Shown: positions 1-64,000 of the stretch, in pieces | Position numbering within the stretch: the stretch's first letter is position 1 | Layout of the letters: every line of letters begins with the position of its first letter | NCBI GenBank assembly: GCA_041651095.1 | Contig: JBAZJV010000002.1 | Coordinates: forward strand, 43,621-107,620 | DNA from: Patescibacteria group bacterium | GTDB lineage: Bacteria; Patescibacteriota; Patescibacteriia; Patescibacteriales; UBA12465 | DNA length: 64,000 nt | Reading direction: 5' to 3' | The notes under the pieces: model-generated | Told to the model about the DNA's origin: nothing | Databases searched by the model: none | Seen by the model: only the letters and a program-made list of their open reading frames with translations | Position numbers and translations under genes: made by a program

Positions 1-207
1 GGCTTCGGTCGGCACGCGGCCGGCCGAAGTATGCGGCTGATAGATATAGCCTTCGTCTTCGAGCTCCATCATCTCATTACGCACGGTTGCCGGAGAAATA
101 TCCAGCTTGTACTTGTCGACCAGCACGCCGGAAGAAACCGGCTGGGCGCTTTTCACGTACTCTTTGATAATGGTTTCGAGCAAGAATTTTTTACGCTCTG
201 ATATCAT
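1..207 (-). CDS. hrcA: Heat-inducible transcription repressor HrcA, N-terminal part (gene runs off the window start)
   Basis: Reverse translation from the ATG at 207-205 gives MISERKKFLLETIIKEYVKSAQPVSSGVLVDKYKLDISPATVRNEMMELEDEGYIYQPHTSAGRVPTEA, a typical HrcA winged-helix N-terminus. A perfect CIRCE operator lies 22 nt upstream. Confidence 0.85.
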   Translation of the reverse strand, partial: MISERKKFLLETIIKEYVKSAQPVSSGVLVDKYKLDISPATVRNEMMELEDEGYIYQPHTSAGRVPTEA

Positions 208-228
208 ATGGCTATATTATAAACGAAA

Positions 229-255
229 TTAGCACTCGCGTCAAGCGAGTGCTAA
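229..255. promoter_or_regulatory. CIRCE operator (HrcA binding site)
   Basis: TTAGCACTC-gcgtcaagc-GAGTGCTAA is an exact match to the TTAGCACTC-N9-GAGTGCTAA inverted repeat, placed directly upstream of hrcA. Confidence 0.9.
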
Positions 256-299
256 CAGGAACCGGCTGATAATATAATTTTAGCTATTATCAGGAAAAA

Positions 300-800
300 C
301 TACATACCATAGTAGAAACGGTCGGTCTGGTATTTGCCGTATTGGCTGGGGTTTAAGAGCTTCTTGGCCGAGAAGCCCTGTTCGTAACGGTAAATAAGCG
401 AATAATTCCGCAACGGATACTCATTGATCAGAGCATCGCTGAACATATGGATTAGGCCGCCCAAAGTCAAAGCGACCAGGAAAGCGGCTACGACCTTTTT
501 TAAACGCAACAGCCAGGCGGCCAAGAGAATCAGCGGCACGTATTCCCAGGCATGGAACCAGATATGGATCTGGTCGCTGGTCAGGAACTGGCGGCCTTCC
601 AAAAAATAGATCGGGTTGAAATGCGGGCCGAAGACCAGCAAATATTCCAAGACGTGATCCAGATCAATGAAGAATCCGCCCAGGACGCCGCCGATAATTC
701 CCCATTTCACTTGATTAAAACGCTTGCCGGCCAGATAGCCGACTAAAACCGCCAGGATGAAATGGATGCTAAGATGTATTGGTAATGGTAACGGGAACAT
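300..800 (-). CDS. Membrane-bound metal-dependent hydrolase, YdjM/DUF457-like
   Basis: 166 aa and multi-TM. It has His/Asp motifs in the YdjM pattern: N-terminal HLSIH, FIDLDH, and GGLIHMFSDALI. Confidence 0.55.
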   Translation of the reverse strand: MFPLPLPIHLSIHFILAVLVGYLAGKRFNQVKWGIIGGVLGGFFIDLDHVLEYLLVFGPHFNPIYFLEGRQFLTSDQIHIWFHAWEYVPLILLAAWLLRLKKVVAAFLVALTLGGLIHMFSDALINEYPLRNYSLIYRYEQGFSAKKLLNPSQYGKYQTDRFYYGM

Positions 801-805
801 ATATA

Positions 806-2932
806 TTAGGTAGCTGACGGCACTTCAGATGGTACTTGAGTAGTAAAATACCAATTTAAAATATCCTTGGCAATGGGCGCGGCAATCGCGCTCCCTTCCA
901 CGCCTTCTTCGACCAGGACGGCAATGACGATTTGCGGCTGGTCATAGGGGGCGAAACCGATGAACCAGGCGTGCGGCCCTTTCTTGGTCGACCACTGCGC
1001 CGTGCCGGTCTTGCCGGCGACGGCGACAGGCAGGCTGTTCAAGGAACGGGCGCTCCCTAAGGTAATGGTCTCGCGCATGCCTTCACGCACGATTTCCAAA
1101 TTCGCCGGATCAATAAAATTTCGGCGCAGCACTTTCGGCTGGACTGCCTGGACCAGAGAATTATCCGGCGCCAGGATCTCACTGACCAGATGCGGCTCAT
1201 ACAAGGTACCGCCGTTAGCGATGGCCGTCGTGTAATTGGCGACTTGGAGCGGCGTGACCAGGACGTCGCCCTGACCGATGGCGAAATGGTAAGTATCGCC
1301 GATATACCAGGGTTCTTTCTTGGTCTGCTCTTTCCAGTCGGCCGTTGGTACGAAGCCGGGCCGCTCGCCCGGCAAGTCCACGCCGGTGATTTCGCCCAAG
1401 CCGAAGAGCCGCGCGTATTTTACCAGGCCGCTCACGCCCAAGCCTTTGAAATCGCCGTAACCGCCGCCGATATAATAGAAGAAAGTGTTGACCGACCAGG
1501 CCAGCGCCGTCTTGACGTTGGTCAGGCCATGGCCGCCGGCTTTCCAGTCCGGGAAGAACCATTCGCCGATGCGCAGGCCGCCGGTCGAAAGCATGGTGGT
1601 CGCGGCCGTAATGATCTTGTCCTGCAAAGCGCCGGAGGCGAAGATCGGCTTGATGGTGGAGCCGGACGGGAATTCCCCGCTCACCGCGCGGTTGAACAAG
1701 GGATGATCGGGATCGTTCAAGAATTTATCGTAATCCGCCTGGCTGATGCCTTTGGCGAACAGATTATTATTATAGCTGGGCAGGCTGACTAGAGCCAGAA
1801 TCTCGCCGTTATTCGGATTCATCACGATGACCGCGGCCCGGTGCAGATTCGCTTTCTTCAGATAGGCCTGGGTTACTTCTTCGGCTTTCTGCTGCAGCGC
1901 GGCGTTGAGCGACAATTTCAGGTTATAGCCATCGCGCGCCGGCACTTCGTTGATTATCTTCTTCTGGCGGCCGAGCGCGTCCACTTCGATATTCTTCTTG
2001 CCCGGCGAGCCTTTGAGTTCTTTTTCCCAGGCGTACTCAATGCCCATCTTGCCGACGTAATCGATGGGCGAATAGTCGGCGCCGGCCGTCTGCAATTCGG
2101 CGTCGCTGATCTTGCCGGTATAGCCCAGGATATGGGAAAAGCTGCTTTCGCCGAGCACGGTCGGGCTGGAAGAAGCGACGGGCAAGAGGTATTCCCGCCG
2201 AATCTTGTTGGTCAGATAGACGCCCGGCCACTCCGACAAGTGCAGCATGATGAGCATGGCCCGGTCGTAGTCGATATTATCGGCGACGAACAAAGGCTGG
2301 TATGATTCCAGAGAACCGATTTTTACTTTGGAGAGCGCGTCTTTGAGCTGATAGAAAGTCGCGTTGTCGGCCACGATGTCGACCGGCGAAGCAGCGCCGG
2401 GCGCGGACAAACGGGCGGCGACGGCCACGGTCGAAGTGCCGGATAAAAGGCCGCTAATCTGGCGCAGCAGGTTATCGCGGGCCAACTCGTCGCGCGGCAG
2501 GTCTATTGGTTTAAAATAGAGCACGAAGTTGGCCTTATTGCGGACTAAGGGTTGCCGGTCGCTGGTATAGATGATGCCGCGCTTGGGCTCGATGGTTTCG
2601 GCGCGTAGCCGGTTGCCTTCGGAAAGCAGGCTGTAGTAGTCGTTCTTGGTCACCTGCAGCCAGAAGACGCGGCCGCCCAGGATGATAAAGGCCAGGAGGG
2701 CGGCGAGAGCGAAATATTTCAAACGGCGCAGATCAAAAGAGCGGGTAACCATTTCCTTGTGGCTGGTATCGACCAGGTACGAGCCTTCGGCCCAGTCGGC
2801 ATAGTAAAAAGAATCCTTGAGTTCGCCAAAAGGCAGCTTGCCTTCCTGCACTAGAAAAGGATCTTCGTCCTTGGGGCGCAGGGACTCGATAAGCTTGTTT
2901 TTCTTGGCCATTCTGAAGAATTTCGGGCTCAT
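806..2932 (-). CDS. mrdA: Penicillin-binding protein 2 / peptidoglycan D,D-transpeptidase
   Basis: 708 aa with an N-terminal TM anchor. The transpeptidase triad is present: SGSTIKP (SxxK), WSVN (SxN) and KTGTA (KTG). An alternative start at MAKKNK is possible. Confidence 0.85.
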   Translation of the reverse strand: MSPKFFRMAKKNKLIESLRPKDEDPFLVQEGKLPFGELKDSFYYADWAEGSYLVDTSHKEMVTRSFDLRRLKYFALAALLAFIILGGRVFWLQVTKNDYYSLLSEGNRLRAETIEPKRGIIYTSDRQPLVRNKANFVLYFKPIDLPRDELARDNLLRQISGLLSGTSTVAVAARLSAPGAASPVDIVADNATFYQLKDALSKVKIGSLESYQPLFVADNIDYDRAMLIMLHLSEWPGVYLTNKIRREYLLPVASSSPTVLGESSFSHILGYTGKISDAELQTAGADYSPIDYVGKMGIEYAWEKELKGSPGKKNIEVDALGRQKKIINEVPARDGYNLKLSLNAALQQKAEEVTQAYLKKANLHRAAVIVMNPNNGEILALVSLPSYNNNLFAKGISQADYDKFLNDPDHPLFNRAVSGEFPSGSTIKPIFASGALQDKIITAATTMLSTGGLRIGEWFFPDWKAGGHGLTNVKTALAWSVNTFFYYIGGGYGDFKGLGVSGLVKYARLFGLGEITGVDLPGERPGFVPTADWKEQTKKEPWYIGDTYHFAIGQGDVLVTPLQVANYTTAIANGGTLYEPHLVSEILAPDNSLVQAVQPKVLRRNFIDPANLEIVREGMRETITLGSARSLNSLPVAVAGKTGTAQWSTKKGPHAWFIGFAPYDQPQIVIAVLVEEGVEGSAIAAPIAKDILNWYFTTQVPSEVPSAT

Positions 2933-3067
2933 ATCTTTTCCTTATTCTATCGCGGATCAGGAGAAAGGGCAAGAAAGGAAAATGAGGGGGATTTTATGGG
3001 GAGAGGTGGTTGTTATATATAATAAACTATGATAAAATTATTATATAATTTTTTTAATAAAAAAATT

Positions 3068-3142
3068 ATGAAAAAAGTTTCAAAAAAACTGGCCAAAGCT
3101 GTGGCTCAAGCTGTTGGCAACTGGATTCCTTGGAGAGACTAG
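3068..3142 (+). CDS. Small ORF, 24 aa (MKKVSKKLAKAVAQAVGNWIPWRD), candidate precursor or small membrane-active peptide
   Basis: The ATG at 3068 is preceded by an AT-rich region containing tataat. The peptide has a Lys-rich amphipathic N-terminus and a C-terminal NWIPWRD. A strong hairpin and then an isoprenoid-synthase-like gene follow. It is too short to appear in the ORF track. Confidence 0.3.
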   Translation: MKKVSKKLAKAVAQAVGNWIPWRD

Positions 3143-3151
3143 CCAAAAAAT

Positions 3152-3184
3152 AAAAAGCGCCTTAGAAGGTGCTTTTTATTTTAA
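3152..3184 (+). terminator. Hairpin plus T-tract (intrinsic terminator or attenuator) between the small ORF and the downstream enzyme gene
   Basis: aaaaagcgcc-ttagaa-ggtgcttttt forms a 10-bp stem with one G-U pair, followed by attttaaa. Confidence 0.5.
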
Positions 3185-3194
3185 ACATAAAAAT

Positions 3195-3995
3195 ATGAAA
3201 ATAGAAAACATTATTGCGAACTGGCCTAAATTATTTTTGGAGGCTTTAACAGAAAAAAGGGACAACAATCTTATTAAAATATTATCTTCAGCTAATAAAT
3301 ACTGGTGGCTAGCTTATAATATATATGATGATATATTAGATGGAGATAGCGATGCGTTTCAACTTCCAATAGCAAATAATTACTTTATAAAATTTATATC
3401 CAGTTATTATAAACTAAATTTACCGAAGCAATTCTATCAAATTTTTGAAAAAACAATAACTAATGTAGAAAAGGCAAATAAATTAGAATTAAAGCAACAA
3501 AAATTAAAATTTAATGATGGTAAAATTATAATTCCCCAAATATTACCGGGGTTTACTGATTTAAAAATGCTATCTAAAAAATCATTAGCGTTATCATTAG
3601 GACCAATAGCTATAGCATACTATCTAAATTTAGGTCAGAGGAAAGTAAATTTATGTATAGAATTTTTTAAAAATTTTTTAGCTGCGAAACAATTATCTGA
3701 TGATGCACATGATTGGCTGGAAGATTTACAATCTGGCAAGATTACCGCCGCTAATAGCCTAATTCTAAAGGAGGCTAGGACTAATAAAATAGTTTTAGAT
3801 TTAAATAATCAACAATCATTATTTAAATTATTTTTAAAAATTAACTCTACAACTGGTAAAAATGTAATTAAACTATGCAAACAAGCCAATAAACTAGCAC
3901 TTAGAATCGGCTTACAAAAAAATTGCAAATTTCTCAATATCACTATAATTCCTATTCAAAATGCCGCGAACAGAGCTCTAAAGATCAATAACTAG
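3195..3995 (+). CDS. Class I isoprenoid-synthase-fold protein (ComQ / polyprenyl-synthase / terpene-synthase-like), divergent
   Basis: There are two Asp-rich motifs about 124 residues apart: YDDILDGDSD (nt 3327-3341, DDxxD) and KQLSDDAHDWLEDL (nt 3699-3725, DDxxD / DDxxDxxxD). The protein looks all-helical and AT-rich. I start it at the ATG at 3195 (MKIENIIANW) because the track start at TTG 3114 overlaps the small ORF and the hairpin. Confidence 0.45.
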   Translation: MKIENIIANWPKLFLEALTEKRDNNLIKILSSANKYWWLAYNIYDDILDGDSDAFQLPIANNYFIKFISSYYKLNLPKQFYQIFEKTITNVEKANKLELKQQKLKFNDGKIIIPQILPGFTDLKMLSKKSLALSLGPIAIAYYLNLGQRKVNLCIEFFKNFLAAKQLSDDAHDWLEDLQSGKITAANSLILKEARTNKIVLDLNNQQSLFKLFLKINSTTGKNVIKLCKQANKLALRIGLQKNCKFLNITIIPIQNAANRALKINN

Positions 3996-4016
3996 GACTA
4001 CTAATATCTAATCTAA

Positions 4017-4199
4017 ATCAACTATAAACCCGCATTCGACATGCGGGTTTATGATAAATATACGCTTAAAGAAGGAAGCGCACTTGAGAGACGAAAACTA
4101 CTAGCAAACCCTAGAAGCAGAATAGTACTAAAAAAAGAAGCTAACACTGTTAGAAAAATAAAAAACATCGGTATTAGTCAGATGTTTTTTAATAGATAG
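4017..4199 (+). pseudogene. 3' gene remnant, possibly the C-terminal part of a large serine recombinase (copy 1)
   Basis: The open frame reads INYKPAFDMRVYDKYTLKEGSALERRKLLANPRSRIVLKKEANTVRK... It has no plausible N-terminus and is about 75% nt-identical over about 90 nt to the fragment at 8135-8230. The ...LLxxLxSxIxLKDKKL pattern recalls recombinase C-termini from memory only. Confidence 0.3.
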
Positions 4200-4403
4200 A
4201 TTCTTTTACATCTTTTCACTGGAAATATCAAAAAATCTCTCAAAGAAGCTAGTTAACTTATTTAAAACGCTTTCTCTCTTTTTCCCATAACCACCAGGAG
4301 AAAATCATGATGGTTTATTTACCATAATTTTTGTTATTGCCGTCACTGTTGTAGTAACACTGCCATCACTAAAAGCATTTTTTATAAATGTATAAGTGGC
4401 ATC

Positions 4404-4919
4404 TTAACCAAGCTTATTCTCATCCATCAATATAACGACTAAAGCGTTGAGAGTTATATAACCATTTTTAATTAGAAGGTTATCTCTTTTGTCATTTGGA
4501 TTTTTACTGCCATGAAATAAGTTATTTCTGATAACATGCCAAAATTCAATCATGTTTTTCCAGTCATCCAAATTTCTTATTTTGCCTCGTTCATTAATAT
4601 TAGAGTAATCCCAATATTTCAAACCATGTACTATATCACTATTCTGATCCACTTCGCCTATCGGTAATTTATCTAACTCATTTTTTATTTTTGTCCACGA
4701 AGAATTTAAAATGCCATCTTTTACTTTTTCGATATATAAGGATTTAACATATTCATCATTTTTGAGTTTCCTTAAGGCTTTCCAATCTTCATTTTGATCT
4801 ATATATATTTTTCTTTTTAGCAAAGCAATAAAAGCTAGATATTCAAAAATAAATTTAGAAAAATATTCTTCTTCCGATGCTTTAGCGTGCCAATTTTTTA
4901 TCAGGTTATCAAAATTCAT
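4404..4919 (-). CDS. HEPN-domain protein (putative RNase), fourth gene of the OLD/UvrD operon
   Basis: 171 aa. An Rx4H motif sits in FWHVIRNNLFHGSKN (R131/H136, His codon at 4512-4514) in a C-terminal helical context. The start lies 1 nt after the stop of the upstream gene. Confidence 0.55.
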   Translation of the reverse strand: MNFDNLIKNWHAKASEEEYFSKFIFEYLAFIALLKRKIYIDQNEDWKALRKLKNDEYVKSLYIEKVKDGILNSSWTKIKNELDKLPIGEVDQNSDIVHGLKYWDYSNINERGKIRNLDDWKNMIEFWHVIRNNLFHGSKNPNDKRDNLLIKNGYITLNALVVILMDENKLG

Positions 4920-4920
4920 A

Positions 4921-5367
4921 TTATTTTATATTATTTTTTCCTATTTCTTTGCTTGCAATATTATGAACTGTCTTTGCTTTTGTTTTTATGTCGTCTGGTA
5001 ATTCAATTAACATAATCTCTATATCTAATGGGGTTTTACCAGTCGATATTCTTTTAAAAAAATTATAAAAATTTTTATTAGTTAAAACTAATATTTTTCT
5101 TTTTGCTTTAACTAACGACAACATGTATATGTCAAAATAGATTGATTTTACCGATCCTACTCCCGCCCTGCCATTTTCTCTAGTCTGATGTGACTTGATA
5201 TCCCCGATAATATTTTTATCTAGCGACACTATATCAAATTTATGGCTTCCCCCAGTCACTAATTTCAATTTTATGTCTTTATTATAAAACTCACATCCTA
5301 TTTTTTCTCTCAGTCTCTCCCTGACATAGGGCTCAATTAGCTGCGATAATATTTTTGTATTTGCCAT
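4921..5367 (-). CDS. Small PD-(D/E)xK-like (restriction-endonuclease-fold) protein, third gene of the operon
   Basis: 148 aa. It has N-terminal helix acidic residues (EPYVRERLRE), then KFDIVS (D45) and IIGDIKS (D56-x-K58), which is the classical D...(D/E)xK spacing. It lies 6 nt downstream of the helicase stop. Confidence 0.4.
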   Translation of the reverse strand: MANTKILSQLIEPYVRERLREKIGCEFYNKDIKLKLVTGGSHKFDIVSLDKNIIGDIKSHQTRENGRAGVGSVKSIYFDIYMLSLVKAKRKILVLTNKNFYNFFKRISTGKTPLDIEIMLIELPDDIKTKAKTVHNIASKEIGKNNIK

Positions 5368-5373
5368 ATATTT

Positions 5374-6423
5374 TTAATCTATAACAAATACTACACTATA
5401 TTTTGCTCTAGTAACGGCCACATATAACTTTGGGATGTCGCCAGCCTTTGAAATGTCGTTAGTGCTTAAATATGTTAACATTGGTTTTGTCGGGAAAATT
5501 AAAACTCTATCATATGTAAGCCCTTTTGAAACGCCAATGTTAATAGCGCGCAAACCCATTGAATCCGAATCTATTCTATATTTTAATATTGCAGGTTTAA
5601 ACTTTTCTACATAACTTAAAACATCTTTTCCCGCAATGTTAAAAATTCCATCGTGACCTGTTATCTCAATATTAGTTGACGTTGTCTTTGGCATATTAGG
5701 AAATAACGCGTCAGCAAAATCACATATTTTTTGATTACATCGATGACATTCACATTTTTCTTCCAACGAAATTAATTTCTTTTTTTCTAATTCCTTCGCC
5801 CAGTAAAAAATTCCCCCTCTTTTAAATTTTCTATTCTTTGAAGAGTTATTAGTGCTAAACGTAGACTGACGCGGGTCGCCAACTGCTGTTATAAAAATAT
5901 TGGAATTAAAAAGTTTTTCCATAATATTTAAATCATAGCCAGATAAATCCTGCAGCTCATCGACGAAAACAAAATCGTAATTTTTCTGAAGACGATGAAT
6001 TACTAAACCACTGCTCATATCGTCTACATGGACAACAAATTCTGAAACTCTATCTCGGAATATATCATTATTTTCAGAAACAAAATAAGTTTTTGCATGT
6101 TCTTTTCTTGAATATTTTACGTAATTTGGTAAATTGGAGAATATAATTCCATTAATTCGCTGCTCAATAATAATATTTTGATATGGATGTACCCCATCTT
6201 GAAAAAGAAAAGTGTACCAAGAAAGTATGGTTACGTTTTTAGGAACGTGGCCAATTTTTTTAATAAAAAATCCTCTAATTTGTTCCAAATTTTCATTGGT
6301 ATAAGTAGTAATTAATATTTTTTTGTCGGGTAATTTCAATGCCTCATTAACAATAAATGTTGTTTTACCTGATCCAGCGCTTGCAATAACAATTTTATTT
6401 TTATGAGATAGCGTCGTTGACAT
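5374..6423 (-). CDS. Compact UvrD/Rep-like SF1 helicase (GajB-like)
   Basis: SF1 motifs are present: ASAGSGKTT (I), ITTYTNE (Ia), FVFVDELQDLSGYD (II), AVGDPRQS (III) and LYVAVTRAKYSVVFV (VI). The likely start is the ATG at 6423 (MSTTLSHKNK), which overlaps the OLD gene's 3' end by 23 nt. The track start at 6456 is a TTG. Confidence 0.8.
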   Translation of the reverse strand: MSTTLSHKNKIVIASAGSGKTTFIVNEALKLPDKKILITTYTNENLEQIRGFFIKKIGHVPKNVTILSWYTFLFQDGVHPYQNIIIEQRINGIIFSNLPNYVKYSRKEHAKTYFVSENNDIFRDRVSEFVVHVDDMSSGLVIHRLQKNYDFVFVDELQDLSGYDLNIMEKLFNSNIFITAVGDPRQSTFSTNNSSKNRKFKRGGIFYWAKELEKKKLISLEEKCECHRCNQKICDFADALFPNMPKTTSTNIEITGHDGIFNIAGKDVLSYVEKFKPAILKYRIDSDSMGLRAINIGVSKGLTYDRVLIFPTKPMLTYLSTNDISKAGDIPKLYVAVTRAKYSVVFVID

Positions 6424-8005
6424 AATCTGGCATATTAATACTTTCTTCGCTCTCAAATATTTTTAAGGCACAGTCTGTTTTATTATTCTCCATATACTGT
6501 ACAAGTGCTTTTTTATCTTTCTTGGTTCCAAAAATTTTATTCAATACGGCTATATCATTGCAGGCGACAATATTTGGCTCTAATGTATTCAATTTATTGT
6601 CATCGCTAGAACATACTTTTATTCTGCCCGTGCCTATATACGCTTCATATTTTTCAATTACATTTTTTTGATAATCATGATCATTATCAGTAACAACAAC
6701 TACATCCTTACCCAGTTCTTTTGCAATATCCAAAAATCTAGTGAAAGAAAGTCCTCTAACATTTATAACATCTACGCCATCTTCGATTGGCAATTTCCCA
6801 TACTTCATGATATATGCTTTCTGAATTAAAAGTTCATCAGACGGTCCTTCTACTAATATTGATTTATTCGCCAAAATTAGTCTTAGAGTATCGTACCCAG
6901 AAAGTTTTTTAAAATAATTTTGAGTATCAATTGGTAAATTTCTTAAAAAGGCTTTGTTGTTATTATAAATAAAAATAAGTTTGTCTATCCCCAACTTATT
7001 CAAAACATAGGCACTGTGGGTTGTTATAAATATTTGCTTGCCTCCACACCTATTTTTTATTTTACTTATAAGTTTATTCATTGAAGAAAAAGACAGGTGA
7101 TTTTCTGGTTCCTCAATTAAAATTACATCTGATTTATCGGCCTGTCTTTCTAAGGCTAACATTATTTTTAAAGCGTTTTGTTCTCCTTGGCCGGCTAACT
7201 GAAACGGGATACCGTCTAAATGAGGCACCAGGTTAGTTTCCCAATTTGCTTTTTGTGAAATATCAATCGATATCGCGAGGTCTTTATCAGTGATTACCCC
7301 TTTGCGCTCTGTTAGTTTGTCATTAATGCCCTTTATTGATGGCTCATCAGAAAATTTTTCTTTTAAACTCCTGTAAGTAATAGCAAGAGCCACTTTTTCT
7401 CTGGCTTCCAGGCCGCTATTTATTATATTCTGCAAATAATAGTCTGTTCCGCTTTGCAGACGTATAGATGTCGCATCTATGAAAGATGTATTTACAGGAA
7501 AACTTCTTGGAGCTACGGATTTATTTGCAAATGAGTGCCAGTAGATTTTATAATATTCTGTTGGGATCATCTTAATTTCGGCTCTATTTTCTAGTAATTT
7601 ACTATAATCATCTCTGTAGTCTTCATCAAATGTAATTTCCACCTTAACTCCTGGGCAATCTTCTCTTTCTGAATTATTATTACCAATCAATATTTCAGTT
7701 CCTTCAATTTCAGAAAAATATAACTCAATAATTATTTTTGGTAAGTCTGGATTCCCCCCTTTGTATATATTAGACAAATAGTCATTAACGCATTCCTTAT
7801 TAAACAAGTAGGGCGATAGCTCCGTTTCTGCGAACCTCCCATTAATCTTTTTTGTTAAGGCTAGATTTATTGCCTCAAGAATTGTAGACTTACCAACTTC
7901 ATTATTGCCAACTAAAATATTTAAATCTGAATTAAAATCCAGGGTAAATAATTGGAAAAGTTTATAATTCTGTATCTTGATTTTTTTTATCATAGAAATA
8001 ATCAA
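6401..8005 (-). CDS. OLD-family ATP-dependent endonuclease (ABC-type ATPase + Toprim; GajA-like)
   Basis: 534 aa. It has Walker A GNNEVGKST, signature/Walker B region LIEEPENHLS, FITTHS, and a C-terminal Toprim domain with ILVEGPSDELL and VVVVTDNDHD. Confidence 0.85.
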   Translation of the reverse strand: MIISMIKKIKIQNYKLFQLFTLDFNSDLNILVGNNEVGKSTILEAINLALTKKINGRFAETELSPYLFNKECVNDYLSNIYKGGNPDLPKIIIELYFSEIEGTEILIGNNNSEREDCPGVKVEITFDEDYRDDYSKLLENRAEIKMIPTEYYKIYWHSFANKSVAPRSFPVNTSFIDATSIRLQSGTDYYLQNIINSGLEAREKVALAITYRSLKEKFSDEPSIKGINDKLTERKGVITDKDLAISIDISQKANWETNLVPHLDGIPFQLAGQGEQNALKIMLALERQADKSDVILIEEPENHLSFSSMNKLISKIKNRCGGKQIFITTHSAYVLNKLGIDKLIFIYNNNKAFLRNLPIDTQNYFKKLSGYDTLRLILANKSILVEGPSDELLIQKAYIMKYGKLPIEDGVDVINVRGLSFTRFLDIAKELGKDVVVVTDNDHDYQKNVIEKYEAYIGTGRIKVCSSDDNKLNTLEPNIVACNDIAVLNKIFGTKKDKKALVQYMENNKTDCALKIFESEESINMPDYVNDAIS

Positions 8006-8056
8006 TTATAGCTATATTCGAATTTAAAAATTTAGTATCAAAATAAAATTTTCTAA

Positions 8057-8264
8057 AGGGATTACCCCCCCTCCCAGGATATTCGAGTGTTTTATATAAA
8101 TATCCAACAAACGACCCGTCATAATGAAAACGCCAAACCCGCAGTCGATATGCTGGTTTATGCTAAATATGTACTTAAAGAAGGATATGCCCTTGAAAAA
8201 CGGGAGTTGCTGGCTAATTTGAAAAAATAGGATTATATTAAAAGATAAAAAGTTGTTATATTGA
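8057..8264 (+). pseudogene. 3' gene remnant, possibly a large serine recombinase C-terminus, frameshifted (copy 2)
   Basis: The frame reads ...ENAKPAVDMLVYAKYVLKEGYALEKRELLANLKK* (stop at 8228-8230) and continues in the +1 frame as RIILKDKKLLY* (8229-8264). It is homologous to 4026-4130. It overlaps the 3' end of the convergent R-M gene. Confidence 0.3.
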
Positions 8265-10580
8265 AGATGAGTACGGCAGAGATTTTATATAATTTTCAAT
8301 AAATTTCCAATCAGGGTCTTTACCATTTGCTGGCAACTTTATACTCCTTTCTTTTAAGCGAGTTTGACTAGCTTTTCTTCCATAATTATACCTATAACGT
8401 TCCAAATTAATAATGGTAGCTAAAAATAAACCGATATATTTATTCATCTTAAATTTTGGACACAATTTTTCTACGTGATCGCTGGCGGAAAAATTAAACG
8501 GTTGATAAGCACAAAATCCCAAAACAGCACTATCAACAGTTAATATGTTGCCAGCTTCTGTATGATAATTATAAAAACCAGCAATGCCATTATTCGTTGC
8601 CTGAGTAGTCACAAATGGAAATTCCCCTTCACCAAATTCTTCTAAATCAAGAATTGATGTTGTTTTACTGCCAGTAATATTAAAAAGTTTGTCCAACGAA
8701 AAACTCTTCCATTTTTTTACTTCCAATTCGTACTTATTTTTGTTAACCGGATTAGAAAGAATATTATTTGTCATTTGATTAGACAGAAGAAACGAACAAT
8801 ATTCTACTAATGTTTTTTCAAAATCTTTTCTAACTAGACCAGAATAGTCTGTTTCCATATATGCCTCCGGGCACCATTCATCTTTTGCTGTTATCTCTTT
8901 AGTTACACTGAATCCAGGAATAGTTTCTCTGTTTTGATAATTAACTATCCACTTGTTTTTTATTTTTCTTTCAAATTCTTCATATAAATCAATCCGCCCT
9001 TTAGTTTTTCTTTTTACAAAACCATCTTTCTTATAATAGCCAAAATAAGTCTTTTTCCCTGCTGGATGTGGTCTTTTGGCCGTAAAAACCATTACACAGG
9101 CAACAACTCCGACATCAGAATTAAAAAATAATTCGTCAGGCATGCTAAACACCGCCTCAAGGGTGTGCTGACTTAAAAGTTTCTTTTTCCATTCATATAT
9201 ACGACCAGATTGAGCTAATGCGCTTTGCATTGGCACAATAGCAACGCATTTACCGCCCTGCACCAAACATTCCAAGTTATCAAATACGAACTCCAACTCT
9301 TCAGTATCCTTTTTCTTGTCAGATTTATAAGGGGGGTTAAGTAATCCGGCAGTTGGTTTAAATTTTTTTACTTTTTTGATTATCTCACCATCAAGACAGC
9401 TACCATTTAAAATATTACTCTTCCCGTCTTGATGAATAAACATGTTGCTACAAGCCAAAACAAATATATGCGCCTGATACTCAACACCCACTAGCTGATT
9501 CTTTTTTATATTTTTTATTTTACGCAAATCATCTTTCGCATCTTCTATCATTATACTCATTGCCGAAACAAGAAATCCGCCAGTTCCAACACAATTATCA
9601 TATACAATGGAATCTTTATTAACCTCGGCAATTCGCGCCATAAACTCGGTAATATGAAGAGGTGTCAAAACTATCCCGAGCCCTTTATCACTATTAGCAT
9701 AACGCAAAAATTCTATATACAATTGGCCTAAAACATCAATGTACTTATGTGTTTTAATAAAATCTTTAATATTTTCATTTATGCTAGAAATTATATCTCT
9801 TAATACATTTGCCTTTTTTGACAAGGACGTATCTGTTTTGATAAAGGCGAGTCTGCCACTTATAACATCTAATTTTTCCTTCTGAATCCCACCGTTTTTA
9901 AACTCCATATCAACAGTATCAACCAAATATTTGGCCAAGTCCTCTGGCTTACTATAATTTTTATAAGATGCTTCAAATGCTTTGTTTTCTAACGCTATCA
10001 AAATACAAGCTATCAATAAAGCTCTTTCACTTTCTACTATTTTATGACTATGTAGCGTGTCATTTAAATCCTTGGAAAATATTATCAATTTATCGTAATC
10101 CTGTCTGAATTTTTCTGGACTCTTTATGTAGCCAGTTAGATACTCTTGTGAAGATAAAAATTTATCAGAAAACTTTGGCAATGCTTTTTGCTCACCTTTT
10201 AATTGTAAAAAGTGGGAAATTTTAAGTTCTTTTTTATTTTCCCCACTGACAGCTATAGACAATACATCATATTCCCTCGATAGATATGCTGAGTATAATA
10301 ATGCACCGTCAACAGCGTAATCTCTGTATTGATCTAGGGTGGAGCTTTCGTGTTTTTTAATATCCGCTTTGCATTCTACCAATATCAATAAATCGGGGTT
10401 ATTTCTAAATTGCATTATAAATTCTGGATGACCAGCTCCATTGCCAGCTTTAGACGCTGTTGATAATAATTTTTTAATTTTAGGATTGTCTGATGATTGC
10501 TCTTCAATAATTAATTCTGCTGTGTATTTCTTAAAATGTTCCCTGGTTATATTTTCAGTTTTTCTCTCATTTTTAGCCAT
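8256..10580 (-). CDS. Single-chain restriction-modification enzyme (Type IIG-like): N-terminal PD-ExK nuclease + gamma-class N6-adenine methyltransferase + C-terminal specificity (TRD) domain
   Basis: 774 aa. It has NNPDLLILVECKAD (PD...ExK), YDNCVGTGGFL (SAM motif I) and GLLNPPY (motif IV NPPY). The C-terminal 170 aa resemble an HsdS TRD (LDKLFNITGSKTT...FPFVTTQATNNGIAGFYN...RLKERSIKLP). Confidence 0.75.
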   Translation of the reverse strand: MAKNERKTENITREHFKKYTAELIIEEQSSDNPKIKKLLSTASKAGNGAGHPEFIMQFRNNPDLLILVECKADIKKHESSTLDQYRDYAVDGALLYSAYLSREYDVLSIAVSGENKKELKISHFLQLKGEQKALPKFSDKFLSSQEYLTGYIKSPEKFRQDYDKLIIFSKDLNDTLHSHKIVESERALLIACILIALENKAFEASYKNYSKPEDLAKYLVDTVDMEFKNGGIQKEKLDVISGRLAFIKTDTSLSKKANVLRDIISSINENIKDFIKTHKYIDVLGQLYIEFLRYANSDKGLGIVLTPLHITEFMARIAEVNKDSIVYDNCVGTGGFLVSAMSIMIEDAKDDLRKIKNIKKNQLVGVEYQAHIFVLACSNMFIHQDGKSNILNGSCLDGEIIKKVKKFKPTAGLLNPPYKSDKKKDTEELEFVFDNLECLVQGGKCVAIVPMQSALAQSGRIYEWKKKLLSQHTLEAVFSMPDELFFNSDVGVVACVMVFTAKRPHPAGKKTYFGYYKKDGFVKRKTKGRIDLYEEFERKIKNKWIVNYQNRETIPGFSVTKEITAKDEWCPEAYMETDYSGLVRKDFEKTLVEYCSFLLSNQMTNNILSNPVNKNKYELEVKKWKSFSLDKLFNITGSKTTSILDLEEFGEGEFPFVTTQATNNGIAGFYNYHTEAGNILTVDSAVLGFCAYQPFNFSASDHVEKLCPKFKMNKYIGLFLATIINLERYRYNYGRKASQTRLKERSIKLPANGKDPDWKFIENYIKSLPYSSSI

Positions 10581-10606
10581 ATTTTTATTTTTTTCTTTAT
10601 AGGGGT

Positions 10607-10615
10607 ATTATAGCA
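10607..10615 (-). promoter_or_regulatory. Extended -10 box (TGcTATAAT) inside the left TIR, facing the R-M gene
   Basis: The minus strand reads TGCTATAAT. The R-M ATG (10580) lies 26 nt downstream. Confidence 0.45.
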
Positions 10616-10756
10616 TTTTTTTAAAATATTCGTAACAGAAAAATAGCTACCAAAAAGCCCCGAAAATACAGGACTTCTGGGTCTATCCGATACCAAATTG
10701 TCTTAGCGGAGATAATAGGATTGGAACTTATAAAATAGGCTAAAATCCCCAAAAAA

Positions 10757-10765
10757 TGCTATAAT
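10757..10765 (+). promoter_or_regulatory. Extended -10 box (TGcTATAAT) inside the right TIR, facing mgtA
   Basis: The plus strand reads TGCTATAAT. The mgtA ATG (10802) lies 36 nt downstream. Confidence 0.45.
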
Positions 10766-10801
10766 ACCCCTATACTTGCCTAAGCTATTATAGCCTAATA
10801 T

Positions 10802-13321
10802 ATGCCCTACAAACTGGTTCCCACTGCGGACCTGAAAGCGCTCAGCCTGCAAGAGCTCTACCCCCTGGTCGGCTCCTCCCCGAAAGGGATGACGACCCAG
10901 GAAGCGATCGGCCGCTCCCAGGCCCTCGGCTATAACCAGATCTCGGCTGCCAAGCGCCGGCAGCCGGTCCTCTTGTTTTTCGGCTATTTCAAGGATCCGC
11001 TCATCATCATCCTGATTGTCGCCGCCCTCATTTCGGGGCTCACCGGCGAACTGCGGAGCATGGCCATCATCCTGTCCATGATCTTCCTGAGCGTCATCCT
11101 CAACTTCTATCAGGAGCATAAGTCCAGCAAGGCCGCCGAGAAGATCTCCCGCCGCCTGGCTATTCGCGCTAGCGTGCTCCGCGACGGCCAGAAGCAGGAC
11201 CTCGAAACCAAATACCTCGTGCCCGGCGATATCATTTCCCTCTCCGCCGGCGACATCGTGCCGGCGGACGGCAAGATTATCAGCGCCACCGATTTCTTCC
11301 TGAACGAATCCAGCCTGACCGGCGAAAGCCTGCCCGCGGAAAAGACGGCCGGCGGCGACAGCACGATCTTCTCCGGCACCAACGTCGTTTCCGGTTTCGG
11401 GGAATTCCTGGTGACCAGCATCGGCCTGCATACGGAATTCGGCCAGATCGCCCAGAAAATCGTCAAGCCCGCCACCGAGAACGCTTTTGAAAAAGGCATC
11501 AAGAGTTTCGGCTTCCTGATTATCCGGGTCATCGCCGTCATCGTCGCCATTATCTTCCTGATTAACGCCGTGATGCATAAAGGCATTCTGGATTCTTTCC
11601 TGTTCGCGCTCGCCATCGCCGTCGGCGTGACTCCGGAACTCCTGCCCATGATCATGTCGATTAATATGGCTAAGGGCGCGACCAAGATGGCCAAGAACGG
11701 CGTTTTGGTCAAGCGCCTCAATTCCATTCCTACTTTCGGCTCCATGGACGTCCTCTGCACGGATAAGACCGGCACCCTGACTGAAGACCACATTACGGTC
11801 ATCAAGCATATCGATATTTCCGGCGCGGACTCGCTCAGCGTTTTTACCGCCGCTTACCTCAACGGCTATTTCGAAACCGGCCTCAAGAGCATCCTGGACC
11901 AGGCAATCTTGGAATATAAGAAAATAGACGTCCGGGGCTATCAGAAAATAGAGGAGCTGCCCTATGACTTCAACCGCAAACGCTCGTCCATCATCTATGA
12001 GCACGGTGGCCGACTGACCCTGGTGACCAAAGGCGCGCCGGAAGAGATCTTCAAAATAAGCACGCGCTATTTCAGCGGCGAAGCCGAGCAGCCGCTCACG
12101 CCGGAGCTCCTCAAGCAGGCGAAAGCGACCTATGACGACCTGAGCCGCCAGGGCCTGCGCGTCCTGGCCATTGCCGAAAAGAAAATTACGGTCCGGCGGG
12201 ATAATTATACTTTAAGCGAAGAGCAGGGTCTGAGCCTGCGCGGCTTCATGGCCTTCTACGACCCGCCCAAAGCCGACGTCCGGGAAACCCTGGCCTTCAT
12301 GAAAAAGCACGGCGTGGCGATCAAGATCTTGACCGGCGACAGCCCCTTAGTCACCCAGAAGATCTGCGCCGATCTTGGCCTGGCCGTGGACCAGGTCATT
12401 AGCGGCGAAGAGTTGGATCTAAACCGCCTAACCGACGAGGAAGTCTACAAAAAGACCAAGGACGCTACGATTTGCGCCCGCCTCTCCCCGGGGCAGAAAG
12501 AGAAGATCATCATGGAACTGCGGCGTAAAGGCTTGACCGTCGGCTATTTGGGCGACGGCATAAACGACGCCCCGTCCCTGCAGACGGCGGATGTCGGCAT
12601 CTCGGTCAATAACGCCGTGGACGTGGCCAAGGAAACCGCCGATATCATTCTGCTCAAGAAAGGCCTGCGCGAACTCATGGCCGGCGTCATCGAGGGCCGC
12701 AAGACTTTCGGCAATACTATGAAATATTTGCTCATGGGCCTGAGTTCCAATTTCGGCAATATGTTCTCCATGATCGGCGCCAGCCTGTTCCTGCCCTTCT
12801 TCCCCATGACCGCCGGCCAGATCCTGCTCAATAATTTCCTCTATGACAATTCCCAGCTGTCTATACCCTCGGATAACGTCGACCCGGATTACCTGAAAAA
12901 GCCCAAGCACTGGGACATGTCTTTCATCAAGAAATTCATGCTGGTCTTCGGCCCGGTCAGCTCCCTGTTCGATTTCCTGACTTTCTTCGTCCTATACGGC
13001 GTGCTGCATCTCTCGGGCGGCGCTTTCCAAGCCGGCTGGTTCGTGGAATCTCTGGCCACCCAGGTTCTGGTCATCTACATCATCCGCACCCAGAAAATTC
13101 CTTTCCTGCAGTCTAAACCCAGCAAATACCTGCTGGCTACTACCCTGGCCGCCGTCGCCCTAAGCCTAGCGCTGGTCAGCCCCTGGCTGGGCGCCATTTT
13201 CGGCTTCGCGCCGCTGCCTTTGGTCGCTTTCTTATTCATCTTCATTATCGTCATCGCCTATCTCCTGGTCGTGGAATTCACCAAACAGCTGTTCTACCGG
13301 CGGCTGGCGGTAAAACATTAG
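10802..13321 (+). CDS. mgtA: Magnesium-translocating P-type ATPase
   Basis: 839 aa with CTDKTGTLTED (phosphorylation site), TGDS and GDGINDAPSL. The C-terminal NFLYDNSQLSIPSDNVDPDYLKKPKHWD is characteristic of the MgtA/MgtB subfamily. Confidence 0.85.
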   Translation: MPYKLVPTADLKALSLQELYPLVGSSPKGMTTQEAIGRSQALGYNQISAAKRRQPVLLFFGYFKDPLIIILIVAALISGLTGELRSMAIILSMIFLSVILNFYQEHKSSKAAEKISRRLAIRASVLRDGQKQDLETKYLVPGDIISLSAGDIVPADGKIISATDFFLNESSLTGESLPAEKTAGGDSTIFSGTNVVSGFGEFLVTSIGLHTEFGQIAQKIVKPATENAFEKGIKSFGFLIIRVIAVIVAIIFLINAVMHKGILDSFLFALAIAVGVTPELLPMIMSINMAKGATKMAKNGVLVKRLNSIPTFGSMDVLCTDKTGTLTEDHITVIKHIDISGADSLSVFTAAYLNGYFETGLKSILDQAILEYKKIDVRGYQKIEELPYDFNRKRSSIIYEHGGRLTLVTKGAPEEIFKISTRYFSGEAEQPLTPELLKQAKATYDDLSRQGLRVLAIAEKKITVRRDNYTLSEEQGLSLRGFMAFYDPPKADVRETLAFMKKHGVAIKILTGDSPLVTQKICADLGLAVDQVISGEELDLNRLTDEEVYKKTKDATICARLSPGQKEKIIMELRRKGLTVGYLGDGINDAPSLQTADVGISVNNAVDVAKETADIILLKKGLRELMAGVIEGRKTFGNTMKYLLMGLSSNFGNMFSMIGASLFLPFFPMTAGQILLNNFLYDNSQLSIPSDNVDPDYLKKPKHWDMSFIKKFMLVFGPVSSLFDFLTFFVLYGVLHLSGGAFQAGWFVESLATQVLVIYIIRTQKIPFLQSKPSKYLLATTLAAVALSLALVSPWLGAIFGFAPLPLVAFLFIFIIVIAYLLVVEFTKQLFYRRLAVKH

Positions 13322-13331
13322 CCTGCCCCAC

Positions 13332-14021
13332 ATGCCCAATCCATTATTATCAATCATCATTCCCGTCTATAATGAAGACCGCCTGGCCGTGGATTCCCTG
13401 CCGCCGATTTTTGATCTGCCGATAAATAAGGAGGTCATCGTGGTCAATGACGGTTCAACCGATAATACCGCGGCGGTCTTGGCAGGACTGGCCAAGCAAT
13501 ATGATTTCCGCTTGCTCAATCAGCCGACCAACCAGGGCAAAGGCGCCGCGGTCAAACGCGGCCTGAGCGAAATCAAGGGGAATTATTTCATTGTCTGCGA
13601 CGCCGACCAGGAATATCAGGCATCGGATATCATCAAACTGTTTACGGCCATGCTGGATGGAGCGGACGAGCGAACCGTCATCTACGGCTCCCGCTTCCTG
13701 GGATACCCGCCGCTCACCTTCCATTACCTGGCTAACCGCTTCCTGACCGGACTGACCAATCTGCTCTTCAACAGCCAGCTGACCGATATGGAAACCTGCT
13801 TCAAGCTGGTACCGGCCAGCGCCTTGAGCCAAATCAAACTGAGCGGCCGACGCTTCGAGGTCGAACCGGAACTGACCGCGCAATTACTCAAAGCCGGCTA
13901 CCGCATCAAGGAGTCGCCTATTAGCTACCGCCGCCGCGGCTATCAGGAAGGGAAAAAAATAAGAGCCCGGGACGGGCTCCTGGCCATTATGAGCTTGCTG
14001 CGGGAAAGATTAATCCGCTGA
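13332..14021 (+). CDS. Family 2 glycosyltransferase (polyprenyl-phosphate sugar synthase-like)
   Basis: 229 aa with SIIIPVYNE, VVNDGSTDNT and CDADQEY (DxD). Confidence 0.8.
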   Translation: MPNPLLSIIIPVYNEDRLAVDSLPPIFDLPINKEVIVVNDGSTDNTAAVLAGLAKQYDFRLLNQPTNQGKGAAVKRGLSEIKGNYFIVCDADQEYQASDIIKLFTAMLDGADERTVIYGSRFLGYPPLTFHYLANRFLTGLTNLLFNSQLTDMETCFKLVPASALSQIKLSGRRFEVEPELTAQLLKAGYRIKESPISYRRRGYQEGKKIRARDGLLAIMSLLRERLIR

Positions 14022-16031
14022 AGGCAGCTTGCCTTGCGACCGCAGATAATCGATCTGTTTCAAATAATACAGCGCGGACGCGTCGCCGCTATCCAGACGC
14101 AAAGCCGAGTGCCAAGCCGCCTCGGCTTTTTGGTAATCTCGCAACTGCCAGGCCGCCAGTCCCATGGCGTCATAGACGCCGGGCAGGCGATAACCGGCTT
14201 CAAGCGCCCGCTGCAAATAGCTGATGGCCCGGCGCTGGCTGGCCGCGTCCGCCGCGGCCGCATACAGATAGCCGAAAGCAGCCAAGGCCTGCCGATTGTT
14301 CGGCTGGGCGAAGAGGATTTCCTGATAAGTTTCCGCCGCCAGATCCGGCTGGCCATCAGCCTGAGCTAAATAAGCCAGCTGCAATTTATTCTTGATATCC
14401 GACTGCTGCGCCAGCTCGCGCCACCTCGTCCGGAAAGCCCAGACATCCATAGCGTTCTTAAGCGTATCTGGATCGCCGGTTTTCTGATTGACCAAGATAA
14501 CGGTCTGGCGGTCGAAATAAACTAAAGCCCAGTCCGGATCCTGCAATATGCGCCGCAGGAACTGCTGCGCCCAGGGCGTGGAATCGTGATAGCCGAAATA
14601 GACCGTCTGGAATTGGTATTGCGCGCTATATTTCCGCCAGGCCGCCGGATCGGACTGCAGCGGCTTATAGACCGCTGTAAAAAACTCATTGCGATAGGCT
14701 TCCGGCCGGTTGTCGACGAAGACGCGCTCTTGCGGATACAGCCAGAAAGCCAAGGCGCTGCCCAGGTCGTAATTATTGAAGATCGGCCCGGCGAGCCGAT
14801 GCTCCTTAAAAAAGGTTACTGAATCAATGCTGCCGGTTACTAACCCCCAACCCGATTCGGTCTTGATGAAACTGCCCTGACGATTATAGTCGGTCAGCAA
14901 ATACGGGATGGCGATAATAATGATTAGCAGCGTCAGTCCGGTCAGATAGGGCGGCAGCTGGCGCCGCCAGACGAACAGGAGAGCGGGACGGGCGTCTCGC
15001 AGGTAATGATAAACGGCGGACAGGTTATGGCTAATTATAAGTAAAGCGACTAAACCGAATAAAGATAAGTTGCGGGAAGCGAACAGGGCCAAAGCGGCGA
15101 AGAACAAGGCCGTAAACGAAACGAACCAGCTCAGGCGTTTGTTCTTGAAATAATAGACCAGGAAGCTGAGCAGGAGCAAGAAAAGCAGCCATTTGAAAAT
15201 CGCAAAATTATGGTTGATCATCAGGCTCTGCAGGTAGAAAATGGATTTATTCTCGGCTATTTCATAGCCGTAGTTCCGGAAGATATTAAAAGGATAAATC
15301 AGGCCGCGCCAAGTATTGGGGTTGAGCAAACCGGCTAAAGCCGCGAAGATTAAGGTTCTGGCCCAAGGCTTAGCGGCCTGCCAGCCGGCAATGAGCCGGA
15401 CGCGCCACTCGCCGGCTGTCCGAATAAAGGGCGGCAAAAATTCCGCAGCGGCCTTGAAACCGAGGAGAGCCAAGCCGATGAAAAAATAAATGTGGATATT
15501 GACCCAGAAAGCGGAGAGTAACACCAGCCACCAGAGATGCCGGTATTTTTTAGTCTCGCCGACCTTATCGATTATCACCCAGCTGACGATAATGAACAGA
15601 TAGCTGATTATTTCCGGCCGGATTTCCACGCGCTCGCTGAGCAAAAAAATGACCGGCAGGGATAGTAGGCCGGCTAAATAAAAACCGATCTTGCGGCGGG
15701 CAAAATTGAAGGCCAGAATAAAGGCACCCAGGATAAGCAGGATATTAAAAACGGACAGAGCCGCGAAACCGCCGAGCCGATAGACGCCATAGAAGATAAC
15801 GCCGGAGAGCCAATGGTGGTTGATGAAAGCCTGGTCCGGCTCGGTATAGGAATAGAAATTAGTGAAGAGGACGCGGTGGTCCTGGAATACGATCTGGCCG
15901 TTGGCCAGATGCCGGCCCAGGTCGCTGGCCGTAAACTGGACCCGTTGGGAAAAGATAATGATAATCAGCGCCAATAGGCCGATAAAGATCAGGCGGCGCC
16001 AGAATTTTTCCGTTTTCAGCTGGCTGAACAT
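14010..16031 (-). CDS. Polytopic membrane protein with a C-terminal TPR domain (GT-C / glycosyl-lipid transferase-like)
   Basis: 673 aa. The N-terminal half has at least 10 hydrophobic helices. The C-terminal region has TPR-like repeats (AETYQEILFAQPNNRQALAAFGYLY..., YQKAEAAWHSALRLD). Confidence 0.5.
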   Translation of the reverse strand: MFSQLKTEKFWRRLIFIGLLALIIIIFSQRVQFTASDLGRHLANGQIVFQDHRVLFTNFYSYTEPDQAFINHHWLSGVIFYGVYRLGGFAALSVFNILLILGAFILAFNFARRKIGFYLAGLLSLPVIFLLSERVEIRPEIISYLFIIVSWVIIDKVGETKKYRHLWWLVLLSAFWVNIHIYFFIGLALLGFKAAAEFLPPFIRTAGEWRVRLIAGWQAAKPWARTLIFAALAGLLNPNTWRGLIYPFNIFRNYGYEIAENKSIFYLQSLMINHNFAIFKWLLFLLLLSFLVYYFKNKRLSWFVSFTALFFAALALFASRNLSLFGLVALLIISHNLSAVYHYLRDARPALLFVWRRQLPPYLTGLTLLIIIIAIPYLLTDYNRQGSFIKTESGWGLVTGSIDSVTFFKEHRLAGPIFNNYDLGSALAFWLYPQERVFVDNRPEAYRNEFFTAVYKPLQSDPAAWRKYSAQYQFQTVYFGYHDSTPWAQQFLRRILQDPDWALVYFDRQTVILVNQKTGDPDTLKNAMDVWAFRTRWRELAQQSDIKNKLQLAYLAQADGQPDLAAETYQEILFAQPNNRQALAAFGYLYAAAADAASQRRAISYLQRALEAGYRLPGVYDAMGLAAWQLRDYQKAEAAWHSALRLDSGDASALYYLKQIDYLRSQGKLPSAD

Positions 16032-16035
16032 AGAG

Positions 16036-16752
16036 TTAATTGGGCTGGCGGCGCTTCAGGCCCAGATAAGCCGCCATCACCCGGAACTCGCCGCCGTCGC
16101 GGCGATAGGAAAAATATTGATCTTTTTCATCATGAGTACATTCCTGGCTGATGTCGATATTACCAGCCTTTATTCCAGCGGCCATTAATTGCTCCCTGAC
16201 CACGCCGGCCAGGTCGATAAAGATCTTATCTGACCGGCTGACAAATTGCGGATAGGCGGCGAATTGATTGGCCACATCATCCTTAACCTCGAAATGACAA
16301 ATGTGGATATGCGGCCCGATGTGTATTTCCAGATCGCCCGGATCCGTCTTATACAGTTCAATAAATTTGTTCACGACCTCCCGGCTGATGTTGGCGAGAA
16401 CGCCGCGCCAGCCGGCGTGTGCCAAGGCAATGGCTTGGCGCCGTTGGTCATAGAAATAAATCGGCAGGCAATCAGCCACGGTCAGGCTCAGGACGACTTG
16501 CGGCTCATCAGTGATCAAAGCATCGTAATCGGACAAAATCTGACCGCGCTGGCCAGCGCCTACTGTTGCCACTTTTGAACCGTGAACCATCTGCACGCCC
16601 ACCACCTGATTAACGCAACCGAGCCGGCTAAAGAATTTCCGCCGGTTCTCGGCCGGTTGGTCGTCGCCCGGCGCCGGGTAAACCGTCATATTGCCGTCCG
16701 AGCGCCGCGATATTCCCGCTATTATATTAGCACTGCCCGCTGATCCGAACAT
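16036..16752 (-). CDS. pgeF: Peptidoglycan editing factor PgeF (YfiH/DUF152 laccase-domain protein)
   Basis: 238 aa with VHGSKV, DALITD, VADCLPI, HAGWRG and ECT. Confidence 0.8.
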   Translation of the reverse strand: MFGSAGSANIIAGISRRSDGNMTVYPAPGDDQPAENRRKFFSRLGCVNQVVGVQMVHGSKVATVGAGQRGQILSDYDALITDEPQVVLSLTVADCLPIYFYDQRRQAIALAHAGWRGVLANISREVVNKFIELYKTDPGDLEIHIGPHIHICHFEVKDDVANQFAAYPQFVSRSDKIFIDLAGVVREQLMAAGIKAGNIDISQECTHDEKDQYFSYRRDGGEFRVMAAYLGLKRRQPN

Positions 16753-16765
16753 AAGTTCTTAATTT

Positions 16766-17308
16766 TCAATCTGGTAATTCATAAATCCATCCCGGCTGCC
16801 AGGCTTTTTTGTTCCGCCAGTCCTCCTGCAGCGCCTGCTCCCAGGTCTTGCCGTTTATTAGCACTTCCAGAGCCAGCTGCGGCGCCTTATGCGCCAGTAC
16901 CGCGACGAAATGTCCGGAATAATCGGTTTTTAAAAAATCCAAAAAGCTTTTCAGCCGCTTAGCCACATCCATTAGGCTCTCACCGTGCGGGAACGCTTCA
17001 CTGATATGAGCTGCGTAATCGACTAAGCGCTCATCCGCCTGCGTCAGGTCGCCGTAATTTATTTCTCTGAGCCGCTCATCGGGGATAATCGGATAAAATC
17101 CTTTGAAGCCGAGTTCGGCCGAATCGACCGCTCGTTTCAGGTCGGAACAGAATAGCGGGCTGAAATCGCGTTCTTTGACCTGCGCCGGCAAAGCCTTAGC
17201 CTGGCGGATGCCCAATTCCGAAAGCTCGCCGGGCGCCCAGCCGGTGGATCTGCCGGCTTCGTTGTCGGTCGTGGTGCCGTGAACGAAATAGATGATTCTG
17301 ACGCTCAT
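16766..17308 (-). CDS. Histidine phosphatase superfamily protein (phosphoglycerate-mutase-like)
   Basis: 180 aa with N-terminal IIYFVHGTTTDNE, which is a variant of the RHG motif. It also has SDLKRA and HKAP. Confidence 0.55.
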   Translation of the reverse strand: MSVRIIYFVHGTTTDNEAGRSTGWAPGELSELGIRQAKALPAQVKERDFSPLFCSDLKRAVDSAELGFKGFYPIIPDERLREINYGDLTQADERLVDYAAHISEAFPHGESLMDVAKRLKSFLDFLKTDYSGHFVAVLAHKAPQLALEVLINGKTWEQALQEDWRNKKAWQPGWIYELPD

Positions 17309-17502
17309 AATTTAAACAGCTTGAATAGGCCTATATACCGTCATTTTAGGCCTAAAATGGTAAAAAATCAATCGGTATTGGTCAAATCCGCGGCCAATTT
17401 GCCAATATCCAGGCGACAATTTGACAATAAATGGCAGAAATTATAGGATAATTAGTCGTACTTTGAAAATAATCGTTAACTAAATATAGAGGGACCAAAA
17501 AA

Positions 17503-18237
17503 ATGGAATCCATAATCAAGGCATTTTGCGCGGCCATAGAAAAATTCATGGTCGAAACCCGCGATCGTTGTCTGGCCAACCAAGGCAGTACTACCGTGGA
17601 ACAAGTGTTTTCACTCCATGAGAGATATGGCATTTACACGCATCCGCAGATTTTCCTGTTGATACATGGCGCCAGGCACGCCACGATGGGCGATAAAAAC
17701 ATGGAAAAGACGCACCTGATCTTAAACAGCATCATCGACGATCCCGTCTTTCGGGAATCTGCCTGCAGTTGGGCGGAAATCCACTCGCATGTAAAATATC
17801 GCTTTCCGAAAGATGTTTATGACCAAGCCGGCGAGCTGCGGACGGTCATCAGGAAGGTCCTGGAAGCGAGCGAACTCCGGACATCCAGCGGCAAGGTTTT
17901 AGAGATGCGGCTGACCGAACTACAATCTGGCGTTCGTCTAACCCTTCTGGCTTTAGGCTGGCTGGATTGGATGAGTAAAGCCATACCGATCTTACGGATC
18001 TTCGGCAACGGGCATGAAAATTATCCATACTGGTCCAGCGCCGACTACTTCATCAAATTCATGCCTGCCCTGAACCAGCACATCAGTCTTCTGCGCCAAG
18101 CGCTGATCAGCGACTTGAAAAGCGTCGGCAAGAAGCACTATAGCTGGTATGAATCTACTAGCCAGGAAATGGCTAGATATTTAAAAGAATATAACAGCAT
18201 CATCTTCCTGCCAATTCTGAAAGATAATAATCGCTGA
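17503..18237 (+). CDS. Hypothetical protein
   Basis: A 244-aa ORF followed by a strong intrinsic terminator. I recognise no motif. Confidence 0.5.
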   Translation: MESIIKAFCAAIEKFMVETRDRCLANQGSTTVEQVFSLHERYGIYTHPQIFLLIHGARHATMGDKNMEKTHLILNSIIDDPVFRESACSWAEIHSHVKYRFPKDVYDQAGELRTVIRKVLEASELRTSSGKVLEMRLTELQSGVRLTLLALGWLDWMSKAIPILRIFGNGHENYPYWSSADYFIKFMPALNQHISLLRQALISDLKSVGKKHYSWYESTSQEMARYLKEYNSIIFLPILKDNNR

Positions 18238-18250
18238 CCCACGATTAATA

Positions 18251-18285
18251 AGGGAATCTGAACAGATTCCCTTTTTTATTTTTTA
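18251..18285 (+). terminator. Rho-independent terminator
   Basis: agggaatc-tgaaca-gattccct followed by ttttttatttttt. Confidence 0.75.
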
Positions 18286-18301
18286 AAATTGATCGGAGCC
18301 G

Positions 18302-18868
18302 CTAAGCGAACAGCTGATTCTCCAGCGGCCGCAGCGCCGCGATTACGAAATCGATATGCTCATCGCGATCTGGGCCTAATTCAGCAATCCCTTGCTCGAT
18401 ATCGGCGCGGCTCACCTTGGCGGCGAATTTCTTGTCTTTGAGTTTCTTCTTCACCGTGCTGGCGTCCATGGAAGCAAAGCGATCCGGCCGCATATAGGCG
18501 CAGGCGACCAGGAATCCGCAAAGTTCGTCGCAGGCGAACAAGCACTTGGCCAGCTGGCCCTCTCTGGCGACGCCAGTATATTGGGCATGCCCTAAGATTG
18601 CTTCGATAATCTCGGCCGGATAACCGGCCGCCTGCAAGACTTTAACGCCTTCATAAGGGTGCCCGGACTTGGCCGCAGAGTCATAAGTCGGATAGCGCTC
18701 ATAGTCAAAGTCGTGGATCAAGCCGCAATTACCCCAGGTTTCGGCATCGGCGCCGTATTTTTGGGCATAGGCGCGCATGGCCGCTTCCACGCAGAGCATA
18801 TGCTTACGCAAGCTGTCAGACTGGACCCACTCTGACATGAGTTTATAGGTATCTTCACGATTGGGCAT
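18302..18868 (-). CDS. HD-domain phosphohydrolase
   Basis: 188 aa with LRKHMLCVEAAMRAYA and GLIHDFDYE (HD motif). Confidence 0.75.
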   Translation of the reverse strand: MPNREDTYKLMSEWVQSDSLRKHMLCVEAAMRAYAQKYGADAETWGNCGLIHDFDYERYPTYDSAAKSGHPYEGVKVLQAAGYPAEIIEAILGHAQYTGVAREGQLAKCLFACDELCGFLVACAYMRPDRFASMDASTVKKKLKDKKFAAKVSRADIEQGIAELGPDRDEHIDFVIAALRPLENQLFA

Positions 18869-18872
18869 AAAT

Positions 18873-20414
18873 TTAATATTTAGATTTTAACACCTTAATG
18901 ATACCCCGAGTGGCATCAACTTCCACCAGATCTCCGTCGTGCAAAGCCTTGACCGCAATTTTGGCTCCGATAATACAAGGCTTACCTAACTCCCGGGCTA
19001 CAATCGCCGCATGCGAAGTAATGCCGCCTTCATCAGTAACAATTGCTATGGCGCGGCGCATCGCCGGCACAAAATCAGGTGTAGTCATAGCCGTTACCAA
19101 AATATCACCTGATTTAAGCTTGCCAATCTCCGTGGATAGCCGGCAAATCTTGACCGCGCCGCGTACCAGGCCGGGTGAGGCAGTCTGGCCCTTGATTTCT
19201 CTGGCTCGTTCGACTTTAGCTAAAAGATGGTTAACTCTGATGAAACGTTTAGCCGCCCGACCGGTTAACCAATAATATCGCTTATTCCTGATAATTAGGA
19301 CATAGCCTTTCTCTCTGGCAATCAGATCTTGCCTCAGCCGGCCGTCTAAACGGCCAGACCGTAGGGCATCGGCAATTTCTATTTCGCTCAAATAATCCAG
19401 ATATTTATCGGCTAATTGTAGACGGCGACCAATTTCCCGCTTAACCACCAATTGCAAAATCGGATGACTTCTGGTCTGAGTCACTTTTTTTAATTCCTGG
19501 AGATAAGAAAGTTTGCGCAGAGCATAAGTCAAGTTCTTCAGACCGACCGGTAAAGACAACGGCTGAAAAGCTTGATCGCGTCTCTTCATCCTGACCCTGA
19601 TTTCTTGTCGCTTGGCCTGACGTAGCCGAGCCGGATCATTTTTCAACATTACATTTAGCCGTCGCAAAAAGTCTTTCTCTCCCCAGACGATTCCGGTGCG
19701 GTAACCGAAAGGCAGAGATTCATAAGATCGAAGATGACGGAGCCAGGCGGCACGGAGACCAGGCGGCAAATTTTTAGCCGCTGACAACTTTTTTATTTGC
19801 AATTTTTGGAGCTTAATAGCGATATTTAAAAGCGACGATTCTTCCTTAAAGTTCTCGCTCTGGTATTCTAATGGTTCAATAATGGTCGCCAGCAATTGTT
19901 CAGTGTCTAACTCGGGATAATTGGCTGCCAAATAATGCCTCAATTTTTCTTCGGCAGCAATGGCTCCCAACCACCAGGCCGGCGTATTTTTAAGATGATA
20001 ATCTAGATATTTCCGAACATAAAGCAGATAATGTTCGGCGATCTCCTGGTTGCTTAATGAACCGATAATCTGCTGGCCTAGGTTGCGACTTATATAATCA
20101 TATAAACCATTAGTCTGGCCTTCCGACCAACGGATAAGCCGATCTAAATAACCGGGTTGACGCTGGAATTTTTCTACCAACCGGGAACTGAATTCAAGAT
20201 AGTCGGCTTGGGATTCCATCGCCACCTCCAGATCTTTCTCGTCGCTAACATCTATCACCGATTTCAGACCGGCGCCATAGATATGTCTACATTTCCGGCC
20301 GGTCGCATAAGCAACAGTATAAACCGACGGGAAAAGAGCGATCGTATCTTTCGGGCGCGCGCGCCAAGCCTGCAGGGATAATCTTTGACAATATTTTTTA
20401 GTTAGATCGGGCAT
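18873..20414 (-). CDS. PEP-utilizing-enzyme swivel (phosphohistidine) domain protein with an uncharacterised N-terminal region
   Basis: 513 aa. The C-terminal 90 aa read GDILVTAMTTPDFVPAMRRAIAIVTDEGGITSHAAIVARELGKPCIIG, the PEP_mobile motif with the catalytic His. I saw no ATP-grasp or PEP-binding TIM motifs. Confidence 0.7.
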   Translation of the reverse strand: MPDLTKKYCQRLSLQAWRARPKDTIALFPSVYTVAYATGRKCRHIYGAGLKSVIDVSDEKDLEVAMESQADYLEFSSRLVEKFQRQPGYLDRLIRWSEGQTNGLYDYISRNLGQQIIGSLSNQEIAEHYLLYVRKYLDYHLKNTPAWWLGAIAAEEKLRHYLAANYPELDTEQLLATIIEPLEYQSENFKEESSLLNIAIKLQKLQIKKLSAAKNLPPGLRAAWLRHLRSYESLPFGYRTGIVWGEKDFLRRLNVMLKNDPARLRQAKRQEIRVRMKRRDQAFQPLSLPVGLKNLTYALRKLSYLQELKKVTQTRSHPILQLVVKREIGRRLQLADKYLDYLSEIEIADALRSGRLDGRLRQDLIAREKGYVLIIRNKRYYWLTGRAAKRFIRVNHLLAKVERAREIKGQTASPGLVRGAVKICRLSTEIGKLKSGDILVTAMTTPDFVPAMRRAIAIVTDEGGITSHAAIVARELGKPCIIGAKIAVKALHDGDLVEVDATRGIIKVLKSKY

Positions 20415-20540
20415 ATTTAATATTATAACATATCGCTAAAATATGACGTAATTTACTAGATCAGTCAAATAAAAAATCGCCAGTTGATTCTGACGATTTA
20501 TCTGACTATTGTGTTTAGACTTCCCTTATAATAAAACCCG

Positions 20541-21071
20541 CTACTCCAAAGCGGCAGCCACATTCTCCGCCATGGTCTTAGTCGTCAAATATGGCAGCGC
20601 ATCAATATCCGGCCGGGATAGCCGGATCATGTCCAGGTCCGGACGGTACAGCAGATCGATACCGTTCATTCTTTCGCCAAGTTCCGCGAGACTTTGCAAT
20701 CTGCGGTGTTCTTCGCTGTCTATAACAAAGTCGACATCGCCGATTTGCGGCGATTTAGGATCGGGGCGGCGGATATATAGATAAGTATAGGTCGTTTCCG
20801 GCAGATCTCCGCGCGCCGGAATGGTGATCGACTCATGCAGGCGGAAATACTTTTGGTTCCAATTATCATTTCGATCAGTAAGTTTCTCGCGCAAAGCCGT
20901 TAAAAAAATAAATTCGTCATCATCATGACAAAAAATACCGATATTGCCGGCGACCGGCAAATAACGGCCCAGCGCCAGCTGGCACAGTTGAAAACAGGCA
21001 ATATGCGTGTATTCGATCGCCTTTCTTAACTCGGCTTCGCTTTTAATCGGACTGAATCTAAAATCTGACAT
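20541..21071 (-). CDS. Hypothetical protein
   Basis: A 176-aa ORF lying between the two swivel-domain paralogs. No motif recognised. Confidence 0.5.
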   Translation of the reverse strand: MSDFRFSPIKSEAELRKAIEYTHIACFQLCQLALGRYLPVAGNIGIFCHDDDEFIFLTALREKLTDRNDNWNQKYFRLHESITIPARGDLPETTYTYLYIRRPDPKSPQIGDVDFVIDSEEHRRLQSLAELGERMNGIDLLYRPDLDMIRLSRPDIDALPYLTTKTMAENVAAALE

Positions 21072-21086
21072 ATATTATTTCGACAC

Positions 21087-22178
21087 TTATCTATCGGCCG
21101 CCCGCTTGATTGTTTTTACTACTCCCCGTCCGGCCGCTACTTCCACCAGATCACCATCGTTTAAAACTTTAGTCGCAATCTTAGTTCCAATGAGACATGG
21201 CTTTTTTAATTCCCGGGCAACAATGGCGGCATGGCAGGTCAGACCGCCTTCGTCGGTAACAATAGCGGCCGCCTTTTTCATAGCTGAAATATATTCCGGC
21301 GAGGTCATCGGCGTTACTAAAATCTGACCTGTCTTAAAATCTTTGACTCCGAAAGAATTATATATTTTCTTGACGCGCCCAGTCACAACCGCGCCGGTGC
21401 AAGCCGTCACTCCTTTTATAATCTCCGCCTTATCAATCTGGGCTGCGTTAGCGACCAGCAGCCGACGGCGAGTGAGAAATTTAGCAAAACTTGTATCACG
21501 GCCTATTTTGCCATCGCTATAAATGTAACCTCTGGCCCGGCGATGCAAAACGCTCAAAGCCGGTAATTTTTGGCGCTCGACAAAATTCTTGATTTCTCGC
21601 ACGGTAAGCAGTCTCACATATTCCTCGGGGTATTTGGCTTTTTTTAATAACGGCCCCAGCCAGGCGCGCAGATATAAACCAACCAGCTTCAAGAGACCCT
21701 CGCTTTGCTCACGGCTATGCATTAACAACTTGAGGACTGGCTTGCCTTTGACTCCGTGTATTTTCAAAAAGTCTTCCCGCCAAGGTCCGGCGATGAAAAT
21801 GCCCAGAGGATAATAAGGGTACATCCGCTCAAACAAATTAGTCAAAAGAGCCAGATGGGCGGCCTGATTTTTGATCTTGCTTACCGGCACTTTGATAGCA
21901 GCACGCAACTCTTTAACTAATTTTAAAAACTCGCTTTGCACTTTAGGGGAAAAAATCGGATGGCTCAAAGGCTGCCTAACCAGAAAATTTCTCAGCTTGT
22001 CCATATCATCATAAAAACGATACCAATGGAAAGTCGCTCCGTCAAAATGGACGATTTGATCAGAAAGCCCCCGCCCCCAAATTCTGAGAGTATCAATAAC
22101 CAAGGAATTCCTAATAATTTCCTGTATCCATTGATCAAAATCACGGGTAAAAATTAAATTTATTTTTTGAGGTTTCAT
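21087..22178 (-). CDS. PEP-utilizing-enzyme swivel domain protein (paralog of 18873-20414)
   Basis: 363 aa with C-terminal GQILVTPMTSPEYISAMKKAAAIVTDEGGLTCHAAIVARELKKPCLIGTK. Confidence 0.7.
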   Translation of the reverse strand: MKPQKINLIFTRDFDQWIQEIIRNSLVIDTLRIWGRGLSDQIVHFDGATFHWYRFYDDMDKLRNFLVRQPLSHPIFSPKVQSEFLKLVKELRAAIKVPVSKIKNQAAHLALLTNLFERMYPYYPLGIFIAGPWREDFLKIHGVKGKPVLKLLMHSREQSEGLLKLVGLYLRAWLGPLLKKAKYPEEYVRLLTVREIKNFVERQKLPALSVLHRRARGYIYSDGKIGRDTSFAKFLTRRRLLVANAAQIDKAEIIKGVTACTGAVVTGRVKKIYNSFGVKDFKTGQILVTPMTSPEYISAMKKAAAIVTDEGGLTCHAAIVARELKKPCLIGTKIATKVLNDGDLVEVAAGRGVVKTIKRAADR

Positions 22179-22243
22179 ACAACGGGCTTATTTAATATCG
22201 CTTCTAGAATAACTGACAATATAATCATACCCCCATAAAACAC

Positions 22244-22272
22244 AAAAAACAAGGCGGATTGCCTTGTTTTTT
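22244..22272 (-). terminator. Rho-independent terminator (symmetrical)
   Basis: aaaaaacaaggc-ggatt-gccttgtttttt lies immediately 3' of the stop at 22275. Confidence 0.7.
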
Positions 22273-22274
22273 GA

Positions 22275-22673
22275 TTAAATTTCTATCAGCGGAATAGATT
22301 GCCTGGGAATCCGGCGGACTTTCACCCGCCGGTGTCCCTCTCGCATCAGCCTAACCAGGCGGTGGACGCCGTCCAATATTTCCAGCCGGCCGCCCGGGTT
22401 CTCAATAATATCTATCGGATAACGGATGTCGGCACTCAGCACGCGATCTTTATGATCAGGATAGGCTTCCAGATCTTCTAAAACCAGGCGAGGGCAAAGC
22501 CGGTATTTTACCCCTTCATGCGCCCAAAAGGGCAGATCCAGCTGCCACTCCAAAAGACTGGTCTCGATTTCTTCAACCGGCAGGTCCAAAGCCCAAATTT
22601 TCCGGTTATCCCAGTGGAAATCCACGCCTTGTTCGCGGATCTCGGGGGGTAATGTATCATAGTCGCGCCGCAT
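22275..22673 (-). CDS. ParB/Srx-fold (ParB N-terminal-like) domain protein
   Basis: 132 aa with LEILDGVHRLVRLMREG, which matches the DGxHR core of ParB-like nuclease/NTPase domains. Confidence 0.45.
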   Translation of the reverse strand: MRRDYDTLPPEIREQGVDFHWDNRKIWALDLPVEEIETSLLEWQLDLPFWAHEGVKYRLCPRLVLEDLEAYPDHKDRVLSADIRYPIDIIENPGGRLEILDGVHRLVRLMREGHRRVKVRRIPRQSIPLIEI

Positions 22674-22746
22674 GGAAATTTTACAAATTTTAGGTAATTA
22701 ATACCTATATTTTATCATAATTTCCTATTTTTCAACATCATTTCTA

Positions 22747-22755
22747 TGATATAAT
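22747..22755 (+). promoter_or_regulatory. Extended -10 box (TGaTATAAT) only 8 nt upstream of the ATG, suggesting a leaderless or near-leaderless transcript
   Basis: tgatataat lies at 22747-22755 and the ATG at 22764. No Shine-Dalgarno sequence could fit in between. Confidence 0.4.
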
Positions 22756-22763
22756 GAATACCT

Positions 22764-24122
22764 ATGAAGAAAGGCGTTTCGCTATTCATTCCCCTAATTT
22801 TAATAGCGGCCAGTCTGGCTTTAACTCTGTCCGAACCGGGTATTTATCGTACGGCTTTCGCCCAAACCGGACAGAATGCCGGCTGGGAGCAGGAACGACT
22901 GCAGTTACAACAGCAGCTTAAAGAAATAGAACAAGAAATCGCCGCCGCTGAAGCCTCTTTAGGTAAAGTCCGGTTCCAAAAAAATACCTTAGCCAATAAG
23001 ATCCAGCAATTGAAAATCAGGCAGGCCTCCCTGACTCTAAAAATCAAGGCTAGCTCCTTGCAACTGGAGCAATCTACTATCAGCCTGCTGCAAATCCAGG
23101 CTCAAATAGACCAGAATGCCGCGCAGGTTACCGCCGCCCAGGATCAGCTGGCCGCGGTCTTAAACAAGCTGTGGCAAGAGCGGCAGGTTTCGCTCTTCAA
23201 CCGGCTGCTGACGGCCGACAGTCTGGCCGGCTTCTTCAATGGCATGCATGATTTGGAAAATGTCAGCCGGGGCATCGCGGCCATGAGCCGGAAATTGCAA
23301 GACGAAAAAGCGGATTTGGAAAATAACCGGCAGTCCTTAGCCGAAGAGCAGCAGGCGCAAGCCAGTTTTTTCAACATCATTTCCCTGCAGAATTCCGAAC
23401 TGACGGCTAACCTCCAGGACCAAAATGATTTATTGCGGCAAACCAAGGGCCAGGAAGCTAATTACCAATCCCTGATCAAACAGAATCAAGCAACGGCTAA
23501 CGCTATCCGCGGCCGCATCTACAGCTTAATCGGCACCGCCCAACAAATTAATTTCGGCGAAGCCGTGCAAATCGCCACCTGGGCCTCTAGCCAGACCGGC
23601 GTCCGGCCGGCTTTCCTGCTGGCTATTCTGACCCAGGAATCAAATCTGGGCCGCAATGTCGGAACTTGCAACCGGGCCGGCGATCCGCCCAGCAAAAGTT
23701 GGCGCGTAGTGATGAAGCCGGAGCGCGATCAGGAGCCGTTCAAAAAAATAACCGGTGAGTTAGGTAAGAATATCGACACCACGCCGGTCTCCTGTCCGAT
23801 GCGCGATAAGAACGGCGATCAAGTCGGCTGGGGCGGCGCCATGGGCCCGGCCCAATTCATTCCCTCCACCTGGCTAGGCTATCGCGATAAGGTCAAGGCG
23901 ATTACCGGCCAAGCTGCCAATCCCTGGGATATCCGCGATGCCTTTTTGGCGGCCGCCATCAAGCTCAAAGCCGACGGCGGAGCCACGCCGAGCGGCGAAT
24001 GGGCGGCGGCGATGCGCTATTTCTCTGGCTCGGCCAATACCGCCTACCGTTTCTACGGCGACAACGTCGTCGCCATGGCAGATAAATACCAAAGCGATAT
24101 CGATGAGTTGAATAAAAAATAG
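22764..24122 (+). CDS. Secreted coiled-coil protein with a C-terminal lytic transglycosylase (SLT-like) domain
   Basis: 452 aa with a signal/TM N-terminus and a long Gln/Leu-rich coiled coil. It has LLAILTQESNLG (catalytic Glu-Ser) and GAMGPAQFIPSTW. Confidence 0.7.
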   Translation: MKKGVSLFIPLILIAASLALTLSEPGIYRTAFAQTGQNAGWEQERLQLQQQLKEIEQEIAAAEASLGKVRFQKNTLANKIQQLKIRQASLTLKIKASSLQLEQSTISLLQIQAQIDQNAAQVTAAQDQLAAVLNKLWQERQVSLFNRLLTADSLAGFFNGMHDLENVSRGIAAMSRKLQDEKADLENNRQSLAEEQQAQASFFNIISLQNSELTANLQDQNDLLRQTKGQEANYQSLIKQNQATANAIRGRIYSLIGTAQQINFGEAVQIATWASSQTGVRPAFLLAILTQESNLGRNVGTCNRAGDPPSKSWRVVMKPERDQEPFKKITGELGKNIDTTPVSCPMRDKNGDQVGWGGAMGPAQFIPSTWLGYRDKVKAITGQAANPWDIRDAFLAAAIKLKADGGATPSGEWAAAMRYFSGSANTAYRFYGDNVVAMADKYQSDIDELNKK

Positions 24123-24136
24123 GCCGAAAGGGCCTA
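24120..24136 (+). terminator. Weak hairpin overlapping the stop codon
   Basis: taggcc-gaaag-ggccta, with no T-tract. Confidence 0.3.
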
Positions 24137-24204
24137 CAAACACAACTTTTATCTAGTATAAAATTCTCAAAATGGTACTATTTTATTAAGAAATTTAATC
24201 ACTA

Positions 24205-24813
24205 TTATACTTTAATTTTATACCACCTCGAATCTCTTATGTTTTTGATCTTTATACCCACAGAGCCAACTGACAGTTTGCTAATATTTTGTAAATAGTC
24301 GAATAACTGCTGTTTTGGGGCATTTGGCATAAAATAATACTCTTCTTTATGAATAATATTCAATACACCTTCTTTCAGTGAGTTATAATTTTTTTCATCA
24401 CCGTTAGCCTTTTCCGCCCAATCAAAGATGTGATTCTGCGCTACGCGCGATTTTTGATCCATCGCTGTAATCAGATAAGATTTTATTAACTTTATAGATT
24501 CCTCTGCCAATGAACAAGATTTAAAAAAATCGGATATTTTGTTGATTTCATTGCTATCAAAATTTTTTACAAATAGGTGTTGCAACTCATTCCAGTGATT
24601 TGAGGGTAAAATATAACTATAATCACTTATTGCCTTACTTTCTTTTATTTTTTTAATTTCTCTTTCTGCAGTATAAATTTCATTTAACAGAATATTTGCG
24701 GCCTCAATTTTTTTATCTCTCTTGCTATATAAATAAACCAGCCAAGCTACTAAGCCGGTAAATATGGTAGCTAAACCATTAAATAAATTTTCGAAAAAAT
24801 AATCCATACACAC
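24205..24813 (-). CDS. Hypothetical N-terminally membrane-anchored protein, third gene of the TA islet
   Basis: 202 aa, AT-rich. It has one N-terminal TM helix (LFNGLATIFTGLVAWLVYLY). The track start is a GTG sharing nt 24813 with the toxin stop; an ATG at 24807 is a plausible alternative. Confidence 0.5.
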   Translation of the reverse strand: MCMDYFFENLFNGLATIFTGLVAWLVYLYSKRDKKIEAANILLNEIYTAEREIKKIKESKAISDYSYILPSNHWNELQHLFVKNFDSNEINKISDFFKSCSLAEESIKLIKSYLITAMDQKSRVAQNHIFDWAEKANGDEKNYNSLKEGVLNIIHKEEYYFMPNAPKQQLFDYLQNISKLSVGSVGIKIKNIRDSRWYKIKV

Positions 24814-25196
24814 TATAGCCTATCAATGTTTGGCACACTACCTAAATAATTCTTTATTCTATCTTTATTTTCATTTTCTTTATCGCTTTTATAGTATATT
24901 TCGAACCAAACTACTTTTTGAGTAGATGGACACCAGGTGTAAATTACTCTTATTCCACTTTGGTTACCCCTTCCCTTTAATGATTTACAGGCAAATTTTT
25001 TTATTTTCCAGAAGCTGACCATATTGCAAACACAACCCGGAATTTCAAAAGTACTCATGTTATTGATGTTTTTTAAGTGCCGTAATTCAATGACCGCCTT
25101 TTTGACGGTTTCCAAATCATCCGGTAAGGAAGGGAATCTTCTCATCAGCTTTTTTAAGTCTTTTTTAAACTCGTCTGACTCTTCATATTCAATCAT
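24813..25196 (-). CDS. RelE/ParE-superfamily-like toxin
   Basis: 127 aa. The pattern DEFKKDLKKLMRRFPSLPDDLE ... GNQSGIRVIYTW...VVWFEIYYKSDKEN resembles RelE/HigB-type mRNA interferases. It overlaps the upstream antitoxin gene by 8 nt. Confidence 0.55.
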   Translation of the reverse strand: MIEYEESDEFKKDLKKLMRRFPSLPDDLETVKKAVIELRHLKNINNMSTFEIPGCVCNMVSFWKIKKFACKSLKGRGNQSGIRVIYTWCPSTQKVVWFEIYYKSDKENENKDRIKNYLGSVPNIDRL

Positions 25197-25953
25197 AACT
25201 TCTAACCGAAAAATCAGGCGTGCGGTAGAAAACGGCTTCGTAATCTATGACAGACTGTTCTTCTGCGGTTATCCAAGGCACATCTCGATGGGAATATTCT
25301 TCCATCTCCTTGGCATTTTTATCAGATAATCTAGCCAAAACCCAATCTATGTGCTTTTGTTCTTCTGCTGTAATAAGAGACAAGTCTGGATTCCGTAATG
25401 GCAAATACTTTTTTTGTTGATATTTATATCTTTGTCTGATGGCAGGGGTAATTTCCTCTTTTTCTTCCATCTCTGCGATAATTCTGGTAAACGCCGCGGG
25501 GGTTGGCCCATGATGATTTTTTATATATACAGCACCCATTAATTGTTTCTCGTATCTTTCATAAAAATCAAAATCAATAAAATACATAAGCTTACAAAGG
25601 ACGCTCTCGCCTATATTAGGCTTCGCCCCTATCCGCCCAAGAACATACAGAAGGACTTCTTTAAATTTTTTCATATTCTTCTCTGGCACGGAAATTCGCA
25701 TGCTCGACATTTTATTTGTTTTAGTTTTCTCTTTTTTAACTACCAATACTGGTGCTGGCGGTACTCTATTAGCGATAAAATCGGTAAAAGAGATACTTAA
25801 AAAATCGGCTAACTTTTCCGCTTGTGAAACTGTAAGATCTTTTTCCCCTTTTTCTATTTCACTAAAAGACGGCCTTGAAACATTAATTAATTTGGCTAAT
25901 TCATCTTGAGAATAACCATGCTCTTTTCTTAACTGTTCAATTATAGTAATCAT
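25189..25953 (-). CDS. XRE-family HTH fused to a Panacea (DUF4065, SocA/PanA-like) antitoxin domain
   Basis: 254 aa. The N-terminal HTH reads QDELAKLINVSRPSFSEIEKGEKDLTVSQAEKLADFL. The C-terminal region reads LLYVLGRIGAKPNIGESVLCKLMYFIDFDFYERYEKQLMGAVYIKNHHGPTP, typical of DUF4065. Confidence 0.75.
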   Translation of the reverse strand: MITIIEQLRKEHGYSQDELAKLINVSRPSFSEIEKGEKDLTVSQAEKLADFLSISFTDFIANRVPPAPVLVVKKEKTKTNKMSSMRISVPEKNMKKFKEVLLYVLGRIGAKPNIGESVLCKLMYFIDFDFYERYEKQLMGAVYIKNHHGPTPAAFTRIIAEMEEKEEITPAIRQRYKYQQKKYLPLRNPDLSLITAEEQKHIDWVLARLSDKNAKEMEEYSHRDVPWITAEEQSVIDYEAVFYRTPDFSVRSYD

Positions 25954-25993
25954 AGCTTAATTATTTATATAATTATTATAACTATTGCAAAAA

Positions 25994-26030
25994 ATATTGT
26001 CAATATGTATGTTAATTATATTAACAATAT
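25994..26030. promoter_or_regulatory. Imperfect inverted repeat, candidate operator for the XRE-Panacea protein
   Basis: atattgtcaat (25994-26004) pairs with attaacaatat (26020-26030) with one mismatch, 40-75 nt upstream of the antitoxin start. Confidence 0.35.
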
Positions 26031-26108
26031 AAAGTTCTCTATACAAAGCGGGGCTCTATATAAGACGCGGCAAATAGCATATTTTCACAATTTTTCGCCA
26101 ACCCAAGT

Positions 26109-26384
26109 TTAACGGTGCAGACAGCCCGGCCAACAACAAGGGCGACGCTGCCCCTCCTTAAGCTCGGAACATACTCTTTTGACGTGCTGTTGTCTGGTCT
26201 CTGGTTTTTTAACGGAAATAATCCAACAAATCCACTCGTTGCGCGCTAAGGGCGTAATATCCTGCCAGGCCGCCAAAGCTAATTGGTCGGCCGCTAAAGC
26301 CTGACGTAAATCCGGCGGTATATTATGCACTACCCCACCGGGTATCCGGCCGCGAAATGCTATTTTATTATATCTTTCTTTCAT
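26109..26384 (-). CDS. YdeI/OmpD-associated (OmdA) family protein
   Basis: 91 aa with PPDLRQALAADQLALAAWQDITPLARNEWICWIISVKKPETRQQHVKRV. Confidence 0.7.
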   Translation of the reverse strand: MKERYNKIAFRGRIPGGVVHNIPPDLRQALAADQLALAAWQDITPLARNEWICWIISVKKPETRQQHVKRVCSELKEGQRRPCCWPGCLHR

Positions 26385-27262
26385 ATTGGTCTCATTACAT
26401 AAACCACCGGATCCTTCAACAAGTCTGCCACCCGATCCCGCGGCAAATCGATCTTGGGCGGCGACACTAAATCATCAAACACTTCCATAAAACTGTGCCG
26501 CTCGACGCTAAATCCCGATTCAGCAAAAAATTTGGTGGCCGTTTCCTCGTTATCAAAGCTATTGGCATTAACATCAATTCCAGAAAATAATAATATCCTC
26601 TTCCGATTATCTTCTCTTTCTTCCTTTTGCTCAGTTTTGAGTAGCCGTTTCAAAGTAATGTCAGAAGTGATCCAGGCGCCACCGAATTTTTCTAGTAAGG
26701 CGCGGATGTTATCGGCTACTTTCCTTTTTTCGTCAAAACTCAAATAACGCAACAACCCCTCATGGACTACTGTAACCGGCTTAGGCGCGAAGTGTCGCGT
26801 GGCCGCCATTACCGAATCTTGATCCAGGGCGTTGCCGTCTTCTACATATAGATTACCGGGCCACTTGATGCCATTCTGGGCGGCCAAATTTTGCAATAAG
26901 ACTCTTTTGTTCCTGGCCATTTCCGGCAAATCCAGCTCGACATAAGTTAGCGATGGATCGGCCTGCGTCATCGCCAACCCTCGCCCGACCAAGCCGGCGG
27001 CTAGCTCCAAAATTTGGCCGGTTGGATTGGCCGCGATCATCTTATCGATCAACTTATAGCGCGCCTCGATTTGCGGCGCGATCTTCGACTGCCTCGCGCT
27101 ATCCATATACGCGATCTGGGCGGCATCGGTCGGCTTGACTATCCGGTCCAGTTCTTCGAATATCTCTTTGGCGTATTGGATATCCGAAAAAGTCCGGTGC
27201 CAGGCTACGCCCCAGGCCGTCGGACCGACTTTTTCGTAATTGCCATTGGTTGGTTCGGACAT
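26381..27262 (-). CDS. Class I SAM-dependent methyltransferase
   Basis: 293 aa with motif I ILELAAGLVGRG. The overall layout is O-methyltransferase / Leu-carboxyl-MT-like. Confidence 0.55.
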   Translation of the reverse strand: MSEPTNGNYEKVGPTAWGVAWHRTFSDIQYAKEIFEELDRIVKPTDAAQIAYMDSARQSKIAPQIEARYKLIDKMIAANPTGQILELAAGLVGRGLAMTQADPSLTYVELDLPEMARNKRVLLQNLAAQNGIKWPGNLYVEDGNALDQDSVMAATRHFAPKPVTVVHEGLLRYLSFDEKRKVADNIRALLEKFGGAWITSDITLKRLLKTEQKEEREDNRKRILLFSGIDVNANSFDNEETATKFFAESGFSVERHSFMEVFDDLVSPPKIDLPRDRVADLLKDPVVYVMRPI

Positions 27263-27338
27263 AGCTATAGTTTTGCCCCGGCATTTCGATCGATTAGACC
27301 ATAAGCTTTAGCTATTTCTGCCGGATCGTAATTTAGTG

Positions 27339-27629
27339 TTAGCCATGATAATGATTCCGCACTCGTTCTATGAATTCTTTGATATCGTCTATATGGATCT
27401 TCATAGTATCATAATTGCCCGAAGCTCCTTGATAACGCAATCCTTGGCCCAGATTATTTTCCGGGGATGTTCCCTCTTCACCGTCAAGCAGGCTAGCTAT
27501 ATTCTTGGCTTGCCGGCCCAGTTCCTGGGTAGCAAAAGCACTTACGGGAACATAGCCGTCCTTATCCGCTTTCATTTGATATTTTTCTTTAAAGCCTAAT
27601 GGGGCCTTAAAATGTTCAGGGTTTTCCAT
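27339..27629 (-). CDS. Hypothetical protein
   Basis: A 96-aa ORF with no recognised motif. The opposite-strand 87-aa ORF looks less protein-like. Confidence 0.35.
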   Translation of the reverse strand: MENPEHFKAPLGFKEKYQMKADKDGYVPVSAFATQELGRQAKNIASLLDGEEGTSPENNLGQGLRYQGASGNYDTMKIHIDDIKEFIERVRNHYHG

Positions 27630-27739
27630 ATAATTTATTGAATTAATAAGTTATTAGACCGATAAGATAAATCATTTACAGGAAAATTCTATATTTATAT
27701 GTACATTATACCGTAACGACGTTCCGTGAACGCAAGTTG

Positions 27740-28660
27740 CTAAACTACGGCCCGGACTTCATCCAAGCTCGGCATAGACGACCCGGCTCCCGCGCGGGTG
27801 ACAGAAATAGAAGCCGCGACATTAGCAAATAGCAAACTCTCTTTAAAAGAGCTGCCGCCCGCTAGACTAGCCGCTATTGCTCCCACAAAACAATCACCGG
27901 CGCCAGTCGTATCAATGGCTGTAACTTTTTTACCAGCGATATTTATTACTGCGCCGTCCTTAAAAGCCATCACTCCTTTTTCGCCGATTGTCACCACGAC
28001 CGATAAATTGCCGCGTGAGATCGTTTCTACAGCTTTCCTAATTGATTCTTCTTGAAAAACATCCACTACCCTATTCGAAATATAGCTGAGCTCCGTTTCG
28101 TTAAGGATAAGAATATCTACAATATCCAATAAATCTCTGGAAATAGTTCGGGCAGGAGCGGGGTTAAAAATGTTAATTGCTCCCACCACTCTACCTTTTT
28201 TAAAAAATGCCGTAATCGTTTCTTCCGGAATTTCAAATTGAGAAACTAAAATATCGCCTTTCCCCGGATTAACATTTTGAATATCCTTTTCAGAGAACAA
28301 AAAATTTGCACCCGGAATAACTACTATGGTGTTATTCGATGTCTCGGCGGCTACAGTGATAATAGCCGTACCGCTTGAGGCGCCGTCGCCAACTGAAACA
28401 TGGGTTTCGATATCTTGCTGTTTTAGGTTAGAAATTAATTCTTCGCCAAAAGTATCACTACCCACTTTGCCAAGTATAAGCGTCTGGGCGCCAAGCTTGG
28501 CGGCGGCTATCGCTTGATTGGCGCCCTTACCGCCAAAAAAATATTTTAAACTATCTCCAAAAACAGTTTCACCAATCTTCGGATGGTGCTGAGCCAAGAT
28601 GACGATATCCATATTGATACTGCCAGCGACAATAACTTTACTCATAAATTTTGGCGCCAC
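27740..28660 (-). CDS. rbsK: Ribokinase
   Basis: 306 aa with GGKGANQA and DTTGAGDCFVGA (PfkB signatures). An alternative start is MSKVIVAGSINMD at 28645. Confidence 0.85.
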   Translation of the reverse strand: MAPKFMSKVIVAGSINMDIVILAQHHPKIGETVFGDSLKYFFGGKGANQAIAAAKLGAQTLILGKVGSDTFGEELISNLKQQDIETHVSVGDGASSGTAIITVAAETSNNTIVVIPGANFLFSEKDIQNVNPGKGDILVSQFEIPEETITAFFKKGRVVGAINIFNPAPARTISRDLLDIVDILILNETELSYISNRVVDVFQEESIRKAVETISRGNLSVVVTIGEKGVMAFKDGAVINIAGKKVTAIDTTGAGDCFVGAIAASLAGGSSFKESLLFANVAASISVTRAGAGSSMPSLDEVRAVV

Positions 28661-28680
28661 ACTCCTCGTGCTAGCTCAAA

Positions 28681-28754
28681 TGGCTGCGGGACCTGGATTC
28701 GGACCAGGATAAACGGCTCCAAAGGCCGCTGTCCTACCATTAGACGATCCCGCA
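28681..28754 (-). tRNA. tRNA-Gln (anticodon UUG), CCA encoded
   Basis: The minus strand reads TGCGGGA-TC-GTCT-AATGGTA-GGAC-A-GCGGC-CTTTGGA-GCCGT-TTAT-CCTGG-TCCGAAT-CCAGG-TCCCGCA-G-CCA. It has a U1-A72 pair and G73, as in bacterial tRNA-Gln. The T-loop reads TCCGAAT. Confidence 0.85.
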
Positions 28755-28832
28755 AGATTAGGCGACAATAAAATATCCTCGCCCTTGGGATATTATTAAA
28801 AATAGGCCAAATTGTCAACCGTATCCCGCTCC

Positions 28833-29744
28833 TTAGATGCGCGCATACTTACGGACGGCAAACAGACTGGCCAGGATATTGATGAGTAATATAGCGCCGA
28901 ACTGAGCGCCGAAGATGAAGAAGAAATTATCGACGAAATAAGCCAGGATATTGATGCTATAGCCGGTGAAGAACGCTTCCAGATAAGGCTGGAGCAAGGT
29001 CAGGAAAGGATAAAATACGGAAATGATTATCAGCACGCTGAACAAGGCGTAAACCAGGGCGGAAAACAGGTACGGCATGTAAATGAAGAAATTCGAGGCT
29101 CCGACCAGGCGCATGATTTCTATTTCCTGGCGATGAGTATAAATAGCCACCCGAATAGCGTTATAGACCACCAGCAAACTGGTCAGGATGAAGATGGAAA
29201 TGATGAATAGGCCGACCTGATTGACGCGCTTGGTGATGCCGTCTATTTTCTTCAGGATCACTGAGTTATCGGAAAAATCCCGCGATTCGATGATCGGGCT
29301 GTCTAAGGTCTTGAGATTATTGATAACGAGTTCCGTGTCTTTGAAATCCTTAGGCATTATCGTCAGGCTGGGCGAGAGCGGATTGCGGCCCAATTCCTTC
29401 AGGGCTGCCAGAACCGCCGGGTCGTTCTGGTATTTCTGGCGGAAAGCGTCGATGGCGCTCTGCTTGGAGATATAAGTCACGCTTTTAACCTGCGGCAGAT
29501 CGGCGATCTTGGCTTTCAGAGACAGGATTTCCGTGTCCGCCGTGTCCGGCTTGAGATATAGGCTGATATCTATCTTCTCTTTAATAGCCGCGACGGCGCT
29601 GTCGCTGATGAGGCGCACGGTAATCAGGGTGTTGATGGAAAACAGGGCTAGGAGCAGGATGGTTACGGTGACGATGGTCAGCCAGATGTTGCGGACGATG
29701 TCCTGGAAACTGAACTTGATGATGCGATATAGGGATAATAGCAT
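28833..29744 (-). CDS. ftsX: Cell division permease-like protein FtsX
   Basis: 303 aa with a 4-TM FtsX topology and a large first extracytoplasmic loop. It lies directly downstream of ftsE. Confidence 0.8.
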   Translation of the reverse strand: MLLSLYRIIKFSFQDIVRNIWLTIVTVTILLLALFSINTLITVRLISDSAVAAIKEKIDISLYLKPDTADTEILSLKAKIADLPQVKSVTYISKQSAIDAFRQKYQNDPAVLAALKELGRNPLSPSLTIMPKDFKDTELVINNLKTLDSPIIESRDFSDNSVILKKIDGITKRVNQVGLFIISIFILTSLLVVYNAIRVAIYTHRQEIEIMRLVGASNFFIYMPYLFSALVYALFSVLIIISVFYPFLTLLQPYLEAFFTGYSINILAYFVDNFFFIFGAQFGAILLINILASLFAVRKYARI

Positions 29745-29758
29745 AAACGTTTAATGGC

Positions 29759-30451
29759 CTAGAGTAAATATTTGCCGTGTTCCTGGTCGCTGATGACCTG
29801 GCCGTGCTCCATGGCGACGACCCGCTTGTTCAAGCGATTGACGATATCCTTGTTGTGCGTCACCAGGATGACGGTCGTCCCGAATTTATTGATGCGCAAC
29901 AGCAGATCGATGATTTCGTTGGCGTTAATGGCGTCCAAATTGCCGGTCGGCTCGTCCGCCAACAGGATCTTCGGCTGATGGACGAGAGCCCGAGCAATGG
30001 CTGCCCGCTGCTGTTCGCCGCCGGAAACCTCATTCGGATAGCGGTTTTTCTTGTCATCCAGGCCGACGATTTTCATTACGCTAGGGACGATCTTCTTGAT
30101 CTTGGCCGGCTGGCCGCCGGAAACCTGCAAGGCGAAGGAGACATTCTCTTCCAAGGTCTTTTTCGGCAACAGCTTGAAATCCTGAAAGATCACGCCGATC
30201 TGCCGGCGCAGGAACGGCACTTCCCGCCGGTTGATTCTGGTAATATCCCAATCGCCGACCATGACCCGGCCTTCATCCGGCCGTTCTTCGCCAATCAGCA
30301 AACGGACAATGGTCGTCTTGCCGGCGCCGCTCTGCCCGACGATAGACACGAATTCTCCCGGCTCGACGTCCAGGCTGACGTTCCGGAGGATATTAATCCG
30401 GTTGATATAGGCTTTAGAAACGTTTTCCAGTTTAATCATAATAACTCTCAA
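29759..30451 (-). CDS. ftsE: Cell division ATP-binding protein FtsE
   Basis: 230 aa with GQSGAGKTT (Walker A), VSGGEQQR (signature) and ILLADEPTGNLD (Walker B). The likely start is MIKLENV. Confidence 0.85.
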   Translation of the reverse strand: MRVIMIKLENVSKAYINRINILRNVSLDVEPGEFVSIVGQSGAGKTTIVRLLIGEERPDEGRVMVGDWDITRINRREVPFLRRQIGVIFQDFKLLPKKTLEENVSFALQVSGGQPAKIKKIVPSVMKIVGLDDKKNRYPNEVSGGEQQRAAIARALVHQPKILLADEPTGNLDAINANEIIDLLLRINKFGTTVILVTHNKDIVNRLNKRVVAMEHGQVISDQEHGKYLL

Positions 30452-30460
30452 TTATAATCG

Positions 30461-31957
30461 CTAAGGCGCCAGGAGGCGTTGGCCGAAACGGATTAGCTGC
30501 TCGTTGTCCAAAAAATTATTGGCTTTGCTCGTCGAACCTAAATTAACCGCGATCAGATTCCCTCGCGGCGTCGCCACTTGGGTCATCAGGCAATAACCCG
30601 CCTCGTCCAGATAGCCGGTCTTGGAACCGATAATCGGATAATTATTAGTCTGCAATAATTTATTGGTATTGGTTAAAGTATGGGCCTGCTTGGTATTCTT
30701 GGTCTTGAAAGTGTAGCGCAAAGTCGTGCTGATCTTTTTGAGTAAAGGATTGGTGAAGACTTCTTTAGTTATTATAGCATAGTTCAAGGGAGAACTCACA
30801 TTCTCCGGCGACAGACCGGTCGGTTCGATGAAGCGAGTATCGGTCGCGCCCCAATCTTTGACCAGCCGGTTCATCCGGGCGATGAATTCCTCCCGCTTCA
30901 GGCCGCTGGTCCGAATCAGGGTTTCCACGGCGTTGTTGGCCGAACCGACCAGAGCGCTGTAGAGCAGGTCGCCGACGGTCATGGTTTCGCCGTCCTTGAC
31001 TTTTAGCTGCGCCGATTCGCCGGGCGGACAATATTTATCGTTATATTCCCGATCCGCTTTCTTATAAGTAACCACCCGGTTCAAATCCGGCTTGGTGTCG
31101 AGCAGTACCCGGGCCGCGACCAATTTGGTTAGGCTGGCTAAAGGCGAAACTTGATCCTCGTTCTTGCCCCAGAGCACGCGGCCGTCTTTTTCCAGCATCA
31201 GGACCGCGGCCGAAGCGGTCAGATTCAATTCTCCGGTGGTCTGCGGCAGCGCCTGCTTGGTTTCCGGCACCACGATCTTAAGCGGCTCCAAACGGACGGA
31301 AATCAGGCCGTCAGCGGGTGAAGCGATGCGGCTGAATGCGACCTTGTCCAGATCGATGACCCGATCCGGGTGTCGGCCGCGATCCGGACCCCAATCGTTT
31401 ATGGTCACGTCCACGCTCTTGCCGTTGGCCAGATTATAGACGCGGACAACGGAACCTTTGGACAGATCCGGCGAAGCGGCGAACAGCCCGTCCTTGAACT
31501 TATACCAGCTGGCCGTACCGACCGTCATCAGGTCATGGTTGCTGAGCACGATCAGCCGGCCGGATGTGGAATCGGTCGTGGCCGTTACGTATCTGCCGTC
31601 CGGCGAATCCTCGGTCGGGACAGCGCGCCAAACCTGGCTCAAGGAATCATAAAAGAAAACCTGCTTATAATAATTGCCGGCAACCGAGTAATTGACTTTT
31701 AATTGCAGCGGCCGACTCGGATCATACAGTCCGGTCGTCGTAAAAGAATATTCGTAGGCCGGAGTAAGCGGCTGCCATTCCCAAGGCAGGCTGGAAGTCG
31801 CAATCGTGGCGATATTGGTATTTAGGACGGCCGGTGCGGTAAAAGCCGCCGGATCCGCGCTGACCATCAGTCCCGGCGCGTCTGCCCGGACCGCGACGGG
31901 CGCGAGAAAAAACAGCGCGCCGGCTAAATAAAGGTATATTTTTCGATTCAGAATCAT
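30461..31957 (-). CDS. Secreted fusion protein: RlpA-like DPBB domain + D-alanyl-D-alanine carboxypeptidase (peptidase S11)
   Basis: 498 aa with a signal peptide. The DPBB region reads TASWYKF...VVRVYNLANGKSVDVTINDWGP...VIDLDKVAFSRIA. The S11 triad is SLTKLV (SxxK), GSANNA (SxN) and SKTGY (KTG). Confidence 0.7.
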   Translation of the reverse strand: MILNRKIYLYLAGALFFLAPVAVRADAPGLMVSADPAAFTAPAVLNTNIATIATSSLPWEWQPLTPAYEYSFTTTGLYDPSRPLQLKVNYSVAGNYYKQVFFYDSLSQVWRAVPTEDSPDGRYVTATTDSTSGRLIVLSNHDLMTVGTASWYKFKDGLFAASPDLSKGSVVRVYNLANGKSVDVTINDWGPDRGRHPDRVIDLDKVAFSRIASPADGLISVRLEPLKIVVPETKQALPQTTGELNLTASAAVLMLEKDGRVLWGKNEDQVSPLASLTKLVAARVLLDTKPDLNRVVTYKKADREYNDKYCPPGESAQLKVKDGETMTVGDLLYSALVGSANNAVETLIRTSGLKREEFIARMNRLVKDWGATDTRFIEPTGLSPENVSSPLNYAIITKEVFTNPLLKKISTTLRYTFKTKNTKQAHTLTNTNKLLQTNNYPIIGSKTGYLDEAGYCLMTQVATPRGNLIAVNLGSTSKANNFLDNEQLIRFGQRLLAP

Positions 31958-31967
31958 AGACGATGGA

Positions 31968-31997
31968 TTGACTAAATTGATTTAATAATTCTATAAT
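31968..31997 (+). promoter_or_regulatory. Sigma70-type promoter for the tRNA-Gly/tRNA-Thr pair
   Basis: TTGACT (31968-31973), an 18-nt spacer, then TATAAT (31992-31997), about 28 nt upstream of tRNA-Gly. Confidence 0.55.
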
Positions 31998-32024
31998 GTT
32001 TACGCTAAGACGCGGGTATCTGTC

Positions 32025-32096
32025 GCGGGTGTCGTATAATGGTTATTACGTCAGCTTCCCAAGCTGAAGAAGGCGGTCCGATTCCGCTCACCCGCT
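32025..32096 (+). tRNA. tRNA-Gly (anticodon CCC), CCA not encoded
   Basis: GCGGGTG-TC-GTAT-AATGGTTA-TTAC-G-TCAGC-TTCCCAA-GCTGA-AGAA-GGCGG-TCCGATT-CCGCT-CACCCGC-T. The layout is close to E. coli tRNA-Gly(CCC). Confidence 0.85.
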
Positions 32097-32103
32097 CCCG
32101 AAG

Positions 32104-32176
32104 GCCGAGATAGCTCAGCTGGTAGAGCAACGCACTCGTAACGCGTAGGTCAGGGGTCCGAATCCCCTTCTCGGCT
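32104..32176 (+). tRNA. tRNA-Thr (anticodon CGU), CCA not encoded
   Basis: GCCGAGA-TA-GCTC-AGCTGGTA-GAGC-A-ACGCA-CTCGTAA-CGCGT-AGGTC-AGGGG-TCCGAAT-CCCCT-TCTCGGC-T. There is one A31-C39 mismatch in the anticodon stem. Confidence 0.8.
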
Positions 32177-32190
32177 CAGTTAAAGAAAGC

Positions 32191-32622
32191 TCAGTCAAAG
32201 AAATAATGCCACCACTTGGCCAGGTTGCTTGATGCCGGTTCGGCCGAGGCGGCGCCAATCTCATTAACGTTCGCCGGTTTATCTTCCACGACGACCACTC
32301 CTTCGCCGGGCTTTTTTAGATTCAAATTCAACCGGGCCGCCTCTTCCAAGGATTGATCGGATTGCAGATAGGAAATCAAGTCTTTCAATTGCTGATTCTG
32401 GCTCTCATAGTGATCGATCTGGCCTTGGACATCGGCGATCTCTTGTTCAACCAGGCGCCGCTGGCTATAGGTTTTAGCCAGGGGGAAAATGATCAGCACC
32501 AGAAATACCAGCCCGATAATAGCTAAAAACCGCTGGCTGGACACCAGGCGGTAGAAAAAACCGTGCGTCGGCGAACTGGTCGCCGGATTGAGCACTCGGG
32601 GGTGCCGACTCTGTTTCATCAT
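32191..32622 (-). CDS. Septum formation initiator family protein (FtsB/DivIC-like)
   Basis: 143 aa with a single TM helix, a coiled coil (EQEIADVQGQIDHYESQNQQLKDLISYLQS) and EEAARLNLNLKKPGE. Confidence 0.7.
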   Translation of the reverse strand: MMKQSRHPRVLNPATSSPTHGFFYRLVSSQRFLAIIGLVFLVLIIFPLAKTYSQRRLVEQEIADVQGQIDHYESQNQQLKDLISYLQSDQSLEEAARLNLNLKKPGEGVVVVEDKPANVNEIGAASAEPASSNLAKWWHYFFD

Positions 32623-32668
32623 CGCTTACCATTATAGCATAAATTCCGCCCCCTCCGGAAAAAATTAC

Positions 32669-34264
32669 TTAACGCCGTTTCGGCGTCCACCAAAAACCCA
32701 TATATTTGCCGAACATCAGGCGGATTTGAGCCTCCAAACACGGGACCGATCCGAAAATGATGATCGTCACCGGCACGGCCAGCCATTCCAGGCTCATCAG
32801 GATCTTTTTCCAGAATGTATATTTGGCCGGCTTTTTCGGCAACAGCAGGGCGGAAATGACCGCCGACAAGATCAAACCGATCATCGCGACGTTCATCAGA
32901 TTTTGGGTGATTGAGGGCAGATTGCCGGATAAGACCGTGGAGTTAAAACGATCGCCGCCCAAAAGCATCGGCAGCCAGCCGATGACGGCGATGATCAGAG
33001 CATTGGTGGCCCAGGCGTTAAAGCCGTAAATCTGAATCAGGATGTGCCCGATGATGCGCCTTTTGTCCAGGTCCGGTTCATGCCAGCGCTTGCCGGCGTT
33101 GAATAAGAGATAGGGGATGTTTTCGCCGCCCCAAGCCCAGCGCCTTTGCTGCTTATAAAGATTTTTAGCGGTCTTCCAAAGGCTTTCATCGTGGGTAACG
33201 TCCATGGATAGCTCGAAATAGATCGGTTCCACCCGATAATGGCCGCGGTAATGCATCAAGCAATGCCAGAAGATCCGGGAATCTTCCGAAACGTTCTTGG
33301 TCGACCAGAAACCGATATCCAAGAGAGCCCGCCAAGTCATGGAATGGGAAGAATAGGTCACCAGGCTCTCCTGCCTGATCTGCATGATCATCTGCCAGAA
33401 GGTGTTGGACGAAGCAGCGACGCGGGAAAAGAACGGCGCCTCCCAGATATTATTATGGTAGACCGGCACCGGCTGGTAGCTGGTGCGATAAGGGTCGGGG
33501 ACGGTCAGGAACTTATAGGCCAGGGCGAAAAAATAACCCGGCCGAACCACGGTATCGATATCGAAAACGCTGACTAAGATCTTGTCATAATCCAGTTTTT
33601 CCCGATCAATGATTTCTTCCTTGACTATCCCGGCCGACCAGGCCTGATTCGCGCCCTTGCCCTTCAATTCGCCGGGTATGGTATCGGAGTGGACGGTAAC
33701 GATGAAATAGCCGAATTTAGCGCCGAATTCCTGCCTGATCGTTTCCGCCTTAGCCTTGGCGGCTTCGCCGGCCCGCTCTTCTATCGCCAACGCGACAATC
33801 ATGCGGTCGGTCGGAAAACCGTCCGCGACCAAAGAAGCGACGCAGGTCCGGAGGATTTCAACGCCTTCGTGGACGTTAGGTAAAATGATGAGTTGCCATA
33901 AATCGCCGAATGAGACTCCTCGCCGCGCCAGGGCGGTCGGCGCGAGCGAAGATAAGTCAACCCGGCCGTCGGATAATTCTTCGCATTTCTGTCGCCAATC
34001 CGTCTTCAGGCCGGCTTGCAGACGGTAATAGGAAGTGATTAAAAAAATGGCCATATAAATGACCAGTAACAGCCAATAGACGTCGAAAGCGATGATAAAA
34101 TAAGCAACGAGCACCGGTTGGAAATAAGACAAGACGGCCAGGACAACCAGGAGCGATAAGGATAAGAAGCCCGGAAAGATTTCCAACAGACGGTAAATCA
34201 GGCGATCGCGACCGGCAAGATCGGTCGCCTTGCCGATTTTCAAATAATTAGTGGTTTGATCCAT
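32669..34264 (-). CDS. Processive family 2 glycosyltransferase (cellulose/chitin-synthase-like), integral membrane
   Basis: 531 aa with N- and C-terminal TM helices. It has VFDIDT (DxD), VSEDSRIF (ED) and KQQRRWAWG (QxxRW). Confidence 0.7.
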   Translation of the reverse strand: MDQTTNYLKIGKATDLAGRDRLIYRLLEIFPGFLSLSLLVVLAVLSYFQPVLVAYFIIAFDVYWLLLVIYMAIFLITSYYRLQAGLKTDWRQKCEELSDGRVDLSSLAPTALARRGVSFGDLWQLIILPNVHEGVEILRTCVASLVADGFPTDRMIVALAIEERAGEAAKAKAETIRQEFGAKFGYFIVTVHSDTIPGELKGKGANQAWSAGIVKEEIIDREKLDYDKILVSVFDIDTVVRPGYFFALAYKFLTVPDPYRTSYQPVPVYHNNIWEAPFFSRVAASSNTFWQMIMQIRQESLVTYSSHSMTWRALLDIGFWSTKNVSEDSRIFWHCLMHYRGHYRVEPIYFELSMDVTHDESLWKTAKNLYKQQRRWAWGGENIPYLLFNAGKRWHEPDLDKRRIIGHILIQIYGFNAWATNALIIAVIGWLPMLLGGDRFNSTVLSGNLPSITQNLMNVAMIGLILSAVISALLLPKKPAKYTFWKKILMSLEWLAVPVTIIIFGSVPCLEAQIRLMFGKYMGFWWTPKRR

Positions 34265-34267
34265 AAT

Positions 34268-34840
34268 TTAAACAATACCTCTCCGTTTTAGCTCAAAAAA
34301 ACAATCGGCGCAAGCCTTGACATCATAAATAGCGTCATGCGCCTCGGCAAAACCCTTAGCGAATAAGCAATTATACAGTTCCGTCAAATTCGGCCACTTG
34401 TAGCTGCCGCGGCCGTTGGAGATCCGGCAATACTGGGCGCTGCTCTTCATCGTGCAGATCTTGTCGGCAGACGGCAAGGGGTTGGCCAGGTTTTCCCGCA
34501 GCAGCTCGGCGCCGACGATCTTCTCGTCAAAATCGATATTATGGGCGACCAGATGCGCCGCGCTCCCGGCGTCAGCCAAGAAATGCTCCAAGGCGGAACG
34601 CAGGGCGACGCCTTCGGCCAGCGCTCTTTCCTGGGAAATCCGGTGGATCTTGGTCGCCTCCGGCGGAATTACGAAGCCGTCCGGGCGAATGATATAGCTC
34701 TGGCTTTCCCAATGGTTGCCGTCGGCGTCATACAGGCTCCAGGCGATCTGGACGATGCGGGGCCAATTCAAAAAATCATCAAGCGGCGCTTGATAATTCC
34801 GGGGCAAGCCGGTGGTTTCCGTATCAAAAAATAAATACAT
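34268..34840 (-). CDS. DEDDh 3'-5' exonuclease (DnaQ/epsilon-like)
   Basis: 190 aa with FFDTETTG (Exo I), VAHNIDFDEKI (Exo II) and HDAIYDVKA (Exo III, H-x4-D). Confidence 0.8.
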   Translation of the reverse strand: MYLFFDTETTGLPRNYQAPLDDFLNWPRIVQIAWSLYDADGNHWESQSYIIRPDGFVIPPEATKIHRISQERALAEGVALRSALEHFLADAGSAAHLVAHNIDFDEKIVGAELLRENLANPLPSADKICTMKSSAQYCRISNGRGSYKWPNLTELYNCLFAKGFAEAHDAIYDVKACADCFFELKRRGIV

Positions 34841-34844
34841 AAAG

Positions 34845-36749
34845 CTAAAAACTGTTATTGGTGATAATGACCTCTTCCCCTTCCTTCAATTCTTTTTCCT
34901 CGTAGGTTTGGGATTGGCCGGGCGTTTCCGTCGGCCGGAGCGGCGGTTTGAGCTTGATTTCCCGGCCGCGAAAATCCCGCGGCGCAACGCGGTTCAAATC
35001 GCTCAAAGAAATGGTCGGGGTCGCCGGGCTGGCCGGCTGAGCCAATACTGTCCGCCGTTCCTGGTCTTTGGCTTGTTTGCGCGCTTCTAGCTCCAGTTTC
35101 TTTTCTTCCCGCTTTCGGCTCAGGCAGTCACGGCAATAAACCGGCCGGATGCCGTCAGGCTGAAAAACAGTCATGGTTTCCCGGCCGCAACTGCTGCAAA
35201 TCGCCGGATAACCGTTCCTTGCGCCGGCGGCTGGCGCGGTCTTAGGCGCCGGACTAAACGGACGCGGTCTGGGCTGAGAGCTGGCCGCGGGAACGGAATA
35301 ACCAGGCGCGGCCGGACGAGAAGCCGCGGCCGGATAATCAATAGCGGCCGCTGGCTGATTCGCGGCCGGGCGATACCCGGGAGCGGCGGCCGGACGGTTC
35401 TGATCGGCGGCGGGAGCGACTTTCGCCGGTCTGGCCGGCGCGGCCGGCATGGCCTCGCCGGGAGTCAAACCGCCGTTATCATCATGCCAGCTCATTATCT
35501 TCTCTTCCACCGAGGCCCGGTCCGAAGCGTATTTCTCGCGGGAATACTGAATGACTTTTTCGACATTACCGGTCCGTTCCTCTTCCCGAAGCGGCGGCAA
35601 GCCGGCGGCGGAAAACGGCGAAGAAGAAATGCCATCGATCATCAATTTCAGATACATCTCGTATTTCGGCAGATTGACCAGGTCTTCTTCCGTAAAAGTC
35701 GGCGTGAATTCCTTGACCAGTTCTTCCGCGTCGGCGGCGCCGACCCGGAACACGACCATCGTGCCGACGTTGCCGAAGACCGCCGGCTTGACCTTCTCGC
35801 TCAGCTGTTCGATATACTGGTGCGCCAAAATCAGGTTCAAGCGGTATTTGCGAGCCTCTGATAAGATGTTGGCGAAGCTGTCCGTGGAAAAATTCTGGAA
35901 TTCGTCGATATAAAGATAAAAATCCCGACGTTCCTTTTCCGGCACGTCTACCCGGCTCATGGCCGCCAGCTGGATCTTGGTGATCATCATCGCGCCTAAA
36001 AGCGCCGAATTATCCTCGCCGATGCGGCCCTTGGACAAGTTCATGATGATGATTTTGCCGTTGTCCATGATTTCCCGGATGTCAATGGCGGACTTCACCT
36101 GGCCGACGATATTGCGCATCAAGGAATTGGACAGGAACTGACCGACCTTGTTCTGGATAGGCGAGACCGCTTCGGAGGCGAACTTATCGGCATAGCTGGA
36201 AAATTCTTTCTCCCAAAACGCTTTGACGACCGGGTCTTTAATGTTGGAAACTACCCGCTTGCGGTAATTCTTGTCGGAGAGCATACGCACGACGCCCATG
36301 AGCGTGGAGCCGGGAAAATCCAAAATGGCCAGAATAGCGTTACGCAAGATATATTCCAGGCGCGGCCCCCAAGAATCCGCCCACAGCTTCTGGAAAACGC
36401 CGATCAGGCCGGAGGCGACCAGATGCCTGAGATGCGGCTCTACCTGTTCGACGACGTTAAAGGCGATCGGATAATTGATGTCCGAAGGGTTGAAATAAAC
36501 GACATCGTTGATGCGCTCGTTCGGGATGAATTCGATGACTTTTTCTGCCAGGTCGCCGTGCGGATCGACGACGGCCACGCCGTGGCCGGCCCGAATGTCG
36601 TCCACGATCATATTTTCCAGAATAGTGGACTTACCCATGCCAGTTTTGCCAATCAAATACATATGGCGGCGCCGGTCGTCAGTCTTAATACCGAATCTCT
36701 TGGATTCGTTGCGGTAGGTTGTCTGGGCAAAAACCGCGATGTCTTTCAT
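34845..36749 (-). CDS. TraD/VirD4/HerA-like P-loop NTPase with a Pro/Ala-rich linker and a C-terminal CxxC...CxxC zinc ribbon
   Basis: It has GKTGMGKST (Walker A), FYLYIDEFQNF (Walker B) and RKYRLNLILAHQYIEQL. The linker is low-complexity (PAAPARPAKVAPAADQNRPAAAPGYRPAANQPAAA...). It ends with CSSCGRETMTVFQPDGIRPVYCRDC. I start it at the ATG at 36749 (MKDIAVF) to avoid overlap with nrdG. Confidence 0.55.
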   Translation of the reverse strand: MKDIAVFAQTTYRNESKRFGIKTDDRRRHMYLIGKTGMGKSTILENMIVDDIRAGHGVAVVDPHGDLAEKVIEFIPNERINDVVYFNPSDINYPIAFNVVEQVEPHLRHLVASGLIGVFQKLWADSWGPRLEYILRNAILAILDFPGSTLMGVVRMLSDKNYRKRVVSNIKDPVVKAFWEKEFSSYADKFASEAVSPIQNKVGQFLSNSLMRNIVGQVKSAIDIREIMDNGKIIIMNLSKGRIGEDNSALLGAMMITKIQLAAMSRVDVPEKERRDFYLYIDEFQNFSTDSFANILSEARKYRLNLILAHQYIEQLSEKVKPAVFGNVGTMVVFRVGAADAEELVKEFTPTFTEEDLVNLPKYEMYLKLMIDGISSSPFSAAGLPPLREEERTGNVEKVIQYSREKYASDRASVEEKIMSWHDDNGGLTPGEAMPAAPARPAKVAPAADQNRPAAAPGYRPAANQPAAAIDYPAAASRPAAPGYSVPAASSQPRPRPFSPAPKTAPAAGARNGYPAICSSCGRETMTVFQPDGIRPVYCRDCLSRKREEKKLELEARKQAKDQERRTVLAQPASPATPTISLSDLNRVAPRDFRGREIKLKPPLRPTETPGQSQTYEEKELKEGEEVIITNNSF

Positions 36750-36759
36750 AAAAAAACGC

Positions 36760-37482
36760 TTAACCGCGGACCTCGCATAATTGGACATAGCCGCGGCCAA
36801 TAGCCGCGAATTCAGCCATCTCCCTGCTGGTATACGCTTGGCGGGCCTGATATTTCCGGTCCACCAGATCGGTATCGGACTTGAAATTCTGCAAATACCA
36901 CTTCTTGGCGCGCTTGATCATCTTTCCCATCTTGGCAAAATCTTCCTTCGCCAAGAGGCTGGGCACGACCGTGGTCCGAAATTCATAAGGCAGGCCGCTG
37001 GACATTATGATTTTAACACTTTTTTGCAAATTTTCCCAGTTAACCGGCACGCCGACGACAGCCTCGTATTTATCCGCCGGCGCCTTCAGGTCCATAGCGA
37101 CATAATCAATCAGACGGTCAGCGATAAGCTGCCGCAACATTCGCGGATTAGTGCCGTTAGTATCCAGCTTGACGAGATAGCCGATGTCCTTGATCTGCCT
37201 GATGAAATCCGGCAGATCCGGATGCAGGGTCGGCTCGCCGCCGGTAATGACTACTCCTTCCAAACGGCCGAAGCGTTCCGCTAAAAAAAGAAAAAGGTTC
37301 TGCGGGGAAAGCGGGGAAAAACCTTTTTCTTTTTTATTTTCGTCCTTTCCCTGACGGGGCAGGACAAGCAAGGGGTTATAGCAGAAGTGGCATCGGAAGT
37401 TGCAACCTTGGGTAAAGATGATGGCCGCTAGGTGGTCGGGGTAGTCTAGAAGAGTTAGCTTCTCTAAACCACCGATAATCAT
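36760..37482 (-). CDS. nrdG: Anaerobic ribonucleoside-triphosphate reductase activating protein (radical SAM)
   Basis: 240 aa with GCNFRCHFCYNP (CxxxCxxC) and GVVITGGEP, directly downstream of nrdD. Confidence 0.85.
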   Translation of the reverse strand: MIIGGLEKLTLLDYPDHLAAIIFTQGCNFRCHFCYNPLLVLPRQGKDENKKEKGFSPLSPQNLFLFLAERFGRLEGVVITGGEPTLHPDLPDFIRQIKDIGYLVKLDTNGTNPRMLRQLIADRLIDYVAMDLKAPADKYEAVVGVPVNWENLQKSVKIIMSSGLPYEFRTTVVPSLLAKEDFAKMGKMIKRAKKWYLQNFKSDTDLVDRKYQARQAYTSREMAEFAAIGRGYVQLCEVRG

Positions 37483-37496
37483 AAAATTAACTGCGC

Positions 37497-37634
37497 TTAG
37501 TTGTTAGACTGGTAAGTCTTGCGATCGACGTATTCGCTTTGCTTGCCGAGATTCCAGTTCTTGGTCGGCGTCAGCCAGCCGACGACGCGGCTGTAGACCA
37601 GGCATTCCTGCCGTGAAGTCTTGATCGGGCTCAT
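37497..37634 (-). CDS. 45-aa ORF carrying the NrdD C-terminal glycyl-radical motif, separate from the nrdD body
   Basis: MSPIKTSRQECLVYSRVVGWLTPTKNWNLGKQSEYVDRKTYQSNN contains the class III RNR glycyl-radical loop pattern R-[VI]-x-G-[YW] followed by W-N-x-G-K-x-x-E. It lies 38 nt after the nrdD stop, in a different frame, and 14 nt before nrdG. Confidence 0.6.
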   Translation of the reverse strand: MSPIKTSRQECLVYSRVVGWLTPTKNWNLGKQSEYVDRKTYQSNN

Positions 37635-37672
37635 ATTTTTACATTATAAATAATAAACGATTAAATTACAAA

Positions 37673-39751
37673 TTAACTGGCCGCTTGGCCGTCTGCCGCG
37701 GTTTGGCCGGCGTGGCTGGCCTCCGGCACTTCTTCGTGATAGCCGATTTCCTCGTCGCATTTCGGGCAATACTTATGCTCGCCAGACAGATAGCCGTGCT
37801 TGGGACAGACGGAAAAAGTCGGAGTAATCGTGAAATAAGGCAAGCGGTAATTCTCGACGATCTTCTTGACCAGCTTCTTGGCCGTCTCGCCGTCCGGCAA
37901 GCGTTCGCCGATAAAGCCATGCAAAACCGTACCGCCGGTATACTTGATTTGCAGATCGTCCTGCAAATCCAGGGCTGTAAAAATATCGTCGGTGAAACTG
38001 ACGTGCAGATGAGTGGAGTTGGTATAATACGGCGGGACGCCCTGCCCTTGGACCGCTTCAGCATTAGCACAGATGATGCCGGGATACATCTCCTGGTCTT
38101 TCTTGGCAAAACGGTAGGTCGTCCCTTCCGCCGGCGTAGCTTCCAGATTGTACAGGCTATTGGTCTCGTTTTGGAAATCCATCAGCTTCTCCCGCATAAA
38201 ATCCAAGATTTCCGCCGCGAAGGCCCGGCCTTCCGGCGTAGCCAGATCCTTGCCCATCAGGTTAAGCGCCGCTTCGTTCATGCCGTTGATGCCGATGGTG
38301 GAGAAATGATTCTTCCAATATGACCCGAAGCGCTCCTTGATGTCGCTTAAATAGAACATCGAATAAGGATACAGCCGGTCGTTGGTAAATTTCTCGATGA
38401 CCTTACGCTTGATTTCCAAGCTTTCCTTGGCCAGCTCCATCAATTTCAGCAGGCGCGCCTTGAATTCTTCCTTGGTCTTGGACAGGTAACCCAGGCGCGG
38501 CAGGTTAATGGTGACCACGCCGATGGAGCCGGTCAGCGGATTGGCGCCGAACAGGCCGCCGCCGCGCTTGCGGAGTTCCCGGTTATCCAGACGCAAGCGA
38601 CAGCACATGGACCGGGCGTCATCGCGCTTCATATCCGAATTAACGAAATTGGAAAAATAGGGGATCCCGTATTTAGCCGTCATTTCCCAGGCCGGCTTCA
38701 ACGATTCTCGGTCCCAATCGAAATCCTTGTCGATGCAATAGGTCGGAATCGGAAAACCGAAGACTCGGCCGGTAGAATCGCCCTGGATCATCACTTCCGC
38801 GAAAGCCTGGTTGAAGATATCCATTTCCGCCTGGAAATCCTTGTATTTTTGCGATTTGATCTCGCCGCCGATAACCACATTCTCTTCGCCGATCATCGGG
38901 GACGGGGTCACATCCAAGGTTACGTTGGTAAACGGGGTCTGGAAGCCGACGCGCGTCGGCACGTTGATATTGAACATGAATTCCTGCAGGCCCTGTTTGA
39001 CCTCCTTATAGCTTAGCTTGTCATAACGGATGAATGGCGCCAGATAAGTATCAAAGTTGGCGAAGGCCTGGGCGCCGGCCGCTTCGCCCTGCATGGTATA
39101 GAAGAAATTGATAATCTGCCCTAAGGCGCTGCGGAAATGCTTAGGCGGACTGCTTTGCACTTTCTCGTTGACGCCCCTAAAACCGCGCAGCAAGAGGTCC
39201 TTCAGGTCCCAGCCGCAACAATACGGAGCGAGCAGGCCGAGATCATGGATATGAAAATCGCCGTCGACATGGGCCTGGCGGATATTTTCCGGATACATCT
39301 TATTCAGCCAGTAGCGGGCGGATATAGAGGAGGCGATATAATTGTTCAAGCCCTGGACTGAAAAACTCATGTTGCTGTTCTCTTTCAAGCGCCAATCCGC
39401 GCGGCCCAAATAATCTTCCATCAGCTTATTGTCCGAAGTGGCGGCGCCGATGTCGCGCAGCTGGCGATGCTGGTCGCGGTAGAGGATATAAGCCTTGGCG
39501 ACCTTGATCAGCTTGTTGTTAATCAAGACCTCTTCCACGATATCCTGGATCTCTTCGACGGCCGGAATGCTGCTCTTATGAAATTTCTGATTGACCTGCA
39601 TAACCACCTGATCGGTCAGCTTCTTGGCCAGATGATGGTCGTCAAGACCGGCCGCCGTGCCGGCCTTGTAAATGGCTTGGGTAATCTTGGCTTGATTGAA
39701 GTCGACGATTTCGCCGGAACGTTTAATCACTTTGCTGATAGTCTCGGGCAT
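37673..39751 (-). CDS. nrdD: Anaerobic ribonucleoside-triphosphate reductase (class III), large body lacking the glycyl-radical tail
   Basis: 692 aa with an N-terminal ATP-cone (VIKRSGEIVDFNQAKITQAIYKA) and CCRLRLD. The C-terminal Zn site reads CPKHGYLSGEHKYCPKC. The ORF then ends in a low-complexity tail (EEVPEASHAGQTAADGQAAS) without an RVxGY motif. Confidence 0.85.
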   Translation of the reverse strand: MPETISKVIKRSGEIVDFNQAKITQAIYKAGTAAGLDDHHLAKKLTDQVVMQVNQKFHKSSIPAVEEIQDIVEEVLINNKLIKVAKAYILYRDQHRQLRDIGAATSDNKLMEDYLGRADWRLKENSNMSFSVQGLNNYIASSISARYWLNKMYPENIRQAHVDGDFHIHDLGLLAPYCCGWDLKDLLLRGFRGVNEKVQSSPPKHFRSALGQIINFFYTMQGEAAGAQAFANFDTYLAPFIRYDKLSYKEVKQGLQEFMFNINVPTRVGFQTPFTNVTLDVTPSPMIGEENVVIGGEIKSQKYKDFQAEMDIFNQAFAEVMIQGDSTGRVFGFPIPTYCIDKDFDWDRESLKPAWEMTAKYGIPYFSNFVNSDMKRDDARSMCCRLRLDNRELRKRGGGLFGANPLTGSIGVVTINLPRLGYLSKTKEEFKARLLKLMELAKESLEIKRKVIEKFTNDRLYPYSMFYLSDIKERFGSYWKNHFSTIGINGMNEAALNLMGKDLATPEGRAFAAEILDFMREKLMDFQNETNSLYNLEATPAEGTTYRFAKKDQEMYPGIICANAEAVQGQGVPPYYTNSTHLHVSFTDDIFTALDLQDDLQIKYTGGTVLHGFIGERLPDGETAKKLVKKIVENYRLPYFTITPTFSVCPKHGYLSGEHKYCPKCDEEIGYHEEVPEASHAGQTAADGQAAS

Positions 39752-39752
39752 A

Positions 39753-40211
39753 TCACTTTTTCTCGTTAATTAATTTATTTAATTCCTTGCGGAACTCATG
39801 AGCATCCTTGAAGGATTCATAAACCGAGGCATAACGGATGTAAGCGACCGGGTCGATTTTTTTCAGGTTTTTCATGACCATCTGGCCGATCTGCCGGGAG
39901 GTGATCTCCGTGCTTTTCAGGCGCTGCAGGTCGCGCTCTATGGAATGGATCAATTTCTTAAAGCGGTCTTCGGTAATCGGCCGTTTTTCACAAGACTTCT
40001 TCAGTCCGTTCACCATCTTATCCCGGCTGTAAGATTCGCGCCGGCCGTCGCGCTTGACGATGACCAGATCCAGAAGCTCAATTTCCTCATAAGTCGAAAA
40101 ACGGAAAGCGCATTTCAAACATTCGCGCCGACGACGGATCGAGAGTCCGTCCGGCGCGACGCGGGAGTCAACCACCTTAGTGTCCGGGAAATAACAGATG
40201 GGACATTTCAT
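39753..40211 (-). CDS. nrdR: Transcriptional repressor NrdR
   Basis: 152 aa with an MKCPICYFPDTKVVDSR...ECLKCAFRFSTYE zinc ribbon plus an ATP-cone. Confidence 0.9.
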   Translation of the reverse strand: MKCPICYFPDTKVVDSRVAPDGLSIRRRRECLKCAFRFSTYEEIELLDLVIVKRDGRRESYSRDKMVNGLKKSCEKRPITEDRFKKLIHSIERDLQRLKSTEITSRQIGQMVMKNLKKIDPVAYIRYASVYESFKDAHEFRKELNKLINEKK

Positions 40212-40218
40212 AGAGAAA

Positions 40219-40234
40219 ACCCTATATTTTGTGG
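40219..40234. promoter_or_regulatory. NrdR box 1
   Basis: ACCCTATATTTTGTGG compared with the palindromic consensus acaCwAnATnTwGtgt. It lies 8 nt upstream of the nrdR start. Confidence 0.6.
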
Positions 40235-40250
40235 CATTTTAAATATTTGG

Positions 40251-40266
40251 CCACTAAATGTTGTAT
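40251..40266. promoter_or_regulatory. NrdR box 2
   Basis: CCACTAAATGTTGTAT. Its centre is 32 bp from box 1, about three helical turns, which is the typical tandem NrdR-box spacing. Confidence 0.5.
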
Positions 40267-40519
40267 TACACTTATATTCTATCAAATTTTTATCTTAGGG
40301 TCAATTTAGCTAATCTTAATACAAATATAAATTTTTTAAGTAGTTATCCACAGAAATTTATCAAAAGCTGATTATAGCCATTGCCCGCCGATCTTGAAAA
40401 GTCAAGGCAGCATAAACATACATTGACAAAAACACCTATTATAATTAATATGATGAAATATAAGTTCGTTTAAAAACAGTAAAAACCCAACATAAACAAC
40501 AATTAAATCAGGAGATGCA

Positions 40520-41557
40520 ATGGAAAAATTCACTTTTCTTCGCCCCGATGATTTTCATGCTCATTTACGGGATGGGGATATGCTAAAGAGGGTCCTTCCC
40601 TACAGTAACATTTTTGGTAAAGTCCTGGTTATGGGAAACTTGTCGCAACCTATCGTGACCGATCGCGATCTGGTGGATTATTGGCATCAGATCAGGGCCT
40701 TAGAACCGGCATTCAACCCCCTCATGACCGTGATGCTAACCAAAAAAACCAGCAACCAGGTTATCCAGGCAGCGAGCCAAGCCGGAGCGGCTGCCCTGAA
40801 GATGATTCCCGGCGGTACTTCCACCGGATCCAGCCAGGGAGTAGCCTTATCGGACCTGCGCGACTACTACCATATATTACAAGAGGCGGCGCGCTGCAAG
40901 CTGGTGTTCTCCGGACACTGGGAACTGATGGCTGAGCCTGACACGGGCGACGAAATCCCTGAAGCTCAGCGGGAAATACGAGCAATCCCTTATTTGATTG
41001 ACGTCATCAGAAATTGTCCAAAACTGAAAATCGTCGTGGAACACGTTTCCACGGCGGCCATGATCAAGGTCGTCGAGGACGCGCCTGACAATGTCGCGGC
41101 AACAATAACCGGACATCACCTGGGGCCATATCATCTAGGTGAAGTTATTAAGGATGGCACGGTCGTGAATCCGCTGCTTTATTGCAAACCGGTTTTAAAA
41201 ACCATTAACGACATCAAGGCAGTCCGCCGCGCGGCGACGAGCGGCAATCCGAAATTCTTCTTCGGTTCGGATTCCGCACCGCACTCCCTGGAGAAAAAAA
41301 TGGCTTTGCCGCCCGCGGCCGGCATCTTCTCGGCGCCTACCGTCATCTCTCACGTCTTCTCCGTATTCTACGAGGAGGGATGCGAGCAGCGCTTTGAAAA
41401 CTTCACCGCCAAATTCGGGACGGAATTCTATAATTTTCCAGCTAATCGGGATAAGATAGTCATCGAGAAGCGACCCTGGATCGTACCGAAAGATTATGAT
41501 GGCGTCGTCCCCTTCCTGGCCGGCCAAGAACTGTCTTGGCAAGTCGCAAGACTTTAA
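40520..41557 (+). CDS. pyrC: Dihydroorotase, class II (E. coli PyrC type)
   Basis: 345 aa. RPDDFHAHLRDGDMLKRVLPY closely parallels the E. coli PyrC N-terminus. It also has VEHVST and FGSDSAPH. An AGGAGA Shine-Dalgarno sequence lies 4 nt before the ATG. Confidence 0.85.
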   Translation: MEKFTFLRPDDFHAHLRDGDMLKRVLPYSNIFGKVLVMGNLSQPIVTDRDLVDYWHQIRALEPAFNPLMTVMLTKKTSNQVIQAASQAGAAALKMIPGGTSTGSSQGVALSDLRDYYHILQEAARCKLVFSGHWELMAEPDTGDEIPEAQREIRAIPYLIDVIRNCPKLKIVVEHVSTAAMIKVVEDAPDNVAATITGHHLGPYHLGEVIKDGTVVNPLLYCKPVLKTINDIKAVRRAATSGNPKFFFGSDSAPHSLEKKMALPPAAGIFSAPTVISHVFSVFYEEGCEQRFENFTAKFGTEFYNFPANRDKIVIEKRPWIVPKDYDGVVPFLAGQELSWQVARL

Positions 41558-41567
41558 GAAACACAAC

Positions 41568-41600
41568 AAAAAAGGTTAGATCGATTCTAACCTTTTTTTA
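41568..41600. terminator. Bidirectional rho-independent terminator (pyrC / ftsZ)
   Basis: aaaaaaggttaga-tcgat-tctaaccttttttt, with A/T runs on both sides. Confidence 0.75.
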
Positions 41601-41623
41601 TTTATCCTAATTGTGGTGATATT

Positions 41624-42817
41624 CTATCCCATCTTCTTCCTAATGAAAGCCGGCACGCTCAAATCGTCGTCGTCTTCTTTAGGCAAGGCTTTTTCCGCCT
41701 TCTTTTCCAGAGCCGGCTTGACCGGGATATTCTTGAAGACGGAAGAGAATTTGCCTTTGCTCTTATCCGTCAGGCCGGCCGCCAGCTCTTTCTCGTTCTC
41801 TTTCTCCACGATAAAGGCGTTGGGGGTATAGGATTTGGTCAATTCGTTCTTCTGGCTCTTACCGTGCCCGTCGAACCCGGTCGCCACCACGGTAATCTTG
41901 ATCTGGTCTTTCATCTTTTCGTCGACGACCGCGCCGAAAATGATCTTGGCGTCGTCATCAGCCGCGGAAGTGATCACCTTGGCCGCTTCGGACACTTCGG
42001 TCATACTCAAATCCGGACCGCCGGTGATGGTGAAGACGATGCCGCGGGCGCCGTCAATGGACATATCCAGCAGATTGGAATTGATCGCGTCCTTGGCCGC
42101 TTCCACGGCCTTGTTCTCGCCGGTCGCCTGGCCGATGCCCATGAGCGCCGAACCGGCATTGGACATCACCGCCTTGACGTCGGCGAAATCGGCGTTGATG
42201 ATGCCCGGAACCGTGATGATTTCCGCGATGCCCTGGACGCCCTGGCGCAAAACGTCATCGGCGATCTTGAAGGCGTCCAGCAAAGAGGTGCGCTTATCGA
42301 TGACTTGCAACAATTTATCGTTGGAAATGGTGATGATGGTGTCGACCTTGTCCGCTAATTCGGAAAAAGCGCGGTCGGCGATGTTCTTGCGCTGGCCGCC
42401 TTCGAACATGAACGGCTTGGTCACCACCGCGACCGTGAGCGCGCCTAAATCCTTGGCGATCTGCGCCACGATCGGCGAAGCGCCGGAACCGGTGCCGCCG
42501 CCCAGGCCGCAGGTCACGAACACCATGTCGCAATCTTTCAGGGCCTCCCGGATTTCATTCTGCGATTCTTCGGCCGCGCCCTTGCCCAGATCCGGGTTCA
42601 TGCCGGCGCCCAAACCTCTGGTCACGGTCTTGCCGATATGGATCTTTTCCGTCGCCTTATTATAATGCAGGGCCTGGACATCGGTATTTATCGCCACGAA
42701 GCCGACGCCTTTGATGCCGCTGGAAACCATCCGGTTTATCGCGCTGCCGCCGCCGCCGCCGACGCCGACGACTTTTATCTTCGCAAAAGTTTCAATTTCC
42801 GGTTTTACTTCCGCCAT
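41624..42817 (-). CDS. ftsZ: Cell division protein FtsZ
   Basis: 397 aa with GVGGGGGSAINRM and GLGGGTGSGASP (tubulin signature). The C-terminal peptide is DDLSVPAFIRKK. Confidence 0.95.
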   Translation of the reverse strand: MAEVKPEIETFAKIKVVGVGGGGGSAINRMVSSGIKGVGFVAINTDVQALHYNKATEKIHIGKTVTRGLGAGMNPDLGKGAAEESQNEIREALKDCDMVFVTCGLGGGTGSGASPIVAQIAKDLGALTVAVVTKPFMFEGGQRKNIADRAFSELADKVDTIITISNDKLLQVIDKRTSLLDAFKIADDVLRQGVQGIAEIITVPGIINADFADVKAVMSNAGSALMGIGQATGENKAVEAAKDAINSNLLDMSIDGARGIVFTITGGPDLSMTEVSEAAKVITSAADDDAKIIFGAVVDEKMKDQIKITVVATGFDGHGKSQKNELTKSYTPNAFIVEKENEKELAAGLTDKSKGKFSSVFKNIPVKPALEKKAEKALPKEDDDDLSVPAFIRKKMG

Positions 42818-42838
42818 AAAATTAGCTTAGTTAAATTT

Positions 42839-44098
42839 TTATTTGGGCATGATCTTGTTCCACAAGCCCTTGGTCTTTTCCAATAGACCGCTCAGATTCC
42901 GTTTAAAATTATTATCACTCAAGCCTTCGCCGTCCGTATGGCTGCCCCAGATAACCAGGCCGAGCGCGGTCAGGAATTCCGGATTGCGCACCTTATCGAT
43001 GACGACGTTGATATTCTTGGCGGCGCCCAGCGCCGCGGGCAGGCGTAATTTCTGCTTGGCCGCTTCAACCAGGCCGTCCAGTTCCGCCCCGCCGCCGACG
43101 AAAATGACGCCGGCCGGCAGCATGCCGGAGCGATCTATCCGCTTGAATTCGTTGTCAACCCTCTCGAAAATCTCTTCTACGCGGGCACTGATAATCTCGG
43201 CTAAATATTTACGCGAAATAGTACTGATATCATCATTGACTTCCTCTTCCTTGACCAATTGGCTCACGTCGACTTCATCTTTCTTATCGACTTCTTCCGC
43301 CGACGCCGTGCCGTATTCGCACTTGATCCGTTCCGCCAGGTTTATGGGGCAACGCAAGCCGATGGCAATATCGGAAGTGATATGTTCCGCGCCGATGGGT
43401 AAAATAGCGGTGTGAATCAAGTTCCGCTCTTCATAAACCGCCAAAGAAGTCGTAGCCGAACCAAGGTTGATGAGCGCCACGCCGAGCTCTTTCTGCTTGG
43501 CGCTCAATACTGCTTCGGCGGCGGCCAGAGGAGCGATGACCAGGTCTTCGATTTCCAGGCCGGTCCGATAAATCGCTTTGGTCAGATTCTTGATCTGCGT
43601 GCTCAGTCCCTGGACGATCAGGGTTTCCACTTCCAGCCGGATGCCGTTCATGCCGATGGGGTCCTTGACGTCGCCCTGGTTATCGACGCTGAATTTTATC
43701 GGGATCACGTGCAGGATTTCATAATTGACCGGCACGGCCAGGGCGCGCGCCGCTTCAATGGCCCGGTTCACGTCGTTCTCGCCGATTTCACCGTCGCTCC
43801 GGCCGACCGCCACGACCCCTTTGGAACGCTCACACTTGATATAGGGATCATTGATGCTCACCCAGACCCGGGTAATCGGCACGCCGACCAGCCGCTCCGC
43901 TTTTTCCAGGACGGCCGAAATGGACGAGGTGGTTTCCTCGATGCTGTTCACTACCCCGCGGCTGACGCCGGCCGTCGGGCCGGATACCGCGCCGATAATC
44001 TGCAATTCTTCCCCGGCCGGGCCGGTAATCCGCTGGCCGATGACCAGACGAATGGAAGTCGAACCGATGTCCAAGCCGGCAGTAACGTTATCCTTCAT
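42839..44098 (-). CDS. ftsA: Cell division protein FtsA
   Basis: 419 aa with an actin-like ATPase fold (GLDIGSTSIRLVIG, INLGSATTSLAVY, VFVGGGAELDGL), directly upstream of ftsZ. Confidence 0.9.
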   Translation of the reverse strand: MKDNVTAGLDIGSTSIRLVIGQRITGPAGEELQIIGAVSGPTAGVSRGVVNSIEETTSSISAVLEKAERLVGVPITRVWVSINDPYIKCERSKGVVAVGRSDGEIGENDVNRAIEAARALAVPVNYEILHVIPIKFSVDNQGDVKDPIGMNGIRLEVETLIVQGLSTQIKNLTKAIYRTGLEIEDLVIAPLAAAEAVLSAKQKELGVALINLGSATTSLAVYEERNLIHTAILPIGAEHITSDIAIGLRCPINLAERIKCEYGTASAEEVDKKDEVDVSQLVKEEEVNDDISTISRKYLAEIISARVEEIFERVDNEFKRIDRSGMLPAGVIFVGGGAELDGLVEAAKQKLRLPAALGAAKNINVVIDKVRNPEFLTALGLVIWGSHTDGEGLSDNNFKRNLSGLLEKTKGLWNKIMPK

Positions 44099-44182
44099 AA
44101 ACGTGATTTAGATTAGAAATAATTGCTGTTAATATTATACAAAATTTAAAAAAATTAAACAATTCCCGGCGACCGGGAAAAA

Positions 44183-44950
44183 TCAGGATAAGAGCCGCCA
44201 ATACCAGGCAATAATCGCTTCTCCCCAAATTAAAGTAATAATAGCCCCGGCGGCCAAAAATGGACCGAGGGCGATGCGGGATTGCCACTGTTTGCGCCGA
44301 CTAACAAGCAGGATTAGGGAAATACTAGCGCCTAAAGTATAAGAAGCGACCATAATCAGGAAAAGGCGACTTATGGCCGGAAAAGCCAGTCCTAAGAAAG
44401 CACCCAGCCAAATATCGCCCTCGCCCACGCCGCGGCGGCCGGTTAGAATATACTGGACCAGAAAAAAGGCGGCACCCAAAGCGGCACAGGTTAGCAGCAA
44501 TAACAGCGGCGCGCCCAGCAGCAGATTAAGCAAAAATACGGCGACGCCGGCCGGCGCCAGGAAATCCAGGGGAATAAGCTGCCATCTTAAATCATAAACG
44601 AAGACGACGAGCAAAGCGATAACCAGCAACCAGTCGCGCGATAAGGCTAAAGCTAATTGCGGATTAGCTAGTTCTAGGCGGCAGGTCAGCACAAACAGGA
44701 TGGCTGTCGCCAGCTCCACCAACGGATATTGCCAAGAAATATTCTGCCGGCAGGATCGGCAACGGCCGCGCAGAATAAAGAAGCTCAACACCGGAATATT
44801 ATCATACCAGGCGATCGCCCGGCGGCAATGCGGGCAATAGGAGCGGCCGCGCAGGCTTTCCCGCCGGTACAGCCGCCAGATCAGACAATTCAAAAAACTG
44901 CCAGTGATCAGGCCGAGGATAAAAACGATGCTGAAAAATAAAGTAAGCAT
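44183..44950 (-). CDS. pilD: Type IV prepilin peptidase (A24 family)
   Basis: 255 aa with CPHCRRAIAWYDNIPVLSFFILRGRCRSCRQNISWQYPLVE and a GEGDIWLGAF aspartyl motif region. Confidence 0.85.
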   Translation of the reverse strand: MLTLFFSIVFILGLITGSFLNCLIWRLYRRESLRGRSYCPHCRRAIAWYDNIPVLSFFILRGRCRSCRQNISWQYPLVELATAILFVLTCRLELANPQLALALSRDWLLVIALLVVFVYDLRWQLIPLDFLAPAGVAVFLLNLLLGAPLLLLLTCAALGAAFFLVQYILTGRRGVGEGDIWLGAFLGLAFPAISRLFLIMVASYTLGASISLILLVSRRKQWQSRIALGPFLAAGAIITLIWGEAIIAWYWRLLS

Positions 44951-44953
44951 AAA

Positions 44954-47287
44954 TCATTGATCGTATGCCTGCCGCAAAGCTTGAATGGCCGGCTCAGCCG
45001 GCGCCAGCTGTCCGGCCCGTTCCAGATATATTCGGGCTTGGGGTCGGTCGCCGGTCTCATAATATAAGGCGGCGAGCGCCAGCGACCAGTGATAATCGCC
45101 CGGGTCCCTGGCCAGGCCATGGGCAATATAAGAAATTGCCGCCGCCTGATCGCCGGCCAGATAATAAGCATCGGCGACCTGCTTTAATAATACCAAATCG
45201 TCCGGATTGGCGCGATAAGCCTCCCGGTAATATTTGGCCGCCGCGGCATACCGGCCTTGGAGCTGATAAATGGCGGCCATCTGCCGGTTAAGGAAAGACC
45301 GATAGTCCAGGACGATGCGGCGATGCTCTTCATTCAAGCGGCGATCGCTAGCCTCCGGCAAAACCAGGCCGGCGTGATAGTAATTCAATAAGGCGCGAAG
45401 CTGATCGCCTTCGGCCAGGGCCAGCCCGGCCCGAGCTAAGTAAACCGGCGGCCACTGCGGCGCCAGAGCAACCAGCTGATCCAAGTAATTGCCGGCGGCC
45501 GGATAATCTCGTAAAGCCCGGGCGATCTCCGCTTGCACCAGAAGCTGGCGATAACCAGTTCGGCTCAGGGACCCGCTGATTTCCATTAACTTATTCCTGG
45601 CCGCGTTCTTGACTGCGGCGCCGGCCAGGTCGGGATAAGCCTGGCTCAACTGCTCAGCCAGAAACAGATCGTAAAATTCCTGGTTAGCCGGGTTGACCCG
45701 GAGATCGGTCAGATATCCGTAAATGGTCAGGGCCGTGAAATAATCCTGATCGGCCAGAGCTTTGACAGACTGCTGGAAATAAAAATCAGCGATCAGGGTT
45801 CGCAGACTGCAATTAGCCTGCCAGGCGATGATGATGATCACGACAACGGTGGCCAATAATCGGCCTGAATGGCGGCGCCAGGAACCGCCGGCCGCCGGGA
45901 CGACTGACCGCCCGTCACCGGGCTGCCAAGATAGGACAACCAATAAAGCCAGAAACAGCCAGAAATAGATTTCGCCGGTTAAGATGGAAAAACCGAACAA
46001 TAAGGAAATCAGATAGGCGGCCGCACCGAGGGCCAGGGCTAAAGACAAGGCGGCAGATCGCCGCTGCCGGATATTGCGGCGCGCCAAATAAAAGAAAAAA
46101 CCATACAGGACGGAAAATAGGACTAAACCAAAAATGCCGGTAGTCAACAATATGTCCAGAATCAGATTATGAGCCCGGTCCGCTACTTGGCTGACCTCGC
46201 CGTAGACGCCCCAATCCGGGGCATAGTAACGGATAAATATTTCCTGGCTGTTTTCCAGGCCATAGCCGAATAACGGCCGCTCCGGAATCGTCGCCAAAGC
46301 GGCCAGATAAAAATTCCAGCGGGCGCCGGTCGAACCGTAATTAATATCGACCGCCCGCGACCAGCGCGGTCCGGCCAGCGCCCCGCTGACGACCCAGGCG
46401 ACTAGCGCCAGGAAAATCAAAGCCAAGGCTAACCAGATTTTTCGCCGGTGCGGCCAGCCGACATGGGTGAGCCAATAAAGCAGTCCGGCGGCGGCCACGA
46501 TGAGCGCGGCGATTATTCCGGCGCGGCTGCCGGTCAGCCATAAAGCGATCAGCTGCAAGATAAAAGCCGCGGCCCAAACCGACTTAAGCCAAAAGGAGCG
46601 GCCACGGAAAAACAAATAAGCGCTTAAGGGTAAAACCAGGAGCAGCCAGGAGGCTAGAAAATTCGGCTGGCCGAAAGTGGCGAAGCTGCGCTGCGTCAAA
46701 TACGGCGCTTCCAACCAATATAAGAAATCAATATTCAAAAATTGCAGAACAGCGTAGGCCGACACTGCGCTGCCGGTTATGACGGCCGCGCCCACCAGCC
46801 GCTCGATTTTCTTAGCGACCGCCGATTCAGCGCTCACTTCTTTGACGCCGGCGTCCGGCCGGCCGACCGGCCAGAGGTTAAAACTGAGCAAGACGAACCA
46901 TAAGGCATAAAACAGATAACTAAGCAGCCCTTGCTCACGCGCCGGATTGCCATAAAAACTCTGAGCGATATTCGTCGACCAAATCAGGGTCAAACTTAGG
47001 CCGATAATAAAAACGGCCGGCGGCAGCCAGTATTTTTTTAGCGCGCCGCGTGTCGGCCAAGGTACGGCGGCCGGATAAATGACGGCTTTGAGCAAAGTGA
47101 AGAGCAGAAGCAGCCAAATCAGGATCTGGAACAGCACGAATTTATTCAATTCAAAAACATGGTAAGTCGGCCACCAATAAGCGAACCAGAGCGGGACGGT
47201 GACGATGATCGCCAAATAGCTGGTCTCGATCAAGCCGTTCAGAATGTTTAGCCCGGCAACACCGGCCGATCGGAAAATGAATTTCAT
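44954..47287 (-). CDS. O-antigen-ligase-like (Wzy_C) polytopic membrane protein with a C-terminal TPR domain
   Basis: 777 aa. It has at least 12 TM helices, including an ...ADRAHNLILDILLTTG... loop typical of the O-antigen ligase family. The C-terminal 300 aa form TPR repeats (YYLAGDQAAAISYIAHGLARDPGDYHW...). Confidence 0.6.
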   Translation of the reverse strand: MKFIFRSAGVAGLNILNGLIETSYLAIIVTVPLWFAYWWPTYHVFELNKFVLFQILIWLLLLFTLLKAVIYPAAVPWPTRGALKKYWLPPAVFIIGLSLTLIWSTNIAQSFYGNPAREQGLLSYLFYALWFVLLSFNLWPVGRPDAGVKEVSAESAVAKKIERLVGAAVITGSAVSAYAVLQFLNIDFLYWLEAPYLTQRSFATFGQPNFLASWLLLVLPLSAYLFFRGRSFWLKSVWAAAFILQLIALWLTGSRAGIIAALIVAAAGLLYWLTHVGWPHRRKIWLALALIFLALVAWVVSGALAGPRWSRAVDINYGSTGARWNFYLAALATIPERPLFGYGLENSQEIFIRYYAPDWGVYGEVSQVADRAHNLILDILLTTGIFGLVLFSVLYGFFFYLARRNIRQRRSAALSLALALGAAAYLISLLFGFSILTGEIYFWLFLALLVVLSWQPGDGRSVVPAAGGSWRRHSGRLLATVVVIIIIAWQANCSLRTLIADFYFQQSVKALADQDYFTALTIYGYLTDLRVNPANQEFYDLFLAEQLSQAYPDLAGAAVKNAARNKLMEISGSLSRTGYRQLLVQAEIARALRDYPAAGNYLDQLVALAPQWPPVYLARAGLALAEGDQLRALLNYYHAGLVLPEASDRRLNEEHRRIVLDYRSFLNRQMAAIYQLQGRYAAAAKYYREAYRANPDDLVLLKQVADAYYLAGDQAAAISYIAHGLARDPGDYHWSLALAALYYETGDRPQARIYLERAGQLAPAEPAIQALRQAYDQ

Positions 47288-47305
47288 GCTTTAATTATAC
47301 CAGAT

Positions 47306-47332
47306 AAAAAAAGGGCTGGAAACAGCCCTTTT
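47306..47332 (-). terminator. Rho-independent terminator after secF
   Basis: The minus strand reads aaaagggctg-tttc-cagccc followed by ttttttt. Confidence 0.7.
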
Positions 47333-47357
47333 AGGAAAATTATTAGCTAATATTAAA

Positions 47358-48266
47358 CTATTTCTGCCGGTGAGTAAATTTATCCCAGACAACCAAGACC
47401 GGGCTCGCCACGAAGATGGAGCTGTAAGTGCCGACACAGATGCCAACGATAAGCGCCAGAGCAAAATCCTTAATCGTATCGCCGCCCAGGAATAACACGG
47501 CCAATAAGGCCAGGATGGAAGAAAGCGAGGTATTAATGGAACGGGTGATCGTCTGGTTCACACTCCGGTTGACCGTATTCTCGAAATCTTCCTGGCTCTT
47601 CGGCAGGCTTTCGCGGATACGGTCGAAGACGATGATCGTATCGCTTACGCTATAGCCCAGGACGGTCAGGACGGCCGCGATAAACGGCGTATTCACTTCC
47701 ACGCCGAAGAAATGGCCGAGCACCGCGAACACGCCGAGGATAAACAGAATGTCATGGATGAGGGCGATGATGGCCGCCACGCCGTATTTCCAAGAAGCGA
47801 CCGGCCGGGAAACCTTACGGAAAGCCAGAGAGATATAGATGATGATCATCACAAAGACGATCGCGGTCGCGTTGAAAGACTTGCTCTTGAGTTCCTGCCC
47901 GACGGACGGCCCGACCGCGTCGAACTGCAGTTCGGAGACGGCCGCCCCCGGCTTATCCTTGACTAAGGCTTGCAGGCTGTTCATCGCTGCCCGATGAGCC
48001 TCCTCCGTATTATCCTGGAAACGCATGATTACCGAATTGCTGGTCGGCTGGATGACCAGGTTGTGCAGGCCGACCGGCTGCAAAGCGTTTTGCAACTCGG
48101 TAATGCTGGGCTGATAGTTGGTAAACTGCACTTCCCAGAGACTGCCGCCGGTAAAATCGATGCCGAAATTCAACCCCCAGAAGCTAATGGCCAAAATGGA
48201 GGCGACGACGGCCAGGCTCGACAAGCTCAAGAATATTTTTCTCTTTTGAATGATGCGATAAATCAT
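47358..48266 (-). CDS. secF: Protein translocase subunit SecF
   Basis: 302 aa with GIDFTGG, a six-TM SecF layout and a VFDRIRE motif. Confidence 0.9.
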   Translation of the reverse strand: MIYRIIQKRKIFLSLSSLAVVASILAISFWGLNFGIDFTGGSLWEVQFTNYQPSITELQNALQPVGLHNLVIQPTSNSVIMRFQDNTEEAHRAAMNSLQALVKDKPGAAVSELQFDAVGPSVGQELKSKSFNATAIVFVMIIIYISLAFRKVSRPVASWKYGVAAIIALIHDILFILGVFAVLGHFFGVEVNTPFIAAVLTVLGYSVSDTIIVFDRIRESLPKSQEDFENTVNRSVNQTITRSINTSLSSILALLAVLFLGGDTIKDFALALIVGICVGTYSSIFVASPVLVVWDKFTHRQK

Positions 48267-48277
48267 ATGGAGTAAAT

Positions 48278-49849
48278 TTATTTATCTGATCCGGCCGCGG
48301 GGCGACGGACGCCCAGGAGCCAGGGCCGTTTTTCCAGCCAATTGCCCAAAATGACGATGAATAAGGTATGAGTAATAACGATGGCGCTGAACAAGGAAAC
48401 TACGATGCCGATGAACAGGGTGGTGCCGAAACCCTGGATAGTCGAGGTGCCGAAGAACATCAGGATCAGACAAGTGATGATCGTAGAAACGTTGCCGTCG
48501 CGGATAGACGGCCAGGCTCGTTTGAAGCCGTCGTCAACCGCCTGGCTGACCGATTTACCGGCGCGCAATTCTTCCCGGGTGCGGGAAAAAATCAAAACGT
48601 TGGCGTCGACCGCCATGCCGATGGACAGAATAAAACCGGCGATACCGGACAATGACAGGGTAACCGGCTTCAGGGCATAGAAGAAAAGCAGGAAGCCGAT
48701 GATGATAAACAGCAGTGCCAGGGTGCCGTTGAATATTTTCAGCTCGTTGAAAGTATAGAAAATCAGCCCGATCATGACAATCACCAGGACCAGGGAAAAC
48801 CAGATCGGCAGGGCTTTGAAAATGGCCAAGATAGTCAGTCCATAAACCAACAGCGAAATTATCGAAAGCAAGCCGGGCAGGCGGTAATACAGAATCATGA
48901 AAATAGAAACCAGCAACAGGCCGAGCAGCCCGGCCTGCAGGCTATTATTTATGGACTGGGAGCCCAGGCTAGCTTCGACGGTCTTCTGCGAAACCAGGGA
49001 AATGGGTACCGGCAGAGCGCCGGAATTCAGCCGGGTCACCAGCATCTTGGCTTCGTCGACCGTAAAGCGGCCGGAAATTGAAGCCTGGCCGCCGGTGATT
49101 TTTTCATTGACCGTCGGCGCGCTAATCAGATAGCCGTCCAGGAAAATAGCGATCGGCTTATTGATGTTGCGCGCGGTGATCTCTTCGAATAATTTTGCTC
49201 CCTCGGCATTGAACTCCAGGGAAACTTCCGGCGAACCGTCATTGGGGTTGAATTGGACCGAAGACCGTTTCAAGTATTTGCCGCTCAACTCGGTGTTCTG
49301 CCAATTCTGGCCCAGGTCCAGGGTAACCGGCGTCGCCGTGCCGGCCGGAGAAGAGGTGGCCGCTACCACGGGGATGGAAGTCGCCTCTTCTTTGAATTCC
49401 AAAATCGGGGTTTCGCCGATAGTCTTGATAGCTTCGCCCACGTCTTTAATGCCGGCCAATTCGGCGATAACTTGGTAATCGCCGGTAATGCTCCGATTAA
49501 CCGTCACCAACGGCTCACTGACGCCGAAAGCATTGACGCGCCGTTCAATGACATCACGGACCGAATCCATGGCTCCGGCCCGATCGGCTTCCGGGATGCT
49601 GCTGACATCAGCCTTATAGACCAGGTGAGCGCCTCCCTGCAAATCCAAGCCCAAACTGAACGGAATATCCTTAATTTGTGGTAAAATTACGACATTATTA
49701 GTCTTAGCCGCTAATTGTCCGGCCAATTTATTATAATAGGTTCCGCCGGCGGCCAGACCGACGGCCAGAGTGAAGATCGCGATTATCGCCAGCATCCACC
49801 AGGCCTTGGCGCGAGCCGATAATTTAGAGAATTTTTGGATAAATGACAT
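48278..49849 (-). CDS. secD: Protein translocase subunit SecD
   Basis: 523 aa with LGLDLQGGAHLVY, a large periplasmic-type P1 domain and AVDANVLIFSRTREE. Confidence 0.9.
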   Translation of the reverse strand: MSFIQKFSKLSARAKAWWMLAIIAIFTLAVGLAAGGTYYNKLAGQLAAKTNNVVILPQIKDIPFSLGLDLQGGAHLVYKADVSSIPEADRAGAMDSVRDVIERRVNAFGVSEPLVTVNRSITGDYQVIAELAGIKDVGEAIKTIGETPILEFKEEATSIPVVAATSSPAGTATPVTLDLGQNWQNTELSGKYLKRSSVQFNPNDGSPEVSLEFNAEGAKLFEEITARNINKPIAIFLDGYLISAPTVNEKITGGQASISGRFTVDEAKMLVTRLNSGALPVPISLVSQKTVEASLGSQSINNSLQAGLLGLLLVSIFMILYYRLPGLLSIISLLVYGLTILAIFKALPIWFSLVLVIVMIGLIFYTFNELKIFNGTLALLFIIIGFLLFFYALKPVTLSLSGIAGFILSIGMAVDANVLIFSRTREELRAGKSVSQAVDDGFKRAWPSIRDGNVSTIITCLILMFFGTSTIQGFGTTLFIGIVVSLFSAIVITHTLFIVILGNWLEKRPWLLGVRRPAAGSDK

Positions 49850-49992
49850 AGATTTAAGGGAAAAATCGCCCTTAACCGGGCAACATAATAAAGAATTCTT
49901 TTATATTAGCAAAACTGGTTCTATCTTAAACCAGCCGGCGATAAAAATCAAGGGGGCCGGCTGTCTGCCAGGGCGACCAGAACACCGAATAT

Positions 49993-50030
49993 AAAAAAGC
50001 TCCGGAACGCGCTGTGGACACGCTCCGGAG
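49993..50030 (-). terminator. Rho-independent terminator after the T9SS-tail gene
   Basis: The minus strand reads ctccggagcgtgtccacagcgcgttccggag followed by cttttttat. Confidence 0.65.
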
Positions 50031-50068
50031 TACTTAGGGACGGACCTGATCATTAGACCAGGACCTTT

Positions 50069-51874
50069 TTACTTTATTAGAATCATTTTCTTTGTTTGTA
50101 CGAATTCGCCGGCATTTAATCGGTAAATGTAAGTACCGCTCGCCAGCTGAGCACCGTTGAAATCAACCGTATAAACGCCTGCTGCTTTTTGTTCATTAAC
50201 CAAAGTCATTACATCTCTGCCAAGAATGTCGTAAACTTTTAAAGTTACCGATCCGGACTGGGGGATGCTATAGCTAATAGAGGTAGTCGGATTAAACGGA
50301 TTGGGATAATTCTGTGCGAGGCTGAACGTTTTTGATAATTCGGTTTTACCTTCGACGCCAGTTACCTGTCCCGGAAGACTGACCGCTTCAACTTTATACT
50401 TTAACCTGCCATCCGGGACGGTAAATAAAATTTTTCCGTTGCTTACTGTGGCTGCCTTACTCCATAATTTCCCTGATGGGAGCATGGCCGATATCCTGAC
50501 CGCATAAGCCTTGGTGCTGATGTTTATCATATCACCGGTTTGCGTCGTGGTATAGCCTACCGGCACCGGTCTGGTACGCTGGGACATTAACTGCCCAATA
50601 CCTAAACCGCTAACGAGTGGATCGTCGGGGTGATTCAGCCACACACGTAAGAGGAATAAATCACATAAAGTTGAACCGTCAAATAGAATAGCGGTCTTAC
50701 CGAGATTATAGCCGACCCTGGTATATTGATATTCTTCCCCAATATAACCGAGACTCGTATATAATTTCTGTAATTCATCTACATCATCCATTAATACCGC
50801 CCCGTCTCCGTTAAAGTCACCCAAAACTCCATCAACTGACTTTATCGCTCGACTATAGTCTGCATATTGCGATAATGGCACTGACATAAATGGGCTATAA
50901 AGCACCGCTTCGTTGGAGAAATAGATATAGGAACTCGCACCGACTGGCAGAGAGTTGTGCCCGGACAGCCAACTGAAATTGAAATACTCTATGCCACCGC
51001 TTGTAGAATTGACTGTCCAATCAATTATCTGACTGGTATTAGTCACCGCCATGGTCACGTGACCGCGACTTTTTAAATCATCAGTCCAGGGAGCAGAAAG
51101 GCTAAAGTCGCCGCCGGTTAGATCTTGACCAATATTGGTGCTGGTCCTGAAACCAACAATGCAATTCGGTAAATAATTGGCTGGATTTAAATCACAATAC
51201 CCGGAAGAAAAGAAATACTCACCGGGCAGAACGTACAAGGTATCGGCAGTCAAGCCATTGCCGCCACGTGGATAAATCTGCAGCTTAAGCCGCAGATGAT
51301 CAGTATTGGCTAGCACCAAATTATTTCCAAACAATCCGTTATTCCAATCCGGTTCGTAATGCAGCACTTTACTCTCTTTAGCAGCAATGTCAGTTACGGC
51401 CAAATCTGTTAATGAAACATTAAATGTGCCCCAGCCATACAAATCTGCCCGTAGATTGATGACCACTGAGGTATGTTTGGCGATGACTAGCGGATTCGGA
51501 AAGTAAAAACCAATATTACGACTAGCGACATTAAGAGACCATGAATTGACTACACCGAGCCGCACATCATTATACAAAGCTTGAATGTTATGCATTTCCA
51601 GCTGAGCATCTTCGTATGGACTATAAATGCCAAAGACCATGCCAGCGACTAAGATGTCGTGACTAGACTGATTGTCTACCCTAACCGCATAGCAGCTAAT
51701 ATCGGATAAAACTTGCTTATCATTCGCCACCAAATTAGCACTGGGGGCTGATTGGTCTAAAGTTGCATAAACTGAATCCAAGGCAGTAACCGGATTCGTG
51801 GTCTGAGCTAGGGACAACGAACTGATACTGATAACGAACAACAAAAACCAGAAAAACATGGACATTTTTTTCAT
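50069..51874 (-). CDS. Secreted protein with a T9SS-type (Por_Secre_tail) C-terminal sorting domain and one dockerin/EF-hand-like loop
   Basis: 601 aa with a signal peptide (MKKMSMFFWFLLFVISISSLSLAQT). The C-terminal region reads FSLAQNYPNPFNPTTSISYSIPQSGSVTLKVYDILGRDVMTLVNEQKAAGVYTVDFNGAQLASGTYIYRLNAGEFVQTKKMILIK. It also has GDFNGDGAVLMDDVDEL. GC is clearly lower than in the flanks. Confidence 0.75.
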   Translation of the reverse strand: MKKMSMFFWFLLFVISISSLSLAQTTNPVTALDSVYATLDQSAPSANLVANDKQVLSDISCYAVRVDNQSSHDILVAGMVFGIYSPYEDAQLEMHNIQALYNDVRLGVVNSWSLNVASRNIGFYFPNPLVIAKHTSVVINLRADLYGWGTFNVSLTDLAVTDIAAKESKVLHYEPDWNNGLFGNNLVLANTDHLRLKLQIYPRGGNGLTADTLYVLPGEYFFSSGYCDLNPANYLPNCIVGFRTSTNIGQDLTGGDFSLSAPWTDDLKSRGHVTMAVTNTSQIIDWTVNSTSGGIEYFNFSWLSGHNSLPVGASSYIYFSNEAVLYSPFMSVPLSQYADYSRAIKSVDGVLGDFNGDGAVLMDDVDELQKLYTSLGYIGEEYQYTRVGYNLGKTAILFDGSTLCDLFLLRVWLNHPDDPLVSGLGIGQLMSQRTRPVPVGYTTTQTGDMINISTKAYAVRISAMLPSGKLWSKAATVSNGKILFTVPDGRLKYKVEAVSLPGQVTGVEGKTELSKTFSLAQNYPNPFNPTTSISYSIPQSGSVTLKVYDILGRDVMTLVNEQKAAGVYTVDFNGAQLASGTYIYRLNAGEFVQTKKMILIK

Positions 51875-52055
51875 GACCTACTCCTATAATTAATGAAATG
51901 ATGTATTTTTTATTTAATTTAAGATAAAATTTTCTTAAATGTTTTGTTAAAAAACAAAGACCTTAAATATTAACACATATATGATATTCAGTCAATATTT
52001 AAAAAACCGATAGTTTTGCGTATAATAAAAGTCTGAATAAATAAATTTTCTTAAT

Positions 52056-52640
52056 ATGCCGTTAATTCCTACCGTGATAGAAAAAGAGGGGCAAATGGAG
52101 CGGGCTTATGACATCTATTCCAGATTGCTCCGCGACCGGATCATCTTCCTGGGCGAGGCTATTGACGACCATGTCGCCAATATCGTGATTGCCCAGCTGC
52201 TTTTCCTGGACGCCGAGAACAAGGACCAGGATATCAAATTCTACATCAATTCTCCGGGCGGATCAGTATCTTCCGGCTTGGCGATTTATGACACCATGCA
52301 GTACATCAAGTCCGATGTCTCGACGATCTGCGTCGGCTTGGCCGCTTCCATGGCTTCCGTCCTCCTGGCCGCCGGCAAGAAAGGCAAACGCTTCGCCCTG
52401 CCGAACAGCGAAATCATGATCCACCAAGTGATGGGCGGCGCCGAAGGCCAGGCTTCCGACATCAAGATCCGCGCCGAGCACATCTTGAAGATAAAAGAGA
52501 ATATGAATAAGATCCTGGCGCTCCATACCGGGCAAAAAATCGCGACCATTGAAAAAGACAGCGACCGGGATCATTTCATGACCGCCCAAGAAGCGATGGA
52601 TTACGGCTTGATTGATAAGATCATCGGCAGCAAAAACTAA
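52056..52640 (+). CDS. clpP: ATP-dependent Clp protease proteolytic subunit
   Basis: 194 aa with [24 protein letters not shown] (catalytic Ser), MIHQV (His) and [17 protein letters not shown]. Confidence 0.95.
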
Positions 52641-52668
52641 ACCGACAGCAAACGATTTCCTGATCACA

Positions 52669-52699
52669 AAACTCCGCGGCTAAAAACCGCGGAGTTTTC
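52669..52699. terminator. Bidirectional rho-independent terminator
   Basis: aaaactccgcgg-ctaaaaa-ccgcggagtttt. Confidence 0.7.
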
Positions 52700-52724
52700 T
52701 TAATGATCGGCTATTGAAATCAAC

Positions 52725-53717
52725 TCACTTGATAAAGAAAGAGTTGATCATCATCTGGAAGATCGTCGGATAGGCGATGCGGCCCTCCAGTGCGGGAATA
52801 TAGGAAATAACGAAAATATGCTGGCGGTTCTTGTCCGTCAAGTAAAAATTCAGGCCATTTTCACCCATAATGCCCTCCCAGCTGTAAGTGCTCCGGACCT
52901 TGTCGTAGGTGACGGTCACTTCCGGAAAAGACTCCTCATACCAGCTGAGCATGCCGGCCCGATTCTGGTTATCCTGCACGGAGATCTGAATCAAGGAATT
53001 ATCCGGCGCGCTGAAGATGGTCGTCGCCTCGTCATTCAAGGATTGAACAGGCCAGCCTTTCGGGTACAAAATCTCGTAATTGAAGGCTTGGTTGGCATAA
53101 GTTGTCAGCTGAGGATTGGTCGCTATTTTGCCGCTGCCGGACGGATCATAGCCGTTGATGATTTCCGCGAAATCAGAATAAGCATCGCCATCCGAGTCCG
53201 TGGAAGTGGCGCTAATTCCCAATAAGGCTTCCTCGCTGTCATTCAAGCCGTCCCGATCGGCATCCGGGAATAACAAATCAGTAGAACTCGTCGCCGGATT
53301 TTGGTCCGGCGCGATGACCGTCGTGGTCGCCAGGTCAATCGGCACCGTCGTGGTCGCCAAATCGGTCGTCGTGGCCGTTTCGACGATTGGCACCGTCGTG
53401 GTCGCCGGGCTGATGTCCGGCTCAACGATCACGGCCGGCTGCGGCGCCGCCGCCGGCGCGATGACAAAGCGATAACTCAAATAAACTAAAATGCCGATTA
53501 CCAGGACGCCGCTAATCATGATAATAATGCCGGTAGTCCGGTGCTTGGTGCCGGCCGGCTGAACCGCCGTGGCGACGGGCAAAGGAGCCGGCTCCATCCC
53601 CACCGCATAAGCCTCACCCAATTTGGCGGCCTTCGGCATATTGTGGACGACCATATCCTGATTCAGCTGATTGACGGCTTCCGGATTTTGTTCGATTTTC
53701 TTTTTCTTCTTAAACAT
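52725..53717 (-). CDS. Membrane-anchored extracellular protein with thrombospondin-type-3-like Ca-binding repeats
   Basis: 330 aa with one TM helix (TGIIIMISGVLVIGILVYL) and a Thr-rich linker (TTTDLATTTVPIDLATTTV). It has DADRDGLNDSEE and DSDGDAYSDFAE, plus a C-terminal globular domain. Confidence 0.5.
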   Translation of the reverse strand: MFKKKKKIEQNPEAVNQLNQDMVVHNMPKAAKLGEAYAVGMEPAPLPVATAVQPAGTKHRTTGIIIMISGVLVIGILVYLSYRFVIAPAAAPQPAVIVEPDISPATTTVPIVETATTTDLATTTVPIDLATTTVIAPDQNPATSSTDLLFPDADRDGLNDSEEALLGISATSTDSDGDAYSDFAEIINGYDPSGSGKIATNPQLTTYANQAFNYEILYPKGWPVQSLNDEATTIFSAPDNSLIQISVQDNQNRAGMLSWYEESFPEVTVTYDKVRSTYSWEGIMGENGLNFYLTDKNRQHIFVISYIPALEGRIAYPTIFQMMINSFFIK

Positions 53718-53742
53718 AAATTACCTCCCAACTCCGCGGATG

Positions 53743-53937
53743 TTACTGCCAAAAGATTAAAAAAGCGATCAAGACCATCAAGCCAAAAATCAATAGTCCC
53801 AAAAATAGCCATTTTTTAAAATGGCTATCGGCGGTCTGAGGCATCGTGTGCAGGCTGAGGGACAAACGCGGTAGAGCCTGCTTGGCGGCGAGCGATCGAG
53901 AACGCGCCAGCGTCTTATTATCGCTGTTCATCAACAT
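53743..53937 (-). CDS. Small single-TM protein
   Basis: 64 aa with a C-terminal hydrophobic helix (WLFLGLLIFGLMVLIAFLIFW). It lies in the same-strand cluster. Confidence 0.35.
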   Translation of the reverse strand: MLMNSDNKTLARSRSLAAKQALPRLSLSLHTMPQTADSHFKKWLFLGLLIFGLMVLIAFLIFWQ

Positions 53938-53948
53938 AAAAACGAGAA

Positions 53949-54818
53949 TTATTGGGCCATTTTGAGCGTATCGGCCGCTTTCATCAGTTTGCCGGTCCCG
54001 TTCGGATTGTAGCCATTCTTGACCTCCGCCCCGTCCAGATAGCCGTCATCATCGCTATCGGCGCTCAAAGGATTGCTGTGATAGATTTTTACCTCTTCGT
54101 AATCACTTAAGCCGTCGTTATCCGTATCGATGACATTGATATTCGTACCGACCGCTTGCTCCTCAGCGTCAGTCAATCCGTCGCTATCGGAATCGATTAG
54201 GGCAACGGGGCCGGGATTGACGGTGCCATCAGAGGGAGCGACATTTGCCGGACTGGTCGTGGCCGAGGTATTCACGCCCGGGATGCTGGGAATGGCTTCC
54301 GGCGTATTGACGGCCGTTTCGCCGCTGGTCGGCGTGACGAATGAACCGCTGCCGGTCGGCGTGACGGAAGTTGAGGGCTGAGACGGGGTGACTTCCGGAT
54401 TGGCGGCCGTCTGGGTCGGATTCGTGACCGTACCGGCAGCCGACGGATTGGCCGTCAATTCAGTCGAGAGATCCGGGCTGGCCTTAAAAAATTTACTATA
54501 CACCAAATAAGCGCCTAAAATAACGATGGCGGCGATAACGGCAATCAAGCTGATCTTGAACCATTTATTGCCGAAAGTTTTTTCGGCCGCCTCTTCCACC
54601 ATCCCGTCGCTGGCAGTCAAGCCGACCCGCCGGGTGTCAATGCCGATATTAGCCGAGCCAACGCCAACTGGAGCGCCGGGAGTGATCGGCGAACCGGGCG
54701 CAGCGGGAGCGGGGCTAGCGGGAGTGTTCGCTCCCTCCGGATTCCGGTCGGTTTCGGCGAAAATATCATCTACCGGCTGCTGGTTCTGACGATTGGGGTT
54801 ATTGAGATCGTTAAACAT
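53949..54818 (-). CDS. Membrane-anchored extracellular protein with three thrombospondin-type-3-like repeats
   Basis: 289 aa with a TM helix (WFKISLIAVIAAIVILGAYLVY) and a Pro/Thr/Ser linker. It has DSDSDGLTDAEE, DTDNDGLSDYEE and DSDDDGYLDGAE. Confidence 0.5.
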   Translation of the reverse strand: MFNDLNNPNRQNQQPVDDIFAETDRNPEGANTPASPAPAAPGSPITPGAPVGVGSANIGIDTRRVGLTASDGMVEEAAEKTFGNKWFKISLIAVIAAIVILGAYLVYSKFFKASPDLSTELTANPSAAGTVTNPTQTAANPEVTPSQPSTSVTPTGSGSFVTPTSGETAVNTPEAIPSIPGVNTSATTSPANVAPSDGTVNPGPVALIDSDSDGLTDAEEQAVGTNINVIDTDNDGLSDYEEVKIYHSNPLSADSDDDGYLDGAEVKNGYNPNGTGKLMKAADTLKMAQ

Positions 54819-54892
54819 ATTTTTTCCCTTTATTTGTAAGTATCTTAATTATAACTAATAACCGCCGGCTTGGCCAGGCTTCGCCGGCCGAT

Positions 54893-55210
54893 TTAACGGA
54901 TCGGCGCCTGCTGGCGCGGACTGATCGGCGGTACGGCGGCCGGATCAGTCACGATATCAGCATCGGAACTGATAATCTTATAAACGCTGATGTCGCCGCC
55001 GGCTTCCCGGGTGATCACTTGCGCTTTCAAATCAGCCGGTATGTTGAAGGCGGCTTTTTCCTGATCGGTCATAAACTCCACGGCCGGCAAGGAGCCGACC
55101 GGCGGCTGGCCGGCGCGGCGATGAAGCCGGCCCGACCAAATTAAGATCGCCAGGATAATGATCAGAATGAGACCGCCGATCAATATGGCGATTCGATGTT
55201 TATTGTTCAT
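54893..55210 (-). CDS. Small N-terminally anchored protein
   Basis: 105 aa with an N-terminal TM helix (IAILIGGLILIIILAILIW). Confidence 0.4.
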   Translation of the reverse strand: MNNKHRIAILIGGLILIIILAILIWSGRLHRRAGQPPVGSLPAVEFMTDQEKAAFNIPADLKAQVITREAGGDISVYKIISSDADIVTDPAAVPPISPRQQAPIR

Positions 55211-55222
55211 ATCTTTGCCTGA

Positions 55223-58200
55223 TTATTTCGTCTTCGTACTTGGCGAGCAGATTTTCCCCTCAACCCAGACGCCGTTGACGCAATTATCCGTATAATAACC
55301 ATTGTAGCCGCCGCTACCGCTCACCGTACAGGCGCGGGTCTTAGTGTCGGCGCCGCAATTGATCGTACCGCCGCAGCCGTTATTATTCTTGGTGCCGCAG
55401 ACATAGCCCAAAGACGGGCAGGTCGGCTGGGCCGAACAGGAACTGGCATCGACCCATTTGCCGCTAGCCGTACAGGATTGTTTTTTGGTACCGTAACAGG
55501 TGCCATAGGTACAGGCGACCGTGGTCGAAGTCGGGCCGCAATACAAGGTGCCGGCATTAGGCGCGCCGTCACAGCCGTTATTATAGCCACTGCCGCAAAC
55601 ATAGCCCTTGGAAGCGCAGGTGTCCGGCGTACAGACGCAGAAAGGGGTGGAAGTCGTATAGCCGGTGCAATCGCTATTACAGGGAGCATCACCGCTAAAA
55701 TGGCTGTTATGCCAAAGCGTCGCGCAAGATTTGGTCTTAATCTTATTGCCGCCGGACAGACAAGCTGTGCCATTACCAGTATTGACGCAGGTGCCGCTGC
55801 ACTGTGAGGCCCCGTTGATCTTCATTTCCGCCACCAGGTCCGAGGTATTGAAATTTTCTCCTTCGCAGCGGCCGATTTGTGACGTCTGACCATTCGGTCC
55901 GACATAAGCGTCGGATTTCGTGCAGTAGCCGGGACGCGGGTCGCTGGTGTCGCAGTTACCGAAATAGCCGCCGCTGCAACGTTTTGTGCCGATGATATGG
56001 CAAAGGCCATTATTCGGGAAAGTCGCTACTAATTCGCCGCCGCTATAGGCCGGATAATTATAGTAAATGCCATTGGAACAGGCGGTTTGATAATTGTTGT
56101 TATGGCTATAGCTGCATTGGCCGCCCGAGCAGGTCTCATTGGTGCACGGGTTATTGTCATTGCAATCATTTCCGGAAGAACACCTGGCGCCTAGGCAATG
56201 GCCGTCAACGCAGCTCTGGCTGCTGTTGCCGCAAAGCCCGCAGGAACCGCCGCAACCGTCATCGCCGCAGCTCCGACCGAAGCAGTTGGGCACGCAATTA
56301 TTTTCCGTAATCTGGGCCTGGCAACAGTCGCTGGAACAGTTGTCGCAGGTTTCCATAGCCGCGTTATTTATCTTGGCCTGGCAATAGCCGTCGCCGCAAT
56401 AGCCGCCGCCCTTGGTCGGGGATTTAAAGACGCATTGATCATTGCTGAGGATCGGAAAAGGGCGAGCGGAATCGGCCGTGGTCTGGCAGCCATATTGCTG
56501 ATCGATGCGGCTACTGGCGGCGTCGGCGGCGATCGATGCCAGGCCGTCGCAATCTTCATAGCCGTCATTATACAGGCCGCCGCGGCCCTCCGTATTCGGT
56601 TCCTGCCGGATGCCGTCGCCGCAATAATTATTGATTTGAAAAGAAAGCTTTTTCTCGGCGGCGGCGGCATAGTCATTGGTCACCCGAACGGTCACGTTCG
56701 CGCTCGTCGTATAAGCCGAGCTGCCTTTCAACCATTGATTAGTATCCGTCACGAGGCGGAAGCCGGTCGGCAGGCCGGTTGCCGTGTAGTGTAAAGATTG
56801 ATTCTCCTGCTGGAAAGGGCCAAGCTCGCAGGTATAAAGCTGATCGACCCGGCCGGCCGGAGCACAATTGAAATCCAATAACGGCACCGTTGCTTTGACC
56901 GTGATCGTGAAACTCTTGCCGGCAGTATTGCCGAGACTGTCGGTCACTTGCAAATTGCATTTAAAATCCTGATCACGGGTGAATTGCTGAGAGGCGGGGA
57001 TCAAGCCGTCATACTCTATCCGATATTTACCGGTGCCGATCAGGGTGACGGTCTTCTGCAGGCCGCTCAGCGAATTCAGCAAGTTAAAAGGGCTGCAAGA
57101 GACCGTATAAGAAGAAGCGCTGACGTTGCGGCCGGAAAAAGTAAAGCTGTATTTAAAATGATCAACCCGGTTGGCTACATATTCGGCGTTATCCGCTTCG
57201 ATAGAAATCATGGAAGAAAGAATCTTGATCGGAACGGTCGTCGCCAGGATGCCGCCCTGGCCGTCGCTGACATTGAGATTAATATTATAAGTTCCTTTGG
57301 CGCCGGCTCTGGCCGCATAGACTTTCTTCTGGCCGCTACTGCTGGTATTCTGCAATACCGGGGCGGCACTCCAGCCGCTCCAACTAGTCCCGCTGGTACG
57401 AAGAGTCCAGACCAAAGGATTATTTTCCTTATCTTTGACCTGGATATAGCCGTTGAATTCCTGGTTTACCTCGCCGGTGAGCGCCAGGCTGACCAATTCG
57501 GGCGGCGTATTGTTGGCATAGCCGCTGCTCCCGCCAATACCGCTGACGGAGCAAGTGGAAGTAGCCGGATCATTAGGGGAAAAATGGTAATTAAGGGCTG
57601 GGGCGCGACTCTCTAAGACCGCGCAGAGATTATATTTAGAGCCATTCGCGTCAGTAGCATAAGCTAAGGCATAGCTGTCGGCCGGCAAAACTAATTGGCT
57701 GGCACCGGCCGATTGATTATTGAAAAACCGTTTGGCGGCTATGCTCCAGCAAGTCTGCCGATCGTAGCCCGGACAAGAGCCTAGCCGGTTGATCGGATCC
57801 TGGAACGATTGGGGCATGGCCAGATTCGTCAGCAATTCCTGGGTCCAACTCGGCCAGACGGACAGGCTGTGGCCGGACAGATAGCTGCCGGAGTTTAGTT
57901 GCGGATAACGGTTATTGGTTTTCTGGAAATTAGCCAAGGCTTCTTTGATTTCTTCCAAACGACCGACCCGTTTCAAATCGCGCGTCACCTTTGATTTCAG
58001 GCTGTCGCAAAAATAATTGGCGGGGCAATCCGAGTCTACCAAGCAATATTTGGCGGTTTTTAACTGACAAGAATTGGCGTAACCGCTGCTGCTGCCGGCC
58101 TTGACGCAGAAAGAATCGACGGGGCAATCAAGGTCCGTATCGCAGCCCAGAGCGGAAATAGAACAACGGGGCGAGGTGCTATCCGTCAGATTGCTGTTGA

Positions 58201-58594
58201 ATTTCCAATGGCTGATGATCTGCCCCAGGATATCGACGGTATTGGGCACCGGATCCTGATTATAAGAAATCAGATAGATATTGGAGTAGATGCTGTTGGT
58301 ATCTTGATCGATGTTGGCCGCGTTGACATAGACCGTCCGGCCGTCCCTGATTGCCTCATAACCGTCGACCAGCAGGGATTGCGGCGAGCCCTGGAAGCCC
58401 TGACTTTCATACCACCGGGCGATGCTATAATGATTCGGATTGGGAATCACCCGAACGGCGATCGCATCCTGGTTGCCGACGCCAACCCCGGAATTAGTCG
58501 CAGCCAAAGAGGACCGCAAAGTCATCAGCAGCCAGGCTAAAACCAAGACGGCTAAAATTAATCGGAAGCTATTTTTCCCCATATATTTAATCAT
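55223..58594 (-). CDS. Large secreted cysteine-rich protein (Myxococcus-type Cys-rich repeat and CGxDGCGGxCG modules)
   Basis: 1123 aa with an N-terminal signal/anchor (FRLILAVLVLAWLLMTL). It has YCGDGIRQEPNTEGRGGLYNDGYEDCDG and CVPNCFGRSCGDDGCGGSCGLCG, plus two tandem C-terminal modules (TC.S.GYVCG...NGC.G...CG). Its start overlaps the upstream gene's stop by 8 nt. Confidence 0.6.
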   Translation of the reverse strand: MIKYMGKNSFRLILAVLVLAWLLMTLRSSLAATNSGVGVGNQDAIAVRVIPNPNHYSIARWYESQGFQGSPQSLLVDGYEAIRDGRTVYVNAANIDQDTNSIYSNIYLISYNQDPVPNTVDILGQIISHWKFNSNLTDSTSPRCSISALGCDTDLDCPVDSFCVKAGSSSGYANSCQLKTAKYCLVDSDCPANYFCDSLKSKVTRDLKRVGRLEEIKEALANFQKTNNRYPQLNSGSYLSGHSLSVWPSWTQELLTNLAMPQSFQDPINRLGSCPGYDRQTCWSIAAKRFFNNQSAGASQLVLPADSYALAYATDANGSKYNLCAVLESRAPALNYHFSPNDPATSTCSVSGIGGSSGYANNTPPELVSLALTGEVNQEFNGYIQVKDKENNPLVWTLRTSGTSWSGWSAAPVLQNTSSSGQKKVYAARAGAKGTYNINLNVSDGQGGILATTVPIKILSSMISIEADNAEYVANRVDHFKYSFTFSGRNVSASSYTVSCSPFNLLNSLSGLQKTVTLIGTGKYRIEYDGLIPASQQFTRDQDFKCNLQVTDSLGNTAGKSFTITVKATVPLLDFNCAPAGRVDQLYTCELGPFQQENQSLHYTATGLPTGFRLVTDTNQWLKGSSAYTTSANVTVRVTNDYAAAAEKKLSFQINNYCGDGIRQEPNTEGRGGLYNDGYEDCDGLASIAADAASSRIDQQYGCQTTADSARPFPILSNDQCVFKSPTKGGGYCGDGYCQAKINNAAMETCDNCSSDCCQAQITENNCVPNCFGRSCGDDGCGGSCGLCGNSSQSCVDGHCLGARCSSGNDCNDNNPCTNETCSGGQCSYSHNNNYQTACSNGIYYNYPAYSGGELVATFPNNGLCHIIGTKRCSGGYFGNCDTSDPRPGYCTKSDAYVGPNGQTSQIGRCEGENFNTSDLVAEMKINGASQCSGTCVNTGNGTACLSGGNKIKTKSCATLWHNSHFSGDAPCNSDCTGYTTSTPFCVCTPDTCASKGYVCGSGYNNGCDGAPNAGTLYCGPTSTTVACTYGTCYGTKKQSCTASGKWVDASSCSAQPTCPSLGYVCGTKNNNGCGGTINCGADTKTRACTVSGSGGYNGYYTDNCVNGVWVEGKICSPSTKTK

Positions 58595-61500
58595 GGATAT
58601 AGCATTGATTGGCCCAATTACCGTCTAAATAGCGGCATTTATTGGGATCGACTCGCTTAAGGCAGCCGGCCGTAGCGCAATAGGGATAGGCGCCGGCGTC
58701 TTTGATCGTGCCGGCGAACCATTGGCTGCTGGTACTGATTATGGCATCGTCATTGCAGAGCGCCGCGGCGTTTGGTCCGACATTCAATTTCACCAAGCAG
58801 GCCATCCCGTTGGGTAATTCCGCCAAACTGGCGGCCTGATACCACCAATTGTTAAATAAAAGCTGATATTGACGGCTATTCACGGTAATAGTCTCGGCCG
58901 TATCGCGCTGCAAGCTGAATTCGGCGGATTTTCCGCTTTCATTCTTATGGCTATCCAGAGCGGACAAGGCAAAATAGTGCGCGCCGACCACCAGCTGGTC
59001 CAAGGGATATAGCAGATTGACGGAAGAAACGGCGGCATCGAATGATTCGCCGTACTGTCCGGCACTGACGCCGTGATACAACCGATAAAAATTCGCGTCA
59101 TCGGTATTATTGAGCCAAGAAAACTTCAACTGATCGCCGATAATCGCCGCGTTCAAACCGGTCGGCGCCACGGGCGGCGTCCCGTCGGTCGGCGTTACCG
59201 TCTTTTCGCCGGTCAACTGCGTCTCCGTTCGGTTAGCCGAAATGACGGTCGCCTTGAAAACATAAGGGGTGTCGTTGGTCAATCCGCTGATGACGGCCTG
59301 GCAATTATTCAGCGCGCCGCTCGTAGTACAGGCTTGGGCAACCTTGAATTCTTGGCTGAGCATGCTCCCCTTGCCGGATTTTAAATAATAAATCTTATAG
59401 GCGGCGGCCTGGCTGGAATCGGAGGTCCATTCCACCTTGACGGCCCCGCCCGTCCGCTGATCGACGGCATTCGTGAACGCTCCGCCGGCCGGCAGACCGG
59501 CCCGGAAGAAATAAGATTCCTTCAGGACATTCCACAAACAGAGGCCGTCCGGCGCGCCATCGCCATTTTGATCCGGGCCGCAGGCGCCATTAAGGACCGG
59601 GCAAGGATTACGGTCGGAACTGCAAATCAGGTTATTGCTGGTACCGCGGACGACGGCCTGATCAATAATGGCCGGCAAGTCGTCCAAGGTGCCGTTCGTG
59701 CCGGCATCGCGGCAATAATAGAACTTATAATTATAGCTGCTGCAATTGCCGGAAGTCGGTAAACAATTAGCGCTATTATCGACCCAGGGCTGCCATCCGC
59801 CGTCCGCTCCGACGGGCGGCCAGGGATTATTGCACAAGAAGACATAAAGATCGCTATCGGCGTTGAACCCATTACCGCCGGAATAGGCGTTACAACAATT
59901 ATTGCTGCAAGCGGCGTCTTGGCAGGAGCAGTTACCGCTGTTGCAAGCGGTGGAGACAAAGCGCGTCATGTCGATAGTCGCCGTCAGCTTGGTCTCCCCG
60001 TCGACCACCCCGCCTCGCACGGTCACTAAAGCCTGGTCGGCCGGCAGGCCGGCGATCGGCGTGATGGCTGCGATATCCGGGTTATCCACCGCTAATCTCC
60101 AATCCCAGAAATAGCCGGTCACCGGTTGCAAGAATTGGCCGTCGGTACTATAAGCCTGAGCCATGAAAACCTTGTCCCGGTCGGCCGCGGTGTCGAAATT
60201 AGCCTGAGCCGGATTGCTGTCATTTTCATTCAGATCATTATCCGTCGTCTTGAACAGATAGGAAGCGGGCAGCACCGCAACTTTATCGATCGTACAGATG
60301 CCGGCGCTCGGACTCTGATCGGATAAAGTAGTGAATTTGATGATCTGGGAATTAGGGTAGCTATGATTATTGAATTTGAGATCTTTCGCCGGCGTATAGG
60401 AGCTGAGAGCCGCGTTGTTGCCGTATCCCTGGCCGTTAAAGCCGATTTCCGCCGCGCTTAAAACTCCGCTCTTGCTATTAAGATTCTCGTCGCCCTTAAC
60501 CACTAAGTAATAATTGACGGCCGGGGCCAATAATTTCTGCGGCGCGAACGCTAAGACCGTATGGTCGCCGGCGTTTTCGCCGGAGACCGTGCCGGGCACG
60601 GCGCAGTAGAGCTTGCTGGCGCTGGGCAGGACATCCGCCAAAACTTGTCCGGATAAGCGCCGAGCCAGATAGCGGAAAGTCGATCGGAATTGATCGGCTA
60701 AACGCGCCAGCCAACTTTTATTCTTCTGGGCCAAGATATCGCTGAGCGAATCGCCGCGGGCGACGAAAGTGCCGGACGGACAAACACCGCTGCCATAATT
60801 GCGCTCTTCCAGCAACAGGACGTTGCTGCTGAAACTGGAAATATCCATCAGTGAATCAAAGTCAATCTTAAGGAGCGCGTTGCGGCAGACCTTCTCGGCC
60901 AGATGAGCCGGCGAAGTGGTGCTGATGCGCGGCCGGGATTGGCAGCAGGTATCCGAACCGCAACCGATGGTCGCTAAAGTATCCGGGCCGCATTGTTCAT
61001 CGCTGGTGCAACCACAATAGAGGCCGCGGCTGGCGCCGGTGCAGGCTCCTTTATCGGCCAAACATTTCCAGACGATGTTCGGATCGAAGGGCGAAGTGGT
61101 CGTTGATCCGGGCTGGCAACAACAGGTGCCGCAATCCGGCGCCGCGACGCCTAATTGGCCATCCGGGCCAAAGCAGGCGAAATTGGGAAAATTACATTTC
61201 TCGCTGGCGCAGGTGGAAGTGGCTTTGCCGGCGCAGGATAAGCCGGGTCCGCTGGGTGGATTGACACAATAATTAGTGCAGGATTCAAGACTATTGTAAA
61301 TTCCGGTCGCTACCGGCGTCGAAGAGGCGCAGACCGGCGCGCCGGTCGGGCCGACCGCACACTCATAGTAAGCGCAGTAGCCCTGACTGTCGCCACCGGT
61401 AATCGGATTGCCTAAGCGGCACTTGGCGGCGGCATCGTTCTTGGCATCGAAACAGCAATTACTGTGCTTCTGGCATTCCGCCAGATCAGTAATGCCGGTA

Positions 61501-64000
61501 CAAGGATCGGCTTTCGGGCAATCGCCGTCGCAGGCCGCCAGGCTCGGGTAATTGCCGATCTTCAGTGGCGTCGAAGAAGCGCATTTGGTCGGATCGCCCG
61601 GCGGCGTCGCATAAGCGTCCTGACATTTATAATAGGCGCAATAGCCGAAATCCGGATTAGCCGGATCCGTCGTGATACCCTGTCCATTGCCGCCGCGGCA
61701 GACATCATCCGTCGTCGTGGCCGTTTTTCTGGCATCCAGGCAGCAGACGCCGCTATGGTCGCTGCAGTCCTGGCCGCTCAAACCGGCGCAATCCGTACAG
61801 ACGCCGTTCGGAAATTGCGGATTATTGATATCGCAGAATTGTCCGCTATGGCCGGCGCAGTTGCAGGCCGCATCCCGCTCGACCGCCGTATCGCCGGCCG
61901 CTTTGCAGCCGCCGCAACGGCCCAAAGTCACATTGCTGGTCTTACCGGTATCGACGCCGCAACTGCCCTCGCATTTCAAAGGGGCGCAGCAATCGCGGGC
62001 GTCCTGACCGATAGTACAGCAACAATCGCAAGTCGGCTGATCCGGCACGACGCATTTATCCTGGCCGGCCTGAAAACTCCTAGCGCAAGTCGCGCTGCCA
62101 GCGCAAAGCTCGGGCGAAACGCAATGTCCGGTTGAATCAGTGGCCTGTAATTTAACGCATTGGAGATCGGATGAACAAATGGCGCAAGTAGAGTTCAAAT
62201 CAATACATTTATTATTGCTTCCCTTGCTCCAGCCGTCCGGACAGGAAGAGCTTAGCGCGATTTCCCAATGTCGGTCGCTGTTGCAAGTGGCTGCCGTCTG
62301 GCGGGTCTGGCCGTCCATGACATAGGAGATCGTCTGGTCCACATCGCAACCGCCGCCGGCTTCATTCTGCACGCATTTATCGATCGTCGCTTCATAATGG
62401 CAAGCCGCCCCCAATAGCCCGCAGCCATTAAAACCGGCACAGCTGAAATCGCAATCCCCGACGACCTTCTTCCCGCCGCCGGCATAGGGCGAGCAGGACC
62501 CGGGCACGTTCGGGCAGCTGGTTCCGGTCTGGCAGGCGCCGAAATAGCTGGCCAGGCCGGCACAGCTGCCAGTTGTCGGGTCGCTGGAGGTGCTGAAAGT
62601 CGTATTGAAGCTCCACTCGAATACCGAATTAGGAATATCGATGAAACAATCAGCCAAGGCATTGGCGCAACGACCGGATTTATAAGTATTGGCCGGACAG
62701 CAAACTTGAGTGCCGCAATCGGCGTCAGCCGTACATTCGCCAATGGCAAAATTCAATTCATTGCCCCAAACGCTCTTATTGATCACCCGGACCGGACCAG
62801 TGATCGCTCCTGTCGGCACGGCGGTCTTGATCATATTCGCCCGCCCGTCCTTCTGGATGGTGCCGGTCGCATTCTTATCATAATTGAATTTGACCAGCCC
62901 TTCGCTGTTAAGCGTACCGAAATATTCGCCCCAGAGCGTTACCGGCGTTCCGGCCGGGCCGCGATCCGGTTCGATTTTGCATAAACTGGATCTCAAATCC
63001 AGATTCTTGTCGAACCTAAAAGCGTTCGGATTGAGTTGCTGGGTGTCTATCGTCGTCGTCCCGATCAGCATCCGGATGACCTGGTCGCCGTCGCTCAATC
63101 CGGGCGGCACCTTGACGACCACCTGATTATTCTTCCAGACTGAATTCAAGCACATATCCGGAAAATCATAGGCCGCTTCCGTGTTGCCGAAATAAACGCG
63201 GGCCGAGCCGCGGGCGCCGCCGAAAGCGTTGCCGCGGATAGTCACGTACTGGCCGGTATTGCCGGCGGTCGGATAGAACGAGGAGATATAGGGACCGGCG
63301 GCCGGTTCGGTCTCTTTGGTGAAACGCAGGTAATTGCTCTTTTCCGGCCGGCCGTTTAACGTATTCTGGACGAAGCTGCCGGATTCGCCGGGCTTGATAT
63401 TGGGAGTGGTGGAAGTGCCGGCTAGGCCGTCCGCCTCGTTGAATTGGGAATCCAGCGCCTTGACGTTGTTCTTATAATTACCGAAATAGGCTTGGCTGGA
63501 ATAAAGATTGACTCCCTGGTAAGCCACCTGCGACGCCATGACGCCGCTGTTAGGATCCAAATAGCACAAGCCGGGACGGCTGATGCTATTGGCTTGGAAA
63601 TCGGCGATGGCCGGTCCGTAGTCGTCATTAGTCGTATCCGACAGGCCGTCCTGATTCACGACTTTGATCGGTCCGGAGCTGACGCCGCCGGGGACAGCAA
63701 TTACGATCTGTTCGTCGTTCCAAGTATTTATGCAAGCCGGATTCAGGCTGGCCGGCTGGTTGCCGAGCGCCGGTATAGTATTGGCGGCGAAGACTACTTG
63801 GCTGCCCGTGGCGGAATAAGTCTCAAAATTCTTGCCGGTAATGGTTAGAAAATTATTAGCCGTACCATTAGGCGTGCTTAAATCGCAGCCGGTCGTGCAA
63901 TCGCTATCCTGAACACATGATTTATTGGAATCCTCCTGGCAAAAGCCGCCGACCGGACTGATTTCCGTAATGACCGGCGGACCATAGCACAAACAAGTCT
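58587..64000 (-). CDS. Giant secreted cysteine-rich surface protein with IPT/TIG-like and fibronectin-III-like domains (5' end beyond the window)
   Basis: More than 1800 aa, and the frame stays open to nt 64000. It has repeated IPT-like segments (GPYISSFYPTAGNTGQYVTIRGNAFGG; CKIEPDRGPAGTPVTLWGEYFG). It has tandem modules of the form CC.DA...GYCAYY.C...CASSTP. An FN3-like segment (PPVAPTGLNAAIIGDQLKFSWLNNTDDANFYRLYHG) is also present. Confidence 0.6.
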   Translation of the reverse strand, partial: TCLCYGPPVITEISPVGGFCQEDSNKSCVQDSDCTTGCDLSTPNGTANNFLTITGKNFETYSATGSQVVFAANTIPALGNQPASLNPACINTWNDEQIVIAVPGGVSSGPIKVVNQDGLSDTTNDDYGPAIADFQANSISRPGLCYLDPNSGVMASQVAYQGVNLYSSQAYFGNYKNNVKALDSQFNEADGLAGTSTTPNIKPGESGSFVQNTLNGRPEKSNYLRFTKETEPAAGPYISSFYPTAGNTGQYVTIRGNAFGGARGSARVYFGNTEAAYDFPDMCLNSVWKNNQVVVKVPPGLSDGDQVIRMLIGTTTIDTQQLNPNAFRFDKNLDLRSSLCKIEPDRGPAGTPVTLWGEYFGTLNSEGLVKFNYDKNATGTIQKDGRANMIKTAVPTGAITGPVRVINKSVWGNELNFAIGECTADADCGTQVCCPANTYKSGRCANALADCFIDIPNSVFEWSFNTTFSTSSDPTTGSCAGLASYFGACQTGTSCPNVPGSCSPYAGGGKKVVGDCDFSCAGFNGCGLLGAACHYEATIDKCVQNEAGGGCDVDQTISYVMDGQTRQTAATCNSDRHWEIALSSSCPDGWSKGSNNKCIDLNSTCAICSSDLQCVKLQATDSTGHCVSPELCAGSATCARSFQAGQDKCVVPDQPTCDCCCTIGQDARDCCAPLKCEGSCGVDTGKTSNVTLGRCGGCKAAGDTAVERDAACNCAGHSGQFCDINNPQFPNGVCTDCAGLSGQDCSDHSGVCCLDARKTATTTDDVCRGGNGQGITTDPANPDFGYCAYYKCQDAYATPPGDPTKCASSTPLKIGNYPSLAACDGDCPKADPCTGITDLAECQKHSNCCFDAKNDAAAKCRLGNPITGGDSQGYCAYYECAVGPTGAPVCASSTPVATGIYNSLESCTNYCVNPPSGPGLSCAGKATSTCASEKCNFPNFACFGPDGQLGVAAPDCGTCCCQPGSTTTSPFDPNIVWKCLADKGACTGASRGLYCGCTSDEQCGPDTLATIGCGSDTCCQSRPRISTTSPAHLAEKVCRNALLKIDFDSLMDISSFSSNVLLLEERNYGSGVCPSGTFVARGDSLSDILAQKNKSWLARLADQFRSTFRYLARRLSGQVLADVLPSASKLYCAVPGTVSGENAGDHTVLAFAPQKLLAPAVNYYLVVKGDENLNSKSGVLSAAEIGFNGQGYGNNAALSSYTPAKDLKFNNHSYPNSQIIKFTTLSDQSPSAGICTIDKVAVLPASYLFKTTDNDLNENDSNPAQANFDTAADRDKVFMAQAYSTDGQFLQPVTGYFWDWRLAVDNPDIAAITPIAGLPADQALVTVRGGVVDGETKLTATIDMTRFVSTACNSGNCSCQDAACSNNCCNAYSGGNGFNADSDLYVFLCNNPWPPVGADGGWQPWVDNSANCLPTSGNCSSYNYKFYYCRDAGTNGTLDDLPAIIDQAVVRGTSNNLICSSDRNPCPVLNGACGPDQNGDGAPDGLCLWNVLKESYFFRAGLPAGGAFTNAVDQRTGGAVKVEWTSDSSQAAAYKIYYLKSGKGSMLSQEFKVAQACTTSGALNNCQAVISGLTNDTPYVFKATVISANRTETQLTGEKTVTPTDGTPPVAPTGLNAAIIGDQLKFSWLNNTDDANFYRLYHGVSAGQYGESFDAAVSSVNLLYPLDQLVVGAHYFALSALDSHKNESGKSAEFSLQRDTAETITVNSRQYQLLFNNWWYQAASLAELPNGMACLVKLNVGPNAAALCNDDAIISTSSQWFAGTIKDAGAYPYCATAGCLKRVDPNKCRYLDGNWANQCYIHD

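Follow-up and report, generated by a model that had tools for sequence, protein, structure and literature searches.

A mobile gene pair next to Gabija genes in a Patescibacteria genome: a likely HEPN-type protein and an unannotated partner

The gene pair and its surroundings

The window, i.e. the whole stretch of 64,000 nucleotides analysed here, belongs to a Patescibacteria group bacterium (assembly GCA_041651095.1, contig JBAZJV010000002.1) and contains two small neighbouring genes, both on the minus strand (Table 1). According to the ORF list the gene of a 148-aa protein (family F148) lies upstream and that of a 171-aa protein (family F171) downstream. The coding-strand junction reads ...AAA TAA T ATG AAT..., with the single nucleotide 4920 separating stop and start, as noted in the original prediction. 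The two small ORFs described there are likewise present with their motifs, namely VIRNNLFHGSK with R131 and H136 in the 171-aa protein, and KFDIVS with D45 and IIGDIKS with D56 and K58 in the 148-aa protein; strand and gene order are corrected here. Both genes are genuine and not chance ORFs, because each has hundreds of homologs and a low dN/dS against its closest relative (0.07 for the 148-aa gene, with a range of 0.07-0.12 across comparisons, and 0.11 for the 171-aa gene). Purifying selection acts on the two genes alike.

Upstream of the pair are a short GajB-like helicase gene, whose stop codon precedes the 148-aa start by 6 nt, and a GajA-like OLD nuclease gene. These two neighbours (6401-8005 for GajA, 5374-6456 for GajB) are the only genes here that correspond to the components of Gabija. 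No terminator-like site is found on the minus strand between GajA and the 171-aa gene, the first one being a hairpin downstream of the latter. The cassette formed by the two small genes is co-oriented with GajA and GajB, a bona fide Gabija pair, and probably co-transcribed with them. An 83-nt direct repeat, present in two copies in the 64 kb (0 expected), brackets GajA, GajB and the 148-aa and 171-aa genes.

Table 1. Features of the cassette and its neighbourhood (positions of the window)
Feature	Position	Strand	Basis or remark
171-aa gene (F171), minimal HEPN-like, downstream member of the cassette	4404..4919	-	ORF, homologs, AF2, dN/dS
148-aa gene (F148), upstream member of the cassette, presumed alpha/beta product with no annotation	4921..5367	-	ORF, homologs, conservation, dN/dS
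Junction TAA-T-ATG	4919..4923	-	148-aa stop 4921-4923, spacer nt 4920, first base of 171-aa ATG 4919
Motif R131-x4-H136 of the 171-aa protein	4512-4529	-	R131 4527-4529, H136 4512-4514
Residue codons of the 148-aa protein	E12 5332-5334; D45 5233-5235; D56 5200-5202; K58 5194-5196	-	
970-bp cassette, two genes and 6-nt leader	4404..5373	-	blastn, 87% DNA identity to L119 962-1928
GajB-like UvrD-family helicase, short, 360 aa	5374..6456	-	PADLOC GajB 5e-114, Pfam UvrD-helicase
GajA-like OLD nuclease, ABC ATPase and TOPRIM, 534 aa	6401..8005	-	PADLOC GajA 1.8e-208; Pfam AAA_15, OLD-like_TOPRIM
Type IIG restriction-methyltransferase, HsdM-type N6_Mtase and HsdS-type specificity domains, 774 aa	8256..10580	-	PADLOC REase_MTase_IIG 1.7e-166; Pfam N6_Mtase, Methylase_S
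Terminator-like hairpin, 12-bp stem	4024..4052	-	No other one between it and the 171-aa gene
83-nt direct repeat, copy 1	4026..4108	+	76% identical to copy 2
83-nt direct repeat, copy 2	8135..8217	+	In the gap between Type IIG and GajA genes

Distribution of the cassette and of its two families

A second copy of the cassette is present in a close relative (locus L119), which shares only the two genes with the window and differs in its flanks. It keeps the 1-nt spacer (one gene ends at 1414, the next starts at 1416) and lacks any Gabija gene; in blastn, its DNA homology with the window stops exactly at the GajB stop codon. Synonymous divergence between the two copies amounts to dS 0.5-0.8. The two genes are a mobile 970-bp unit, and the coupling that had been predicted for them finds support in this lineage, where the unit moves together with an identical 1-nt spacer. 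Among 84 F171 loci and 34 F148 loci the two families occur together in the window only; L119 was fetched separately, outside these sets, and is the sole other paired locus. The original prediction had called the arrangement compatible with a toxin/antitoxin-like or effector/regulator pair; a conserved toxin-antitoxin pair is rejected on this distribution.

On plasmids of Xanthomonas and Nocardioides the same short-GajB subtype of Gabija consists of its two genes only. Gabija is also a two-gene system in the literature; a literature search on extra Gabija genes found nothing specific. The pair had been regarded as embedded in a larger operon, and a role as Gabija components is contradicted by the occurrence of the cassette without Gabija and of this Gabija subtype without the cassette. 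The 148/171 pair is not part of Gabija.

F171 is found in Patescibacteria, Omnitrophica, Deltaproteobacteria and other groups, and its genes normally reside between hsdM and hsdS in Type I R-M operons. A gene for HsdM, HsdS or HsdR lies at most three genes away in 28 of 83 F171 loci and directly adjacent in 27, typically in the order hsdM-F171-hsdS with overlaps of 4-11 nt. Nothing specific was found in the literature on a minimal HEPN embedded at this position. The 171-aa gene of the window lies outside any Type I R-M operon, the R-M gene nearest to the cassette being that of the Type IIG enzyme 3.3 kb upstream.

Most F148 members have no conserved neighbour, and many F148 genes stand alone within metabolic operons. 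They start 0-8 nt past the stops of unrelated genes (hutU, a CoA-transferase subunit, luciferase-like oxidoreductases, helicases), and members are also carried by a plasmid and, beside a tmRNA-like 3' fragment, by an integrative element. F148 follows three types of UvrD-like helicase at a distance of 1-6 nt (the window; L004 and L039; L016), an order that recalls RecB/AddA-type systems, in which a UvrD-like motor is paired or fused with a small nuclease domain behind it; this arrangement occurs in only about 5 of 28 distinct loci. RecB-family motifs are not detectable in F148. Defence-type neighbours, which the module follows, comprise UvrD (L004, L016, L039), HerA with SIR2 (L019), AbiJ_NTD4 (L020) and a TPR-DUF4145 (HEPN) protein (L021). 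The motif KKRRNDILHGSK is present in the 385-aa protein encoded next to F148 at L001 and L006. A crude motif test for enrichment of R[NDH]xxxH among F148 neighbours was not significant (8/64 versus 22/298).

Fusions of the F148 module to HNH or wHTH domains occur elsewhere. Within the closest clade an effector-like gene or domain has repeatedly taken the place behind the module: in sister loci a membrane protein or an HNH domain fused to the module stands in for the HEPN gene, or that gene is gone. P0283, encoded behind a UvrD gene, combines the 148 domain and HNH in one protein, the protein downstream of the module in L001 has a hydrophobic N-terminus (adjacent two-TM protein), and L004 keeps the 148 gene together with the decayed 5' part of a 171 gene. 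Strong purifying selection on the 148-aa gene (dN/dS 0.08-0.12) is seen even in loci without a 171 gene. Viral contigs and phage GenBank records contain no relative of F148 or F171; both families are host genes, not phage genes.

The two proteins

F171 comprises at least 188 homolog clusters and carries no annotation in any of the libraries searched. Conservation of the Rx4H motif among homologs, set as a test in the original prediction, is nearly complete. Among 182 near-full-length relatives R131 and H136 are each kept in 181, as are N133 and K139, and N132 in 179; R131 and H136 are invariant in a 40-sequence alignment too, and R-N-N-L-F-H-G-x-K is near-invariant in sequences reaching down to about 27% identity. 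The survey of HEPN proteins (PMC3710099) describes an Rx4-6H motif with a polar residue (N/D/H) directly after R, located at the end of the penultimate helix or the start of the loop, an acidic residue in helix 2, typically as Ex3[KR], and an insert between helices 2 and 3. F171 shows the conserved motif with N132 (179/182) as its polar residue, and the AF2 model of the 171-aa protein (all-helical, pLDDT 91) predicts the corresponding topology: the penultimate helix (120-135) ends at R131..F135, H136 opens the loop, the last helix spans 144-167, E26 is inside helix 2 (19-38), and helices 45-84 plus a hairpin form a long insert between helices 2 and 3. E26 is kept in 166 of 177 aligned members; its local sequence, E-Y-L-A-F, is not the typical HEPN Ex3[KR].

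The 171-aa protein has no match in Pfam, NCBIfam, PADLOC or PHROGs, and 40 relatives and 10 distant relatives gave no recurrent informative match in Pfam, NCBIfam and PADLOC. PDB sequence and profile searches with F171 returned nothing relevant. With the AF2 model, the best Foldseek match is AbiV (HEPN) at a non-significant E=4.8, and nothing significant is found in PDB or BFVD. Alignments of F171 in hhalign with single sequences of AbiJ, AbiU2, DUF4145 and the 385-aa neighbour are not significant; the Rx4H regions were aligned at these non-significant scores for DUF4145 and the 385-aa neighbour, and not for AbiJ or AbiU2. Weak matches to PF07757 (AdoMet_MTase; best E 0.014) occur in 19 of 40 F171 members. 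Judged by conservation and predicted topology only, the 171-aa protein is likely an HEPN-type RNase of an unannotated family. The earlier HEPN reading is borne out as far as motif and predicted topology are concerned, and finds no named HEPN family behind it in profile or structure searches.

With the HEPN RNases of R-M operons (PrrC/RloC, Abi2/AbiD/F, AbiU2, solo AbiJ, ApeA; Anantharaman et al. 2013, PMC3710099) F171 shares R-N-x3-H, located where helix 3 ends, a conserved acidic residue in helix 2 with an insert before helix 3, and genes inside Type I R-M operons. Unlike the named families, it has no detectable profile or fold match. Its proteins are also small (171-185 aa) and carry neither an ABC-ATPase nor an N-terminal sensor domain; where PrrC has an N-terminal ABC-ATPase fused to HEPN, the 171-aa protein consists of the helical domain only. 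Its specific position at the hsdM-hsdS junction, with overlapping codons, sets F171 apart from the other R-M-embedded HEPN RNases. A further difference lies in the window copy, which no longer resides in an R-M operon and is coupled with the 148-aa partner. A small HEPN gene immediately 3' of a small partner in a mobile unit is also the layout of the MNT-HEPN (HepT) dyads, but the 148-aa partner is no nucleotidyltransferase (no NTP_transf_2 match) and the co-occurrence is limited to one lineage.

F148 has at least 408 representatives at E<=1e-3. The 148-aa protein itself has no match in Pfam, PADLOC, NCBIfam or PHROGs, a Pfam scan of 79 members gave no recurrent match even at E<=10, and PDB searches with three different F148 profiles gave none; profile similarity to a known PD-(D/E)xK family is absent from these Pfam and PDB searches. 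Minimal PD-(D/E)xK nucleases, such as the archaeal Holliday-junction resolvase Hjc, measure about 140-150 aa. The 148-aa protein resembles this type in size and in its putative signature, a glutamate in the N-terminal helix (E12) and then D45 and D56/K58 on consecutive predicted strands. The window protein has an intact E-D-DxK signature, and so has every close relative. Across 210 family members D45 is kept in 95% and E12 in 93%, but an acidic residue at 56 in only 25%, K58 in only 44% and the full set in 17%; the full E12-D45-(D/E)56-K58 signature is found in 37 of 238 members. E12, D45, T96 and E141 are each kept in 93-99% of F148 members, of which the near-invariant T96 and E141 are not a hallmark of PD-(D/E)xK nucleases. 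The AF2 model built from 6 sequences reaches a pLDDT of 51, with residues 28-89 not modelled reliably, and Foldseek gave no informative match for this low-confidence model. The 148-aa protein appears to fit the restriction-nuclease signature only partly, and so the predicted PD-(D/E)xK reading has partial support: E12 and D45 are conserved, whereas the (D/E)xK half, proposed as a point of refutation, is not conserved among homologs.

Interpretation of the cassette

We tentatively read the two genes as a small mobile two-gene defence cassette, composed of an abortive-infection HEPN effector and a 148-aa partner, and give this reading a probability of roughly 0.4. The cassette would have inserted behind a Gabija operon, at its 3' end, within a putative horizontally acquired low-GC defence island. 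Its 171-aa product may be a minimal HEPN-type, metal-independent RNase, probably a dimer. The placement of F171 between hsdM and hsdS, with overlapping codons, suggests PrrC-like logic, in which a latent suicide or anti-phage RNase would be silenced by its partner and freed when the first line of defence is attacked. In the lineage of the window the role of the partner may have been taken by the 148-aa protein, a presumed small acidic-site alpha/beta protein with the E-D-DxK signature in its clade, which would bind or cut nucleic acid and gate the adjacent effector.

Alternatively, the two genes may be independent, the 148-aa gene being a self-contained, possibly selfish nuclease gene, the 171-aa gene a single-gene HEPN Abi, and their adjacency a lineage-specific accident of island assembly. 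The starts of F148 close behind unrelated upstream stops, the lack of a conserved neighbour in most members, their presence on a plasmid and an integrative element, and the different typical context of F171 all agree with such independence; it is nonetheless somewhat unlikely, given that the two-gene unit and its 1-nt spacer are retained in two insertion contexts despite the synonymous divergence, and that the closest clade repeatedly fills the slot behind the 148 module with an effector-like gene or domain.

A type II toxin-antitoxin dyad, with the 171-aa HEPN protein as toxin and the upstream 148-aa protein as an antitoxin that is made first and translationally coupled, is unlikely. The distribution speaks against it, as 83 other F171 loci lack F148 and 33 F148 loci lack F171, and so do the absence of an MNT-type or other known antitoxin domain in Pfam, PADLOC and NCBIfam, the purifying selection on the 148-aa gene in loci without a 171 gene, and the fusions of the module to HNH or wHTH, which are unusual for a dedicated antitoxin. 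For such a dyad speak the tight, co-oriented pair with the antitoxin first and a 1-nt spacer (window and L119), its travelling as a unit, and L004, which lost the 171 gene and kept the 148 gene in the direction of decay expected for a toxin-antitoxin pair. A partner gene on the 5' side of an HEPN toxin is also an arrangement already described (PMC3710099).

In a further reading, which we consider quite improbable, F148 would be a hitherto unrecognised type of small mobile gene, a stand-alone nuclease-like module that inserts 0-8 nt behind the stops of unrelated genes, in metabolic and defence operons alike, and borrows their expression, serving in candidate phyla as a 'docking' half next to a variable HEPN, HNH or membrane half, with F171 as a PrrC-like guard at the hsdM-hsdS junction. 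Very improbable is the view that the pair encodes no nuclease at all, the 171-aa protein being a non-catalytic helical adaptor of methyltransferase or specificity subunits and the 148-aa protein a non-enzymatic binding module. It would accord with the lack of homology to any characterised enzyme (libraries, PDB, Foldseek), with the weak PF07757 matches and with the missing canonical K and second acid in most F148 members; the near-absolute conservation of R131, N132, N133, H136 and K139 at about 27% identity has the look of a catalytic site, and the retention of E12, D45, T96 and E141 throughout F148 also stands against it. A role of both proteins as accessory subunits that add extra nucleases to GajA and GajB in this Gabija variant is hardly credible and rejected on distribution (L119 without Gabija genes and with homology ending at the GajB stop, the two-gene plasmid loci), even though the four genes are tightly packed with gaps of 6 and 1 nt and no internal terminator, are bracketed exactly by the 83-nt repeat, and include an F148 gene of a kind that follows other UvrD-like helicases as well.

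Some observations run counter to the preferred reading of a defence cassette. F148 genes alone in metabolic operons are not predicted by a pure effector-regulator role, neither protein is linked to a known nuclease family by the profile and structure searches, (D/E)xK is mostly absent from F148, R[NDH]xxxH is not significantly enriched among F148 neighbours, the 171-aa gene of the window lies outside Type I R-M operons, and the pairing is that of one lineage. Should this reading fail, there are two conserved hypothetical genes in a defence island, outside Gabija. If it is true, F171, with at least 188 clusters, would represent a minimal HEPN family of wide distribution and no annotation at the translationally coupled hsdM-hsdS junction, and the PrrC-type idea of an 'R-M-guarded suicide RNase' would become testable with a protein of about 175 aa. 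The equally unannotated F148, with at least 408 representatives beside or fused to several nuclease or effector types, would be a new sensor, adaptor or small nuclease, and the cassette would provide a concrete case of defence-module shuffling in the small genomes of candidate phyla.

Genomic setting of the gene pair

Both small ORFs of the original prediction are present on the minus strand, the 148-aa gene first, and on the coding strand their junction reads TAA-T-ATG. They lie in a low-GC island of about 7.7 kb (roughly 30% GC vs about 55% in the flanks), whose first minus-strand gene encodes a Type IIG restriction-methyltransferase, followed by the Gabija genes for a GajA-type OLD nuclease and a short GajB-type helicase. 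The 148-aa gene begins 6 nt past the GajB stop. The minus strand has no terminator-like site from GajA through the 171-aa gene, and a 12-bp hairpin is found downstream of the latter. Co-transcription of the pair with Gabija in the window is likely. Neither a tRNA gene nor an integrase was found in the island interior. In the database, both proteins come from a Patescibacteria MAG (172.8-kb contig) and are labelled hypothetical proteins.

An 83-nt direct repeat (two copies in 64 kb, 0 expected; 76% identical) brackets exactly GajA-GajB-148-171. Copy 1 contains the terminator-like hairpin, copy 2 falls in the gap separating GajA from the Type IIG gene. Their plus-strand peptides read MRVYDKYTLKEGSALERRKLLA and MLVYAKYVLKEGYALEKRELLA; since the differences look synonymous, both copies may be left over from the 5' end of a gene. 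The repeat was not found in 119 fetched loci.

On the upstream side of the Type IIG gene, a perfect 24-nt inverted repeat lies at the island border. Convergent to the gene pair, a 293-aa ORF without match in Pfam, PADLOC, NCBIfam or PHROGs possesses two aspartate-rich stretches, YDDILDGD and SDDAHDWLEDL, recalling DDxxD motifs.

Features of the gene pair and its surroundings in the window
Feature	Position	Strand	Remark
Penicillin-binding protein gene	806-2932		flank of low-GC island
Low-GC island	~2950-10650		
293-aa ORF	3114-3995	+	within island
12-bp hairpin	4024-4052		
83-nt repeat, copy 1	4026-4108		
171-aa gene	4404-4919	-	downstream member of pair
H136 codon	4512-4514	-	171-aa gene
R131 codon	4527-4529	-	171-aa gene
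1-nt spacer	4920		
148-aa gene	4921-5367	-	upstream member of pair
Short GajB-type helicase gene	5374-6456	-	PADLOC 5e-114
GajA-type OLD nuclease gene	6401-8005	-	PADLOC 1.8e-208
83-nt repeat, copy 2	8135-8217		
Type IIG restriction-methyltransferase gene	8256-10580	-	
24-nt inverted repeat	10598-10621 / 10751-10774		
P-type ATPase gene	10802-13321		other flank of island

The 171-aa protein and its family

The 171-aa protein has no match in the family libraries (Pfam, PADLOC, NCBIfam, PHROGs) or in a PDB sequence search. Its family (171 family) comprises 188 homolog clusters at E<=1e-3 from several phyla, nearly all 175-185 aa long. The motif VIRNNLFHGSK, on which a HEPN assignment had been based, is present, and R131, N133, L134, F135, H136, K139, R145, D146, E26, W10 and H11 are invariant in a 40-sequence alignment. 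A set of 182 near-full-length relatives reaches down to about 27% identity and takes in metagenomic sequences; R131, N133, F135, H136 and K139 are each retained in 181 of them and N132 in 179. The AlphaFold2 model is all-helical and confident (pLDDT 91); it places E26 on a predicted helix (19-38), followed by a helical insert (45-84) and a hairpin, while R131 to F135 would close helix 120-135 and H136 begin the loop leading into the final helix (144-167). In HEPN families, too, the motif closes the penultimate helix, with a polar residue after the R and inserts between helices 2 and 3; they also carry an acidic residue in helix 2 (PMC3710099), typically as Ex3[KR], where the sequence at E26 reads E-Y-L-A-F. 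The best Foldseek match of the model in PDB is the HEPN protein AbiV at E=4.8, and no significant match came from BFVD, from PDB profiles, from Pfam searches with relatives or from hhalign. The HEPN claim thus stands on motif and topology, the independent confirmation by profile or structure searches having failed, and the protein is probably HEPN-like. Weak PF07757 matches (predicted AdoMet-dependent methyltransferase; best E 0.014) in 19 of the 40 members, and the match of a protein at L079 5956-6897 via its N-terminus, are probably compositional or motif coincidence.

The window copy is unusual in lying outside any Type I operon. Gene maps of the relative loci L009 and L007 show the order hsdM-171-hsdS, in which the 171-family gene shares 11 nt with hsdM and 4 nt with hsdS. 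In EcoKI, hsdM and hsdS are described as translationally coupled (PMC3510504), so the gene is inserted into a coupled junction. Type I R-M genes occur at most three genes away in 28 of 83 further loci (directly adjacent in 27), as verified against precomputed Pfam calls. HsdM precedes the 171-family gene in 20 loci and HsdS follows it in 17; since many contigs are short, these counts are lower bounds. HEPN RNases embedded in R-M operons are already known, PrrC being the paradigm: there the R-M complex keeps the RNase silent until it is freed by an anti-restriction factor of a phage (PMC3710099). In L009 (9747-12611), a weak AbiU2-type HEPN protein and an AIPR protein are encoded, in that order, between hsdS and hsdR, so this operon holds several Abi-type inserts.

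The 148-aa protein and its family

A word-indexed search detected only six relatives of the 148-aa protein, a full HMMER scan 408 representatives at E<=1e-3 (148 family). No member scanned has a Pfam domain over the 148-aa region, and the family lacks a PDB profile match. Conservation over 210 members is strong for E12 (93%), D45 (95%), D/E79 (85%), T96 (97%), E141 (176/177 aligned) and the N-terminus M-A-(N/D)-T; an acidic residue at 56 is found in 25%, K58 in 44% and the full E-D-(D/E)-K set in 17%. The motifs behind the predicted PD-(D/E)xK fold, KFDIVS (D45) and IIGDIKS (D56, K58), are both present in the window protein, which keeps the full set together with all its close relatives, and one sub-group has the textbook pattern (e.g. 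...NFDLVSED..IVAEVKSH). By the criterion set with the original prediction, the assignment is therefore half refuted at family level, and the protein is a candidate PD-(D/E)xK nuclease in this clade. A structure prediction from six sequences only reached pLDDT 51.

The closest clade (72-89% identity) shows several arrangements. L119 contains a truncated 385-aa gene (94-465), a DUF2188 gene and then members of both families with the 1-nt spacer of the window. L006 possesses the 385-aa gene (1920-3086), DUF2188 and the 148-family gene on an element that also has genes for a serine recombinase and Rep, and L001 a 385-aa protein (8813-9970), the 148-family gene and a 252-aa protein with hydrophobic N-terminus. 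In L004/L013 the 148-family gene follows a 528-aa UvrD helicase after 1 nt; in L039 a UvrD of the same type precedes a fusion with HNH (P0283, 2411-3280; HNH 3.2e-6). The 385-aa protein bears KKRRNDILHGSK, close to IRNNLFHGSK of the 171 family, and hence may be a second HEPN-like protein of this neighbourhood; it has no Pfam or PDB match, and hhalign of its motif region against the 171 family was not significant (E 0.034).

Less closely related members lie behind or next to a 601-aa UvrD helicase (L016), SIR2 and HerA-like genes (L019), an AbiJ_NTD4 protein (L020) or a TPR-DUF4145 protein (L021); AbiJ and DUF4145 are HEPN families (PMC3710099). Two genes downstream of the 148-family gene in L021, a 1229-aa protein without Pfam match (7419-11108) contains GRNNAFH, a resemblance to the 171-family motif that may be chance. 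The other fusions (P0161, P0191, P0187, P0137) carry a PD..EVK-like motif (PDLIV..EVKK) in a C-terminal segment, an N-terminal wHTH (HTH_45), or a C-terminal DUF7662 or DUF7669.

Many 148-family genes are solitary within metabolic operons, e.g. at the junctions of hutU with an amidohydrolase gene and of a CoA-transferase subunit gene with a thiolase gene, or downstream of luciferase-like oxidoreductase genes. Starts 0-8 nt past unrelated upstream stop codons (L016, L020, L026, L029, L040, L122) suggest that these genes insert precisely behind stop codons. One member resides on an Azospirillum plasmid amid small hypothetical genes. In L006 (3520-3570) and L119 (915-965), a tRNA/tmRNA-like 3' end, GGGGTTCAATTCCCCTCATCCGC, stops 8-9 nt short of the 148-family ATG. 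It looks like what is left of the att site of an integrative element; a full gene was not detected at this place by ARAGORN, and the Rfam match to a tmRNA 3' end is weak (E 0.01). The islands of L001 and L004 begin past a tmRNA, tRNA-Leu, tRNA-Gly cluster.

Cohesion and possible roles of the pair

Offline HMM searches of all fetched loci gave 84 with the 171 family and 34 with the 148 family, and only the window had both; L119, fetched later, is the sole other locus with both. Window and L119 DNA are 87% identical over 970 bp, a stretch that opens 6 nt ahead of the 148-aa start codon and closes with the 171-aa stop, with different flanks, and dN/dS is 0.07 (148-aa gene) and 0.11 (171-aa gene) at dS 0.5-0.8. 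In L004 (10448-10513), a decayed 5' piece of the 171 gene, 22 codons long (VNFSQLIINWCIKIFK*DYFSK), directly follows the intact 148-family gene, so the pair is ancestral in L004, with subsequent loss of the HEPN gene. Homology, dN/dS and remnant together show that the pair is, in this lineage, a genuine two-gene unit, mobile and under selection.

Neither gene needs the other in general, and the 148-aa gene is still under purifying selection without its partner (dN/dS 0.08-0.12). Two independent genes, the 148-aa gene being a self-contained, possibly selfish nuclease gene, are a possible, if rather unlikely, explanation. A classical toxin-antitoxin pair is somewhat less likely again. That both proteins are non-enzymatic is improbable. 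Gabija accessories, finally, are rejected on the grounds of L119, the literature (Gabija = GajA + GajB) and two inspected plasmid loci of the short-GajB subtype, itself on 776 plasmids, which are plain two-gene systems. A CoiA-family gene 230 nt behind such a pair on Nocardioides plasmid pNOCA01 (L121, 5286-5891) may be a further small nuclease-like gene following this subtype, or coincidence.

HEPN RNases in R-M operons (PMC3710099) and HEPN dyads are already known kinds; no library searched has an annotation for the HEPN-like 171 family, the 148 family or their cassette, and neither family was found in phage collections. Our preferred reading, at a probability of about 0.4, is a composite one. 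The 171-aa protein would be a minimal HEPN RNase acting as latent abortive-infection effector, and the 148-aa protein its lineage-specific partner, a nucleic-acid-binding or nucleic-acid-cutting module that would gate, or cooperate with, the adjacent effector, the latter being replaced in sister loci by a membrane protein or an HNH domain.

Follow-up and report, generated by a model that had tools for sequence, protein, structure and literature searches.

Three closely packed AT-rich genes in a stretch of patescibacterial DNA raise a simple question: do they form a single toxin-antitoxin (TA) system, in which a Panacea-type antitoxin and a RelE-like toxin work with a membrane-anchored third component, or does an ordinary TA pair merely lie next to another gene? 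The stretch analysed here, called the window, is 64,000 nt long. From protein profiles, structure prediction and the comparison of gene neighbourhoods in other genomes, we consider it highly probable that the locus is a two-gene type II TA cassette of the PanAT kind (genes g1 and g2) followed by an unrelated gene, g3.

Layout and control region of the islet

The islet is a low-GC stretch of about 1.9 kb made of three co-directional minus-strand ORFs, g1, g2 and g3. Its GC content is 0.326 between positions 24140 and 26100 against 0.491 for the whole window, which bears out the three-gene AT-rich islet described by the sequence-only reading. The GC3 of the three genes is 0.29-0.36, compared with 0.39-0.65 for the neighbouring genes. 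Lower GC values occur elsewhere in the window, in the 3.2-10.6 kb region (0.28-0.33). The elements of the locus, in the order of transcription, and the nearby tRNA are as follows:

26010-26026, no strand assigned: candidate operator O1, TGTTAATATAATTAACA, a palindrome without mismatches (consensus TGTnAA-N5-TTnACA) that lies 7 nt upstream of the -35 hexamer
25986-26002, no strand assigned: candidate operator O2, TGACAATATTTTTTGCA, a copy of the palindrome with 2 mismatches, overlapping the -35 hexamer and the promoter spacer
25975-26003, minus strand: sigma-70-type promoter, TTGACA-17 nt-TATAAT (12/12 consensus positions), ending 22 nt before the ATG of g1
25189-25953, minus strand: g1, predicted PanA-type antitoxin and repressor of 254 aa (Pfam, conserved pairing), with an XRE HTH at residues 5-59, a linker and a Panacea/DUF4065 domain at residues 119-227 (Pfam)
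24813-25196, minus strand: g2, predicted RelE-superfamily toxin of 127 aa, closest to HigB2 (profile, AF2, Foldseek, catalytic residues)
24205-24807, minus strand: g3, unnamed protein of 200 aa, membrane-anchored at its N-terminus and with a helical domain predicted to be cytoplasmic (ORF, homologs)
24119-24137, minus strand: intrinsic-terminator-like hairpin GTAGGCC-CTTTC-GGCCTAT followed by TTTTTTATT, closing the g1-g2-g3 unit and abutting the convergent SLT gene at its stop codon
28681-28754: tRNA-Gln

The ORF coordinates display the 8-nt overlap between g1 and g2 noticed earlier, which suggests translational coupling. The start of g3 was placed at the ATG at 24807 because all homologs begin with MDYFF. 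This ATG follows the g2 stop by 5 nt, within the 0-5 nt first given. The single N-terminal hydrophobic segment attributed to g3 was found, and its length had to be corrected: the protein has 200 aa from the ATG, the previous figure of 202 aa corresponding to a GTG at 24813. For g2, the 127-aa start was preferred over the recorded 110-aa gene call (P0011) because the homologs cover the N-terminus.

The 12/12 promoter is the one such site in the islet region, and comparable TTGACA...TATAAT/TATACT elements are present in homologous loci. O1 is the sole exact match to the operator motif in the window. Over 71 homologous loci, 30 exact matches were counted in 8.5 kb of upstream DNA against 1 in the other 490 kb of locus sequence. 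The corresponding densities of 3.5 and 0.002 per kb amount to a more than 1000-fold enrichment, which is very large even though the motif was defined by eye in the upstream sequences that were then used for the count. At least one motif site was found in 60 of the 71 loci and at least two in 48, and the two-site layout (a site, about 6 nt, a site containing TTGACA, then the -10 hexamer) is common to most of them. As the palindrome occurs twice and overlaps a perfect sigma-70 promoter, the HTH of g1 probably autoregulates the operon: this N-terminal XRE domain would bind the two 17-bp palindromic operators and repress its own transcription unit. An 11-bp inverted repeat at 25994-26030 had been proposed as the operator. 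The idea of an upstream operator holds in substance, a conserved palindrome overlapping the promoter, while that particular repeat is complementary at 10 of 11 positions and is not the conserved unit.

Traces of a mobile element were also sought. No convincing flanking direct repeats were detected by a repeat search at 23900-26400, and no duplication of a tRNA 3' end was seen downstream of g3 in the window or in two loci carrying g3 relatives (L008 and L093), a third (L004) giving one weak case (13/16). An integrase-type att structure is therefore unsupported. Since tblastn searches returned no match for g3 in a phage collection and none for g2 in phage and plasmid collections, neither gene could be tied to a known type of mobile element. 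A scan of a viral collection recovered no g3 relatives, and a metagenome scan recovered one new complete locus.

The antitoxin-toxin pair

Both HTH_3 (E 5.5e-13) and SocA_Panacea (PF13274, DUF4065; E 5e-17, 63.3 bits for a cutoff of 25.7) exceed their Pfam cutoffs in g1. On its domain content g1 is an XRE-Panacea (PanA-type) protein, as had been read from the sequence, and the peptide quoted in support is present in it. An N-terminal HTH is likewise carried by 343 of the PanAs described in PMC8832971. The C-terminal Panacea domain of g1 would bind the toxin g2 and neutralise it.

The identification of g2 required more indirect searches. Curated models did not recover it: no Pfam match was obtained at E<=0.1, and TIGR02385 RelE_StbE remained below threshold (E 0.04, 14.4 bits for a cutoff of 27.9). 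The profile of the g2 family, which counts more than 711 homologs, did match Vibrio cholerae HigB2 chains among the PDB sequences (E 2e-4), so the HMM search suggested for the toxin failed with the curated models and succeeded with a family profile. The AF2 model of g2 (pLDDT 85.8, pTM 0.81) has the element order b-a-a-b-b-b-b-a (E-H-H-E-E-E-E-H), the arrangement of the RelE fold, where an N-terminal strand and two helices pack against an antiparallel sheet and the last element is a C-terminal helix. In the Foldseek search of the PDB, the top ranks were occupied by RelE-superfamily toxins only, namely HigB2 (1e-3), RelE, YoeB, HP0892 and YafQ, with probabilities of 0.98-1.00 and target-normalised TM scores of 0.58-0.66. 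Profile and fold together, through matches of moderate strength (TM about 0.55-0.65), support the assignment of g2 as a putative RelE-superfamily toxin closest to HigB2, and agree with the RelE/ParE-like character first attributed to it.

HigB2 of the higBA2 system (PMC5416850) is the closest solved relative of g2 by both profile and predicted fold, at about 20% identity. Residues R83, Y101 and K103 of g2 align to Arg64, Tyr82 and Lys84 of VcHigB2, whose replacement by alanine lowers activity 350- to 3000-fold (PMC5416850). In the alignment of 29 sequences of the g2 family, Y101 and K103 are invariant and R83 is kept in at least 90%. The counterpart of VcHigB2 Arg51 falls beyond the HMMER alignment, the candidates being the conserved K64, K66 and K67 of the preceding strand. 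The two proteins also share a glycine- and lysine-rich b2-b3 loop (KGRGxxSG). By analogy, g2 is predicted to be a ribosome-dependent mRNA endonuclease, which would enter the ribosomal A site and cut the mRNA under translation. RelE and ParE have one fold, and ParE is recorded among the toxin domains found beside PanA (PMC8832971), so that g2 might instead poison gyrase. We regard this as very unlikely, given that its best sequence and structure matches are the mRNases HigB2, RelE, YoeB and YafQ and that the catalytic Arg, Tyr and Lys positions of HigB2 are kept across the g2 family.

Despite its HigB2-like toxin the module is not a higBA system, because the antitoxin gene comes first, whereas higBA places the toxin first, and because the antitoxin is an HTH-Panacea protein and not HigA2. 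For the latter reason, neutralisation must also differ from the mechanism of HigA2, which uses an N-terminal helix and strand.

To define the pairing, 80 loci with a g2 homolog were collected from other genomes, the upstream sequence being present in 77 of them and the other 3 ending at a contig edge. In all 77 testable loci, which span many taxa, the g2 homolog is directly preceded by a Panacea ORF that overlaps it. These g1 homologs are about 260 aa long, and the 8 that were sampled all combine HTH_3 and SocA_Panacea in Pfam. The cassette, comprising operators, promoter, g1 and g2, covers about 1.2 kb. It is widely distributed, mostly in Patescibacteria, and its AT content usually exceeds that of the flanking DNA. 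A two-gene cassette of this type is ordinary, and common in tiny uncultured bacteria.

The PanAT systems described by Kurata et al. 2022 (PMC8832971) share with this locus a Panacea antitoxin with an N-terminal HTH, an adjacent co-directional toxin gene and an antitoxin-toxin pairing conserved over many species. RNases and toxins of the ParE/RelE superfamily were already recorded there as PanA partners. What differs is the toxin clade, which no Pfam model matches, and the operator consensus: the dual TGTnAA-N5-TTnACA operator described here does not appear in PMC8832971. The g2 family was moreover sampled mostly from Patescibacteria MAGs, a group that, like candidate phyla in general, is not mentioned in the main text of that paper. 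Our sampling defines a HigB2-like toxin clade of more than 700 sequences, missed by Pfam and always found with an HTH-Panacea antitoxin in the sampled genomes. With its precise operator consensus, the pair would offer a convenient model for the way in which Panacea neutralises a RelE-fold toxin.

The g3 family and its genomic contexts

At E<=1e-3 the g3 family comprises 564 clusters of proteins of about 200 aa, anchored at the N-terminus and found here only in Patescibacteria. The TM segment and its positive-inside pattern are conserved, followed by a conserved domain of about 170 aa predicted to be cytoplasmic. Searching Pfam, NCBIfam, PADLOC and the PDB with g3 gave no match; the HMM search advised for this gene led to no Pfam or NCBIfam family. 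Extending the search to 46 family members against Pfam, PADLOC and NCBIfam produced nothing consistent, with one marginal match from PADLOC, and the family profile returned only noise from the PDB sequences (E >= 0.26). Two individual matches, to Cmr5 in PADLOC (E 0.0036) and to phrog_35817 (E 0.043), were dismissed as chance.

The genes of the family are AT-rich in most genomes, in none of those checked less so than their flanks, and a tRNA often lies just upstream of them. The gene order in relatives is tRNA-Gln - g3 - SLT: in L004 and L008 a tRNA-Gln directly precedes g3, and an SLT homolog (51% identity) adjoins g3 in L007 and lies about 1.9 kb downstream in L004. In an all-against-all BLAST of the neighbourhoods, the only recurrent neighbours were SLT (the window, L007 and L004) and patatin (L001 and L093).

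Some distant relatives are found near defence genes. P0282 (33% identity) is inserted in a type I restriction-modification (R-M) operon with the order hsdM-NYN-hsdS-[g3 relative]-hsdR-YgjP, its junctions being a 1-nt gap and a 4-nt overlap. Another relative, P0283, has a SIR2_2 and DUF87/HerA pair about 1 kb away, and P0303 follows an HD/HD_assoc protein with a PemK TA pair 3 kb away. The hsdS-hsdR slot of P0282, with its overlapping frames, recalls the PrrC-type genes of type I R-M systems (PMC3458546, PMC2610378), PrrC taking this slot in its own R-M locus (PMC3458546). There is no similarity to them in sequence or domains, g3 lacking both an ABC ATPase and a nuclease domain, and a single such context was found. 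These contexts, like the AT-richness and the frequent tRNA adjacency of the family, could fit a small defence islet in which g3 is a stand-alone gene of the defence or abortive-infection type, clustered with the TA pair and possibly controlled by PanA. We hold this to be unlikely. About half of the g3 contexts are plain housekeeping (NUDIX/NDK/AspRS, RNase H/RecJ/ComEC, MazG, FUR/Zip), and the 46 family members searched gave no consistent match to a PADLOC, Pfam or NCBIfam family. The associations were noticed post hoc, as raw observations in a small sample, and the AF2 model of g3, built from a 10-sequence alignment, is unusable (pLDDT 45.7).

The defence contexts of these distant relatives are thus a weak lead. 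More generally, it is doubtful that the g3 family is an unrecognised membrane-anchored immune or abortive-infection cargo gene which lands at the 3' flanks of tRNAs and at the tails or insides of immune operons. Were this so, the PanA repressor would gate the expression of g3 in the window, and a trigger removing PanA would release the RelE-like toxin and, at the same time, lift the repression of g3. As an unnamed, AT-rich and tRNA-adjacent membrane-protein family of Patescibacteria with occasional defence contexts, it merits a systematic survey.

Linkage between g3 and the pair

We return to the reading judged highly probable, a TA cassette followed by an unrelated gene. Family-level HMMs detected no g3 relative within about 4 kb of the g1-g2 pair in any of the 80 loci (0/80), where the genes downstream of the pair differ in family, size and strand as well as in spacing. 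Conversely, about 14 contexts of other g3-family members could be inspected; the HMMs found no g2 relative in them, and none holds a Panacea gene. The neighbourhood survey that the sequence-only reading had proposed, naming the absence of any linkage of g3 homologs to TA loci as the outcome that would refute it, therefore found no such linkage within this sample. On these distributions g3 is, as far as the genomes compared indicate, a separately distributed orphan gene that is not conserved together with the pair. The islet, first taken for a single three-gene insert, seems to consist of the TA cassette and of g3 as units independent of each other.

In a tripartite system, g3 would be a membrane-anchored second effector or sensor working with g1 and g2. 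A functional three-gene operon would indeed show the same close spacing (5 nt after the g2 stop), the same low GC3 common to g1, g2 and g3, and the same absence of a terminator, none being seen on the minus strand between g1 and the end of g3 and one following g3. Systems of this kind exist, such as paaR-paaA-parE, the toxin-antitoxin-chaperone (TAC) modules and mazEF-mazG, which also have three co-directional genes with a tightly spaced third. A third gene is not entirely foreign to the PanAT layout either, as had been stated somewhat inexactly: architectures of three genes were admitted in the Panacea study, which reported 25 'accessory' clusters of sporadic occurrence (PMC8832971), so some PanAT pairs do have accessory third genes. 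In the tripartite systems, however, pair and third gene are conserved together, whereas g3 accompanies the pair in none of the 80 other loci. With the heterogeneous downstream genes, the lack of Panacea or g2-family genes in the other g3 contexts and the synteny of g3 with tRNA-Gln and SLT, this makes a tripartite system most improbable, and the apparent PanAT with a membrane effector dissolves on neighbourhood comparison.

Even less can be said for g3 as a further toxin that acts on the membrane and is neutralised by this PanA as well, after the membrane-depolarising PanT toxins: Panacea antitoxins do neutralise TM-helix toxins (PMC8832971) and g3 has a TM helix, but a toxin could not persist in the other g3 contexts, all without a Panacea gene or a recurrent small partner, and many predicted TM-helix toxins are small peptides (PMC8832971), unlike g3 with its conserved domain of about 170 aa.

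With the cassette and g3 taken as separate units, the cassette would have come to sit directly upstream of a gene whose relatives have the tRNA-Gln - g3 - SLT order. Because of this position, transcripts from the PanA-controlled promoter probably read through into g3 and would extend as far as the hairpin at 24137-24119. The tight spacing of g2 and g3 is not diagnostic of a functional link. In the compact genomes of Patescibacteria, a gap of 0-10 nt to the next gene is no sign of one, a caution based on cassettes that abut ArgRS, NUDIX and GNAT genes elsewhere: other cassettes end 1-41 nt upstream of ArgRS, GNAT, NUDIX, HD or PD-(D/E)XK genes.

Gene layout and composition

The stretch belongs to a metagenome-assembled genome of the Patescibacteria (CPR), and three minus-strand ORFs occupy its region 24205-25953:

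25189-25953, minus strand: g1, XRE HTH plus Panacea antitoxin gene, 254 aa
24813-25196, minus strand: g2, RelE-superfamily toxin gene, 127 aa
24205-24807, minus strand: g3, N-terminally anchored membrane-protein gene, 200 aa

The g1 and g2 genes overlap by 8 nt (ATGATTGA), and 5 nt separate the g2 stop codon (TAG, 24815-24813) from the g3 ATG. Judging from the alignments, the g3 start is assigned to ATG 24807 and not to GTG 24813, because the homologs all open with MDYFF or similar. Likewise, the 127-aa reading of g2 was preferred to the recorded 110-aa gene call (P0011) because homologs extend over the N-terminus. The GC content is 0.326 for 24140-26100 versus 0.491 window-wide; the low GC and the three co-directional, partly overlapping ORFs described by the sequence-only reading are confirmed. 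GC3 values are 0.31, 0.36 and 0.29 for g1, g2 and g3, respectively, and 0.39-0.65 for the flanking genes; the stretch is not the AT extreme of the window, lower GC being found at 3.2-10.6 kb. The flanking genes have housekeeping and cell wall functions (coiled-coil SLT transglycosylase, YdeI/OmdA, LCM-type methyltransferase, PfkB kinase, FtsEX, D-Ala-D-Ala carboxypeptidase and PEP-utiliser proteins). Between the ydeI stop and the upstream candidate operator O1, where the GC content of the islet shifts, two tandem 17-nt copies (CTCTATACAAAGCGGGG / CTCTATATAAGACGCGG, 76% identical) lie at 26037-26070. Adjoining the SLT gene, a 132-aa ORF (22275-22673, minus strand) without Pfam match at E<=0.1 carries a DGVHR motif that recalls ParB/sulfiredoxin-type domains.

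The antitoxin-toxin pair and its candidate operators

Residues 5-59 of g1 match HTH_3 (E 5.5e-13) and residues 119-227 match SocA_Panacea (63.3 bits for a cutoff of 25.7) in Pfam, in agreement with the proposed fusion of an XRE HTH to a DUF4065/Panacea domain. No Pfam family was matched by g2, and its score against TIGR02385 RelE_StbE (14.4 bits) fell below the 27.9 cutoff. Its homologs number more than 711 and are about 118-127 aa long; some of them carry the JGI label RelE. A profile built from 29 members of the family matches the Vibrio cholerae HigB2 chains (E 2e-4), and the confident AF2 model calculated from the 29-member alignment (pLDDT 85.8, pTM 0.81) adopts the order strand-helix-helix-four strands-helix. 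Comparing this model to the PDB with Foldseek ranked HigB2 first (E 1e-3), followed by RelE, YoeB, HP0892 and YafQ. The anticipated RelE/ParE-like nature of g2 is thus recovered at the profile and fold levels, though without a Pfam match.

In the HMMER alignment, R83, Y101 and K103 of g2 are aligned with Arg64, Tyr82 and Lys84 of HigB2, whose replacement by alanine lowers activity 350- to 3000-fold (PMC5416850). Within the g2 family, Y101 and K103 are invariant and R83 is kept in at least 90% of the sequences. This conservation of the catalytic Arg/Tyr/Lys favours the reading of g2 as an active RelE/HigB-type ribosome-dependent mRNase over that of a ParE-type gyrase poison, and g2 is predicted to act like HigB2. 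The module nevertheless differs from higBA, since the antitoxin gene precedes the toxin gene and encodes another kind of antitoxin.

Relatives of g2 were sought in one genome per species; 194 were returned and 80 loci were kept, mostly from Patescibacteria lineages, the remaining ones belonging to MAGs labelled Gammaproteobacteria, Nitrospirales, Desulfobacterales, Terriglobia, Margulisiibacteriota and others. An ORF with a g1-like Panacea region lies immediately upstream of the g2 homolog and overlaps it in 77 of the 80 loci, the 3 others being truncated at contig ends. All 8 upstream partners sampled matched both HTH_3 and SocA_Panacea in Pfam. Pairing is therefore obligate among the sampled loci, and the pair is AT-richer than its own flanks in 58 of 66 loci (mean difference -0.05). 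By these genomic comparisons, g1-g2 is a conserved two-gene PanAT-type toxin-antitoxin cassette. It qualifies as PanAT in the sense of PMC8832971, a study in which PanAs with an HTH, partners of the RNase and ParE-superfamily types and sporadic third, accessory genes were already on record. Of note are a toxin clade invisible to Pfam with, in the sampled genomes, an obligate Panacea partner, and the clean operator consensus of these PanAT-type pairs, TGTnAA-N5-TTnACA. The corresponding elements in the window are:

26010-26026: O1, palindromic candidate operator, TGTTAATATAATTAACA, sole exact motif match in the 64-kb window
26003-25975: promoter TTGACA-17-TATAAT, 12/12 consensus match
25986-26002: O2, second candidate operator, 2-mismatch motif copy overlapping the -35 hexamer

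The same upstream layout recurs among the 70 homologous loci read: a TGTnAA-N5-TTnACA site, about 6 nt, a second copy starting in TTGACA, and the -10. When up to 2 mismatches are allowed, one or more sites are present in 60 of 71 loci and two or more in 48. Exact copies number 30 in the 8.5 kb of upstream DNA, against a single one in 490 kb of other locus DNA; the motif was derived from the same upstream sequences in which it was counted, and the enrichment far exceeds anything that this derivation could yield. The 11-bp inverted repeat previously put forward as operator (25994-26030) does straddle the O1 and O2 sites; it is only 10/11 complementary and is not itself a conserved unit. Because the motif is enriched upstream of homologous pairs and sits on the promoter, the predicted autorepression through the g1 HTH is well supported by comparison. 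Dimers of PanA (g1) would repress the promoter by binding at O1 and O2, and the Panacea domain would sequester the HigB2-like toxin. Upon loss of PanA, the toxin would be free to cleave A-site mRNA and the operon would be de-repressed. Read-through up to the hairpin at 24137-24119 would place g3 on the same transcript.

The membrane-protein family of g3

The sequence-only reading had proposed g3 as a third component of the system, a proposal that did not hold. With family-level HMMs, no g3-family ORF was detected in the 80 TA loci and no g2-family ORF in the g3-family loci outside the window. The close g3 homologs (about 10 proteins, 56-67% identity) are preceded by dCMP deaminase, NUDIX, RNase H or unknown genes and followed by ComEC, ArsR, MazG or SLT; in the contexts inspected, none had a Panacea, XRE-Panacea or RelE gene nearby. 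Homologs never linked to TA loci were the very pattern which that reading took as contrary to its proposal. In other TA loci the gap from the cassette to the next downstream gene is often 1-41 nt, and these genes are varied: ArgRS (3 loci), PD-(D/E)XK nuclease (4 loci), GNAT, HD, NUDIX, ABC ATPase and others. Such short gaps are thus ordinary in these genomes and cannot be taken as evidence of function. The g3 gene thus lies outside the TA cassette.

The homologous PD-(D/E)XK nuclease genes (233-263 aa) start 1-9 nt after the toxin gene in 4 of the 80 PanA/HigB2-like loci and may be either a sporadic accessory of the TA family or the result of common descent of the four genomes:

L048 4369-5070
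L060 759-1550
L079 4360-5130
L080 2375-3148

The g3 protein is 100% identical to 'MAG: hypothetical protein WC453_01325 [Patescibacteria group bacterium]'. A profile search among 1.84 billion representatives yielded 564 clusters at E<=1e-3, all of about 190-240 aa and matching end to end; no relatives were found in Pfam, NCBIfam, PADLOC, PHROG or PDB sequences. AF2 with a shallow alignment gave a failed, all-helical model (pLDDT 45.7). The N-terminal hydrophobic segment is kept in 43 of 46 members, and K/R are more numerous after than before it in 44 of 46. From this asymmetry and the positive-inside rule, an N-out/C-in topology is predicted, which would place a helical domain of about 170 aa in the cytoplasm. 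The genes are AT-rich in all genomes checked (GC 0.25-0.36, GC3 0.15-0.36), well under their flanks in most and about equal to them in two loci (L092, L099). This unnamed Patescibacteria family merits a systematic survey.

Co-oriented tRNA genes were found 5' of three g3 relatives:

L004 893-964: tRNA-Gln(UUG), 22 nt away
L008 1116-1189: tRNA-Gln(CUG), 99 nt away
L093 3886-3958: tRNA-Lys, 42 nt away

By eye, contigs L005 and L007 open with what look like tRNA 3' ends, where ARAGORN made no call. In the window, a co-oriented tRNA-Gln(UUG) at 28681-28754 precedes g3 by 3.9 kb, and the SLT gene is convergent with g3, just downstream. The gene after g3 in L007, and a gene about 1.9 kb downstream of g3 in L004, is an SLT homolog (51% identity to that of the window). 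The simplest reading of these arrangements is a putative ancestral neighbourhood tRNA-Gln - g3 - SLT. In the window, g3 has the TA cassette as its immediate upstream neighbour and is also separated from the tRNA by the PfkB-to-ydeI block. About 35 nt past the g3 stop, the L004 locus has a sequence (AGAGCCGAATCCTATC) that copies the tRNA T-arm region at 13/16 positions and is a possible att-like remnant; no such copy was found after g3 in L008, L093 or the window.

Some distant family members lie near defence-type genes:

L096-L098 4001-4606 (Gottesmanbacteria contigs): P0282 (33% identity), in the order hsdM - NYN - hsdS - g3 family - hsdR - YgjP-like
L103 1112-5606: P0283, about 1 kb from a divergent SIR2_2 and DUF87 (HerA-like) pair resembling the SIR2-HerA defence system
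L001 2907-3839 and L093 2960-3799: patatin-like phospholipase genes upstream of g3 family members, homologous (41% identity)

P0282 belongs to a type I R-M operon, where a 1-nt gap separates it from one of its neighbours, hsdS and hsdR, and it overlaps the other by 4 nt; this slot recalls PrrC (PMC3458546). Another member, P0303, comes after an HD/HD_assoc protein and lies 3 kb from a PemK pair. These contexts are a small sample noticed post hoc, and about half of all contexts are plain housekeeping; a link of the family to defence is a lead of low probability. The g3 proteins of L001 and L093 have 64% and 28% identity, respectively, to the window g3 and are only distant relatives of one another. 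Downstream of the g3 homolog of L090, a 144-aa ORF (2036-2470) without Pfam or PADLOC match has a motif, R-x4-H (FRSSAIH), that hints at a HEPN domain, and a 69-aa XRE HTH gene is divergent, upstream.

The AT-rich island at 3100-10600

A bigger and AT-richer island (GC 0.28-0.33) that resembles a defence island spans window positions 3100-10600:

8256-10580, minus strand: N6-adenine methyltransferase-like protein, 774 aa, NPPY motif
6401-8005, minus strand: OLD-family ATPase/TOPRIM protein, 534 aa, PDB matches to GajA (E 1e-10) and AriA
5374-6456, minus strand: UvrD-like P-loop protein, 360 aa, no match in the PDB search
4404-5367: two small ORFs, one with an R-x4-H, HEPN-like motif (RNNLFH)

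This island may be a Gabija-like system.

Follow-up and report, generated by a model that had tools for sequence, protein, structure and literature searches.

Class III ribonucleotide reductase (RNR) is thought to stand near the ancestral ribonucleotide reductase, and to our knowledge every description has placed its radical at the C-terminal end of the catalytic chain. The locus studied here raises the question of how such an enzyme could work when that chain, NrdD, stops short of its glycyl-radical loop. It lies in a 64-kb stretch of DNA (64,000 nucleotides, hereafter the window) from a Patescibacteria group bacterium, within which no second RNR was found. The initial annotation had left three answers side by side: the gene is broken or misassembled, its parts are joined by recoding, or the radical domain is a separate polypeptide. 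We consider it very probable that the locus encodes a functional class III RNR whose catalytic protein consists of two obligate polypeptides, the smaller of which would be an exchangeable radical subunit.

The NrdD body and the 45-aa radical peptide

Read 5' to 3' on the minus strand, the locus runs from nrdR through a 692-aa NrdD body, a 38-nt spacer and a 45-aa ORF to nrdG. The features are as follows.

40215..40304, minus strand: promoter-like TTGACC-17-TAGAAT and two weak NrdR-box-like palindromes, 5' of nrdR (consensus scan, sequence inspection)
39753..40211, minus strand: nrdR, 152 aa, the repressor gene that heads the cluster (Pfam Zn_ribbon_NrdR and ATP-cone)
37673..39751, minus strand: NrdD body, 692 aa (Pfam ATP-cone and NRDD 1-531 of 562)
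37635..37672, minus strand: AT-rich spacer, 38 nt, with a candidate sigma-70-like promoter inside
37497..37634, minus strand: putative glycyl-radical subunit, 45 aa (Pfam NRDD 530-562 of 562)
36760..37482, minus strand: nrdG, radical-SAM activase, 240 aa (Pfam Radical_SAM; NCBIfam TIGR02495 NrdG2)

The body covers positions 1-531 of the 562-position NRDD profile (E = 7.6e-185) and positions 3-662 of 684 of NCBIfam NF006126, where it scores 1036.6 bits against a cut-off of 548. Its finger-loop cysteines Cys383 and Cys384 (SMCCRLRLD), the expected acceptors of the radical, occupy invariant columns in the alignment with fused homologs, and every column that is invariant across fused and split relatives is kept in the body. 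The predicted metal site CPKH...CPKC (residues 649-665) is present as first described, except that its first pair is Cys-x2-His and not Cys-x2-Cys, the second being Cys-x2-Cys. Beyond it come a conserved DEEIGY and an acidic, low-complexity and variable tail, which closes the body with ...VCPKHGYLSGEHKYCPKCDEEIGYHEEVPEASHAGQTAADGQAAS and a stop codon. The AlphaFold model of the body has pLDDT >90 over most of its length, and Foldseek matches it to the class III RNRs 8p2c, 9d3x, 4u3e and 1h7b (E from 1e-23 to 1e-33). By its NrdD sequence signature and its predicted fold, the ten-stranded barrel core of RNRs and glycyl radical enzymes, the body is thus the catalytic subunit of a class III RNR. 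The glycyl-radical motif RVxG[YFW] is absent from it and present on the separate 45-aa ORF.

The product of this small ORF is MSPIKTSRQECLVYSRVVGWLTPTKNWNLGKQSEYVDRKTYQSNN. It matches NRDD positions 530-562 (E = 1.9e-7) with 30.6 bits, above the gathering score of 26.2, which bears out its proposed identity as an NrdD C-terminus. Taken together, the body and the small ORF neither lose nor double any NRDD position and break cleanly at the junction, and the partition described in the initial annotation, a 692-aa NrdD without a radical loop and the loop on an ORF of its own, corresponds to the two Pfam spans, 1-531 and 530-562. The peptide has only about 10 residues ahead of its conserved core, which carries the motif RVVGW with Gly19 (codon 37578-37580) and a WNxGKxxE...R tail behind it, and which aligns to residues 616-645 of T. 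maritima NrdD and to the Gly711 loop of P. copri NrdD (PMC11226230). At E values up to 0.01, PF13597 (NRDD) was the only Pfam match on the window ORF and on eight other stand-alone peptides; no homology of the peptide to PF01228 (Gly_radical, the pyruvate formate-lyase (PFL) type) was found. The ORF had been called unannotated, which does not hold for NCBI, where an identical 45-aa protein from a 172,824-bp contig is named 'MAG: anaerobic ribonucleoside-triphosphate reductase [Patescibacteria group bacterium]'. The small protein has no model of its own in Pfam or NCBIfam.

The spacer has a G+C content of 11%, against about 51% for the locus, and the frames of the two ORFs differ across it (38 mod 3 = 2), an AT-rich spacer and a change of frame having been noted initially; reading on in the body frame past its stop meets more stop codons. 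Inside the spacer is a sigma-70-like site with 10 of 12 consensus matches, in which a -35 element TTGTAA (37671-37666) and a -10 element TATAAT (37648-37643) are separated by 17 nt, and the -10 element lies 8 nt from the ATG of the small ORF. This promoter-like site is conserved: of 83 unique upstream regions from relatives, 40 contain TTGTA[AT]-N16-18-TATAAT, whereas shuffled sequences gave 0.13 on average and never more than 2. No Shine-Dalgarno sequence was found before the small ORF, which is typical of this genome, as a Shine-Dalgarno-like core precedes just 5 of the 36 large ORFs of the window and several ORFs start right after a TATAAT.

Downstream, nrdG follows the small ORF after a gap of 14 nt, and its product scores 212.7 bits against TIGR02495 NrdG2 (cut-off 131). 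Upstream of nrdR, the promoter-like TTGACC-17-TAGAAT occupies 40304-40276 and the two palindromes come after it. NrdR boxes had been cited as support for a functional operon, but a search with the NrdR-box consensus returned matches at chance level, one of which (40218-40233) has three mismatches, so that we claim only a resemblance to such boxes upstream of nrdR.

Conservation of the split and lone copies on IMG/VR contigs

In the 120 closest NrdD bodies (83-92% identical), R[VI]xG[YWF] was not found once (0 of 120), and all of them stop shortly past CPKCDEEIGY. A first search with the small ORF returned only stand-alone proteins of 34-49 aa, and a profile search returned 2,801 proteins, the best 120 of which are all stand-alone (44-69 aa). 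A relative is encoded in 127 GTDB species genomes, from which we kept 80 loci of different GTDB species, the complete chromosomes CP066698.1 and OW818634.1 among them. No fused nrdD was found in these loci (0 of 80). Gene order is invariant: nrdG lies immediately 3' of the small ORF in 80 of 80 loci, the body lies directly 5' of it in 78, the other two being interrupted by contig ends, and nrdR lies upstream of the body in 73, with contig ends interrupting the rest. On this sequence evidence, the split is universal in the clade among the loci examined. The initial annotation had allowed for relatives that all carry fused genes and for a unique lesion here; the comparison gave the opposite, with the split in all and fusion in none. 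Some bodies in the clade are about 1010-1040 aa long, with representatives of up to 1,879 aa.

The G+C content of the loci spans about 0.30-0.54, yet the first 17 homologs have peptides 70-96% identical to that of the window. Invariant among these 17 are Y14, R16, V17, G19, W20, T22, P23, W27, N28, G30, K31, E34 and R38. Judging from substitution patterns, the small ORF is under strong purifying selection: pN/pS is 0.149 and the median dN/dS 0.057, with synonymous sites saturated (mean pS = 0.81), and mismatches per codon position are 0.14, 0.12 and 0.54.

Three further NrdD lineages are split likewise. L174 has a 60-aa ORF 90 nt downstream of the body, L176 has a 43-aa ORF 14 nt downstream, and the 50-aa ORF of L175 lies 2.4 kb upstream of its body with unrelated genes intervening. 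The split therefore occurs in at least four groups of NrdD loci, with GW-type as well as GY-type loops. Pfam matches to inteins and LAGLIDADG were also observed in bodies of the other split lineages.

Among putatively viral loci from IMG/VR, 75 of 80 carry an NrdD-type radical peptide or a whole radical domain alone, as judged by searching flanks of up to 6 kb on each side for an NrdD body or NrdG. For 47 of these 75, at least 3 kb on each side are free of both. Such lone modules indicate that the peptide can travel as a functional unit by itself. Some of the lone genes adjoin tail-fibre genes. PHROGs has no family for the small proteins, and the neighbours of the lone genes are mostly uncharacterised; a tblastn search of GenBank phages with the 45-aa peptide gave one weak and uninformative match, in an unannotated record.

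Alternative explanations of the split

If one genome were viewed alone, a stop before an essential motif would resemble a lesion, and the 45-codon ORF could be taken as the decaying remnant of a pseudogene or as the product of an assembly or sequencing indel. However, assemblies obtained independently through NCBI, JGI, ENA and Logan agree on this architecture, which 80 species share, the supposed remnant is under strong purifying selection, and what separates the two ORFs is no 1-2-nt indel but an AT-rich insert that bears a conserved motif. Since the split is present in every related locus examined and the small ORF is under selection, we exclude a broken gene or assembly error, the first of the initial options, as having practically no chance of being right. 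Recoding or splicing that joins the two ORFs (frameshifting, readthrough, ribosomal bypassing, an RNA intron or protein trans-splicing) is scarcely more credible. It has precedents in the group I intron of T4 nrdD and in the introns and inteins that are frequent in phage nrd genes (PMC3653736), and the two ORFs share a frame in some relatives. Against it, the spacer measures 38 nt at this locus but anything from 11 to 191 nt among relatives, the two frames can be offset by 0, 1 or 2, and each in-frame spacer that was read through proved to contain further stop codons; this variation in length and frame, together with the stop codons, excludes the recoding that had been offered as the second option. 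In addition, an Rfam scan of the window found three tRNAs only, with no intron or other RNA family at the junction, and the small gene of L175 precedes its body. The variable low-complexity body tail and the few residues ahead of the peptide core leave no room for split-intein halves, and no intein blocks were found in either. A split intein, a group I intron, ribosomal bypass, frameshift and readthrough were each considered and rejected on these grounds. The third option, a separate radical polypeptide, is the one borne out, by the lack of the motif in all 120 bodies, the lack of fusion in all 80 loci and the low dN/dS.

A more serious competitor, although one that we rather doubt, is that the split is a neutral case of genes in pieces. 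An insertion would have cut the linker between metal site and glycine loop, and the two products would assemble permanently and behave as the fused enzyme does, with neither exchange nor repair; the insert was perhaps a promoter for nrdG or the remnant of a mobile element. Working split RNRs are known, namely the split class II RNR NrdJa/NrdJb of Pseudomonas aeruginosa (PMC9669993) and split phage nrd genes such as the genes-in-pieces class Ia NrdA of Aeromonas phage Aeh1 (PMC3653736). In addition, NrdD of this clade is a hotspot for mobile insertions, and the junction falls in a short linker that varies among fused relatives. Conservation alone does not separate a neutral from an adaptive split: it implies function, from which an adaptive benefit does not follow. 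What speaks against neutrality is that at least four groups of NrdD loci are split, with both loop types and with the small gene either downstream or 2.4 kb upstream, and that half of the loci have a promoter-like site directly ahead of the small gene. Most telling are the dozens of viral contigs in IMG/VR with the small module only, a pattern that would be senseless unless the peptide were limiting or replaceable.

A proposed detachable radical subunit and its known counterparts

In the two-polypeptide enzyme that we favour, the small protein would be translated separately, probably from an internal promoter, which would serve nrdG too. NrdG would install the radical on Gly19, and the loop would then enter the barrel non-covalently beside Cys383/384, with nucleotide reduction following as in fused enzymes. 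In fused NrdD, the C-terminal tail runs along the protein surface. Because the radical-bearing piece is untethered here, it could in principle be activated away from the enzyme, and after oxygen cleavage or radical loss it could be swapped without the 692-aa body having to be remade. An AlphaFold run on body plus peptide, using an alignment with fused homologs and body-only rows, gave pLDDT <50 for residues 672-730 and did not place the peptide in the barrel. This low-confidence placement is probably an alignment artefact, since in the MAFFT alignment the conserved IGY of the body tail seemingly came to stand opposite the VGY of fused proteins. A single-sequence run on the same pair gave an unusable model (mean pLDDT 35).

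The locus shares most of its parts with fused NrdD and NrdG, as in T4, T. maritima and P. copri (NF006126/TIGR02487): the ATP-cone, the barrel, the finger-loop cysteines, the metal site, the RVxG(Y/W) loop and WNxGK tail, the adjacent nrdG and control by NrdR. It differs in that the chain is interrupted after the metal site and ahead of the glycine loop, in that the loop reads G-W...TP where fused enzymes have G-Y...RP, and in the gain of a variable body tail after DEEIGY and of a promoter-like element in the gap. Like NrdJa/NrdJb and Aeh1 NrdA, it consists of two neighbouring ORFs, whose products would have to assemble, with a C-terminal functional element on the second piece; in those enzymes, which belong to other RNR classes than class III, the second pieces are large folded domains that carry no radical. 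Unlike in splits caused by homing endonucleases, no endonuclease gene lies between the pieces, for which spacers of 11-191 nt leave no room. Class I RNR offers a parallel in concept only, in that its stable radical likewise resides on a polypeptide apart from the barrel. That polypeptide, NrdB, is a di-metal ferritin-like protein that works by long-distance radical transfer; it has no homology to the 45-aa peptide, which would put its radical straight into the active site.

The closest functional counterparts are the autonomous glycyl radical cofactors GrcA/YfiD of E. coli and Y06I of phage T4, which serve as 'spare parts' for PFL (PMC13450708). GrcA/YfiD and the peptide described here are both small stand-alone carriers of a glycyl-radical loop, and in both cases the activase of the parent enzyme would activate the loop, which would then insert into a large enzyme body. 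A phage version exists on either side, T4 Y06I for PFL and the lone genes on IMG/VR contigs here. Unlike GrcA/YfiD, the peptide is an NrdD C-terminus (PF13597) and not of the PFL-type Gly_radical family, and at 45 aa it is much smaller, with no folded radical domain. The sole radical loop of the enzyme in the cellular loci is that of the peptide, which makes it an obligate subunit and not a backup; as the body is without such a loop, the peptide cannot be a spare for an intact enzyme. The likeness to GrcA/YfiD drawn in the initial annotation may thus hold for the mode of working, in which exchange would be a built-in form of the same 'spare part' logic, but it fails for the family and for the role.

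A wider reading, to which we give slightly less than an even chance, is that NrdD-type radical peptides are a general, exchangeable 'radical cartridge'. They would be obligate, separately expressed but replaceable subunits throughout whole bacterial lineages, in Falkowbacteria-like Patescibacteria and in at least three other groups of NrdD loci. Many phages would carry the cartridge alone, either as a minimal loop (40-60 aa) or as a complete radical domain with a zinc ribbon (84-130 aa), and would use it while infecting to re-arm or boost the anaerobic reductase of the host.

A June 2026 review of glycyl radical enzymes knew spare parts only for formate lyases and posed their existence beyond these as an open question (PMC13450708). 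We found no description of a split NrdD, of NrdD spare parts or of this arrangement in candidate-phyla NrdD in the open-access literature, and the putatively detachable NrdD radical peptide seems to be the first radical module of the 'spare-part' kind for an enzyme other than pyruvate formate-lyase. If this is true, the question of the review (PMC13450708) would be answered and the radical loop of a class III RNR would be able to work in trans. The locus would then offer a simple system in which to follow the access of an activase to the glycine and the passage of the loop into and out of the barrel, both of which the mobile radical domain makes hard to study in fused enzymes (PMC11226230). 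Wherever a partner ORF of <50 aa is not called, the NrdD bodies of many Patescibacteria genomes could pass for truncated or non-functional enzymes, and the lone viral copies would be very small auxiliary metabolic genes of a type not described before.

The nrdD locus and the position of the split

The initial annotation had placed the radical motif of the class III ribonucleotide reductase (RNR) NrdD on a separate 45-codon ORF, and Pfam, NCBIfam and alignment to solved structures all confirm this split. The locus comprises the following features:

39753-40211, - strand: nrdR
37673-39751, - strand: NrdD ORF (the body), 692 aa, Pfam NRDD and ATP-cone
37635-37672, - strand: spacer, 38 nt
37497-37634, - strand: small ORF, 45 aa, Pfam NRDD and NCBIfam NF006126
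36760-37482, - strand: nrdG, after a 14-nt gap behind the small ORF, TIGR02495

The Pfam NRDD profile is shared out between the two ORFs, neither gapped nor overlapping, with the body covering positions 1-531 of 562 (plus the ATP-cone) and the small ORF positions 530-562 (E 1.9e-7, exceeding the gathering score). On NF006126, a fused-type NCBIfam model, the body matches positions 3-662 of 684 and the small ORF 648-683, and NrdG is a clear member of the NCBIfam family TIGR02495. In alignments to solved structures, T. maritima NrdD is matched by the body at residues 98-609 and by the small ORF at 616-645, and Gly19 of the small ORF falls on the glycine that bears the radical in the enzymes of T. 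maritima and P. copri. The radical domain of P. copri runs from the Zn site through the buried Gly711 loop to a surface tail (PMC11226230). Together with this order, the alignments therefore place the cut in the short linker that joins the metal site to the glycine loop. The metal site is kept on the body, with the glycine loop and tail constituting the small protein. The first half of the body metal site (CPKH at 37793-37804, body residues 651-654) has the form Cys-x2-His (CPKHGY), not Cys-x2-Cys, and this form is common to many relatives (CPVHGY, CPIHGY).

The genes that follow nrdG encode a TraG/TrwB-like ATPase carrying a zinc finger at its C-terminus (34845-36800), an RNase T-like exonuclease (34268-34840) and, last, a glycosyltransferase (32669-34264); these neighbours (32669-36800) recur in the related loci L001, L007 and L013. 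Elsewhere in the window, 6401-10580 is probably a small defence island: 6401-8005 encodes an OLD-family AAA/TOPRIM nuclease, and 8256-10580 a protein in which an N6-methylase is fused to a specificity domain.

Conservation of the split among relatives

An initial search using the 45-aa protein gave 17 relatives, each of them stand-alone, 34-49 aa long and 70-96% identical. On their contigs (from NCBI, JGI, ENA and Logan assemblies; locus G+C 0.35 to 0.54) the order nrdR, NrdD body, small ORF, nrdG is the same, spacers measure 30, 42, 51 and 53 nt (38 nt in the window), the frame relation between body and small ORF varies, and in-frame spacers are broken by stop codons. The best 120 body homologs (83-92% identical to the window body; 671-703 aa, or about 1010-1040 aa with large insertions) all terminate soon after CPKCDEEIGY, and the motif R[VI]xG[YWF] is absent from all 120. 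A small-protein profile matched 2,801 proteins (E 1e-3 or lower), and every one of the best 120 is 44-69 aa long.

Conservation of the split in relatives' nrdD loci, a question raised by the initial annotation, was checked in a GTDB survey of one genome per species. Relatives occurred in 127 genomes, mostly labelled Patescibacteria or Falkowbacteria and including two complete chromosomes, and 80 loci were kept. The split is present in every kept GTDB locus, and the fused form, with barrel and radical loop in one polypeptide, in 0 of 80. nrdG lies downstream of the small ORF in all 80 and the body upstream in 78, the other two being truncated by contig ends; spacers range from 11 to 191 nt, with frame offsets 0, 1 and 2 all present. 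Among 83 distinct small-ORF sequences, synonymous sites are saturated (mean pS 0.81) and non-synonymous divergence is low (pN 0.12), mismatch at codon positions 1, 2 and 3 is 0.14, 0.12 and 0.54, and the median dN/dS of unsaturated pairs is 0.057.

The combined homolog, locus and substitution data therefore exclude both a lesion and recoding. They rule out a pseudogene or an assembly error, an intron or a split intein, and likewise frameshifting, bypassing and readthrough.

Many of 150 broader-family representatives also terminate without the radical motif, and three such loci were looked up. L174 (3001-6801) encodes a 1,175-aa body whose C-terminus is of another type and, 90 nt downstream, a 60-aa ORF that has a Shine-Dalgarno sequence and contains ...CEVYSRVVGYFRPVQNWNPGKQQEF...; L176 (144-3334) encodes a 1,014-aa body with a 43-aa ORF 14 nt downstream. 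In L175, a 50-aa ORF (446-598) containing ...CEIWTRVMGYHRPVSSFNIGKKGEF... precedes a 1,067-aa body (3001-6204) by 2.4 kb, with unrelated small genes between. The small proteins of L174 and L175 give above-threshold matches to the last ~30 NRDD profile positions, as does the L176 small ORF in precomputed Pfam. At the sequence level, the NrdD split extends beyond the window's clade. The three loci represent further NrdD lineages with different C-terminal types, and their loops are GY-type; the surroundings of the L175 radical gene are phage-like, made up of small genes of unknown function.

Putative expression signals and the NrdD body

The window spacer reads TTGTAA, 17 nt, TATAAT, 8 nt, ATG. 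Of 83 distinct relatives, 40 have the pattern TTGTA[AT]-N16-18-TATAAT in the 120 nt that precede the small ORF (shuffled sequences: mean 0.13, maximum 2), and distances from -10 box to ATG form two clusters, 8-21 nt and 55-64 nt. The small gene and nrdG may thus be transcribable independently of nrdR-nrdD. Longer spacers often hold an inverted repeat 3' of the promoter-like site, as in L054, L055, L060, L062, L064-L066 and L068 (between -10 box and ATG, 55-64 nt; in L066, CCAACCGCTTCT...AGAAGTAGCTGGTAG), which could be a regulatory hairpin in the small-gene leader. Only 5 of 36 large window ORFs (at least 200 aa) have a Shine-Dalgarno-like core, and several begin 8-12 nt past a TATAAT box (e.g. 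18876-20414, 22764-24119 and 44957-47287); the lack of a ribosome-binding site before the small ORF is therefore nothing unusual here. This pattern suggests that many leaderless or short-leader mRNAs are plausible in this genome.

Every column that does not vary among the fused and split homologs is retained in the body, and the finger-loop pair Cys383/Cys384 is among them. Its AlphaFold model, built with an alignment, has pLDDT above 90 across most of its length and matches class III RNR structures of P. copri, S. thermophilus, T. maritima and T4. From sequence and model, the body looks functional. In the AlphaFold model of body plus peptide, the peptide was not docked in the barrel and pLDDT was below 50 at residues 672-730, most likely because that region aligns poorly. 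We infer that body and peptide would assemble in trans.

DEEIGY (37742-37759, body residues 666-671) is nearly invariant right behind CPKC in split bodies; MAFFT matched its G-Y to the radical V-G-Y of fused enzymes, and it may serve the peptide as a structural contact or be coincidental. A long tail with a conserved terminal ER(N/D)IIxA(I/M)A marks one subclade (L022, L027, L031, L040, L045, L058, L073, L078, L010), in which a Shine-Dalgarno sequence (AAGGAG) precedes the small ORF and the spacer is longer; a second large group of bodies ends in ...VEE(V/I)RAANQ. Such conserved extreme C-termini suggest a docking role. Bodies have often grown to 1,000-1,880 aa through one to three insertions (L007 1878-4970, L013 1845-4916, L076, L086, L092; proteins P0244-P0393), some with Intein_splicing and LAGLIDADG Pfam matches, and the body gene is an intein hotspot.

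Orphan radical genes and a probable two-polypeptide enzyme

Scanning IMG/VR with the small-protein profile yielded 161 contigs, from which 80 loci were kept. Neither NrdD body nor NrdG was detected within the fetched locus in 75 of these 80, of which 47 have at least 3 kb on each side; a more distant body gene on the same phage is possible. The homolog contig L012 likewise has no NrdD and no Pfam-annotated neighbours. The radical-motif ORF is at most 100 aa long in 63 of the 75 orphan loci (longest 225 aa), and there are 62 distinct sequences. They take three forms: minimal peptides of 40-60 aa, including GW...TP forms close to the window's; peptides with an N-terminal extension; and proteins that are 84-130 aa long, have two CxxC pairs and cover NRDD positions 510-562, the whole zinc-ribbon radical domain. 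Examples are:

L098, 6001-6126: orphan radical ORF
L099, 6001-6126: orphan radical ORF
L124, 5731-6123: orphan radical ORF

Collagen-like tail-fibre genes adjoin the small gene in L099 and L103, and in L094 the neighbours include an RtcB ligase as well as a homing endonuclease. Because most other neighbours lack known function, IMG/VR is the sole basis for the viral status of many orphan contigs.

The closest functional analogue of the 45-aa peptide is GrcA/YfiD, together with Y06I of T4, a spare part that restores pyruvate formate-lyase after cleavage by oxygen. A 2026 review knows such spare parts from formate lyases only and calls the existence of others 'yet to be determined' (PMC13450708). 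Homology ties the peptide to the NrdD C-terminus and so sets it apart from the GrcA family, and unlike GrcA it is in cellular loci an obligate subunit, not a spare. Split RNRs are known from class II (NrdJa/NrdJb) and from phages (introns, inteins or endonucleases), but none of them has the radical on the small piece. In the open-access literature we found neither a split class III enzyme described from Patescibacteria nor any account of autonomous radical proteins of the NrdD type.

The reading favoured by the initial annotation, in which the radical polypeptide is separate and the operon functional, is upheld by the conserved split, the absence of fused forms in 80 loci, the dN/dS of 0.057 and the intact-looking body. 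The locus most likely encodes a two-polypeptide class III RNR, in which NrdG would activate the 45-aa subunit and the glycine loop of that subunit would insert into the body. The untethered design may serve exchange or repair, or it may merely be tolerated; the stand-alone genes on viral contigs and the promoter-like site inside the operon tip the balance towards exchange. Such a split class III RNR is of high interest for RNR and glycyl-radical specialists and is directly testable.
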